A stretch of 64,000 nucleotides of DNA from assembly GCA_964057225.1 (NCBI GenBank), contig CAXKVF010000098.1, forward strand, positions 26,125 through 90,124, in the 5' to 3' direction. This document shows positions 1 through 64,000 of this stretch, one piece after another. This DNA comes from Auanema rhodensis. Taxonomy: Eukaryota; Animalia; Nematoda. Positions within the stretch are counted from its first letter, which is position 1. The number at the start of each line of letters is the position of its first letter. The notes beneath the pieces are model-generated. The model ran no database searches. It saw nothing but the letters and a program-made list of their open reading frames with translations, and had not been told where the DNA came from. The position numbers and the translations under genes are program-made.

Positions 1-3000
1 ATGGGGAATCTAATTTTGAAAACCGCATCTCTTTATCTTTCACGTGAAGCGAGTTACATACCAAGTGCACATCACGTGTACATTTAATTAGCATAAATTA
101 AAGTTCACGTAAATTTCAAAGTCATGGTTACCATGCACCAATATCAATAAAAATTTGTTTTTAGACTAATATGGACATGGGGAATCTAATTTTGAAAACC
201 GCATCTCTTTATCTTTCACGTGAAGCGAGTTACATACCAAGTGCACATCACGTGTACATTTAATTAGCATAAATTAAAGTTCACGTAAATTTCAAAGTCA
301 TGGTTACCATGAACCAATATCAATAAAAATTTGTTTTTAGACTAATATGGACATGGGGAATCTAATTTTGAAAACCGCATCTCTTTATCTTTCACGTGAA
401 GCGAGTTACATACCAAGTGCACATCACGTGTACATTTAATTAGCATAAATTAAAGTTCACGTAAATTTCAAAGTCATGGTTACCATTCACCAATATCAAT
501 AAAAATTTGTTTTTAGACTAATATGGACATGGGGAATCTAATTTTGAAAACCGCATCTCTTTATCTTTCACGTGAAGCGAGTTACATACCAAGTGCACAT
601 CACGTGTACATTTAATTAGCATAAATTAAAGTTCACGTAAATTTCAAAGTCATGGTTACCATTCACCAATATCAATAAAAATTTGTTTTTAGACTAATAT
701 GGACATGGGGAATCTAATTTAGAAAACCGCATCTCTTTATCTTTCACGTGAAGCGAGTTACATACCAAGTGCACATCACGTGTACATTTAATTAGCATAA
801 ATTAAAGTTCACGTAAATTTCAAAGTCATGGTTACCATGAAGCAATATCAATAAAAATTTGTTTTTAGACTAATATGGACATGGGGAATCTAATTTTGAA
901 AACCGCATCTCTTTATCTTTCACGTGAAGCGAGTTACATACCAAGTGCACATCACGTGTACATTTAATTAGCATAAATTAAAGTTCACGTAAATTTCAAA
1001 GTCATGGTTACCATGAAGCAATATCAATAAAAATTTGTTTTTAGACTAATATGGACATGGGGAATCTAATTTTGAAAACCGCATCTCTTTATCTTTCACG
1101 TGAAGCGAGTTACATACCAAGTGCACATCACGTGTACATTTAATTAGCATAAATTAAAGTTCACGTAAATTTCAAAGTCATGGTTACCATGCACCAATAT
1201 CAATAAAAATTTGTTTTTAGACTAATATGGACATGGGGAATCTAATTTTGAAAACCGCATCTCTTTATCTTTCACGTGAAGCGAGTTACATACCAAGTGC
1301 ACATCACGTGTACATTTAATTAGCATAAATTAAAGTTCACGTAAATTTCAAAGTCATGGTTACCATGAACCAATATCAATAAAAATTTGTTTTTAGACTA
1401 ATATGGACATGGGGAATCTAATTTTGAAAACCGCATCTCTTTATCTTTCACGTGAAGCGAGTTACATACCAAGTGCACATCACGTGTACATTTAATTAGC
1501 ATAAATTAAAGTTCACGTAAATTTCAAAGTCATGGTTACCATGAAGCAATATCAATAAAAATTTGTTTTTAGACTAATATGGACATGGGGAATCTAATTT
1601 TGAAAACCGCATCTCTTTATCTTTCACGTGAAGCGAGTTACATACCAAGTGCACATCACGTGTACATTTAATTAGCATAAATTAAAGTTCACGTAAAATT
1701 CAAAGTCATGGTTACCATGAAGCAATATCAATAAAAATTTGTTTTTAGACTAATATGGACATGGGGAATCTAATTTTGAAAACCGCATCTCTTTATCTTT
1801 CACGTGAAGCGAGTTACATACCAAGTGCACATCACGTGTACATTTAATTAGCATAAATTAAAGTTCACGTAAATTTCAAAGTCATGGTTACCATGCACCA
1901 ATATCAATAAAAATTTGTTTTTAGACTAATATGGACATGGGGAATCTAATTTTGAAAACCGCATCTCTTTTTCTTTCACGTGAAGCGAGTTACATACCAA
2001 GTGCACATCACGTGTACATTTAATTAGCATAAATTAAAGTTCACGTAAATTTCAAAGTCATGGTTACCATGCACCAATATCAATAAAAATTTGTTTTTAG
2101 ACTAATATGGACATGGGGAATCTAATTTTGAAAACCGCATCTCTTTATCTTTCACGTGAAGCGAGTTACATACCAAGTGCACATCACGTGTACATTTAAT
2201 TAGCATAAATTAAAGTTCACGTAAATTTCAAAGTCATGGTTACCATGCACCAATATCAATAAAAATTTGTTTTTAGACTAATATGGACATGGGGAATCTA
2301 ATTTTGAAAACCGCATCTCTTTATCTTTCACGTGAAGCGAGTTACATACCAAGTGCATATCACGTGTACATTTAATTAGCATAAATTAAAGTTCACGTAA
2401 ATTTCAAAGTCATGGTTACCATGAACCAATATCAATAAAAATTTGTTTTTAGACTAATATGGACATGGGGAATCTAATTTTGAAAACCGCATCTCTTTAT
2501 CTTTCACGTGAAGCGAGTTACATACCAAGTGCACATCACGTGTACATTTAATTAGCATAAATTAAAGTTCACGTAAATTTCAAAGTCATGGTTACCATGA
2601 ACCAATATCAATAAAAATTTGTTTTTAGACTAATATGGACATGGGGAATCTAATTTTGAAAACCGCATCTCTTTATCTTTCACGTGAAGCGAGTTACATA
2701 CCAAGTGCACATCACGTGTACATTTAATTAGCATAAATTAAAGTTCACGTAAATTTCAAAGTCATGGTTACCATGAACCAATATCAATAAAAATTTGTTT
2801 TTAGACTAATATGGACATGGGGAATCTAATTTTGAAAACCGCATCTCTTTATCTTTCACGTGAAGCGAGTTACATACCAAGTGCACATCACGTGTACATT
2901 TAATTAGCATAAATTAAAGTTCACGTAAATTTCAAAGTCATGGTTACCATGCACCAATATCAATAAAAATTTGTTTTTAGACTAATATGGACATGGGGAA

Positions 3001-4752
3001 TCTAATTTTGAAAACCGCATCTCTTTATCTTTCACGTGAAGCGAGTTACATACCAAGTGCACATCACGTGTACATTTAATTAGCATAAATTAAAGTTCAC
3101 GTAAATTTCAAAGTCATGGTTACCATGAACCAATATCAATAAAAATTTGTTTTTAGACTAATATGGACATGGGGAATCTAATTTTGAAAACCGCATCTCT
3201 TTATCTTTCACGTGAAGCGAGTTACATACCAAGTGCACATCACGTGTACATTTAATTAGCATAAATTAAAGTTCACGTAAATTTCAAAGTCATGGTTACC
3301 ATTCACCAATATCAATAAAAATTTGTTTTTAGACTAATATGGACATGGGGAATCTAATTTAGAAAACCGCATCTCTTTATCTTTCACGTGAAGCGAGTTA
3401 CATACCAAGTGCACATCACGTGTACATTTAATTAGCATAAATTAAAGTTCACGTAAATTTCAAAGTCATGGTTACCATGAAGCAATATCAATAAAAATTT
3501 GTTTTTAGACTAATATGGACATGGGGAATCTAATTTTGAAAACCGCATCTCTTTATCTTTCACGTGAAGCGAGTTACATACCAAGTGCACATCACGTGTA
3601 CATTTAATTAGCATAAATTAAAGTTCACGTAAATTTCAAAGTCATGGTTACCATGAAGCAATATCAATAAAAATTTGTTTTTAGACTAATATGGACATGG
3701 GGAATCTAATTTTGAAAACCGCATCTCTTTATCTTTCACGTGAAGCGAGTTACATACCAAGTGCACATCACGTGTACATTTAATTAGCATAAATTAAAGT
3801 TCACGTAAATTTCAAAGTCATGGTTACCATGCACCAATATCAATAAAAATTTGTTTTTAGACTAATATGGACATGGGGAATCTAATTTTGAAAACCGCAT
3901 CTCTTTATCTTTCACGTGAAGCGAGTTACATACCAAGTGCACATCACGTGTACATTTAATTAGCATAAATTAAAGTTCACGTAAATTTCAAAGTCATGGT
4001 TACCATGAACCAATATCAATAAAAATTTGTTTTTAGACTAATATGGACATGGGGAATCTAATTTTGAAAACCGCATCTCTTTATCTTTCACGTGAAGCGA
4101 GTTACATACCAAGTGCACATCACGTGTACATTTAGTTAGCATAAATTAAAGTTCACGTAAATTTCAAAGTCATGGTTACCATGAAGCAATATCAATAAAA
4201 ATTTGTTTTTAGACTAATATGGACATGGGGAATCTAATTTTGAAAACCGCATCTCTTTATCTTTCACGTGAAGCGAGTTACATACCAAGTGCACATCACG
4301 TGTACATTTAATTAGCATAAATTAAAGTTCACGTAAAATTCAAAGTCATGGTTACCATGAAGCAATATCAATAAAAATTTGTTTTTAGACTAATATGGAC
4401 ATGGGGAATCTAATTTTGAAAACCGCATCTCTTTATCTTTCACGTGAAGCGAGTTACATACCAAGTGCACATCACGTGTACATTTAATTAGCATAAATTA
4501 AAGTTCACGTAAATTTCAAAGTCATGGTTACCATTCACCAATATCAATAAAAATTTGTTTTTAGACTAATATGGACATGGGGAATCTAATTTAGAAAACC
4601 GCATCTCTTTATCTTTCACGTGAAGCGAGTTACATACCAAGTGCACATCACGTGTACATTTAATTAGCATAAATTAAAGTTCACGTAAATTTCAAAGTCA
4701 TGGTTACCATGAAGCAATATCAATAAAAATTTGTTTTTAGACTAATATGGAC

Positions 4753-7700
4753 ATGGGGAATCTAATTTTGAAAACCGCATCTCTTTATCTTTCACGTGAA
4801 GCGAGTTACATACCAAGTGCACATCACGTGTACATTTAATTAGCATAAATTAAAGTTCACGTAAATTTCAAAGTCATGGTTACCATGAAGCAATATCAAT
4901 AAAAATTTGTTTTTAGACTAATATGGACATGGGGAATCTAATTTAGAAAACCGCATCTCTTTATCTTTCACGTGAAGCGAGTTACATACCAAGTGCACAT
5001 CACGTGTACATTTAATTAGCATAAATTAAAGTTCACGTAAATTTCAAAGTCATGGTTACCATGAAGCAATATCAATAAAAATTTGTTTTTAGACTAATAT
5101 GGACATGGGGAATCTAATTTTGAAAACCGCATCTCTTTATCTTTCACGTGAAGCGAGTTACATACCAAGTGCACATCACGTGTACATTTAATTAGCATAA
5201 ATTAAAGTTCACGTAAATTTCAAAGTCATGGTTACCATGAACCAATATCAATAAAAATTTGTTTTTAGACTAATATGGACATGGGGAATCTAATTTTGAA
5301 AACCGCATCTCTTTATCTTTCACGTGAAGCGAGTTACATACCAAGTGCACATCACGTGTACATTTAATTAGCATAAATTAAAGTTCACGTAAAATTCAAA
5401 GTCATGGTTACCATGAAGCAATATCAATAAAAATTTGTTTTTAGACTAATATGGACATGGGGAATCTAATTTTGAAAACCACATCTCTTTATCTTTCACG
5501 TGAAGCGAGTTACATACCAAGTGCACATCACGTGTACATTTAATTAGCATAAATTAAAGTTCACGTAAATTTCAAAGTCATGGTTACCATGCACCAATAT
5601 CAATAAAAATTTGTTTTTAGACTAATATGGACATGGGGAATCTAATTTTGAAAACCGCATCTCTTTTTCTTTCACGTGAAGCGAGTTACATACCAAGTGC
5701 ACATCACGTGTACATTTAATTAGCATAAATTAAAGTTCACGTAAATTTCAAAGTCATGGTTACCATGAACCAATATCAATAAAAATTTGTTTTTAGACTA
5801 ATATGGACATGGGGAATCTAATTTTGAAAACCGCATCTCTTTATCTTTCACGTGAAGCGAGTTACATACCAAGTGCACATCACGTGTACATTTAATTAGC
5901 ATAAATTAAAGTTCACGTAAATTTCAAAGTCATGGTTACCATGAAGCAATATCAATAAAAATTTGTTTTTAGACTAATATGGACATGGGGAATCTAATTT
6001 TGAAAACCGCATCTCTTTATCTTTCACGTGAAGCGAGTTACATACCAAGTGCACATCACGTGTACATTTAATTAGCATAAATTAAAGTTCACGTAAATTT
6101 CAAAGTCATGGTTACCATGAACCAATATCAATAAAAATTTGTTTTTAGACTAATATGGACATGGGGAATCTAATTTTGAAAACCGCATCTCTTTATCTTT
6201 CACGTGAAGCGAGTTACATACCAAGTGCACATCACGTGTACATTTAATTAGCATAAATTAAAGTTCACGTAAATTTCAAAGTCATGGTTACCATGCACCA
6301 ATATCAATAAAAATTTGTTTTTAGACTAATATGGACATGGGGAATCTAATTTTGAAAACCGCATCTCTTTATCTTTCACGTGAAGCGAGTTACATACCAA
6401 GTGCACATCACGTGTACATTTAATTAGCATAAATTAAAGTTCACGTAAATTTCAAAGTCATGGTTACCATGAACCAATATCAATAAAAATTTGTTTTTAG
6501 ACTAATATGGACATGGGGAATCTAATTTTGAAAACCGCATCTCTTTATCTTTCACGTGAAGCGAGTTACATACCAAGTGCACATCACGTGTACATTTAAT
6601 TAGCATAAATTAAAGTTCACGTAAATTTCAAAGTCATGGTTACCATGAAGCAATATCAATAAAAATTTGTTTTTAGACTAATATGGACATGGGGAATCTA
6701 ATTTTGAAAACCGCATCTCTTTATCTTTCACGTGAAGCGAGTTACATACCAAGTGCACATCACGTGTACATTTAATTAGCATAAATTAAAGTTCACGTAA
6801 ATTTCAAAGTCATGGTTACCATGAAGCAATATCAATAAAAATTTGTTTTTAGACTAATATGGACATGGGGAATCTAATTTAGAAAACCGCATCTCTTTAT
6901 CTTTCACGTGAAGCGAGTTACATACCAAGTGCACATCACGTGTACATTTAATTAGCATAAATTAAAGTTCACGTAAATTTCAAAGTCATGGTTACCATGA
7001 AGCAATATCAATAAAAATTTGTTTTTAGACTAATATGGACATGGGGAATCTAATTTTGAAAACCGCATCTCTTTATCTTTCACGTGAAGCGAGTTACATA
7101 CCAAGTGCACATCACGTGTACATTTAATTAGCATAAATTAAAGTTCACGTAAATTTCAAAGTCATGGTTACCATGAACCAATATCAATAAAAATTTGTTT
7201 TTAGACTAATATGGACATGGGGAATCTAATTTTGAAAACCGCATCTCTTTATCTTTCACGTGAAGCGAGTTACATACCAAGTGCACATCACGTGTACATT
7301 TAATTAGCATAAATTAAAGTTCACGTAAAATTCAAAGTCATGGTTACCATGAAGCAATATCAATAAAAATTTGTTTTTAGACTAATATGGACATGGGGAA
7401 TCTAATTTTGAAAACCGCATCTCTTTATCTTTCACGTGAAGCGAGTTACATACCAAGTGCACATCACGTGTACATTTAATTAGCATAAATTAAAGTTCAC
7501 GTAAATTTCAAAGTCATGGTTACCATGCACCAATATCAATAAAAATTTGTTTTTAGACTAATATGGACATGGGGAATCTAATTTTGAAAACCGCATCTCT
7601 TTTTCTTTCACGTGAAGCGAGTTACATACCAAGTGCACATCACGTGTACATTTAATTAGCATAAATTAAAGTTCACGTAAATTTCAAAGTCATGGTTACC

Positions 7701-8448
7701 ATGAACCAATATCAATAAAAATTTGTTTTTAGACTAATATGGACATGGGGAATCTAATTTTGAAAACCGCATCTCTTTATCTTTCACGTGAAGCGAGTTA
7801 CATACCAAGTGCACATCACGTGTACATTTAATTAGCATAAATTAAAGTTCACGTAAATTTCAAAGTCATGGTTACCATGAAGCAATATCAATAAAAATTT
7901 GTTTTTAGACTAATATGGACATGGGGAATCTAATTTTGAAAACCGCATCTCTTTATCTTTCACGTGAAGCGAGTTACATACCAAGTGCACATCACGTGTA
8001 CATTTAATTAGCATAAATTAAAGTTCACGTAAATTTCAAAGTCATGGTTACCATGAACCAATATCAATAAAAATTTGTTTTTAGACTAATATGGACATGG
8101 GGAATCTAATTTTGAAAACCGCATCTCTTTATCTTTCACGTGAAGCGAGTTACATACCAAGTGCACATCACGTGTACATTTAATTAGCATAAATTAAAGT
8201 TCACGTAAATTTCAAAGTCATGGTTACCATGCACCAATATCAATAAAAATTTGTTTTTAGACTAATATGGACATGGGGAATCTAATTTTGAAAACCGCAT
8301 CTCTTTATCTTTCACGTGAAGCGAGTTACATACCAAGTGCACATCACGTGTACATTTAATTAGCATAAATTAAAGTTCACGTAAATTTCAAAGTCATGGT
8401 TACCATGAACCAATATCAATAAAAATTTGTTTTTAGACTAATATGGAC
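4753..8448 (+). repeat. Tandem duplication with an 11-monomer period (1936 bp)
   Basis: The ordered variants T17A (monomers 4929/6865), T114A (5281/7217) and A35T (5633/7569), and the CAC/AAC/AAG order, repeat at a 1936-bp offset. Confidence 0.88.
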
Positions 8449-11400
8449 ATGGGGAATCTAATTTTGAAAACCGCATCTCTTTATCTTTCACGTGAAGCGA
8501 GTTACATACCAAGTGCACATCACGTGTACATTTAATTAGCATAAATTAAAGTTCACGTAAAATTCAAAGTCATGGTTACCATGCACCAATATCAATAAAA
8601 ATTTGTTTTTAGACTAATATGGACATGGGGAATCTAATTTTGAAAACCGCATCTCTTTATCTTTCACGTGAAGCGAGTTACATACCAAGTGCACATCACG
8701 TGTACATTTAATTAGCATAAATTAAAGTTCACGTAAATTTCAAAGTCATGGTTACCATGAACCAATATCAATAAAAATTTGTTTTTAGACTAATATGGAC
8801 ATGGGAATCTAATTTTGAAAACCGCATCTCTTTATCTTTCACGTGAAGCGAGTTACATACCAAGTGCACATCACGTGTACATTTAATTAGCATAAATTAA
8901 AGTTCACGTAAATTTCAAAGTCATGGTTACCATGAACCAATATCAATAAAAATTTGTTTTTAGACTAATATGGACATGGGGAATCTAATTTTGAAAACCG
9001 CATCTCTTTATCTTTCACGTGAAGCGAGTTACATACCAAGTGCACATCACGTGTACATTTAATTAGCATAAATTAAAGTTCACGTAAATTTCAAAGTCAT
9101 GGTTACCATGAACCAATATCAATAAAAATTTGTTTTTAGACTAATATGGACATGGGGAATCTAATTTTGAAAACCGCATCTCTTTATCTTTCACGTGAAG
9201 CGAGTTACATACCAAGTGCACATCACGTGTACATTTAATTAGCATAAATTAAAGTTCACGTAAATTTCAAAGTCATGGTTACCATGAAGCAATATCAATA
9301 AAAATTTGTTTTTAGACTAATATGGACATGGGGAATCTAATTTTGAAAACCGCATCTCTTTATCTTTCACGTGAAGCGAGTTACATACCAAGTGCACATC
9401 ACGTGTACATTTAATTAGCATAAATTAAAGTTCACGTAAATTTCAAAGTCATGGTTACCATGCACCAATATCAATAAAAATTTGTTTTTAGACTAATATG
9501 GACATGGGGAATCTAATTTTGAAAACCGCATCTCTTTATCTTTCACGTGAAGCGAGTTACATACCAAGTGCACATCACGTGTACATTTAATTAGCATAAA
9601 TTAAAGTTCACGTAAATTTCAAAGTCATGGTTACCATGAACCAATATCAATAAAAATTTGTTTTTAGACTAATATGGACATGGGGAATCTAATTTTAAAA
9701 ACCGCATCTCTTTATCTTTCACGTGAAGCGAGTTACATACCAAGTGCACATCACGTGTACATTTAATTAGCATAAATTAAAGTTCACGTAAATTTCAAAG
9801 TCATGGTTACCATGAAGCAATATCAATAAAAATTTGTTTTTAGACTAATATGGACATGGGGAATCTAATTTTGAAAACCGCATCTCTTTATCTTTCACGT
9901 GAAGCGAGTTACATACCAAGTGCACATCACGTGTACATTTAATTAGCATAAATTAAAGTTCACGTAAATTTCAAAGTCATGGTTACCATGAACCAATATC
10001 AATAAAAATTTGTTTTTAGACTAATATGGACATGGGGAATCTAATTTTGAAAACCGCATCTCTTTATCTTTCACGTGAAGCGAGTTACATACCAAGTGCA
10101 CATCACGTGTACATTTAATTAGCATAAATTAAAGTTCACGTAAATTTCAAAGTCATGGTTACCATGCACCAATATCAATAAAAATTTGTTTTTAGACTAA
10201 TATGGACATGGGGAATCTATTTTTGAAAACCGCATCTCTTTATCTTTCACGTGAAGCGAGTTACATACCAAGTGCACATCACGTGTACATTTAATTAGCA
10301 TAAATTAAAGTTCACGTAAATTTCAAAGTCATGGTTACCATGAAGCAATATCAATAAAAATTTGTTTTTAGACTAATATGGACATGGGGAATCTATTTTT
10401 GAAAACCGCATCTCTTTATCTTTCACGTGAAGCGAGTTACATACCAAGTGCACATCACGTGTACATTTAATTAGCATAAATTAAAGTTCACGTAAATTTC
10501 AAAGTCATGGTTACCATGAAGCAATATCAATAAAAATTTGTTTTTAGACTAATATGGACATGGGGAATCTAATTTTGAAAACCGCATCTCTTTATCTTTC
10601 ACGTGAAGCGAGTTACATACCAAGTGCACATCACGTGTACATTTAATTAGCATAAATTAAAGTTCACGTAAATTTCAAAGTCATGGTTACCATGAACCAA
10701 TATCAATAAAAATTTGTTTTTAGACTAATATGGACATGGGGAATCTAATTTTGAAAACCGCATCTCTTTATCTTTCACGTGAAGCGAGTTACATACCAAG
10801 TGCACATCACGTGTACATTTAATTAGCATAAATTAAAATTCACGTAAATTTCAAAGTCATGGTTACCATGCACCAATATCAATAAAAATTTGTTTTTAGA
10901 CTAATATGGACATGGGGAATCTAATTTTGAAAACCGCATCTCTTTATCTTTCACGTGAAGCGAGTTACATACCAAGTGCACATCACGTGTACATTTAATT
11001 AGCATAAATTAAAGTTCACGTAAATTTCAAAGTCATGGTTACCATGCACCAATATCAATAAAAATTTGTTTTTAGACTAATATGGACATGGGGAATCTAA
11101 TTTTGAAAACCGCATCTCTTTATCTTTCACGTGAAGCGAGTTACATACCAAGTGCACATCACGTGTACATTTGATTAGCATAAATTAAAGTTCACGTAAA
11201 TTTCAAAGTCATGGTTACCATGAACCAATATCAATAAAAATTTGTTTTTAGACTAATATGGACATGGGGAATCTAATTTTGAAAACCGCATCTCTTTATC
11301 TTTCACGTGAAGCGAGTTACATACCAAGTGCACATCACGTGTACATTTAATTAGCATAAATTAAAGTTCACGTAAATTTCAAAGTCATGGTTACCATGAA

Positions 11401-14400
11401 GCAATATCAATAAAAATTTGTTTTTAGACTAATATGGACATGGGGAATCTAATTTTGAAAACCGCATCTCTTTATCTTTCACGTGAAGCGAGTTACATAC
11501 CAAGTGCACATCACGTGTACATTTAATTAGCATAAATTAAAGTTCACGTAAATTTCAAAGTCATGGTTACCATGAAGCAATATCAATAAAAATTTGTTTT
11601 TAGACTAATATGGACATGGGGAATCTAATTTTGAAAACCGCATCTCTTTATCTTTCACGTGAAGCGAGTTACATACCAAGTGCACATCACGTGTACATTT
11701 AATTAGCATAAATTAAAGTTCACGTAAATTTCAAAGTCATGGTTACCATGCACCAATATCAATAAAAATTTGTTTTTAGACTAATATGGACATGGGGAAT
11801 CTAATTTTGAAAACCGCATCTCTTTATCTTTCACGTGAAGCGAGTTAAATACCAAGTGCACATCACGTGTACATTTAATTAGCATAAATTAAAGTTCACG
11901 TAAATTTCAAAGTCATGGTTACCATGCACCAATATCAATAAAAATTTGTTTTTAGACTAATATGGACATGGGGAATCTAATTTTGAAAACCGCATCTCTT
12001 TATCTTTCACGTGAAGCGAGTTACATACCAAGTGCACATCACGTGTACATTTAATTAGCATAAATTAAAGTTCACGTAAATTTCAAAGTCATGGTTACCA
12101 TGCACCAATATCAATAAAAATTTGTTTTTAGACTAATATGGACATGGGGAATCTAATTTTGAAAACCGCATCTCTTTATCTTTCACGTGAAGCGAGTTAC
12201 ATACCAAGTGCACATCACGTGTACATTTAATTAGCATAAATTAAAGTTCACGTAAATTTCAAAGTCATGGTTACCATGAACCAATATCAATAAAAATTTG
12301 TTTTTAGACTAATATGGACATGGGGAATCTAATTTTGAAAACCGCATCTCTTTATCTTTCACGTGAAGCGAGTTACATACCAAGTGCACATCACGTGTAC
12401 ATTTAATTAGCATAAATTAAAGTTCACGTAAATTTCAAAGTCATGGTTACCATGAACCAATATCAATAAAAATTTGTTTTTAGACTAATATGGACATGGG
12501 GAATCTAATTTTGAAAACCGCATCTCTTTATCTTTCACGTGAAGCGAGTTACATACCAAGTGCACATCACGTGTACATTTAATTAGCATAAATTAAAGTT
12601 CACGTAAATTTCAAAGTCATGGTTACCATGCACCAATATCAATAAAAATTTGTTTTTAGACTAATATGGACATGGGGAATCTAATTTTGAAAACCGCATC
12701 TCTTTATCTTTCACGTGAAGCGAGTTACATACCAAGTGCACATTACGTGTACATTTAATTAGCATAAATTAAAGTTCACGTAAATTTCAAAGTCATGGTT
12801 ACCATGAAGCAATATCAATAAAAATTTGTTTTTAGACTAATATAGACATGGGGGATCTAATTTTGAAAACCGCATCTCTTTATCTTTCACGTGAAGCGAG
12901 TTACATACCAAGTGCACATCACGTGTACATTTAATTAGCATAAATTAAAGTTCACGTAAATTTCAAAGTCATGGTTACCATGAAGCAATATCAATAAAAA
13001 TTTGTTTTTAGACTAATATGGACATGGGGAATCTAATTTTGAAAACCGCATCTCTTTATCTTTCACGTGAAGCGAGTTACATACCAAGTGCTCATCACGT
13101 GTACATTTAATTAGCATAAATTAAAGTTCACGTAAATTTCAAAGTCATGGTTACCATGAACCAATATCAATAAAAATTTGTTTTTAGACTAATATGGACA
13201 TGGGGAATCTAATTTTGAAAACCGCATCTCTTTATCTTTCACGTGAAGCGAGTTACATACCAAGTGCACATCACGTGTACATTTAATTAGCATAAATTAA
13301 AGTTCACGTAAATTTCAAAGTCATGGTTACCATGCACCAATATCAATAAAAATTTGTTTTTAGACTAATATGGACATGGGGAATCTAATTTTGAAAACCG
13401 CATCTCTTTATCTTTCACGTGAAGCGAGTTACATACCAAGTGCACATCACGTGTACATTTAATTAGCATAAATTAAAGTTCACGTAAATTTCAAAGTCAT
13501 GGTTACCATGAAGCAATATCAATAAAAATTTGTTTTTAGACTAATATGGACATGGGGAATCTAATTTTGAAAACCGCATCTCTTTATCTTTCACGTGAAG
13601 CGAGTTACATACCAAGTGCACATCACGTGTACATTTAATTAGCATAAATTAAAGTTCACGTAAATTTCAAAGTCATGGTTACCATGAACCAATATCAATA
13701 AAAATTTGTTTTTAGACTAATATGGACATGGGGAATCTAATTTTGAAAACCGCATCTCTTTATCTTTCACGTGAAGCGAGTTACATACCAAGTGCACATC
13801 ACGTGTACATTTAATTAGCATAAATTAAAGTTCACGTAAAATTCAAAGTCATGGTTACCATGCACCAATATCAATAAAAATTTGTTTTTAGACTAATATG
13901 GACATGGGGAATCTAATTTTGAAAACCGCATCTCTTTATCTTTCACGTGAAGCGAGTTACATACCAAGTGCACATCACGTGTACATTTAATTAGCATAAA
14001 TTAAAGTTCACGTAAATTTCAAAGTCATGGTTACCATGCACCAATATCAATAAAAATTTGTTTTTAGACTAATATGGACATGGGGAATCTAATTTTGAAA
14101 ACCGCATCTCTTTATCTTTCACGTGAAGCGAGTTACATACCAAGTGCACATCACGTGTACATTTAATTAGCATAAATTAAAGTTCACGTAAATTTCAAAG
14201 TCATGGTTACCATGAAGCAATATCAATAAAAATTTGTTTTTAGACTAATATGGACATGGGGAATCTAATTTTGAAAACCGCATCTCTTTATCTTTCACGT
14301 GAAGCGAGTTACATACCAAGTGCACATCACGTGTACATTTAATTAGCATAAATTAAAGTTCACGTAAATTTCAAAGTCATGGTTACCATGCACCAATATC

Positions 14401-17400
14401 AATAAAAATTTGTTTTTAGACTAATATGGACATGGGGAATCTAATTTAGAATACCGCATCTCTTTATCTTTCACGTGAAGCGAGTTACATACCAAGTGCA
14501 CATCACGTGTACATTTAATTAGCATAAATTAAAGTTCACGTAAATTTCAGAGTCATGGTTACCATGCACCAATATCAATAAAAATTTGTTTTTAGACTAA
14601 TATGGACATGGGGAATCTAATTTTGAAAACCGCATCTCTTTATCTTTCACGTGAAGCGAGTTACATACCAAGTGCACATCACGTGTACATTTAATTAGCA
14701 TAAATTAAAGTTCACGTAAATTTCAAAGTCATGGTTACCATGAAGCAATATCAATAAAAATTTGTTTTTAGACTAATATGGACATGGGGAATCTAATTTT
14801 GAAAACCGCATCTCTTTATCTTTCACGTGAAGCGAGTTACATACCAAGTGCACATCACGTGTACATTTAATTAGCATAAAATAAAGTTCACGTAAATTTC
14901 AAAGTCATGGTTACCATGCACCAATATCAATAAAAATTTGTTTTTAGACTAATATGGACATGGGGAATCTAATTTTGAAAACCGCATCTCTTCATCTTTC
15001 ACGTGAAGCGAGTTACATACCAAGTGCACATCACGTGTACATTTAATTAGCATAAATTAAAGTTCACGTAAATTTCAAAGTCATGGTTACCATGAAGCAA
15101 TATCAATAAAAATTTGTTTTTAGACTAATATGGACATGGGAAATCTAATTTTGAAAACCGCATCTCTTTATCTTTCACGTGAAGCGAGTTACATACCAAG
15201 TGCACATCACGTGTACATTTAATTAGCATAAATTAAAGTTCACGTAAATTTCAAAGTCATGGTTACCATGAACCAATATCAATAAAAATTTGTTTTTAGA
15301 CTAATATGGACATGGGGAATCTAAATTTGAAAACCGCATCTCTTTATCTTTCACGTGAAGCGAGTTACATACCAAGTGCACATCACATGTACATTTAATT
15401 AGCATAAATTAAAGTTCACGTAAATTTCAAAGTCATGGTTACCATGCACCAATATCAATAAAAATTTGTTTTTAGACTAATATGGACATGGGGAATCTAA
15501 TTTTGAAAACCGCATCTCTTTATCTTTCACGTGAAGCGAGTTACATACCAAGTGCACATTACGTGTACATTTAATTAGCATAAATTAAAGTTCACGTAAA
15601 TTTCAAAGTCATGGTTACCATGAAGCAATATCAATAAAAATTTGTTTTTAGACTAATATAGACATGGGGGATCTAATTTTGAAAACCGCATCTCTTTATC
15701 TTTCACGTGAAGCGAGTTACATACCAAGTGCACATCACGTGTACATTTAATTAGCATAAATTAAAGTTCACGTAAATTTCAAAGTCATGGTTACCATGAA
15801 GCAATATCAATAAAAATTTGTTTTTAGACTAATATGGACATGGGGAATCTAATTTTGAAAACCGCATCTCTTTATCTTTCACGTGAAGCGAGTTACATAC
15901 CAAGTGCACATCACGTGTACATTTAATTAGCATAAATTAAAGTTCACGTAAATTTCAAAGTCATGGTTACCATGAACCAATATCAATAAAAATTTGTTTT
16001 TAGACTAATATGGACATGGGGAATCTAATTTTGAAAACCGCATCTCTTTATCTTTCACGTGAAGCGAGTTACATACCAAGTGCACATCACGTGTACATTT
16101 AATTAGCATAAATTAAAGTTCACGTAAATTTCAAAGTCATGGTTACCATGCACCAATATCAATAAAAATTTGTTTTTAGACTAATATGGACATGGGGAAT
16201 CTAATTTTCAAAACCGCATCTCTTTATCTTTCACGTGAAGCGAGTTACATACCAAGTGCACATCACGTGTACATTTAATTAGCATAAATTAAAGTTCACG
16301 TAAATTTCAAAGTCATGGTTACCATGAAGCAATATCAATAAAAATTTGTTTTTAGACTAATATGGACATGGGGAATCTAATTTTGAAAACGGCATCTCTT
16401 TATCTTTCACGTGAAGCGAGTTACATACCAAGTGCACATCACGTGTACATTTAATTAGCATAAATTAAAGTTCATGTAAATTTCAAAGTCATGGTTACCA
16501 TGCACCAATATCAATAAAAATTTGTTTTTAGACTAATATGGACATGGGGAATCTAATTTTCAAAACCGCATCTCTTTATCTTTCACGTGAAGCGAGTTAC
16601 ATACCAAGTGCACATCACGTGTACATTTAATTAGCATAAATTAAAGTTCACGTAAATTTCAAAGTCATGGTTACCATGAACCAATATCAATAAAAATTTG
16701 TTTTTAGACTAATATGGACATGGGGAATCTAATTTTGAAAACCGCATCTCTTTATCTTTCACGTGAAGCGAGTTACATACCAAGTGCACATCACGTGTAC
16801 ATTTAATTAGCATAAATTAAAGTTCACGTAAAATTCAAAGTCATGGTTACCATGCACCAATATCAATAAAAATTTGTTTTTAGACTAATATGGACATGGG
16901 GAATCTAATTTTGAAAACCGCATCTCTTTATCTTTCACGTGAAGCGAGTTACATACCAAGTGCACATCACGTGTACATTTAATTAGCATAAATTAAAGTT
17001 CACGTAAATTTCAAAGTCATGGTTACCATGCACCAATATCAATAAAAATTTGTTTTTAGACTAATATGGACATGGGGAATCTAATTTTGAAAACCGCATC
17101 TCTTTATCTTTCACGTGAAGCGAGTTACATACCAAGTGCACATCACGTGTACATTTAATTAGCATAAATTAAAGTTCACGTAAATTTCAAAGTCATGGTT
17201 ACCATGAAGCAATATCAATAAAAATTTGTTTTTAGACTAATATGGACATGGGGAATCTAATTTTGAAAACCGCATCTCTTTATCTTTCACGTGAAGCGAG
17301 TTACATACCAAGTGCACATCACGTGTACATTTAATTAGCATAAATTAAAGTTCACGTAAATTTCAAAGTCATGATTACCATGAACCAATATCAATAAAAA

Positions 17401-18127
17401 TTTGTTTTTAGACTAATATGGACATGGGGAATCTAATTTTGAAAACCGCATCTCTTTATCTTTCACGTGAAGCGAGTTACATACCAAGTGCACATCACGT
17501 GTACATTTAATTAGCATAAATTAAAGTTCACGTAAATTTCAAAGTCATGGTTACCATGCACCAATATCAATAAAAATTTGTTTTTAGACTAATATGGACA
17601 TGGGGAATCTAATTTTGAAAACCGCATCTCTTTATCTTTCACGTGAAGCGAGTTACATACCAAGTGCACATCACGTGTACATTTAATTAGCATAAATTAA
17701 AGTTCACGTAAATTTCAAAGTCATGGTTACCATGAAGCAATATCAATAAAAATTTGTTTTTAGACTAATATGGACATGGGGAATCTAATTTTGAAAACCG
17801 CATCTCTTTATCTTTCACGTGAAGCGAGTTACATACCAAGTGCACATCACGTGTACATTTAATTAGCATAAATTAAAGTTCACGTAAATTTCAAAGTCAT
17901 GATTACCATGAACCAATATCAATAAAAATTTGTTTTTAGACTAATATGGACATGGGGAATCTAATTTTGAAAACCGCATCTCTTTATCTTTCACGTGAAG
18001 CGAGTTACATACCAAGTGCACATCACGTGTACATTTAATTAGCATAAATTAAAGTTCACGTAAATTTCAAAGTCATGGTTACCATGCACCAATATCAATA
18101 AAAATTTGTTTTTAGACTAATATGGAC

Positions 18128-21100
18128 ATGGGGAATCTAATTTTGAAAACCGCATCTCTTTATCTTTCACGTGAAGCGAGTTACATACCAAGTGCACATC
18201 ACGTGTACATTTAATTAGCATAAATTAAAGTTCACGTAAATTTCAAAGTCATGGTTACCATGAACCAATATCAATAAAAATTTGTTTTTAGACTAATATG
18301 GACATGGGGAATCTAATTTTGAAAACCGCATCTCTTTATCTTTCACGTGAAGCGAGTTACATACCAAGTGCACATCACGTGTACATTTAATTAGCATAAA
18401 TTAAAGTTCACGTAAATTTCAAAGTCATGGTTACCATGAACCAATATCAATAAAAATTTGTTTTTAGACTAATATGGACATGGGGAATCTAATTTTGAAA
18501 ACCGCATCTCTTTATCTTTCACGTGAAGCGAGTTACATACCAAGTGCACATCACGTGTACATTTAATTAGCATAAATTAAAGTTCACGTAAATTTCAAAG
18601 TCATGGTTACCATGAACCAATATCAATAAAAATTTGTTTTTAGACTAATATGGACATGGGGAATCTAATTTTGAAAACCGCATCTCTTTATCTTTCACGT
18701 GAAGCGAGTTACATACCAAGTGCACATCACGTGTACATTTAATTAGCATAAATTAAAGTTCACGTAAATTTCAAAGTCATGGTTACCATGCACCAATATC
18801 AATAAAAATTTGTTTTTAGACTAATATGGACATGGGGAATCTAATTTTGAAAACCGCATCTCTTTATCTTTCACGTGAAGCGAGTTACATACCAAGTGCA
18901 CATCACGTGTACATTTAATTAGCATAAATTAAAGTTCACGTAAATTTCAAATTCATGGTTACCATGAAGCAATATCAATAAAAATTTGTTTTTAGACTAA
19001 TATGGACATGGAGAATCTAATTTTGAAAACCGCATCTCTTTATCTTTCACGTGAAGCGAGTTACATACCAAGTGCACATCACGTGTACATTTAATTAGCA
19101 TAAATTAAAGTTCACGTAAATTTCAAAGTCATGGTTACCATGAACCAATATCAATAAAAATTTGTTTTTAGACTAATATGGACATGGGGAATCTAATTTT
19201 GAAAACCGCATCTCTTTATCTTTCACGTGAAGCGAGTTACATACCAAGTGCACATCACGTGTACATTTAATTAGCATAAATTAAAGTTCACGTAAAATTC
19301 AAAGTCATGGTTACCATGCACCAATATCAATAAAAATTTGTTTTTAGACTAATATGGACATGGGGAATCTAATTTTGAAAACCGCATCTCTTTATCTTTC
19401 ACGTGAAGCGAGTTACATACCAAGTGCACATCACGTGTACATTTAATTAGCATAAATTAAAGTTCACGTAAATTTCAAAGTCATGGTTACCATGCACCAA
19501 TATCAATAAAAATTTGTTTTTAGACTAATATGGACATGGGGAATCTAATTTTGAAAACCGCATCTCTTTATCTTTCACGTGAAGCGAGTTACATACCAAG
19601 TGCACATCACGTGTACATTTAATTAGCATAAATTAAAGTTCACGTAAATTTCAAAGTCATGGTTACCATGAAGCAATATCAATAAAAATTTGTTTTTAGA
19701 CTAATATGGACATGGGGAATCTAATTTTGAAAACCGCATCTCTTTATCTTTCACGTGAAGCGAGTTACATACCAAGTGCACATCACGTGTACATTTAATT
19801 AGCATAAATTAAAGTTCACGTAAATTTCAAAGTCATGGTTACCATGAACCAATATCAATAAAAATTTGTTTTTAGACTAATATGGACATGGGGAATCTAA
19901 TTTTGAAAACCGCATCTCTTTATCTTTCACGTGAAGCGAGTTACATACCAAGTGCACATCACGTGTACATTTAATTAGCATAAATTAAAGTTCACGTAAA
20001 TTTCAAAGTCATGGTTACCATGAAGCAATATCAATAAAAATTTGTTTTTAGACTAATATGGACATGGGGAATCTAATTTTGAAAACCGCATCTCTTTATC
20101 TTTCACGTGAAGCGAGTTACATACCAAGTGCACATCACGTGTACATTTAATTAGCATAAATTAAAGTTCACGTAAATTTCAAAGTCATGGTTACCATGCA
20201 CCAATATCAATAAAAATTTGTTTTTAGACTAATATGGACATGGGGAATCTAATTTAGAATACCGCATCTCTTTATCTTTCACGTGAAGCGAGTTACATAC
20301 CAAGTGCACATCACGTGTACATTTAATTAGCATAAATTAAAGTTCACGTAAATTTCAAAGTCATGGTTACCATGAACCAATATCAATAAAAATTTGTTTT
20401 TAGACTAATATGGACATGGGGAATCTAATTTTGAAAACCGCATCTCTTTATCTTTCACGTGAAGCGAGTTACATACCAAGTGCACATCACGTGTACATTT
20501 AATTAGCATAAATTAAAGTTCACGTAAATTTCAAAGTCATGGTTACCATGAAGCAATATCAATAAAAATTTGTTTTTAGACTAATATGGACATGGGGAAT
20601 CTAATTTTGAAAACCGCATCTCTTTATCTTTCACGTGAAGCGAGTTACATACCAAGTGCACATCACGTGTACATTTAATTAGCATAAATTAAAGTTCACG
20701 TAAATTTCAAAGTCATGGTTACCATGAACCAATATCAATAAAAATTTGTTTTTAGACTAATATGGACATGGGGAATCTAATTTTGAAAACCGCATCTCTT
20801 TATCTTTCACGTGAAGCGAGTTACATACCAAGTGCACATCACGTGTACATTTAATTAGCATAAATTAAAGTTCACGTAAATTTCAAAGTCATGGTTACCA
20901 TGAACCAATATCAATAAAAATTTGTTTTTAGACTAATATGGACATGGGGAATCTAATTTTGAAAACCGCATCTCTTTATCTTTCACGTGAAGCGAGTTAC
21001 ATACCAAGTGCACATCACGTGTACATTTAATTAGCATAAATTAAAGTTCACGTAAATTTCAAAGTCATGGTTACCATGAACCAATATCAATAAAAATTTG

Positions 21101-22879
21101 TTTTTAGACTAATATGGACATGGGGAATCTAATTTTGAAAACCGCATCTCTTTATCTTTCACGTGAAGCGAGTTACATACCAAGTGCACATCACGTGTAC
21201 ATTTAATTAGCATAAATTAAAGTTCACGTAAATTTCAAAGTCATGGTTACCATGCACCAATATCAATAAAAATTTGTTTTTAGACTAATATGGACATGGG
21301 GAATCTAATTTTGAAAACCGCATCTCTTTATCTTTCACGTGAAGCGAGTTACATACCAAGTGCACATCACGTGTACATTTAATTAGCATAAATTAAAGTT
21401 CACGTAAATTTCAAATTCATGGTTACCATGAAGCAATATCAATAAAAATTTGTTTTTAGACTAATATGGACATGGGGAATCTAATTTTGAAAACCGCATC
21501 TCTTTATCTTTCACGTGAAGCGAGTTACATACCAAGTGCACATCACGTGTACATTTAATTAGCATAAATTAAAGTTCACGTAAATTTCAAAGTCATGGTT
21601 ACCATGAACCAATATCAATAAAAATTTGTTTTTAGACTAATATGGACATGGGGAATCTAATTTTGAAAACCGCATCTCTTTATCTTTCACGTGAAGCGAG
21701 TTACATACCAAGTGCACATCACGTGTACATTTAATTAGCATAAATTAAAGTTCACGTAAAATTCAAAGTCATGGTTACCATGCACCAATATCAATAAAAA
21801 TTTGTTTTTAGACTAATATGGACATGGGGAATCTAATTTTGAAAACCGCATCTCTTTATCTTTCACGTGAAGCGAGTTACATACCAAGTGCACATCACGT
21901 GTACATTTAATTAGCATAAATTAAAGTTCACGTAAATTTCAAAGTCATGGTTACCATGCACCAATATCAATAAAAATTTGTTTTTAGACTAATATGGACA
22001 TGGGGAATCTAATTTTGAAAACCGCATCTCTTTATCTTTCACGTGAAGCGAGTTACATACCAAGTGCACATCACGTGTACATTTAATTAGCATAAATTAA
22101 AGTTCACGTAAATTTCAAAGTCATGGTTACCATGAACCAATATCAATAAAAATTTGTTTTTAGACTAATATGGACATGGGGAATCTAATTTTGAAAACCG
22201 CATCTCTTTATCTTTCACGTGAAGCGAGTTACATACCAAGTGCACATCACGTGTACATTTAATTAGCATAAATTAAAGTTCACGTAAATTTCAAAGTCAT
22301 GGTTACCATGAAGCAATATCAATAAAAATTTGTTTTTAGACTAATATGGACATGGGGAATCTAATTTTGAAAACCGCATCTCTTTATCTTTCACGTGAAG
22401 CGAGTTACATACCAAGTGCACATCACGTGTACATTTAATTAGCATAAATTAAAGTTCACGTAAATTTCAAAGTCATGGTTACCATGCACCAATATCAATA
22501 AAAATTTGTTTTTAGACTAATATGGACATGGGGAATCTAATTTAGAATACCGCATCTCTTTATCTTTCACGTGAAGCGAGTTACATACCAAGTGCACATC
22601 ACGTGTACATTTAATTAGCATAAATTAAAGTTCACGTAAATTTCAAAGTCATGGTTACCATGAACCAATATCAATAAAAATTTGTTTTTAGACTAATATG
22701 GACATGGGGAATCTAATTTTGAAAACCGCATCTCTTTATCTTTCACGTGAAGCGAGTTACATACCAAGTGCACATCACGTGTACATTTAATTAGCATAAA
22801 TTAAAGTTCACGTAAATTTCAAAGTCATGGTTACCATGAAGCAATATCAATAAAAATTTGTTTTTAGACTAATATGGAT
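18128..22879 (+). repeat. Tandem duplication: 14-mer followed by a 13-mer copy lacking one monomer
   Basis: G121T occurs at 18952 and 21416 (offset 2464 = 14x176). T17A+A21T monomers start at 20240 and 22528 (offset 2288 = 13x176). Confidence 0.85.
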
Positions 22880-25800
22880 ATGGGGAATCTAATTTTGAAA
22901 ACCGCATCTCTTTATCTTTCACGTGAAGCGAGTTACATACCAAGTGCACATCACGTGTACATTTAATTAGCATAAATTAAAGTTCACGTAAATTTCAAAG
23001 TCATGGTTACCATGAACCAATATCAATAAAAATTTGTTTTTAGACTAATATGGACATGGGGAATCTAATTTTGAAAACCGCATCTCTTTATCTTTCACGT
23101 GAAGCGAGTTACATACCAAGTGCACATCACGTGTACATTTAATTAGCATAAATTAAAGTTCACGTAAATTTCAAAGTCATGGTTACCATGAAGCAATATC
23201 AATAAAAATTTGTTTTTAGACTAATATGGACATGGGGAATCTAATTTTGAAAACCGCATCTCTTTATCTTTCACGTGAAGCGAGTTACATACCAAGTGCA
23301 CATCACGTGTACATTTAATTAGCATAAATTAAAGTTCACGTAAATTTCAAAGTCATGGTTACCATGCACCAATATCAATAAAAATTTGTTTTTAGACTAA
23401 TATGGACATGGGGAATCTAATTTAGAATACCGCATCTCTTTATCTTTCACGTGAAGCGAGTTACATACCAAGTGCACATCACGTGTACATTTAATTAGCA
23501 TAAATTAAAGTTCACGTAAATTTCAAAGTCATGGTTACCATGAACCAATATCAATAAAAATTTGTTTTTAGACTAATATGGACATGGGGAATCTAATTTT
23601 GAAAACCGCATCTCTTTATCTTTCACGTGAAGCGAGTTACATACCAAGTGCACATCACGTGTACATTTAATCAGCATAAATTAAAGTTCACGTAAATTTC
23701 AAAGTCATGGTTACCATGAAGCAATATCAATAAAAATTTGTTTTTAGACTAATATGGACATGGGGAATCTAATTTTGAAAACCGCATCTCTTTATCTTTC
23801 ACGTGAAGCGAGTTACATACCAAGTGCACATCACGTGTACATTTAATTAGCATAAATTAAAGTTCACGTAAATTTCAAAGTCATGGTTACCATGAACCAA
23901 TATCAATAAAAATTTGTTTTTAGACTAATATGGAAATGGGGAATCTAATTTTGAAAACCGCATCTCTTTATCTTTCACGTGAAGCGAGTTACATACCAAG
24001 TGCACATCACGTGTACATTTAATTAGCATAAATTAAAGTTCACGTAAATTTCAAAGTCATGGTTACCATGAAGCAATATCAATAAAAATTTGTTTTTAGA
24101 CTAATATGGACATGGGGAATCTAATTTAGAATACCGCATCTCTTTATCTTTCACGTGAAGCGAGTTACATACCAAGTGCACATCACGTGTACATTTAATT
24201 AGCATAAATTAAAGTTCACGTAAATTTCAAAGTCATGGTTACCATGAACCAATATCAATAAAAATTTGTTTTTAGACTAATATGGACATGGGGAATCTAA
24301 TTTTGAAAACCGCATCTCTTTATCTTTCACGTGAAGCGAGTTACATACCAAGTGCACATCACGTGTACATTTAATTAGCATAAATTAAAGTTCACGTAAA
24401 TTTCAAAGTCATGGTTACCATGAAGCAATATCAATAAAAATTTGTTTTTAGACTAATATGGACATGGGGAATCTAATTTTGAAAACCGCATCTCTTTATC
24501 TTTCACGTGAAGCGAGTTACATACCAAGTGCACATCACGTGTACATTTAATTAGCATAAATTAAAGTTCACGTAAATTTCAAAGTCATGGTTACCATGAA
24601 CCAATATCAATAAAAATTTGTTTTTAGACTAATATGGAAATGGGGAATCTAATTTTGAAAACCGCATCTCTTTATCTTTCACGTGAAGCGAGTTACATAC
24701 CAAGTGCACATCACGTGTACATTTAATTAGCATAAATTAAAGTTCACGTAAATTTCAAAGTCATGGTTACCATGAAGCAATATCAATAAAAATTTGTTTT
24801 TAGACTAATATGGACATGGGAAATCTAATTTTGAAAACCGCATCTCTTTATCTTTCACGTGAAGCGAGTTACATACCAAGTGCACATCACGTGTACATTT
24901 AATTAGCATAAATTAAAGTTCACGTAAATTTCAAAGTCATGGTTACCATGAACCAATATCAATAAAAATTTGTTTTTAGACTAATATGGACATGGGGAAT
25001 CTAATTTTGAAAACCGCATCTCTTTATCTTTCACGTGAAGCGAGTTACATACCAAGTGCACATCACGTGTACATTTAATTAGCATAAATTAAAGTTCACG
25101 TAAAATTCAAAGTCATGGTTACCATGCACCAATATCAATAAAAATTTGTTTTTAGACTAATATGGACATGGGGAATCTAATTTTGAAAACCGCATCTCTT
25201 TATCTTTCACGTGAAGCGAGTTACATACCAAGTGCACATCACGTGTACATTTAATTAGCATAAATTAAAGTTCACGTAAATTTCAAAGTCATGGTTACCA
25301 TGAAGCAATATCAATAAAAATTTGTTTTTAGACTAATATGGACATGGGAAATCTAATTTTGAAAACCGCATCTCTTTATCTTTCACGTGAAGCGAGTTAC
25401 ATACCAAGTGCACATCACGTGTACATTTAATTAGCATAAATTAAAGTTCACGTAAATTTCAAAGTCATGGTTACCATGAACCAATATCAATAAAAATTTG
25501 TTTTTAGACTAATATGGACATGGGGAATCTAATTTTGAAAACCGCATCTCTTTATCTTTCACGTGAAGCGAGTTACATACCAAGTGCACATCACGTGTAC
25601 ATTTAATTAGCATAAATTAAAGTTCACGTAAAATTCAAAGTCATGGTTACCATGCACCAATATCAATAAAAATTTGTTTTTAGACTAATATGGACATGGG
25701 GAATCTAATTTTGAAAACCGCATCTCTTTATCTTTCACGTGAAGCGAGTTACATACCAAGTGCACATCACGTGTACATTTAATTAGCATAAATTAAAGTT

Positions 25801-28800
25801 CACGTAAATTTCAAAGTCATGGTTACCATGCACCAATATCAATAAAAATTTGTTTTTAGACTAATATGGACATGGGGAATCTAATTTTGAAAACCGCATC
25901 TCTTTATCTTTCACGTGAAGCGAGTTACATACCAAGTGCACATCACGTGTACATTTAATTAGCATAAATTAAAGTTCACGTAAATTTCAAAGTCATGGTT
26001 ACCATGAAGCAATATCAATAAAAATTTGTTTTTAGACTAATATGGACATGGGGAATCTAATTTTGAAAACCGCATCTCTTTATCTTTCACGTGAAGCGAG
26101 TTACATACCAAGTGCACATCACGTGTACATTTAATTAGCATAAATTAAAGTTCACGTAAATTTCAAAGTCATGGTTACCATGCACCAATATCAATAAAAA
26201 TTTGTTTTTAGACTAATATGGACATGGGGAATCTAATTTAGAATACCGCATCTCTTTATCTTTCACGTGAAGCGAGTTACATACCAAGTGCATATCACGT
26301 GTACATTTAATTAGCATAAATTAAAGTTCACGTAAATTTCAAAGTCATGGTTACCATGAACCAATATCAATAAAAATTTGTTTTTAGACTAATATGGACA
26401 TGGGGAATCTAATTTTGAAAACCGCATCTCTTTATCTTTCACGTGAAGCGAGTTACATACCAAGTGCACATCACGTGTACATTTAATTAGCATAAATTAA
26501 AGTTCACGTAAATTTCAAAGTCATGGTTACCATGAAGCAATATCAATAAAAATTTGTTTTTAGACTAATATGGACATGGGGAATCTAATTTTGAAAACCG
26601 CATCTCTTTATCTTTCACGTGAAGCGAGTTACATACCAAGTGCACATCACGTGTACATTTAATTAGCATAAATTAAAGTTCACGTAAATTTCAAAGTCAT
26701 GGTTACCATGAACCAATATCAATAAAAATTTGTTTTTAGACTAATATGGACATGGGGAATCTAATTTTGAAAACCGCATCTCTTTCTCTTTCACGTGAAG
26801 CGAGTTACATACCAAGTGCACATCACGTGTACATTTAATTAGCATAAATTAAAGTTCACGTAAAATTCAAAGTCATGGTTACCATGCACCAATATCAATA
26901 AAAATTTGTTTTTAGACTAATATGGACATGGGGAATCTAATTTTGAAAACCGCATCTCTTTATCTTTCACGTGAAGCGAGTTACATACCAAGTGCACATC
27001 ACGTGTACATTTAATTAGCATAAATTAAAGTTCACGTAAATTTCAAAGTCATGGTTACCATGAACCAATATCAATAAAAATTTGTTTTTAGACTAATATG
27101 GACATGGGGAATCTAATTTTGAAAACCGCATCTCTTTATCTTTCACGTGAAGCGAGTTACATACCAAGTGTACATCACGTGTACATTTAATTAGCATAAA
27201 TTAAAGTTCACGTAAATTTCAAAGTCATGGTTACCATGCACCAATATCAATAAAAATTTGTTTTTAGACTAATATGGACATGGGGAATCTAATTTTGAAA
27301 ACCGCATCTCTTTATCTTTCACGTGAAGCGAGTTACATACCAAGTGCACATCACGTGTACATTTAATTAGCATAAATTAAAGTTCACGTAAATTTCAAAG
27401 TCATGGTTACCATGCACCAATATCAATAAAAATTTGTTTTTAGACTAATATGGACATGGGGAATCTAATTTTGAAAACCGCATCTCTTTATCTTTCACGT
27501 GAAGCGAGTTACATACCAAGTGCACATCACGTGTACATTTAATTAGCATAAATTAAAGTTCACGTAAATTTCAAAGTCATGGTTACCATGCACCAATATC
27601 AATAAAAATTTGTTTTTAGACTAATATGGACATGGGGAATCTAATTTTGAAAACCGCATCTCTTTATCTTTCACGTGAAGCGAGTTACATACCAAGTGCA
27701 CATCACGTGTACATTTAATTAGCATAAATTAAAGTTCACGTAAATTTCAAAGTCATGGTTACCATGAAGCAATATCAATAAAAATTTGTTTTTAGACTAA
27801 TATGGACATGGGGAATCTAATTTTGAAAACCGCATCTCTTTATCTTTCACGTGAAGCGAGTTACATACCAAGTGCACATCACGTGTACATTTAATTAGCA
27901 TAAATTAAAGTTCACGTAAATTTCAAAGTCATGGTTACCATGCACCAATATCAATAAAAATTTGTTTTTAGACTAATATGGACATGGGGAATCTAATTTA
28001 GAATACCGCATCTCTTTATCTTTCACGTGAAGCGAGTTACATACCAAGTGCACATCACGTGTACATTTAATTAGCATAAATTAAAGTTCACGTAAATTTC
28101 AAAGTCATGGTTACCATGAACCAATATCAATAAAAATTTGTTTTTAGACTAATATGGACATGGGGAATCTAATTTTGAAAACCGCATCTCTTTATCTTTC
28201 ACGTGAAGCGAGTTACATACCAAGTGCACATCACGTGTACATTTAATTAGCATAAATTAAAGTTCACGTAAATTTCAAAGTCATGGTTACCATGAACCAA
28301 TATCAATAAAAATTTGTTTTTAGACTAATATGGACATGGGGAATCTAATTTTGAAAACCGCATCTCTTTATCTTTCACGTGAAGCGAGTTACATACCAAG
28401 TGCACATCACGTGTACATTTAATTAGCATAAATTAAAGTTCACGTAAATTTCAAAGTCATGGTTACCATGAAGCAATATCAATAAAAATTTGTTTTTAGA
28501 CTAATATGGACATGGGGAATCTAATTTTGAAAACCGCATCTCTTTATCTTTCACGTGAAGCGAGTTACATACCAAGTGCACATCACGTGTACATTTAATT
28601 AGCATAAATTAAAGTTCACGTAAATTTCAAAGTCATGGTTACCATGCACCAATATCAATAAAAATTTGTTTTTAGACTAATATGGACATGGGGAATCTAA
28701 TTTAGAATACCGCATCTCTTTATCTTTCACGTGAAGCGAGTTACATACCAAGTGCACATCACGTGTACATTTAATTAGCATAAATTAAAGTTCACGTAAA

Positions 28801-30799
28801 TTTCAAAGTCATGGTTACCATGAACCAATATCAATAAAAATTTGTTTTTAGACTAATATGGACATGGGGAATCTAATTTTGAAAACCGCATCTCTTTATC
28901 TTTCACGTGAAGCGAGTTACATACCAAGTGCACATCACGTGTACATTTAATTAGCATAAATTAAAGTTCACGTAAATTTCAAAGTCATGGTTACCATGAA
29001 GCAATATCAATAAAAATTTGTTTTTAGACTAATATGGACATGGGGAATCTAATTTTGAAAACCGCATCTCTTTATCTTTCACGTGAAGCGAGTTACATAC
29101 CAAGTGCACATCACGTGTACATTTAATTAGCATAAATTAAAGTTCACGTAAATTTCAAAGTCATGGTTACCATGAACCAATATCAATAAAAATTTGTTTT
29201 TAGACTAATATGGACATGGGGAATCTAATTTTGAAAACCGCATCTCTTTATCTTTCACGTGAAGCGAGTTACATACCAAGTGCACATCACGTGTACATTT
29301 AATTAGCATAAATTAAAGTTCACGTAAAATTCAAAGTCATGGTTACCATGCACCAATATCAATAAAAATTTGTTTTTAGACTAATATGGACATGGGGAAT
29401 CTAATTTTGAAAACCGCATCTCTTTATCTTTCACGTGAAGCGAGTTACATACCAAGTGCACATCACGTGTACATTTAATTAGCATAAATTAAAGTTCACG
29501 TAAATTTCAAAGTCATGGTTACCATGAACCAATATCAATAAAAATTTGTTTTTAGACTAATATGGACATGGGGAATCTAATTTTGAAAACCGCATCTCTT
29601 TATCTTTCACGTGAAGCGAGTTACATACCAAGTGCACATCACGTGTACATTTAATTAGCATAAATTAAAGTTCACGTAAATTTCAAAGTCATGGTTACCA
29701 TGAAGCAATATCAATAAAAATTTGTTTTTAGACTAATATGGACATGGGGAATCTAATTTTGAAAACCGCATCTCTTTATCTTTCACGTGAAGCGAGTTAC
29801 ATACCAAGTGCACATCACGTGTACATTTAATTAGCATAAATTAAAGTTCACGTAAATTTCAAAGTCATGGTTACCATGCACCAATATCAATAAAAATTTG
29901 TTTTTAGACTAATATGGACATGGGGAATCTAATTTTGAAAACCGCATCTCTTTATCTTTCACGTGAAGCGAGTTACATACCAAGTGCACATCACGTGTAC
30001 ATTTAATTAGCATAAATTAAAGTTCACGTAAATTTCAAAGTCATGGTTACCATGAAGCAATATCAATAAAAATTTGTTTTTAGACTAATATGGACATGGG
30101 AAATCTAATTTTGAAAACCGCATCTCTTTATCTTTCACGTGAAGCGAGTTACATACCAAGTGCACATCACGTGTACATTTAATTAGCATAAATTAAAGTT
30201 CACGTAAATTTCAAAGTCATGGTTACCATGAACCAATATCAATAAAAATTTGTTTTTAGACTAATATGGACATGGGGAATCTAATTTTGAAAACCGCATC
30301 TCTTTATCTTTCACGTGAAGCGAGTTACATACCAAGTGCACATCACGTGTACATTTAATTAGCATAAATTAAAGTTCACGTAAAATTCAAAGTCATGGTT
30401 ACCATGCACCAATATCAATAAAAATTTGTTTTTAGACTAATATGGACATGGGGAATCTAATTTTGAAAACCGCATCTCTTTATCTTTCACGTGAAGCGAG
30501 TTACATACCAAGTGCACATCACGTGTACATTTAATTAGCATAAATTAAAGTTCACGTAAATTTCAAAGTCATGGTTACCATGCACCAATATCAATAAAAA
30601 TTTGTTTTTAGACTAATATGGACATGGGGAATCTAATTTTGAAAACCGCATCTCTTTATCTTTCACGTGAAGCGAGTTACATACCAAGTGTACATCAAGT
30701 GTACATTTAATTAGCATAAATTAAAGTTCACGTAAATTTCAAAGTCATGGTTACCATGAACCAATATCAATAAAAATTTGTTTTTAGACTAATATGGAC

Positions 30800-33700
30800 A
30801 TGGGGATTCTAATTTTGAAAATCGCATCTCTTTATCTTTCACGTGAAGCGAGTTACATACCAAGTGTACATCAAGTGTACATTTAATTAGCATAAATTAA
30901 AGTTCACGTAAATTTCAAAGTCATGGTTACCATGCACCAATATCAATAAAAATTTGTTTTTAGACTAATATGGACATGGGGAATCTAATTTTGAAAACCG
31001 CATCTCTTTATCTTTCACGTGAAGCGAGTTACATACCAAGTGCACATCACGTGTACATTTAATTAGCATAAATTAAAGTTCACGTAAATTTCAAAGTCAT
31101 GGTTACCATGAACCAATATCAATAAAAATTTGTTTTTAGACTAATATGGACATGGGGAATCTAATTTTGAAAACCGCATCTCTTTATCTTTCACGTGAAG
31201 CGAGTTACATACCAAGTGCACATCACGTGTACATTTAATTAGCATAAATTAAAGTTCACGTAAATTTCAAAGTCATGGTTACCATGCACCAATATCAATA
31301 AAAATTTGTTTTTAGACTAATATGGACATGGGGAATCTAATTTTGAAAACCGCATCTCTTTATCTTTCACGTGAAGCGAGTTACATACCAAGTGCACATC
31401 ACGTGTACATTTAATTAGCATAAATTAAAGTTCACGTAAATTTCAAAGTCATGGTTACCATGAACCAATATCAATAAAAATTTGTTTTTAGACTAATATG
31501 GACATGGGGATTCTAATTTTGAAAATCGCATCTCTTTATCTTTCACGTGAAGCGAGTTACATACCAAGTGTACATCTAGTGTACATTTAATTAGCATAAA
31601 TTAAAGTTCACGTAAATTTCAAAGTCATGGTTACCATGCACCAATATCAATAAAAATTTGTTTTTAGACTAATATGGACATGGGGAATCTAATTTTGAAA
31701 ACCGCATCTCTTTATCTTTCACGTGAAGCGAGTTACATACCAAGTGCACATCACGTGTACATTTAATTAGCATGAATTAAAGTTCACGTAAATTTCAAAG
31801 TCATGGTTACCATGAACCAATATCAATAAAAATTTGTTTTTAGACTAATATGGACATGGGGAATCTAATTTTGAAAACCGCATCTCTTTATCTTTCACGT
31901 GAAGCGAGTTACATACCAAGTGCACATCACGTGTACATTTAATTAGCATAAATTAAAGTTCACGTAAATTTCAAAGTCATGGTTACCATGAACCAATATC
32001 AATAAAAATTTGTTTTTAGACTAATATGGACATGGGGAATCTAATTTTGAAAACCGCATCTCTTTATCTTTCACGTGAAGCGAGTTACATACCAAGTGCA
32101 CATCACGTGTACATTTAATTAGCATAAATTAAAGTTCACGTAAATTTCAAAGTCATGGTTACCATGCACCAATATCAATAAAAATTTGTTTTTAGACTAA
32201 TATGGACATGGGGAATCTAATTTTGAAAACCGCATCTCTTCATCTTTCACGTGAAGCGAGTTACATACCAAGTGCACATCACGTGTACATTTAATTAGCA
32301 TAAATTAAAGTTCACGTAAATTTCAAAGTCATGGTTACCATGCACCAATATCAATAAAAATTTGTTTTTAGACTAATATGGACATGGGGAATCTAATTTT
32401 GAAAACCGCATCTCTTTATCTTTCACGTGAAGCGAGTTACATACCAAGTGCACATCACGTGTACATTTAATTAGCATAAATTAAAGTTCACGTAAATTTC
32501 AAAGTCATGGTTACCATGAACCAATATCAATAAAAATTTGTTTTTAGACTAATATGGACATGGGGAATCTAATTTTGAAAACCGCATCTCTTTATCTTTC
32601 ACGTTAAGCGAGTTACATACCAAGTGCACATCACGTGTACATTTAATTAGCATAAATTAAAGTTCACGTAAATTTCAAAGTCATGGTTACCATGAACCAA
32701 TATCAATAAAAATTTGTTTTTAGACTAATATGGACATGGGGAATCTAATTTTGAAAACCGCATCTCTTTATCTTTCACGTGAAGCGAGTTACATACCAAG
32801 TGCACATCACGTGTACATTTAATTAGCATAAATTAAAGTTCACGTAAATTTCAAAGTCATGGTTACCATGAACCAATATCAATAAAAATTTGTTTTTAGA
32901 CTAATATGGACATGGGGATTCTAATTTTGAAAATCGCATCTCTTTATCTTTCACGTGAAGCGAGTTACATACCAAGTGTACATCAAGTGTACATTTAATT
33001 AGCATAAATTAAAGTTCACGTAAATTTCAAAGTCATGGTTACCATGCACCAATATCAATAAAAATTTGTTTTTAGACTAATATGGACATGGGGAATCTAA
33101 TTTTGAAAACCGCATCTCTTTATCTTTCACGTGAAGCGAGTTACATACCAAGTGCACATCACGTGTACATTTAATTAGCATAAATTAAAGTTCACGTAAA
33201 TTTCAAAGTCATGGTTACCATGAACCAATATCAATAAAAATTTGTTTTTAGACTAATATGGACATGGGGAATCTAATTTTGAAAACCGCATCTCTTTATC
33301 TTTCACGTGAAGCGAGTTACATACCAAGTGCACATCACGTGTACATTTAATTAGCATAAATTAAAGTTCACGTAAATTTCAAAGTCATGGTTACCATGAA
33401 CCAATATCAATAAAAATTTGTTTTTAGACTAATATGGACATGGGGAATCTAATTTTGAAAACCGCATCTCTTTATCTTTCACGTGAAGCGAGTTACATAC
33501 CAAGTGCACATCACGTGTACATTTAATTAGCATAAATTAAAGTTCACGTAAATTTCAAAGTCATGGTTACCATGAACCAATATCAATAAAAATTTGTTTT
33601 TAGACTAATATGGACATGGGGATTCTAATTTTGAAAATCGCATCTCTTTATCTTTCACGTGAAGCGAGTTACATACCAAGTGTACATCTAGTGTACATTT

Positions 33701-35023
33701 AATTAGCATAAATTAAAGTTCACGTAAATTTCAAAGTCATGGTTACCATGCACCAATATCAATAAAAATTTGTTTTTAGACTAATATGGACATGGGGAAT
33801 CTAATTTTGAAAACCGCATCTCTTTATCTTTCACGTGAAGCGAGTTACATACCAAGTGCACATCACGTGTACATTTAATTAGCATGAATTAAAGTTCACG
33901 TAAATTTCAAAGTCATGGTTACCATGAACCAATATCAATAAAAATTTGTTTTTAGACTAATATGGACATGGGGAATCTAATTTTGAAAACCGCATCTCTT
34001 TATCTTTCACGTGAAGCGAGTTACATACCAAGTGCACATCACGTGTACATTTAATTAGCATAAATTAAAGTTCACGTAAATTTCAAAGTCATGGTTACCA
34101 TGAACCAATATCAATAAAAATTTGTTTTTAGACTAATATGGACATGGGGAATCTAATTTTGAAAACCGCATCTCTTTATCTTTCACGTGAAGCGAGTTAC
34201 ATACCAAGTGCACATCACGTGTACATTTAATTAGCATAAATTAAAGTTCACGTAAATTTCAAAGTCATGGTTACCATGCACCAATATCAATAAAAATTTG
34301 TTTTTAGACTAATATGGACATGGGGAATCTAATTTTGAAAACCGCATCTCTTCATCTTTCACGTGAAGCGAGTTACATACCAAGTGCACATCACGTGTAC
34401 ATTTAATTAGCATAAATTAAAGTTCACGTAAATTTCAAAGTCATGGTTACCATGCACCAATATCAATAAAAATTTGTTTTTAGACTAATATGGACATGGG
34501 GAATCTAATTTTGAAAACCGCATCTCTTTATCTTTCACGTGAAGCGAGTTACATACCAAGTGCACATCACGTGTACATTTAATTAGCATAAATTAAAGTT
34601 CACGTAAATTTCAAAGTCATGGTTACCATGAACCAATATCAATAAAAATTTGTTTTTAGACTAATATGGACATGGGGAATCTAATTTTGAAAACCGCATC
34701 TCTTTATCTTTCACGTTAAGCGAGTTACATACCAAGTGCACATCACGTGTACATTTAATTAGCATAAATTAAAGTTCACGTAAATTTCAAAGTCATGGTT
34801 ACCATGAACCAATATCAATAAAAATTTGTTTTTAGACTAATATGGACATGGGGAATCTAATTTTGAAAACCGCATCTCTTTATCTTTCACGTGAAGCGAG
34901 TTACATACCAAGTGCACATCACGTGTACATTTAATTAGCATAAATTAAAGTTCACGTAAATTTCAAAGTCATGGTTACCATGCACCAATATCAATAAAAA
35001 TTTGTTTTTAGACTAATATGGAC
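30800..35023 (+). repeat. Tandem duplication of a 12-monomer block (2112 bp x2)
   Basis: Markers recur at a 2112-bp offset: 4-SNP monomer 30800/32912, TCTAG monomer 31504/33616, A95G 31774/33886, T34C 32241/34353, G46T 32605/34717. Confidence 0.92.
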
Positions 35024-38000
35024 ATGGGGAATCTAATTTTGAAAACCGCATCTCTTCATCTTTCACGTGAAGCGAGTTACATACCAAGTGCACATCACGT
35101 GTACATTTAATTAGCATAAATTAAAGTTCACGTAAATTTCAAAGTCATGGTTACCATGAACCAATATCAATAAAAATTTGTTTTTAGACTAATATGGACA
35201 TGGGGATTCTAATTTTGAAAATCGCATCTCTTTATCTTTCACGTGAAGCGAGTTACATACCAAGTGTACATCAAGTGTACATTTAATTAGCATAAATTAA
35301 AGTTCACGTAAATTTCAAAGTCATGGTTACCATGCACCAATATCAATAAAAATTTGTTTTTAGACTAATATGGACATGGGGAATCTAATTTTGAAAACCG
35401 CATCTCTTTATCTTTCACGTGAAGCGAGTTACATACCAAGTGCACATCACGTGTACATTTAATTAGCATAAATTAAAGTTCACGTAAATTTCAAAGTCAT
35501 GGTTACCATGAACCAATATCAATAAAAATTTGTTTTTAGACTAATATGGACATGGGGAATCTAATTTTGAAAACCGCATCTCTTTATCTTTCACGTGAAG
35601 CGAGTTACATACCAAGTGCACATCACGTGTACATTTAATTAGCATAAATTAAAGTTCACGTAAATTTCAAAGTCATGGTTACCATGAACCAATATCAATA
35701 AAAATTTGTTTTTAGACTAATATGGACATGGGGAATCTAATTTTGAAAACCGCATCTCTTTATCTTTCACGTGAAGCGAGTTACATACCAAGTGCACATC
35801 ACGTGTACATTTAATTAGCATAAATTAAAGTTCACGTAAATTTCAAAGTCATGGTTACCATGCACCAATATCAATAAAAATTTGTTTTTAGACTAATATG
35901 GACATGGGGAATCTAATTTTGAAAACCGCATCTCTTTATCTTTCACGTGAAGCGAGTTACATACCAAGTGCACATCACGTGTACATTTAATTAGCATAAA
36001 TTAAAGTTCACGTAAATTTCAAAGTCATGGTTACCATGAACCAATATCAATAAAAATTTGTTTTTAGACTAATATGGACATGGGGAATCTAATTTTGAAA
36101 ACCGCATCTCTTTATCTTTCCCGTGAAGCGAGTTACATACCAAGTGCACATCACGTGTACATTTAATTAGCATAAATTAAAGTTCACGTAAATTTCAAAG
36201 TCATGGTTACCATGAACCAATATCAATAAAAATTTGTTTTTAGACTAATATGGACATGGGGAATCTAATTTTGAAAACCGCATCTCTTTATCTTTCACGT
36301 GAAGCGAGTTACATACCAAGTGCACATCACGTGTACATTTAATTAGCATAAATTAAAGTTCACGTAAATTTCAAAGTCATGGTTACCATGCACCAATATC
36401 AATAAAAATTTGTTTTTAGACTAATATGGACATGGGGAATCTAATTTTGAAAACCGCATCTCTTCATCTTTCACGTGAAGCGAGTTACATACCAAGTGCA
36501 CATCACGTGTACATTTAATTAGCATAAATTAAAGTTCACGTAAATTTCAAAGTCATGGTTACCATGCACCAATATCAATAAAAATTTGTTTTTAGACTAA
36601 TATGGACATGGGGAATCTAATTTAGAATACCGCATCTCTTTATCTTTCACGTGAAGCGAGTTACATACCAAGTGCACATCACGTGTACATTTAATTAGCA
36701 TAAATTAAAGTTCACGTAAATTTCAAAGTCATGGTTACCATGAACCAATATCAATAAAAATTTGTTTTTAGACTAATATGGACATGGGGAATCTAATTTT
36801 GAAAACCGCATCTCTTTATCTTTCACGTGAAGCGAGTTACATACCAAGTGCACATCACGTGTACATTTAATTAGCATAAATTAAAGTTCACGTAAATTTC
36901 AAAGTCATGGTTACCATGAAGCAATATCAATAAAAATTTGTTTTTAGACTAATATGGACATGGGGAATCTAATTTTGAAAACCGCATCTCTTTATCTTTC
37001 ACGTGAAGCGAGTTACATACCAAGTGCACATCACGTGTACATTTAATTAGCATAAATTAAAGTTCACGTAAATTTCAAAGTCATGGTTACCATGAACCAA
37101 TATCAATAAAAATTTGTTTTTAGACTAATATGGACATGAGGAATCTAATTTTGAAAACCGCATCTCTTTATCTTTCACGTGAAGCGAGTTACATACCAAG
37201 TGCACATCACGTGTACATTTAATTAGCATAAATTAAAGTTCACGTAAATTTCAAAGTCATGGTTACCATGCACCAATATCAATAAAAATTTGTTTTTAGA
37301 CTAATATGGACATGGGGATTCTAATTTTGAAAATCGCATCTCTTTATCTTTCACGTGAAGCGAGTTACATACCAAGTGTACATCAAGTGTACATTTAATT
37401 AGCATAAATTAAAGTTCACGTAAATTTCAAAGTCATGGTTACCATGCACCAATATCAATAAAAATTTGTTTTTAGACTAATATGGACATGGGGAATCTAA
37501 TTTTGAAAACCGCATCTCTTTATCTTTCACGTGAAGCGAGTTACATACCAAGTGCACATCACGTGTACATTTAATTAGCATAAATTAAAGTTCACGTAAA
37601 TTTCAAAGTCATGGTTACCATGAACCAATATCAATAAAAATTTGTTTTTAGACTAATATGGACATGGGGAATCTAATTTTGAAAACCGCATCTCTTTATC
37701 TTTCACGTGAAGCGAGTTACATACCAAGTGCACATCACGTGTACATTTAATTAGCATAAATTAAAGTTCACGTAAATTTCAAAGTCATGGTTACCATGAA
37801 CCAATATCAATAAAAATTTGTTTTTAGACTAATATGGACATGGGGAATCTAATTTTGAAAACCGCATCTCTTTATCTTTCACGTGAAGCGAGTTACATAC
37901 CAAGTGCACATCACGTGTACATTTAATTAGCATAAATTAAAGTTCACGTAAATTTCAAAGTCATGGTTACCATGAACCAATATCAATAAAAATTTGTTTT

Positions 38001-40831
38001 TAGACTAATATGGACATGGGGATTCTAATTTTGAAAATCGCATCTCTTTATCTTTCACGTGAAGCGAGTTACATACCAAGTGTACATCAAGTGTACATTT
38101 AATTAGCATAAATTAAAGTTCACGTAAATTTCAAAGTCATGGTTACCATGCACCAATATCAATAAAAATTTGTTTTTAGACTAATATGGACATGGGGAAT
38201 CTAATTTTGAAAACCGCATCTCTTTATCTTTCACGTGAAGCGAGTTACATACCAAGTGTACATCAAGTGTACATTTAATTAGCATAAATTAAAGTTCACG
38301 TAAATTTCAAAGTCATGGTTACCATGCACCAATATCAATAAAAATTTGTTTTTAGACTAATATGGACATGGGGAATCTAATTTTGAAAACCGCATCTCTT
38401 TATCTTTCACGTGAAGCGAGTTACATACCAAGTGCACATCACGTGTACATTTAATTAGCATAAATTAAAGTTCACGTAAATTTCAAAGTCATGGTTACCA
38501 TGAACCAATATCAATAAAAATTTGTTTTTAGACTAATATGGACATGGGGAATCTAATTTTGAAAACCGCATCTCTTTATCTTTCACGTGAAGCGAGTTAC
38601 ATACCAAGTGCACATCACGTGTACATTTAATTAGCATAAATTAAAGTTCACGTAAATTTCAAAGTCATGGTTACCATGAACCAATATCAATAAAAATTTG
38701 TTTTTAGACTAATATGGACATGGGAAATCTAATTTTGAAAACCGCATCTCTTTATCTTTCACGTGAAGCGAGTTACATACCAAGTGCACATCACGTGTAC
38801 ATTTAATTAGCATAAATTAAAGTTCACGTAAATTTCAAAGTCATGGTTACCATGCACCAATATCAATAAAAATTTGTTTTTAGACTAATATGGACATGGG
38901 GATTCTAATTTTGAAAATCGCATCTCTTTATCTTTCACGTGAAGCGAGTTACATACCAAGTGTACATCAAGTGTACATTTAATTAGCATAAATTAAAGTT
39001 CACGTAAATTTCAAAGTCATGGTTACCATGCACCAATATCAATAAAAATTTGTTTTTAGACTAATATGGACATGGGGAATCTAATTTTGAAAACCGCATC
39101 TCTTTATCTTTCACGTGAAGCGAGTTACATACCAAGTGCACATCACGTGTACATTTAATTAGCATAAATTAAAGTTCACGTAAATTTCAAAGTCATGGTT
39201 ACCATGAACCAATATCAATAAAAATTTGTTTTTAGACTAATATGGACATGGGGAATCTAATTTTGAAAACCGCATCTCTTTATCTTTCACGTGAAGCGAG
39301 TTACATACCAAGTGCACATCACGTGTACATTTAATTAGCATAAATTAAAGTTCACGTAAATTTCAAAGTCATGGTTACCATGAACCAATATCAATAAAAA
39401 TTTGTTTTTAGACTAATATGGACATGGGGAATCTAATTTTGAAAACCGCATCTCTTTATCTTTCACGTGAAGCGAGTTACATACCAAGTGCACATCACGT
39501 GTACATTTAATTAGCATAAATTAAAGTTCACGTAAATTTCAAAGTCATGGTTACCATGAACCAATATCAATAAAAATTTGTTTTTAGACTAATATGGACA
39601 TGGGGATTCTAATTTTGAAAATCGCATCTCTTTATCTTTCACGTGAAGCGAGTTACATACCAAGTGTACATCAAGTGTACATTTAATTAGCATAAATTAA
39701 AGTTCACGTAAATTTCAAAGTCATGGTTACCATGCACCAATATCAATAAAAATTTGTTTTTAGACTAATATGGACATGGGGAATCTAATTTTGAAAACCG
39801 CATCTCTTTATCTTTCACGTGAAGCGAGTTACATACCAAGTGCACATCACGTGTACATTTAATTAGCATAAATTAAAGTTCACGTAAATTTCAAAGTCAT
39901 GGTTACCATGCACCAATATCAATAAAAATTTGTTTTTAGACTAATATGGACATGGGGAATCTAATTTTGAAAACCGCATCTCTTCATCTTTCACGTGAAG
40001 CGAGTTACATACCAAGTGCACATCACGTGTACATTTAATTAGCATAAATTAAAGTTCACGTAAATTTCAAAGTCATGGTTACCATGAACCAATATCAATA
40101 AAAATTTGTTTTTAGACTAATATGGACATGGGGATTCTAATTTTGAAAATCGCATCTCTTTATCTTTCACGTGAAGCGAGTTACATACCAAGTGTACATC
40201 AAGTGTACATTTAATTAGCATAAATTAAAGTTCACGTAAATTTCAAAGTCATGGTTACCATGCACCAATATCAATAAAAATTTGTTTTTAGACTAATATG
40301 GACATGGGGAATCTAATTTTGAAAACCGCATCTCTTTATCTTTCACGTGAAGCGAGTTACATACCAAGTGCACATCACGTGTACATTTAATTAGCATAAA
40401 TTAAAGTTCACGTAAATTTCAAAGTCATGGTTACCATGAACCAATATCAATAAAAATTTGTTTTTAGACTAATATGGACATGGGGAATCTAATTTTGAAA
40501 ACCGCATCTCTTTATCTTTCACGTGAAGCGAGTTACATACCAAGTGCACATCACGTGTACATTTAATTAGCATAAATTAAAGTTCACGTAAATTTCAAAG
40601 TCATGGTTACCATGAACCAATATCAATAAAAATTTGTTTTTAGACTAATATGGACATGGGGAATCTAATTTTGGAAACCGCATCTCTTTATCTTTCACGT
40701 GAAGCGAGTTACATACCAAGTGCACATCACGTGTACATTTAATTAGCATAAATTAAAGTTCACGTAAATTTCAAAGTCATGGTTACCATGCACCAATATC
40801 AATACAAATTTGTTTTTAGACTAATATGGAC

Positions 40832-43800
40832 ATGGGGAATCTAATTTTGAAAACCGCATCTCTTCATCTTTCACGTGAAGCGAGTTACATACGAAGTGCA
40901 CATCACGTGTACATTTAATTAGCATAAATTAAAGTTCACGTAAATTTCAAAGTCATGGTTACCATGCACCAATATCGATAAAAATTTGTTTTTAGACTAA
41001 TATGGACATGGGGAATCTAATTTTGAAAACCGCATCTCTTTATCTTTCACGTGAAGCGAGTTACATACCAAGTGCACATCACGTGTACATTTAATTAGCA
41101 TAAATTAAAGTTCACGTAAATTTCAAAGTCATGGTTACCATGAACCAATATCAATAAAAATTTGTTTTTAGACTAATATGGACATGGGGAATCTAATTTT
41201 GAAAACCGCATCTCTTTATCTTTCACGTGAAGCGAGTTACATACCAAGTGCACATCACGTGTACATTTAATTAGCATAAATTAAAGTTCACGTAAATTTC
41301 AAAGTCATGGTTACCATGCACCAATATCAATAAAAATTTGTTTTTAGACTAATATGGACATGGGGAATCTAATTTTGAAAACCGCATCTCTTTATCTTTC
41401 AGGTGAAGCGAGTTACATACCAAGTGCACATCACGTGTACATTTAATTAGCATAAATTAAAGTTCACGTAAATTTCAAAGTCATGGTTACCATGAACCAA
41501 TATCAATAAAAATTTGTTTTTAGACTAATATGGACATGGGGAATCTAATTTTGAAAACCGCATCTCTTTACCTTTCACGAAAATCGCATCTCTTTATCTT
41601 TCACGTGAAGCGAGTTACATACCAAGTGTACATCTAGTGTACATTTAATTAGCATAAATTAAAGTTCACGTAAATTTCAAAGTCATGGTTACCATGCACC
41701 AATATCAATAAAAATTTGTTTTTAGACTAATATGGACATGGGGAATCTAATTTTGAAAACCGCATCTCTTTATCTTTCACGTGAAGCGAGTTACATACCA
41801 AGTGCACATCACGTGTACATTTAATTAGCATGAATTAAAGTTCACGTAAATTTCAAAGTCATGGTTACCATGAACCAATATCAATAAAAATTTGTTTTTA
41901 GACTAATATGGACATGGGGAATCTAATTTTGAAAACCGCATCTCTTTATCTTTCACGTGAAGCGAGTTACATACCAAGTGCACATCACGTGTACATTTAA
42001 TTAGCATAAATTAAAGTTCACGTAAATTTCAAAGTCATGGTTACCATGCACCAATATCGATAAAAATTTGTTTTTAGACTAATATGGACATGGGGAATCT
42101 AATTTTGAAAACCGCATCTCTTTATCTTTCACGTGAAGCGAGTTACATACCAAGTGCACATCACGTGTACATTTAATTAGCATAAATTAAAGTTCACGTA
42201 AATTTCAAAGTCATGGTTACCATGAACCAATATCAATAAAAATTTGTTTTTAGACTAATATGGACATGGGGAATCTAATTTTGAAAACCGCATCTCTTTA
42301 TCTTTCACGTGAAGCGAGTTACATACCAAGTGCACATCACGTGTACATTTAATTAGCATAAATTAAAGTTCACGTAAATTTCAAAGTCATGGTTACCATG
42401 CACCAATATCAATAAAAATTTGTTTTTAGACTAATATGGACATGGGGAATCTAATTTTGAAAACCGCATCTCTTTATCTTTCAGGTGAAGCGAGTTACAT
42501 ACCAAGTGCACATCACGTGTACATTTAATTAGCATAAATTAAAGTTCACGTAAATTTCAAAGTCATGGTTACCATGAACCAATATCAATAAAAATTTGTT
42601 TTTAGACTAATATGGACATGGGGAATCTAATTTTGAAAACCGCATCTCTTTACCTTTCACGAAAATCGCATCTCTTTATCTTTCACGTGAAGCGAGTTAC
42701 ATACCAAGTGTACATCTAGTGTACATTTAATTAGCATAAATTAAAGTTCACGTAAATTTCAAAGTCATGGTTACCATGCACCAATATCAATAAAAATTTG
42801 TTTTTAGACTAATATGGACATGGGGAATCTAATTTTGAAAACCGCATCTCTTTATCTTTCACGTGAAGCGAGTTACATACCAAGTGCACATCACGTGTAC
42901 ATTTAATTAGCATGAATTAAAGTTCACGTAAATTTCAAAGTCATGGTTACCATGAACCAATATCAATAAAAATTTGTTTTTAGACTAATATGGACATGGG
43001 GAATCTAATTTTGAAAACCGCATCTCTTTATCTTTCACGTGAAGCGAGTTACATACCAAGTGCACATCACGTGTACATTTAATTAGCATAAATTAAAGTT
43101 CACGTAAATTTCAAAGTCATGGTTACCATGCACCAATATCAATAAAAATTTGTTTTTAGACTAATATGGACATGGGGAATCTAATTTTGAAAACCGCATC
43201 TCTTTATCTTTCACGTGAAGCGAGTTACATACCAAGTGCACATCACGTGTACATTTAATTAGCATAAATTAAAGTTCACGTAAATTTCAAAGTCATGGTT
43301 ACCATGAACCAATATCAATAAAAATTTGTTTTTAGACTAATATGGACATGGGGAATCTAATTTTGAAAACCGCATCTCTTTATCTTTCACGTGAAGCGAG
43401 TTACATACCAAGTGCACATCACGTGTACATTTAATTAGCATAAATTAAAGTTCACGTAAATTTCAAAGTCATGGTTACCATGAACCAATATCAATAAAAA
43501 TTTGTTTTTAGACTAATATGGACATGGGGAATCTAATTTTGAAAACCGCATCTCTTTATCTTTCACGTGAAGCGAGTTACATACCAAGTGCACATCACGT
43601 GTACATTTAATTAGCATAAATTAAAGTTCACGTAAATTTCAAAGTCATGGTTACCATGCACCAATATCAATAAAAATTTGTTTTTAGACTAATATGGACA
43701 TGGGGAATCTAATTTTGAAAACCGCATCTCTTCATCTTTCACGTGAAGCGAGTTACATACGAAGTGCACATCACGTGTACATTTAATTAGCATAAATTAA

Positions 43801-46800
43801 AGTTCACGTAAATTTCAAAGTCATGGTTACCATGCACCAATATCGATAAAAATTTGTTTTTAGACTAATATGGACATGGGGAATCTAATTTTGAAAACCG
43901 CATCTCTTTATCTTTCACGTGAAGCGAGTTACATACCAAGTGCACATCACGTGTACATTTAATTAGCATAAATTAAAGTTCACGTAAATTTCAAAGTCAT
44001 GGTTACCATGAACCAATATCAATAAAAATTTGTTTTTAGACTAATATGGACATGGGGAATCTAATTTTGAAAACCGCATCTCTTTATCTTTCACGTGAAG
44101 CGAGTTACATACCAAGTGCACATCACGTGTACATTTAATTAGCATAAATTAAAGTTCACGTAAATTTCAAAGTCATGGTTACCATGCACCAATATCAATA
44201 AAAATTTGTTTTTAGACTAATATGGACATGGGGAATCTAATTTTGAAAACCGCATCTCTTTATCTTTCAGGTGAAGCGAGTTACATACCAAGTGCACATC
44301 ACGTGTACATTTAATTAGCATAAATTAAAGTTCACGTAAATTTCAAAGTCATGGTTACCATGAACCAATATCAATAAAAATTTGTTTTTAGACTAATATG
44401 GACATGGGGAATCTAATTTTGAAAACCGCATCTCTTTACCTTTCACGAAAATCGCATCTCTTTATCTTTCACGTGAAGCGAGTTACATACCAAGTGTACA
44501 TCTAGTGTACATTTAATTAGCATAAATTAAAGTTCACGTAAATTTCAAAGTCATGGTTACCATGCACCAATATCAATAAAAATTTGTTTTTAGACTAATA
44601 TGGACATGGGGAATCTAATTTTGAAAACCGCATCTCTTTATCTTTCACGTGAAGCGAGTTACATACCAAGTGCACATCACGTGTACATTTAATTAGCATG
44701 AATTAAAGTTCACGTAAATTTCAAAGTCATGGTTACCATGAACCAATATCAATAAAAATTTGTTTTTAGACTAATATGGACATGGGGAATCTAATTTTGA
44801 AAACCGCATCTCTTTATCTTTCACGTGAAGCGAGTTACATACCAAGTGCACATCACGTGTACATTTAATTAGCATAAATTAAAGTTCACGTAAATTTCAA
44901 AGTCATGGTTACCATGCACCAATATCAATAAAAATTTGTTTTTAGACTAATATGGACATGGGGAATCTAATTTTGAAAACCGCATCTCTTTATCTTTCAC
45001 GTGAAGCGAGTTACATACCAAGTGCACATCACGTGTACATTTAATTAGCATAAATTAAAGTTCACGTAAATTTCAAAGTCATGGTTACCATGAACCAATA
45101 TCAATAAAAATTTGTTTTTAGACTAATATGGACATGGGGAATCTAATTTTGAAAACCGCATCTCTTTATCTTTCACGTGAAGCGAGTTACATACCAAGTG
45201 CACATCACGTGTACATTTAATTAGCATAAATTAAAGTTCACGTAAATTTCAAAGTCATGGTTACCATGAACCAATATCAATAAAAATTTGTTTTTAGACT
45301 AATATGGACATGGGGAATCTAATTTTGAAAACCGCATCTCTTTATCTTTCACGTGAAGCGAGTTACATACCAAGTGCACATCACGTGTACATTTAATTAG
45401 CATAAATTAAAGTTCACGTAAATTTCAAAGTCATGGTTACCATGCACCAATATCAATAAAAATTTGTTTTTAGACTAATATGGACATGGGGAATCTAATT
45501 TTGAAAACCGCATCTCTTCATCTTTCACGTGAAGCGAGTTACATACGAAGTGCACATCACGTGTACATTTAATTAGCATAAATTAAAGTTCACGTAAATT
45601 TCAAAGTCATGGTTACCATGCACCAATATCGATAAAAATTTGTTTTTAGACTAATATGGACATGGGGAATCTAATTTTGAAAACCGCATCTCTTTATCTT
45701 TCACGTGAAGCGAGTTACATACCAAGTGCACATCACGTGTACATTTAATTAGCATAAATTAAAGTTCACGTAAATTTCAAAGTCATGGTTACCATGAACC
45801 AATATCAATAAAAATTTGTTTTTAGACTAATATGGACATGGGGAATCTAATTTTGAAAACCGCATCTCTTTATCTTTCACGTGAAGCGAGTTACATACCA
45901 AGTGCACATCACGTGTACATTTAATTAGCATAAATTAAAGTTCACGTAAATTTCAAAGTCATGGTTACCATGCACCAATATCAATAAAAATTTGTTTTTA
46001 GACTAATATGGACATGGGGAATCTAATTTTGAAAACCGCATCTCTTTATCTTTCAGGTGAAGCGAGTTACATACCAAGTGCACATCACGTGTACATTTAA
46101 TTAGCATAAATTAAAGTTCACGTAAATTTCAAAGTCATGGTTACCATGAACCAATATCAATAAAAATTTGTTTTTAGACTAATATGGACATGGGGAATCT
46201 AATTTTGAAAACCGCATCTCTTTACCTTTCACGAAAATCGCATCTCTTTATCTTTCACGTGAAGCGAGTTACATACCAAGTGTACATCTAGTGTACATTT
46301 AATTAGCATAAATTAAAGTTCACGTAAATTTCAAAGTCATGGTTACCATGCACCAATATCAATAAAAATTTGTTTTTAGACTAATATGGACATGGGGAAT
46401 CTAATTTTGAAAACCGCATCTCTTTATCTTTCACGTGAAGCGAGTTACATACCAAGTGCACATCACGTGTACATTTAATTAGCATGAATTAAAGTTCACG
46501 TAAATTTCAAAGTCATGGTTACCATGAACCAATATCAATAAAAATTTGTTTTTAGACTAATATGGACATGGGGAATCTAATTTTGAAAACCGCATCTCTT
46601 TATCTTTCACGTGAAGCGAGTTACATACCAAGTGCACATCACGTGTACATTTAATTAGCATAAATTAAAGTTCACGTAAATTTCAAAGTCATGGTTACCA
46701 TGCACCAATATCAATAAAAATTTGTTTTTAGACTAATATGGACATGGGGAATCTAATTTTGAAAACCGCATCTCTTTATCTTTCACGTGAAGCGAGTTAC

Positions 46801-49233
46801 ATACCAAGTGCACAACACGTGTACATTTAATTAGCATAAATTAAAGTTCACGTAAATTTCAAAGTCATGGTTACCATGAACCAATATCAATAAAAATTTG
46901 TTTTTAGACTAATATGGACATGGGGAATCTAATTTTGAAAACCGCATCTCTTTATCTTTCACGTGAAGCGAGTTACATACCAAGTGCACATCACGTGTAC
47001 ATTTAATTAGCATAAATTAAAGTTCACGTAAATTTCAAAGTCATGGTTACCATGAACCAATATCAATAAAAATTTGTTTTTAGACTAATATGGACATGGG
47101 GAATCTAATTTTGAAAACCGCATCTCTTTATCTTTCACGTGAAGCGAGTTACATACCAAGTGCACATCACGTGTACATTTAATTAGCATAAATTAAAGTT
47201 CACGTAAATTTCAAAGTCATGGTTACCATGAACCAATATCAATAAAAATTTGTTTTTAGACTAATATGGACATGGGGATTCTAATTTTGAAAATCGCATC
47301 TCTTTATCTTTCACGTGAAGCGAGTTACATACCAAGTGTACATCAAGTGTACATTTAATTAGCATAAATTAAAGTTCACGTAAATTTCAAAGTCATGGTT
47401 ACCATGCACCAATATCAATAAAAATTTGTTTTTAGACTAATATGGACATGGGGAATCTAATTTTGAAAACCGCATCTCTTTATCTTTCACGTGAAGCGAG
47501 TTACATACCAAGTGCACATCACGTGTACATTTAATTAGCATAAATTAAAGTTCACGTAAATTTCAAAGTCATGGTTACCATGAACCAATATCAATAAAAA
47601 TTTGTTTTTAGACTAATATGGACATGGGGAATCTAATTTTGAAAACCGCATCTCTTTATCTTTCACGTGAAGCGAGTTACATACCAAGTGCACATCACGT
47701 GTACATTTAATTAGCATAAATTAAAGTTCACGTAAATTTCAAAGTCATGGTTACCATGCACCAATATCAATAAAAATTTGTTTTTAGACTAATATGGACA
47801 TGGGGAATCTAATTTTGAAAACCGCATCTCTTTATCTTTCAGGTGAAGCGAGTTACATACCAAGTGCACATCACGTGTACATTTAATTAGCATAAATTAA
47901 AGTTCACGTAAATTTCAAAGTCATGGTTACCATGAACCAATATCAATAAAAATTTGTTTTTAGACTAATATGGACATGGGGAATCTAATTTTGAAAACCG
48001 CATCTCTTTACCTTTCACGAAAATCGCATCTCTTTATCTTTCACGTGAAGCGAGTTACATACCAAGTGTACATCTAGTGTACATTTAATTAGCATAAATT
48101 AAAGTTCACGTAAATTTCAAAGTCATGGTTACCATGCACCAATATCAATAAAAATTTGTTTTTAGACTAATATGGACATGGGGAATCTAATTTTGAAAAC
48201 CGCATCTCTTTATCTTTCACGTGAAGCGAGTTACATACCAAGTGCACATCACGTGTACATTTAATTAGCATGAATTAAAGTTCACGTAAATTTCAAAGTC
48301 ATGGTTACCATGAACCAATATCAATAAAAATTTGTTTTTAGACTAATATGGACATGGGGAATCTAATTTTGAAAACCGCATCTCTTTATCTTTCACGTGA
48401 AGCGAGTTACATACCAAGTGCACATCACGTGTACATTTAATTAGCATAAATTAAAGTTCACGTAAATTTCAAAGTCATGGTTACCATGCACCAATATCAA
48501 TAAAAATTTGTTTTTAGACTAATATGGACATGGGGAATCTAATTTTGAAAACCGCATCTCTTTATCTTTCACGTGAAGCGAGTTACATACCAAGTGCACA
48601 TCACGTGTACATTTAATTAGCATAAATTAAAGTTCACGTAAATTTCAAAGTCATGGTTACCATGAACCAATATCAATAAAAATTTGTTTTTAGACTAATA
48701 TGGACATGGGGAATCTAATTTTGAAAACCGCATCTCTTTATCTTTCACGTGAAGCGAGTTACATACCAAGTGCACATCACGTGTACATTTAATTAGCATA
48801 AATTAAAGTTCACGTAAATTTCAAAGTCATGGTTACCATGAACCAATATCAATAAAAATTTGTTTTTAGACTAATATGGACATGGGGAATCTAATTTTGA
48901 AAACCGCATCTCTTTATCTTTCACGTGAAGCGAGTTACATACCAAGTGCACATCACGTGTACATTTAATTAGCATAAATTAAAGTTCACGTAAATTTCAA
49001 AGTCATGGTTACCATGAACCAATATCAATAAAAATTTGTTTTTAGACTAATATGGACATGGGGATTCTAATTTTGAAAATCGCATCTCTTTATCTTTCAC
49101 GTGAAGCGAGTTACATACCAAGTGTACATCAAGTGTACATTTAATTAGCATAAATTAAAGTTCACGTAAATTTCAAAGTCATGGTTACCATGCACCAATA
49201 TCAATAAAAATTTGTTTTTAGACTAATATGGAC
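40832..49233 (+). repeat. Local higher-order repeat: 10-monomer unit of 1786 bp (one 202-bp + nine 176-bp monomers), with a 6-mer derivative
   Basis: 202-bp marker monomers start at 41536, 42618, 44404, 46190 and 47976 (spacings 1082, 1786, 1786, 1786). Units 42618-44403 and 44404-46189 share the same ordered markers: A95G, then T34C+C62G+A146G, then C43G. Confidence 0.95.
41536..41737 (+). repeat. 202-bp variant monomer with 26-bp internal duplication (copies at 41536, 42618, 44404, 46190, 47976, 51170)
   Basis: AAAACCGCATCTCTTTACCTTTCACG is followed directly by AAAATCGCATCTCTTTATCTTTCACG (monomer positions 19-44 twice). The next monomer starts 202 bp later. Confidence 0.97.
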
Positions 49234-52200
49234 ATGGGGAATCTAATTTTGAAAACCGCATCTCTTTATCTTTCACGTGAAGCGAGTTACATACCAAGTG
49301 CACATCACGTTTACATTTAATTAGCATAAATTAAAGTTCACGTAAATTTCAAAGTCATGGTTACCATGAACCAATATCAATAAAAATTTGTTTTTAGACT
49401 AATATGGACATGGGGAATCTAATTTTGAAAACCGCATCTCTTTATCTTTCACGTGAAGCGAGTTACATACCAAGTGCACATCACGTGTACATTTAATTAG
49501 CATAAATTAAAGTTCACGTAAATTTCAAAGTCATGGTTACCATGAACCAATATCAATAAAAATTTGTTTTTATACTAATATGGACATGGGGAATCTAATT
49601 TTGAAAACCGCATCTCTTTATCTTTCACGTGAAGCGAGTTACATACCAAGTGCACATCACGTGTACATTTAATTAGCATAAATTAAAGTTCACGTAAATT
49701 TCAAAGTCATGGTTACCATGCACCAATATCAATAAAAATTTGTTTTTAGACTAATATGGACATGGGGAATCTAATTTTGAAAACCGCATCTCTTCATCTT
49801 TCACGTGAAGCGAGTTACATACCAAGTGCACATCACGTGTACATTTAATTAGCATAAATTAAAGTTCACGTAAATTTCAAAGTCATGGTTACCATGCACC
49901 AATATCAATAAAAATTTGTTTTTAGACTAATATGGACATGGGGAATCTAATTTTGAAAACCGCATCTCTTTATCTTTCACGTGAAGCGAGTTACATACCA
50001 AGTGCACATCACGTGTACATTTAATTAGCATAAATTAAAGTTCACGTAAATTTCAAAGTCATGGTTACCATGAACCAATATCAATAAAAATTTGTTTTTA
50101 GACTAATATGGACATGGGGAATCTAATTTTGAAAACCGCATCTCTTTATCTTTCACGTGAAGCGAGTTACATACCAAGTGCACATCACGTGTACATTTAA
50201 TTAGCATAAATTAAAGTTCACGTAAATTTCAAAGTCATGGTTACCATGAACCAATATCAATAAAAATTTGTTTTTAGACTAATATGGACATGGGGAATCT
50301 AATTTTGAAAACCGCATCTCTTTATCTTTCACGTGAAGCGAGTTACATACCAAGTGCACATCACGTGTACATTTAATTAGCATAAATTAAAGTTCACGTA
50401 AATTTCAAAGTCATGGTTACCATGCACCAATATCAATAAAAATTTGTTTTTAGACTAATATGGACATGGGGAATCTAATTTTGAAAACCGCATCTCTTCA
50501 TCTTTCACGTGAAGCGAGTTACATACCAAGTGCACATCACGTGTACATTTAATTAGCATAAATTAAAGTTCACGTAAATTTCAAAGTCATGGTTACCATG
50601 CACCAATATCGATAAAAATTTGTTTTTAGACTAATATGGACATGGGGAATCTAATTTTGAAAACCGCATCTCTTTATCTTTCACGTGAAGCGAGTTACAT
50701 ACCAAGTGCACATCACGTGTACATTTAATTAGCATAAATTAAAGTTCACGTAAATTTCAAAGTCATGGTTACCATGAACCAATATCAATAAAAATTTGTT
50801 TTTAGACTAATATGGACATGGGGAATCTAATTTTGAAAACCGCATCTCTTTATCTTTCACGTGAAGCGAGTTACATACCAAGTGCACATCACGTGTACAT
50901 TTAATTAGCATAAATTAAAGTTCACGTAAATTTCAAAGTCATGGTTACCATGCACCAATATCGATAAAAATTTGTTTTTAGACTAATATGGACATGGGGA
51001 ATCTAATTTTGAAAACCGCATCTCTTTATCTTTCACGTGAAGCGAGTTACATACCAAGTGCACATCACGTGTACATTTAATTAGCATAAATTAAAGTTCA
51101 CGTAAATTTCAAAGTCATGGTTACCATGAACCAATATCAATAAAAATTTGTTTTTAGACTAATATGGACATGGGGAATCTAATTTTGAAAACCGCATCTC
51201 TTTACCTTTCACGAAAATCGCATCTCTTTATCTTTCACGTGAAGCGAGTTACATACCAAGTGTACATCTAGTGTACATTTAATTAGCATAAATTAAAGTT
51301 CACGTAAATTTCAAAGTCATGGTTACCATGCACCAATATCAATAAAAATTTGTTTTTAGACTAATATGGACATGGGGAATCTAATTTTGAAAACCGCATC
51401 TCTTTATCTTTCACGTGAAGCGAGTTACATACCAAGTGCACATCACGTGTACATTTAATTAGCATGAATTAAAGTTCACGTAAATTTCAAAGTCATGGTT
51501 ACCATGAACCAATATCAATAAAAATTTGTTTTTAGACTAATATGGACATGGGGAATCTAATTTTGAAAACCGCATCTCTTTATCTTTCACGTGAAGCGAG
51601 TGACATACCAAGTGCACATCACGTGTACATTTAATTAGCATAAATTAAAGTTCACGTAAATTTCAAAGTCATGGTTACCATGAACCAATATCAATAAAAA
51701 TTTGTTTTTAGACTAATATGGACATGGGGAATCTAATTTTGAAAACCGCATCTCTTTATCTTTCACGTGAAGCGAGTTACATACCAAGTGCACATCACGT
51801 GTACATTTAATTAGCATAAATTAAAGTTCACGTAAATTTCAAAGTCATGGTTACCATGCACCAATATCAATAAAAATTTGTTTTTAGACTAATATGGACA
51901 TGGGGAATCTAATTTTGAAAACCGCATCTCTTCATCTTTCACGTGAAGCGAGTTACATACCAAGTGCACATCACGTGTACATTTAATTAGCATAAATTAA
52001 AGTTCACGTAAATTTCAAAGTCATGGTTACCATGCACCAATATCAATAAAAATTTGTTTTTAGACTAATATGGACATGGGGAATCTAATTTTGAAAACCG
52101 CATCTCTTTATCTTTCACGTGAAGCGAGTTACATACCAAGTGCACATCACGTGTACATTTAATTAGCATAAATTAAAGTTCACGTAAATTTCAAAGTCAT

Positions 52201-54539
52201 GGTTACCATGAACCAATATCAATAAAAATTTGTTTTTAGACTAATATGGACATGGGGAATCTAATTTTGAAAACCGCATCTCTTTATCTTTCACGTGAAG
52301 CGAGTTACATACCAAGTGCACATCACGTGTACATTTAATTAGCATAAATTAAAGTTCACGTAAATTTCAAAGTCATGGTTACCATGCACCAATATCAATA
52401 AAAATTTGTTTTTAGACTAATATGGACATGGGGAATCTAATTTTGAAAACCGCATCTCTTTATCTTTCACGTGAAGCGAGTTACATACCAAGTGCACATC
52501 ACGTGTACATTTAATTAGCATAAATTAAAGTTCACGTAAATTTCAAAGTCATGGTTACCATGAACCAATATCAATAAAAATTTGTTTTTAGACTAATATG
52601 GACATGGGGAATCTAATTTTGAAAACCGCATCTCTTTACCTTTCACGTGAAGCGAGTTACATACCAAGTGCACATCACGTGTACATTTAATTAGCATAAA
52701 TTAAAGTTCACGTAAATTTCAAAGTCATGGTTACCATGCACCAATATCAATAAAAATTTGTTTTTAGACTAATATGGACATGGGGAATCTAATTTTGAAA
52801 ACCGCATCTCTTTATCTTTCACGTGAAGCGAGTTACATACCAAGTGCACATCACGTGTACATTTAATTAGCATAAATTAAAGTTCACGTAAATTTCAAAG
52901 TCATGGTTACCATGAACCAATATCAATAAAAATTTGTTTTTAGACTAATATGGACATGGGGAATCTAATTTTGAAAACCGCATCTCTTTATCTTTCCCGT
53001 GAAGCGAGTTACATACCAAGTGCACATCACGTGTACATTTAATTAGCATAAATTAAAGTTCACGTAAATTTCAAAGTCATGGTTACCATGAACCAATATC
53101 AATAAAAATTTGTTTTTAGACTAATATGGACATGGGGAATCTAATTTTGAAAACCGCATCTCTTTATCTTTCACGTGAAGCGAGTTACATACCAAGTGCA
53201 CATCACGTGTACATTTAATTAGCATAAATTAAAGTTCACGTAAATTTCAAAGTCATGGTTACCATGCACCAATATCAATAAAAATTTGTTTTTAGACTAA
53301 TATGGACATGGGGAATCTAATTTTGAAAACCGCATCTCTTCATCTTTCACGTGAAGCGAGTTACATACCAAGTGCACATCACGTGTACATTTAATTAGCA
53401 TAAATTAAAGTTCACGTAAATTTCAAAGTCATGGTTACCATGCACCAATATCAATAAAAATTTGTTTTTAGACTAATATGGACATGGGGAATCTAATTTT
53501 GAAAACCGCATCTCTTTATCTTTCACGTGAAGCGAGTTACATACCAAGTGCACATCACGTGTACATTTAATTAGAATAAATTAAAGTTCACGTAAATTTC
53601 AAAGTCATGGTTACCATGAAGCAATATCAATAAAAATTTGTTTTTAGACTAATATGGACATGGGGAATCTAATTTTGAAAACCGCATCTCTTTATCTTTC
53701 ACGTGAAGCGAGTTACATACCAAGTGCACATCACGTGTACATTTAATTAGCATAAATTAAAGTTCACGTAAATTTCAAAGTCATGGTTACCATGCACCAA
53801 TATCAATAAAAATTTGTTTTTAGACTAATATGGACATGGGGAATCTAATTTAGAATACCGCATCTCTTTATCTTTTACGTGAAGCGAGTTACATACCAAG
53901 TGCACATCACGTGTACATTTAATTAGCATAAATTAAAGTTCACGTAAATTTCAAAGTCATGGTTACCATGAACCAATATCAATAAAAATTTGTTTTTAGA
54001 CTAATATGGACATGGGGAATCTAATTTTGAAAACCGCATCTCTTTATCTTTCACGTGAAGCGAGTTACATACCAAGTGCACATCACGTGTACATTTAATT
54101 AGCATAAATTAAAGTTCACGTAAATTTCAAAGTCATGGTTACCATGAAGCAATATCAATAAAAATTTGTTTTTAGACTAATATGGACATGGGGAATCTAA
54201 TTTTGAAAACCGCATCTCTTTATCTTTCACGTGAAGCGAGTTACATACCAAGTGCACATCACGTGTACATTTAATTAGCATAAAATAAAGTTCACGTAAA
54301 TTTCAAAGTCATGGTTACCATGAACCAATATCAATAAAAATTTGTTTTTAGACTAATATGGACATGGGGAATCTAATTTTGAAAACCGCATCTCTTTATC
54401 TTTCACGTGAAGCGAGTTACATACCAAGTGCACATCACGTGTACATTTAATTAGCATAAATTAAAGTTCACGTAAATTTCAAAGTCATGGTTACCATGCA
54501 CCAATATCAATAAAAATTTGTTTTTAGACTAATATGGAC

Positions 54540-57500
54540 ATGGGGATTCTAATTTTGAAAATCGCATCTCTTTATCTTTCACGTGAAGCGAGTTACATAC
54601 CAAGTGTACATCAAGTGTACATTTAATTAGCATAAATTAAAGTTCACGTAAATTTCAAAGTCATGGTTACCATGCACCAATATCAATAAAAATTTGTTTT
54701 TAGACTAATATGGACATGGGGAATCTAATTTTGAAAACCGCATCTCTTTATCTTTCACGTGAAGCGAGTTACATACCAAGTGCACATCACGTGTACATTT
54801 AATTAGCATAAATTAAAGTTCACGTAAATTTCAAAGTCATGGTTACCATGAACCAATATCAATAAAAATTTGTTTTTAGACTAATATGGACATGGGGAAT
54901 CTAATTTTGAAAACCGCATCTCTTTATCTTTCACGTGAAGCGAGTTACATACCAAGTGCACATCACGTGTACATTTAATTAGCATAAATTAAAGTTCACG
55001 TAAATTTCAAAGTCATGGTTACCATGAACCAATATCAATAAAAATTTGTTTTTAGACTAATATGGACATGGGGAATCTAATTTTGAAAACCGCATCTCTT
55101 CATCTTTCACGTGAAGCGAGTTACATACCAAGTGCACATCACGTGTACATTTAATTAGCATAAATTAAAGTTCACGTAAATTTCAAAGTCATGGTTACCA
55201 TGAACCAATATCAATAAAAATTTGTTTTTAGACTAATATGGACATGGGGATTCTAATTTTGAAAATCGCATCTCTTTATCTTTCACGTGAAGCGAGTTAC
55301 ATACCAAGTGTACATCAAGTGTACATTTAATTAGCATAAATTAAAGTTCACGTAAATTTCAAAGTCATGGTTACCATGCACCAATATCAATAAAAATTTG
55401 TTTTTAGACTAATATGGACATGGGGAATCTAATTTTGAAAACCGCATCTCTTTATCTTTCACGTGAAGCGAGTTACATACCAAGTGCACATCACGTGTAC
55501 ATTTAATTAGCATAAATTAAAGTTCACGTAAATTTCAAAGTCATGGTTACCATGAACCAATATCAATAAAAATTTGTTTTTAGACTAATATGGACATGGG
55601 GAATCTAATTTTGAAAACCGCATCTCTTTATCTTTCACGTGAAGCGAGTTACATACCAAGTGCACATCACGTGTACATTTAATTAGCATAAATTAAAGTT
55701 CACGTAAATTTCAAAGTCATGGTTACCATGAACCAATATCAATAAAAATTTGTTTTTAGACTAATATGGACATGGGGAATCTAATTTTGAAAACCGCATC
55801 TCTTTATCTTTCACGTGAAGCGAGTTACATACCAAGTGCACATCACGTGTACATTTAATTAGCATAAATTAAAGTTCACGTAAATTTCAAAGTCATGGTT
55901 ACCATGCACCAATATCAATAAAAATTTGTTTTTAGACTAATATGGACATGGGGAATCTAATTTTGAAAACCGCATCTCTTCATCTTTCACGTGAAGCGAG
56001 TTACATACCAAGTGCACATCACGTGTACATTTAATTAGCATAAATTAAAGTTCACGTAAATTTCAAAGTCATGGTTACCATGAACCAATATCAATAAAAA
56101 TTTGTTTTTAGACTAATATGGACATGGGGATTCTAATTTTGAAAATCGCATCTCTTTATCTTTCACGTGAAGCGAGTTACATACCAAGTGTACATCAAGT
56201 GTACATTTAATTAGCATAAATTAAAGTTCACGTAAATTTCAAAGTCATGGTTACCATGCACCAATATCAATAAAAATTTGTTTTTAGACTAATATGGACA
56301 TGGGGAATCTAATTTTGAAAACCGCATCTCTTTATCTTTCACGTGAAGCGAGTTACATACCAAGTGCACATCACGTGTACATTTAATTAGCATAAATTAA
56401 AGTTCACGTAAATTTCAAAGTCATGGTTACCATGAACCAATATCAATAAAAATTTGTTTTTAGACTAATATGGACATGGGGAATCTAATTTTGAAAACCG
56501 CATCTCTTTATCTTTCACGTGAAGCGAGTTACATACCAAGTGCACATCACGTGTACATTTAATTAGCATAAATTAAAGTTCACGTAAATTTCAAAGTCAT
56601 GGTTACCATGAACCAATATCAATAAAAATTTGTTTTTAGACTAATATGGACATGGGGAATCTAATTTTGAAAACCGCATCTCTTTATCTTTCACGTGAAG
56701 CGAGTTACATACCAAGTGCACATCACGTGTACATTTAATTAGCATAAATTAAAGTTCACGTAAATTTCAAAGTCATGGTTACCATGAACCAATATCAATA
56801 AAAATTTGTTTTTAGACTAATATGGACATGGGGATTCTAATTTTGAAAATCGCATCTCTTTATCTTTCACGTGAAGCGAGTTACATACCAAGTGTACATC
56901 AAGTGTACATTTAATTAGCATAAATTAAAGTTCACGTAAATTTCAAAGTCATGGTTACCATGCACCAATATCAATAAAAATTTGTTTTTAGACTAATATG
57001 GACATGGGGAATCTAATTTTGAAAACCGCATCTCTTTATCTTTCACGTGAAGCGAGTTACATACCAAGTGCACATCACGTGTACATTTAATTAGCATAAA
57101 TTAAAGTTCACGTAAATTTCAAAGTCATGGTTACCATGAACCAATATCAATAAAAATTTGTTTTTAGACTAATATGGACATGGGGAATCTAATTTTGAAA
57201 ACCGCATCTCTTTATCTTTCACGTGAAGCGAGTTACATACCAAGTGCACATCACGTGTACATTTAATTAGCATAAATTAAAGTTCACGTAAATTTCAAAG
57301 TCATGGTTACCATGAACCAATATCAATAAAAATTTGTTTTTAGACTAATATGGACATGGGGAATCTAATTTTGAAAACCGCATCTCTTTATCTTTCACGT
57401 GAAGCGAGTTACATACCAAGTGCACATCACGTGTACATTTAATTAGCATAAATTAAAGTTCACGTAAATTTCAAAGTCATGGTTACCATGCACCAATATC

Positions 57501-59819
57501 AATAAAAATTTGTTTTTAGACTAATATGGACATGGGGAATCTAATTTTGAAAACCGCATCTCTTCATCTTTCACGTGAAGCGAGTTACATACCAAGTGCA
57601 CATCACGTGTACATTTAATTAGCATAAATTAAAGTTCACGTAAATTTCAAAGTCATGGTTACCATGAACCAATATCAATAAAAATTTGTTTTTAGACTAA
57701 TATGGACATGGGGATTCTAATTTTGAAAATCGCATCTCTTTATCTTTCACGTGAAGCGAGTTACATACCAAGTGTACATCAAGTGTACATTTAATTAGCA
57801 TAAATTAAAGTTCACGTAAATTTCAAAGTCATGGTTACCATGCACCAATATCAATAAAAATTTGTTTTTAGACTAATATGGACATGGGGAATCTAATTTT
57901 GAAAACCGCATCTCTTTATCTTTCACGTGAAGCGAGTTACATACCAAGTGCACATCACGTGTACATTTAATTAGCATAAATTAAAGTTCACGTAAATTTC
58001 AAAGTCATGGTTACCATGAACCAATATCAATAAAAATTTGTTTTTAGACTAATATGGACATGGGGAATCTAATTTTGAAAACCGCATCTCTTTATCTTTC
58101 ACGTGAAGCGAGTTACATACCAAGTGCACATCACGTGTACATTTAATTAGCATAAATTAAAGTTCACGTAAATTTCAAAGTCATGGTTACCATGAACCAA
58201 TATCAATAAAAATTTGTTTTTAGACTAATATGGACATGGGGAATCTAATTTTGAAAACCGCATCTCTTTATCTTTCACGTGAAGCGAGTTACATACCAAG
58301 TGCACATCACGTGTACATTTAATTAGCATAAATTAAAGTTCACGTAAATTTCAAAGTCATGGTTACCATGCACCAATATCAATAAAAATTTGTTTTTAGA
58401 CTAATATGGACATGGGGAATCTAATTTTGAAAACCGCATCTCTTCATCTTTCACGTGAAGCGAGTTACATACCAAGTGCACATCACGTGTACATTTAATT
58501 AGCATAAATTAAAGTTCACGTAAATTTCAAAGTCATGGTTACCATGCACCAATATCGATAAAAATTTGTTTTTAGACTAATATGGACATGGGGAATCTAA
58601 TTTTGAAAACCGCATCTCTTTATCTTTCACGTGAAGCGAGTTACATACCAAGTGCACATCACGTGTACATTTAATTAGCATAAATTAAAGTTCACGTAAA
58701 TTTCAAAGTCATGGTTACCATGAACCAATATCAATAAAAATTTGTTTTTAGACTAATATGGACATGGGGAATCTAATTTTGAAAACCGCATCTCTTCATC
58801 TTTCACGTGAAGCGAGTTACATACCAAGTGCACATCACGTGTACATTTAATTAGCATAAATTAAAGTTCACGTAAATTTCAAAGTCATGGTTACCATGAA
58901 CCAATATCAATAAAAATTTGTTTTTAGACTAATATGGACATGGGGATTCTAATTTTGAAAATCGCATCTCTTTATCTTTCACGTGAAGCGAGTTACATAC
59001 CAAGTGTACATCAAGTGTACATTTAATTAGCATAAATTAAAGTTCACGTAAATTTCAAAGTCATGGTTACCATGCACCAATATCAATAAAAATTTGTTTT
59101 TAGACTAATATGGACATGGGGAATCTAATTTTGAAAACCGCATCTCTTTATCTTTCACGTGAAGCGAGTTACATACCAAGTGCACATCACGTGTACATTT
59201 AATTAGCATAAATTAAAGTTCACGTAAATTTCAAAGTCATGGTTACCATGAACCAATATCAATAAAAATTTGTTTTTAGACTAATATGGACATGGGGAAT
59301 CTAATTTTGAAAACCGCATCTCTTTATCTTTCACGTGAAGCGAGTTACATACCAAGTGCACATCACGTGTACATTTAATTAGCATAAATTAAAGTTCACG
59401 TAAATTTCAAAGTCATGGTTACCATGAACCAATATCAATAAAAATTTGTTTTTAGACTAATATGGACATGGGGAATCTAATTTTGAAAACCGCATCTCTT
59501 TATCTTTCACGTGAAGCGAGTTACATACCAAGTGCACATCACGTGTACATTTAATTAGCATAAATTAAAGTTCACGTAAATTTCAAAGTCATGGTTACCA
59601 TGCACCAATATCAATAAAAATTTGTTTTTAGACTAATATGGACATGGGGAATCTAATTTTGAAAACCGCATCTCTTCATCTTTCACGTGAAGCGAGTTAC
59701 ATACCAAGTGCACATCACGTGTACATTTAATTAGCATAAATTAAAGTTCACGTAAATTTCAAAGTCATGGTTACCATGCACCAATATCGATAAAAATTTG
59801 TTTTTAGACTAATATGGAC
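54540..59819 (+). repeat. Short 4-/5-/7-monomer higher-order periodicity
   Basis: The 4-SNP monomer (A8T, C23T, C68T, C75A) starts at 54540, 55244, 56124, 56828, 57708 and 58940 (spacings 4, 5, 4, 5, 7 monomers), usually preceded by a T34C monomer. Confidence 0.85.
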
Positions 59820-62800
59820 ATGGGGAATCTAATTTTGAAAACCGCATCTCTTTATCTTTCACGTGAAGCGAGTTACATACCAAGTGCACATCACGTGTAC
59901 ATTTAATTAGCATAAATTAAAGTTCACGTAAATTTCAAAGTCATGGTTACCATGAACCAATATCAATAAAAATTTGTTTTTAGACTAATATGGACATGGG
60001 GAATCTAATTTTGAAAACCGCATCTCTTTATCTTTCACGTGAAGCGAGTTACATACCAAGTGCACATCACGTGTACATTTAATTAGCATAAATTAAAGTT
60101 CACGTAAATTTCAAAGTCATGGTTACCATGAACCAATATCAATAAAAATTTGTTTTTAGACTAATATGGACATGGGGAATCTAATTTTGAAAACCGCATC
60201 TCTTTATCTTTCACGTGAAGCGAGTTACATACCAAGTGCACATCACGTGTACATTTAATTAGCATAAATTAAAGTTCACGTAAATTTCAAAGTCATGGTT
60301 ACCATGAACCAATATCAATAAAAATTTGTTTTTAGACTAATATGGACATGGGGAATCTAATTTTGAAAACCGCATCTCTTTATCTTTCACGTGAAGCGAG
60401 TTACATACCAAGTGCACATCACGTGTACATTTAATTAGCATAAATTAAAGTTCACGTAAATTTCAAAGTCATGGTTACCATGAACCAATATCAATAAAAA
60501 TTTGTTTTTAGACTAATATGGACATGGGGAATCTAATTTTGAAAACCGCATCTCTTTATCTTTCACGTGAAGCGAGTTACATACCAAGTGCACATCACGT
60601 GTACATTTAATTAGCATAAATTAAAGTTCACGTAAATTTCAAAGTCATGGTTACCATGCACCAATATCAATAAAAATTTGTTTTTAGACTAATATGGACA
60701 TGGGGAATCTAATTTTGAAAACCGCATCTCTTCATCTTTCACGTGAAGCGAGTTACATACCAAGTGCACATCACGTGTACATTTAATTAGCATAAATTAA
60801 AGTTCACGTAAATTTCAAAGTCATGGTTACCATGCACCAATATCGATAAAAATTTGTTTTTAGACTAATATGGACATGGGGAATCTAATTTTGAAAACCG
60901 CATCTCTTTATCTTTCACGTGAAGCGAGTTACATACCAAGTGCACATCACGTGTACATTTAATTAGCATAAATTAAAGTTCACGTAAATTTCAAAGTCAT
61001 GGTTACCATGAACCAATATCAATAAAAATTTGTTTTTAGACTAATATGGACATGGGGAATCTAATTTTGAAAACCGCATCTCTTTATCTTTCACGTGAAG
61101 CGAGTTACATACCAAGTGCACATCACGTGTACATTTAATTAGCATAAATTAAAGTTCACGTAAATTTCAAAGTCATGGTTACCATGCACCAATATCAATA
61201 AAAATTTGTTTTTAGACTAATATGGACATGGGGAATCTAATTTTGAAAACCGCATCTCTTTATCTTTCACGTGAAGCGAGTTACATACCAAGTGCACATC
61301 ACGTGTACATTTAATTAGCATAAATTAAAGTTCACGTAAATTTCAAAGTCATGGTTACCATGAACCAATATCAATAAAAATTTGTTTTTAGACTAATATG
61401 GACATGGGGAATCTAATTTTGAAAACCGCATCTCTTTACCTTTCACGTGAAGCGAGTTACATACCAAGTGCACATCACGTGTACATTTAATTAGCATAAA
61501 TTAAAGTTCACGTAAATTTCAAAGTCATGGTTACCATGCACCAATATCAATAAAAATTTGTTTTTAGACTAATATGGACATGGGGAATCTAATTTTGAAA
61601 ACCGCATCTCTTTATCTTTCACGTGAAGCGAGTTACATACCAAGTGCACATCACGTGTACATTTAAATAGCATAAATTAAAGTTCACGTAAATTTCAAAG
61701 TCATGGTTACCATGAACCAATATCAATAAAAATTCGTTTTTAGACTAATATGGACATGGGGAATCTAATTTTGAAAACCGCATCTCTTTATCTTTCACGT
61801 GAAGCGAGTTACATACCAAGTGCACATCACGTGTACATTTAATTAGCATAAATTAAAGTTCACGTAAATTTCAAAGTCATGGTTACCATGAACCAATATC
61901 AATAAAAATTTGTTTTTAGACTAATATGGACATGGGGAATCTAATTTTGAAAACCGCATCTCTTTATCTTTCACGTGAAGCGAGTTACATACCAAGTGCA
62001 CATCACGTGTACATTTAATTAGCATAAATTAAAGTTCACGTAAATTTCAAAGTCATGGTTACCATGCACCAATATTAATAAAAATTTGTTTTTAGACTAA
62101 TATGGACATGGGGAATCTAATTTTGAAAACCGCATCTCTTTATCTTTCACGTGAAGCGAGTTACATACCAAGTGCACATCACGTGTACATTTAATTAGCA
62201 TAAATTAAAGTTCACGTAAATTTCAAAGTCATGGTTACCATGAACCAATATCAATAAAAATTTGTTTTTAGACTAATATGGACATGGGGATTCTAATTTT
62301 GAAAATCGCATCTCTTTATCTTTCACGTGAAGCGAGTTACATACCAAGTGTACATCAAGTGTACATTTAATTAGCATAAATTAAAGTTCACGTAAATTTC
62401 AAAGTCATGGTTACCATGCACCAATATCAATAAAAATTTGTTTTTAGACTAATATGGACATGGGGAATCTAATTTTGAAAACCGCATCTCTTTATCTTTC
62501 ACGTGAAGCGAGTTACATACCAAGTGCACATCACGTGTACATTTAATTAGCATAAATTAAAGTTCACGTAAATTTCAAAGTCATGGTTACCATGAACCAA
62601 TATCAATAAAAATTTGTTTTTAGACTAATATGGACATGGGGAATCTAATTTTGAAAACCGCATCTCTTTATCTTTCACGTGAAGCGAGTTACATACCAAG
62701 TGCACATCACGTGTACATTTAATTAGCATAAATTAAAGTTCACGTAAATTTCAAAGTCATGGTTACCATGCACCAATATCAATAAAAATTTGTTTTTAGA

Positions 62801-64000
62801 ATAATATGGACATGGGGAATCTAATTTTGAAAACCGCATCTCTTTATCTTTCACGTGAAGCGAGTTACATACCAAGTGCACATCACGTGTACATTTAATT
62901 AGCATGAATTAAAGTTCACGTAAATTTCAAAGTCATGGTTACCATGACCAATATCAATAAAAATTTGTTTTTAGACTAATATGGACATGGGGAATCTAAT
63001 TTTGAAAACCGCATCTCTTCATCTTTCACGTGAAGCGAGTTACATACCAAGTGCACATCACGTGTACATTTAATTAGCATAAATTAAAGTTCACGTAAAT
63101 TTCAAAGTCATGGTTACCATGAACCAATATCAATAAAAATTTGTTTTTAGACTAATATGGACATGGGGAATCTAATTTTGAAAACCGCATCTCTTTATCT
63201 TTCACGTGAAGCGAGTTACATACCAAGTGCACATCACGTGTACATTTAATTAGCATAAATTAAAGTTCACGTAAATTTCAAAGTCATGGTTACCATGCAC
63301 CAATATCAATAAAAATTTGTTTTTAGACTAATATGGACATGGGGAATCTAATTTTGAAAACCGCATCTCTTTATCTTTCACGTGAAGCGAGTTACATACC
63401 AAGTGCACATCACGTGTACATTTAATTAGCATAAATTAAAGTTCACGTAAATTTCAAAGTCATGGTTACCATGAACCAATATCAATAAAAATTTGTTTTT
63501 AGACTAATATGGACATGGGGAATCTAATTTTGAAAACCGCATCTCTTTATCTTTCACGTGAAGCGAGTTACATACCAAGTGCACATCACGTGTACATTTG
63601 ATTAGCATAAATTAAAGTTCACGTAAATTTCAAAGTCATGGTTACCATGCACCAATATCAATAAAAATTTGTTTTTAGACTAATATGGACATGGGGAATC
63701 TAATTTTGAAAACCGCATCTCTTTATCTTTCACGTGAAGCGAGTTACATACCAAGTGCACATCACGTGTACATTTAATTAGCATAAATTAAAGTTCACGT
63801 AAATTTCAAAGTCATGGTTACCATGAACCAATATCAATAAAAATTTGTTTTTAGACTAATATGGACATGGGAAATCTAATTTTGAAAACCGCATCTCTTT
63901 ATCTTTCACGTGAAGCGAGTTACATACCAAGTGCACATCACGTGTACATTTAATTAGCATAAATTAAAGTTCACGTAAATTTCAAAGTCATGGTTACCAT

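Follow-up and report, generated by a model that had tools for sequence, protein, structure and literature searches.

A 202-bp chimeric monomer in the AT-1 satellite of Auanema rhodense: a probable single out-of-register join followed by local amplification

An array of a 176-bp satellite in Auanema rhodense contains several monomers of 202 bp, which raises the question of how this longer form arose, and whether the junction that it carries founded a new HOR. In satellites, unequal crossing-over copies multi-monomer blocks and in this way forms HORs, as in the Smith model and in alpha satellite. In this work we analyzed a window of 64,000 nucleotides (C105:26125-90124 of the assembly), located on an unplaced contig that is satellite throughout; positions are those of the window, and all the features described are on its + strand. 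All counts were taken from assembled contigs, and genome-wide refers to the 181-Mb assembly.

The array and its 202-bp monomers

The window (1..64000) is a single uninterrupted array of the 176-bp satellite, with 362.8 copies and a 98% match according to TRF, which also detected six local 26-bp/202-bp repeats inside it. In the segmentation, 354 monomers have the standard length of 176 bp, 2 are of 175 bp and 6 reach 202 bp. The satellite was identified as AT-1 given that the published 28-nt FISH probe for this repeat matches consensus positions 56-83 exactly; the probe sequence occurs 323 times in the window. In the portion of the Auanema study that deals with this repeat, which prints the probe sequence, AT-1 is described as a germline-restricted repeat of the autosome ends that is eliminated from the soma, as observed by FISH, and germline-restricted DNA, AT-1 arrays included, is estimated at ~61% of the germline genome of A. 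rhodense (bioRxiv 10.64898/2026.08.27.747507). An autosome-end location was also found in the assembly, where contig C1 (24.7 Mb) ends in 109 kb of AT-1 satellite. AT-1 forms arrays on multiple contigs, and the end of C1 carries a diverged sister copy of the window array, separated from it by 46 monomer-scale indel blocks.

The six 202-bp monomers are located at 41536..41737, 42618..42819, 44404..44605, 46190..46391, 47976..48177 (from segmentation and variant calls) and 51170..51371; they are identical to one another and to two 202-mers present on C1. Each one is composed of bases 1-44 of a monomer whose sole variant in this part is T36C, followed by bases 19-176 of a monomer carrying A74T (type B'), which contributes C23T, C68T, A74T, C75A and A136C; otherwise there is no difference. 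Bases 19-44 are present twice, and the length is 44+158 = 202 bp instead of 176 bp. The join is G44|A19 (41579|41580 in the first copy), it has no filler, and it falls within the would-be palindrome TTCACGTGAA (monomer positions 39-48), where the sequence-only reading had placed it with the same 1 bp (G) of microhomology. A short direct repeat bordering the duplicated segment was not found; its ends share that single base (G18/G44).

A genome search for the junction word, proposed in the same reading, gave 8 matches in the 181-Mb assembly, 6 in the window and 2 at the C1 end, all of them with the same two halves. In 8/8 copies, positions 23 and 36 distinguish the two 26-bp halves of the duplication. 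That reading had also pointed to 202-mers with identical halves as the sign of a duplication in place, and none were found in the 181-Mb assembly with 2 mismatches tolerated. A slippage-type in-place duplication was rejected on these grounds: the halves differ in every copy, a copy with identical halves was not found, and only 1 bp is shared.

Parental monomers and origin of the join

Among the 354 canonical monomers of the window, bases 1-44 of the 202-mer are matched only by two intact T36C+A136C monomers, at 52604..52779 and 61404..61579, both confirmed by variant calls. Bases 45-202 are matched only by two intact B' monomers (A8T C23T C68T A74T C75A A136C), at 31504..31679 and 33616..33791. 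None of the 354 fits both halves, and the best in-place model leaves 3 mismatches; the earlier proposal that the 26-bp halves come from different monomer types is borne out by these counts.

The flanks of the chimera continue both parental contexts. When 350 monomers were ranked by their flanks, independently of the markers, 61404 and 52604 came out on top for the left side, and 31504 and 33616 for the right side. The left flank of 61404 is the best match of all, with 1 mismatch in 1,056 bp, and the monomers ahead of it (T34C+A136C+A146G, consensus, A136C, consensus) stand in the order observed ahead of the 202-mers, as had been noticed from the sequence. On the right side, an A95G monomer follows each of the two B' monomers, also as reported before, and the 8 A95G monomers of the window occur exclusively after 202-mers or after 31504/33616. 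Small indels aside, the chimera at 51170 and the monomer at 33616 are followed by ~17 monomers in parallel order. All 12 matches of the A74T word fall at the window-array locus, where the chimeras account for 8 of them and intact monomers for the other 4; the T36C word has 59 matches across many arrays and is not private to this locus, therefore T36C alone is a weak marker.

The order along the array is B', chimeras, T36C, both in the window contig and in the C1 copy. From this order follows the geometry of a duplication in which downstream-type sequence is joined to upstream-type sequence, in agreement with the sequence-only reading. The chimera at 51170 has the least derived flanks of the six, its left flank being without C43G and C62G. 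An intact T36C monomer is located 1,434 bp (exactly 8 monomers + 26 bp) downstream of it, and the six monomers before this chimera resemble the six before that T36C monomer, with 3 mismatches in 1,056 bp.

We propose, with a probability of about 0.8, that the 202-mer records a single non-homologous, out-of-register join within one AT-1 array that was later amplified. This is the best reading given the exact halves, the surviving parents, the flanks and the lack of any copy with identical halves. The partners would have been a strand that ended at G44 of a T36C-type monomer and, with an overlap of at most 1 bp, A19 of an upstream B' monomer of the same array, borne by the same DNA molecule or by its sister chromatid; bases 19-44 would have been duplicated along with the stretch of array between the two parent monomers. 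End joining of a break or a replication template switch could have produced the join, and both would leave the same sequence. NHEJ/alt-EJ and FoSTeS/MMBIR make tandem-duplication junctions with little or no microhomology.

The smallest duplication that would fit the surviving layout is of 8 monomers + 26 bp (1,434 bp). A simple tandem duplication of 8 monomers predicts a B' and an A95G monomer upstream, at positions -8 and -7, and these are missing: the window contig shows T34C+A136C and consensus monomers instead, and the C1 copy shows a B-type monomer without A74T and then a C68T+C75A monomer. The strict 8-monomer model was rejected for this reason, and it would follow that the site was overwritten by later events or that the original duplication was larger.

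In AT-1, in-place duplications with identical halves are common (e.g. of 24 bp at C1:24668830, of 21 bp and of 8 bp), and exchange among monomers is clearly frequent, as indicated by the 46 indel blocks that separate the two array copies. A 26-bp duplication in place within a B' monomer would draw on both processes if a homologous unequal exchange or a long conversion with a T36C monomer later substituted all the sequence on the left side of the junction. We consider this sequence of events improbable, since the exchange must stop in the 8-bp interval (~5% of the monomer) that separates marker 36 from the junction, an intermediate with identical halves was not found anywhere in the assembly, and two events are needed where one suffices. 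There is a smaller chance that the junction was formed when an excised array circle closed T36C to B', and that this circle then went back into the array, directly or as a rolling-circle copy. The orientation of the junction, downstream type joined to upstream type, is that of a circle closure, and several identical junction-bearing blocks lie close together; nonetheless, there is no second novel junction to mark a point of reinsertion (none would be expected if this was homologous), the unequal spacings of the copies (1082, 1786 and 3194 bp) are unlike rolling-circle products, and the outcome would be the same as that of unequal sister-chromatid joining. Finally, satellite arrays are hard to assemble, the evidence here is the assembly alone, and C105 is unplaced and all-satellite, but a read-consensus or assembly error in a near-identical array is hardly credible as the source of the 26-bp duplication, because two contigs assembled separately together contain 8 copies of the same 202-bp sequence, with differing monomers around it, and its halves match real neighbouring haplotypes exactly, unlike random error.

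The palindrome, recurrent breakpoints and amplification of the junction

The out-of-register join was placed among other small rearrangements of AT-1 by means of genome-wide gap-pattern searches, each covering up to its first 100 matches, in which the breakpoints were read by eye (the search designated window B covers 100 of 225 matches). Simple point-variant patterns were of no use as a junction finder, their signal being swamped by array-specific SNPs. Genome-wide there are at least 71 small duplications and deletions, many of them amplified locally, so that the 202-mer join is one of a common kind of event; among the matches listed, 58/71 have an overlap of 0-2 bp.

The sequence-only reading had attributed the break to the palindrome; this causal role is weakly supported. 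Among the 70 other events listed, breakpoints are not significantly enriched in the 10-bp palindrome (12 observed vs 9.1 expected, p=0.19), and junction position 43/44 alone recurs above expectation (7 observed vs 2.7, p=0.017). In the duplication survey a zone at the CACGT motifs gave p=0.002-0.005 among the matches listed, for a zone picked after the data had been seen. The repeat test, pre-set and carried out on 40 deletions, gave 15 observed vs 10.7 expected among the matches listed (p=0.09), short of the level fixed beforehand, and a breakpoint hot spot at the CACGT motifs is not supported. A hairpin or cruciform at the palindrome was also rejected, given that the junction region (-5.6 kcal/mol, z = -0.71) folds no better than shuffled sequence. 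As judged from its count alone, the elimination motif (SFE) is not the 10-bp palindrome of the monomer either, since in the part of the Auanema study that describes it SFE has just 15 strong matches in all eliminated DNA (bioRxiv 10.64898/2026.08.27.747507).

The bond G44|T45 lies in the CACGTG core of the monomer, one base off the centre of the palindrome. It is the most-hit junction position among the 71 independent small rearrangements listed (8 hits), and three separate deletions among the matches listed resume exactly at T45 (20|45, 23|45 and 9|45). These coincidences might suggest that, in this germline-restricted satellite, breakage and rejoining occur preferentially at G44|T45, an idea that we regard as tentative and rather unlikely. 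If true, the preference would suggest that nicks or stalled forks arise from a sequence-specific source, for which the candidates would be the nuclease of LINEs that insert at the sister motif 73|74, or a protein bound at the E-box-like site, and the chimeric monomer would be one product of this breakage process. Ten AT-1-flanked LINE copies were found, and a LINE family with a (CAAA)n tail joins AT-1 at 73|74, which is the second CACGTG; in the genome search 5 such joins fall on this second box, against 0 on the first, where the break of the chimera lies, and the LINE nuclease is not supported as the source of the break.

Successive 202-mers of the window are spaced by 1082, 1786, 1786, 1786 and 3194 bp, and three units share the 1,786-bp period. 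The first two, 42618-44403 and 44404-46189, each opened by a 202-mer, show 0 mismatches in 1,786 bp; the third, which begins at 46190, differs from the preceding two in its monomer make-up and at 9 positions. These multi-monomer units (0 differences in 1,786 bp) are far more alike than the monomers are among themselves, with a mean monomer-to-monomer difference of 1.31%. The amplification was recent, as indicated by the identity of all 8 chimeras and of the two 1,786-bp units. In the C1 sister array there are just two chimeras, 3,722 bp apart, and the junction is found in at least two different contexts; in the window, the monomer before the first copy carries C43G.

The sequence-only reading had stated that the junction was amplified to six copies, as is the case in the window, and that it seeded a new HOR. 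The latter does not find support in the irregular spacings, the two or more contexts and the presence of only two copies on C1; hitch-hiking of the junction in locally amplified blocks fits as well as HOR seeding. The junction would have been carried passively while unequal exchange amplified the surrounding blocks, at first to two contexts, both common to the C1-end sister copy, and later, in the window contig, until the C43G-flanked context was present five times.

Significance and comparison with known systems

The AT-1 202-mer is an ordinary yet unusually well documented step in the evolution of a satellite array, and it leaves the general understanding of satellite evolution unchanged. 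The locus is a clean, datable case of a satellite gaining a new monomer form, probably by a non-homologous join of slightly different neighbours followed by passive amplification, in which both parents and a sister array survive for comparison. Turnover of AT-1 arrays in A. rhodense is fast and proceeds through monomer-scale gains and losses, and of the small duplications and deletions listed genome-wide the majority show little or no overlap at their junctions. This turnover bears on the question of how large eliminated repeat blocks accumulate, posed in the Auanema study, whose text on AT-1 makes no mention of monomer variants, HORs or intra-AT-1 junctions (bioRxiv 10.64898/2026.08.27.747507).

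Tandem duplications that arise through end joining or a template switch (NHEJ/alt-EJ, FoSTeS/MMBIR) likewise have head-to-tail junctions, with 0-1 bp of overlap and without filler. In contrast with such junctions in general, both partners of the AT-1 join are within one satellite. As in Smith-type unequal crossing-over and in the HORs of alpha satellite, multi-monomer blocks have been copied as units; in comparison with settled HOR arrays, there are few amplified blocks and these lack regularity, and the founding join would be non-homologous.

Hybrid monomers have been described in human alpha satellite (Uralsky 2019; Dvorkina 2020/2021; HORmon, Kunyavskaya et al. 2022, PMC9248890). Like the AT-1 202-mer, these hybrids combine the prefix of one monomer type with the suffix of another, are rare and recent, differ in number between genomes, and may, as has been proposed, give rise to new array units (PMC9248890). 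The alpha-satellite hybrids listed in that work are joined in register (50+120, 92+78 and 60+111, ~171 bp; PMC9248890), whereas the AT-1 join is 26 bp out of register with an overlap of 1 bp, and therefore cannot be a homologous crossover. Also unlike the alpha-satellite hybrids, the parents of the AT-1 chimera differ from each other by few SNPs and are themselves rare.

Structure and parentage of the 202-bp monomer

A single tandem array with a 176-bp unit (32% G+C, 362.8 copies, 98% match) fills the entire window, which corresponds to C105:26125-90124 in an assembly of 181 Mb and 112 contigs; the DNA is not of human origin. Segmentation gave 362 monomers, of which 354 are of 176 bp, two of 175 bp (8625-8799 and 62812-62986, each with a 1-bp deletion) and six of 202 bp. 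The Auanema rhodense germline genome is described as 180 Mb in size; elimination, which starts at the 12-cell stage, removes about 61% of it, mainly tandem repeats (bioRxiv 10.64898/2026.08.27.747507). The same preprint describes AT-1, a repeat found at both ends of all autosomes and lost from the soma, and prints its FISH probe. The satellite of the window is therefore AT-1: this 28-nt probe equals consensus positions 56-83 exactly, and the window contains 323 occurrences of it.

The six 202-bp monomers start at 41536, 42618, 44404, 46190, 47976 and 51170 and are identical to one another. Their bases 1-44 differ from the consensus only by T36C; the right part begins again at A19 and continues to position 176, with C23T, C68T, A74T, C75A and A136C. 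The join, G44/A19 (41579/41580), has an overlap limited to a single G and no filler, and positions 39-48 of a normal monomer form a perfect 10-bp palindrome. All this agrees with the sequence-only reading, which had also derived the halves from different monomer types, a claim that three mutually independent tests (exact fit, flanks and genome-wide words) uphold.

When the 354 canonical monomers were compared, the first 44 bases were matched only by the T36C monomers at 52604 and 61404, the last 158 only by the A74T monomers at 31504 and 33616, and no monomer fitted both parts. These are the parents already proposed, and two further points of that description hold as well: an A95G monomer follows each A74T monomer, and the monomers before 61404 stand in the order given. 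For the flank test, 704-1,408 bp on each side of the copy at 51170 were compared with the equivalent flanks of every other monomer, ignoring the monomer itself. On the left, the best of 350 was 61404 (1 mismatch in 1,056 bp), with 52604, the second T36C monomer, within the top three; on the right, the best matches were 31504 and 33616 (1 mismatch in 704 bp). The junction word occurs eight times in 181 Mb, six in C105 and two on the 24.7-Mb contig C1, always with the same two halves, and no other junction form turned up in the assembly when either base was admitted at positions 23 and 36 and two further mismatches were allowed. The A74T word is confined to this locus, with 12 occurrences, of which eight are in chimeras and four in intact monomers. 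The T36C word is less specific, with 59 occurrences across many arrays, so it is the markers taken together, not T36C by itself, that carry the argument. By these sequence comparisons, the 202-bp monomer is a chimera of two monomer types.

A simple duplication in place fits poorly: the best in-place model leaves 3 mismatches, and A8T and C23T, expected in the left half if an A74T monomer had been duplicated internally, are both absent. A duplication in place followed by an exchange ending no more than 8 bp from the join is an improbable origin. With two mismatches allowed, the 181-Mb assembly holds no 202-bp monomer with identical halves, which the sequence-only reading had named as evidence against itself. 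We put at about 80% the probability that two monomer types of one array were joined in a single non-homologous, out-of-register event and that the product was later amplified.

A second copy of the array and the geometry of the join

The two junctions on C1 lie about 35 kb from its end, on the opposite strand. The last 109 kb of C1 were aligned monomer by monomer with the unplaced contig C105, and the part of C105 from 39.5 kb onward (C105:39500-90124, window 13376-64000) proved to be colinear with the terminal 49 kb of C1 (C1:24680098-24729076; loci L001-L006 and L040), with rare variants common to both in the same order. Identical type was found in 165 of 222 aligned monomers, and aligned monomers differ by 0.19%, versus 1.31% for random ones; 46 blocks of 1-16 monomers each are found in just one of the copies (about 50 kb). 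C105 runs 39.5 kb past the end of C1. The sequences are two diverged copies of one array, which could be alleles, recent paralogues or alternative or unmerged assemblies.

One C1 chimera has a C43G-flanked context and the other the plainer context seen at 51170; hence both contexts are older than the split. In C105 the C43G context has four more copies (6,440 bp), which either arose later or have been lost from, or collapsed in, C1; the units at 42618-44403 and 44404-46189 are identical across 1,786 bp. The sister array also carries three single-copy irregular monomers (C1:24668830, C1:24653317 and C1:24652143; loci L001 and L041): one of 200 bp with positions 47-70 duplicated (24 bp, identical halves), one with a 60-bp deletion, and a 77-bp stump with 49-147 deleted and a 2-bp overlap at the palindrome edge.

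A74T monomers come first along the array in both copies, then chimeras and then T36C monomers, so that, as previously claimed, a downstream type is joined to an upstream type; such a junction results from tandem duplication, from unequal joining of sister chromatids or from closure of a circle. An intact T36C monomer lies exactly 1,434 bp (8 monomers plus 26 bp) after the chimera at 51170, and the six monomers before each differ by 3 mismatches in 1,056 bp, which is the trace that an 8-monomer duplication would leave. The A74T and A95G monomers expected further upstream under this model are absent: C105 has other types there, and C1 has, at the right distance, a B-type monomer (the A74T monomer is B') without A74T. 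Therefore the original size is not fixed at 8 monomers. For about 17 monomers the right flank of the chimera at 51170 follows the same order as the array after 33616, apart from small indels.

A route through a circle would give the same junction, and we regard it as unlikely, somewhat more so than the in-place origin. An assembly artefact is very improbable, given that the junction was assembled twice, in C105 and C1, whichever relation holds between them. The one-step join within one array remains the preferred reading.

Other rearrangements and the position of the break

The whole assembly was surveyed with patterns of two 12-nt anchors whose spacing was longer or shorter than normal, using four windows for insertions and eight for deletions of 6-35 bp; exact anchor matches were required, breakpoints were placed by eye, events were taken among the matches listed, three from 199 kb of fetched sequence were added, and each was counted once. 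At least 71 simple duplications or deletions were found; 27 have no overlap at the join, 19 have 1 bp and 12 have 2 bp, and the 1-bp overlap of the chimera is typical. Among the matches listed, many length variants are locally amplified: a 166-bp monomer without positions 41-50 (the first CACGTG plus AAGC) exceeds 90 copies in one array (G000:C1:18005873-18228825), a 197-bp monomer with a 21-bp duplication exceeds 60 on C4 (G000:C4:1397 onward), C99 and C100, and a different 197-bp form, also with a 21-bp duplication, fills the start of C3 (G000:C3:26361-146707). The two 197-bp forms have dozens or hundreds of copies each, and on C3 copies with identical halves stand alongside copies with diverged halves. 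The same 32-bp deletion between two TCACGTG direct repeats is found at G000:C5:21589112, G000:C79:359421 and G000:C94:225443, and could be the product of more than one event.

Where the break lies is certain; the earlier proposal that the palindrome caused it is not established, nor is the proposal that the junction seeded a HOR. In rotation tests, each of 70 events other than the chimera, among the matches listed, was shifted randomly around the monomer. The palindrome zone 38-48 held 12 events versus 9.1 expected (p=0.19), the exact junction position 43/44 held 7 versus 2.7 (p=0.017), and the right-hand breakpoint 17/18 held 3 versus 2.7 (p=0.50); the junction region showed no unusual folding. 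Index 44 is the most-hit of the 176 positions (8 events including the chimera, among the matches listed). Three of these eight are separate deletions (G000:C1:23513975, G000:C4:5986798 and G000:C4:654693; joins 20/45, 23/45 and 9/45, none with overlap) that resume exactly at T45, in the same bond region as the left break of the chimera. There is a modest hint that G44/T45 is fragile. All three CACGT motifs as hot spots gave p=0.004 in duplications, an idea framed after seeing them; set down before the deletion survey, it was not supported there by its own criterion (15 deletions versus 10.7 expected, p=0.09). Strong matches to the elimination motif are described as rare in eliminated DNA (bioRxiv 10.64898/2026.08.27.747507).

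Satellite-resident LINEs join the satellite at 73/74, in the second CACGTG (5 genome matches), and the genome search found none joined at the first. Those at L013, L015, L016, L018, L019 and L031 have a 973-aa open frame, a (CAAA)n tail and the join at 73/74, in the ACGT of the second CACGTG. L020, L021 and L022 have tails mainly of TTTA repeats and join after 100 (L020, L021) or 172 (L022), and L017, whose tail reads as (CAAA)n in reverse complement, joins after position 2. The LINE target at the second CACGTG is abolished by C75A in a five-SNP haplotype (A8T C23T C68T C75A A136C) of 17 copies, including those at 30800, 32912 and 35200, spaced every 4-5 monomers or so in parts of the window.

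The chimera is one member of a common class of rearrangement, and stands out in that its halves differ and both parents survive; it also serves as a useful worked case of how germline-restricted satellite DNA turns over. Its nearest known counterparts, hybrid monomers from human alpha satellite (PMC9248890), are joined in register, whereas the AT-1 chimera is joined out of register.
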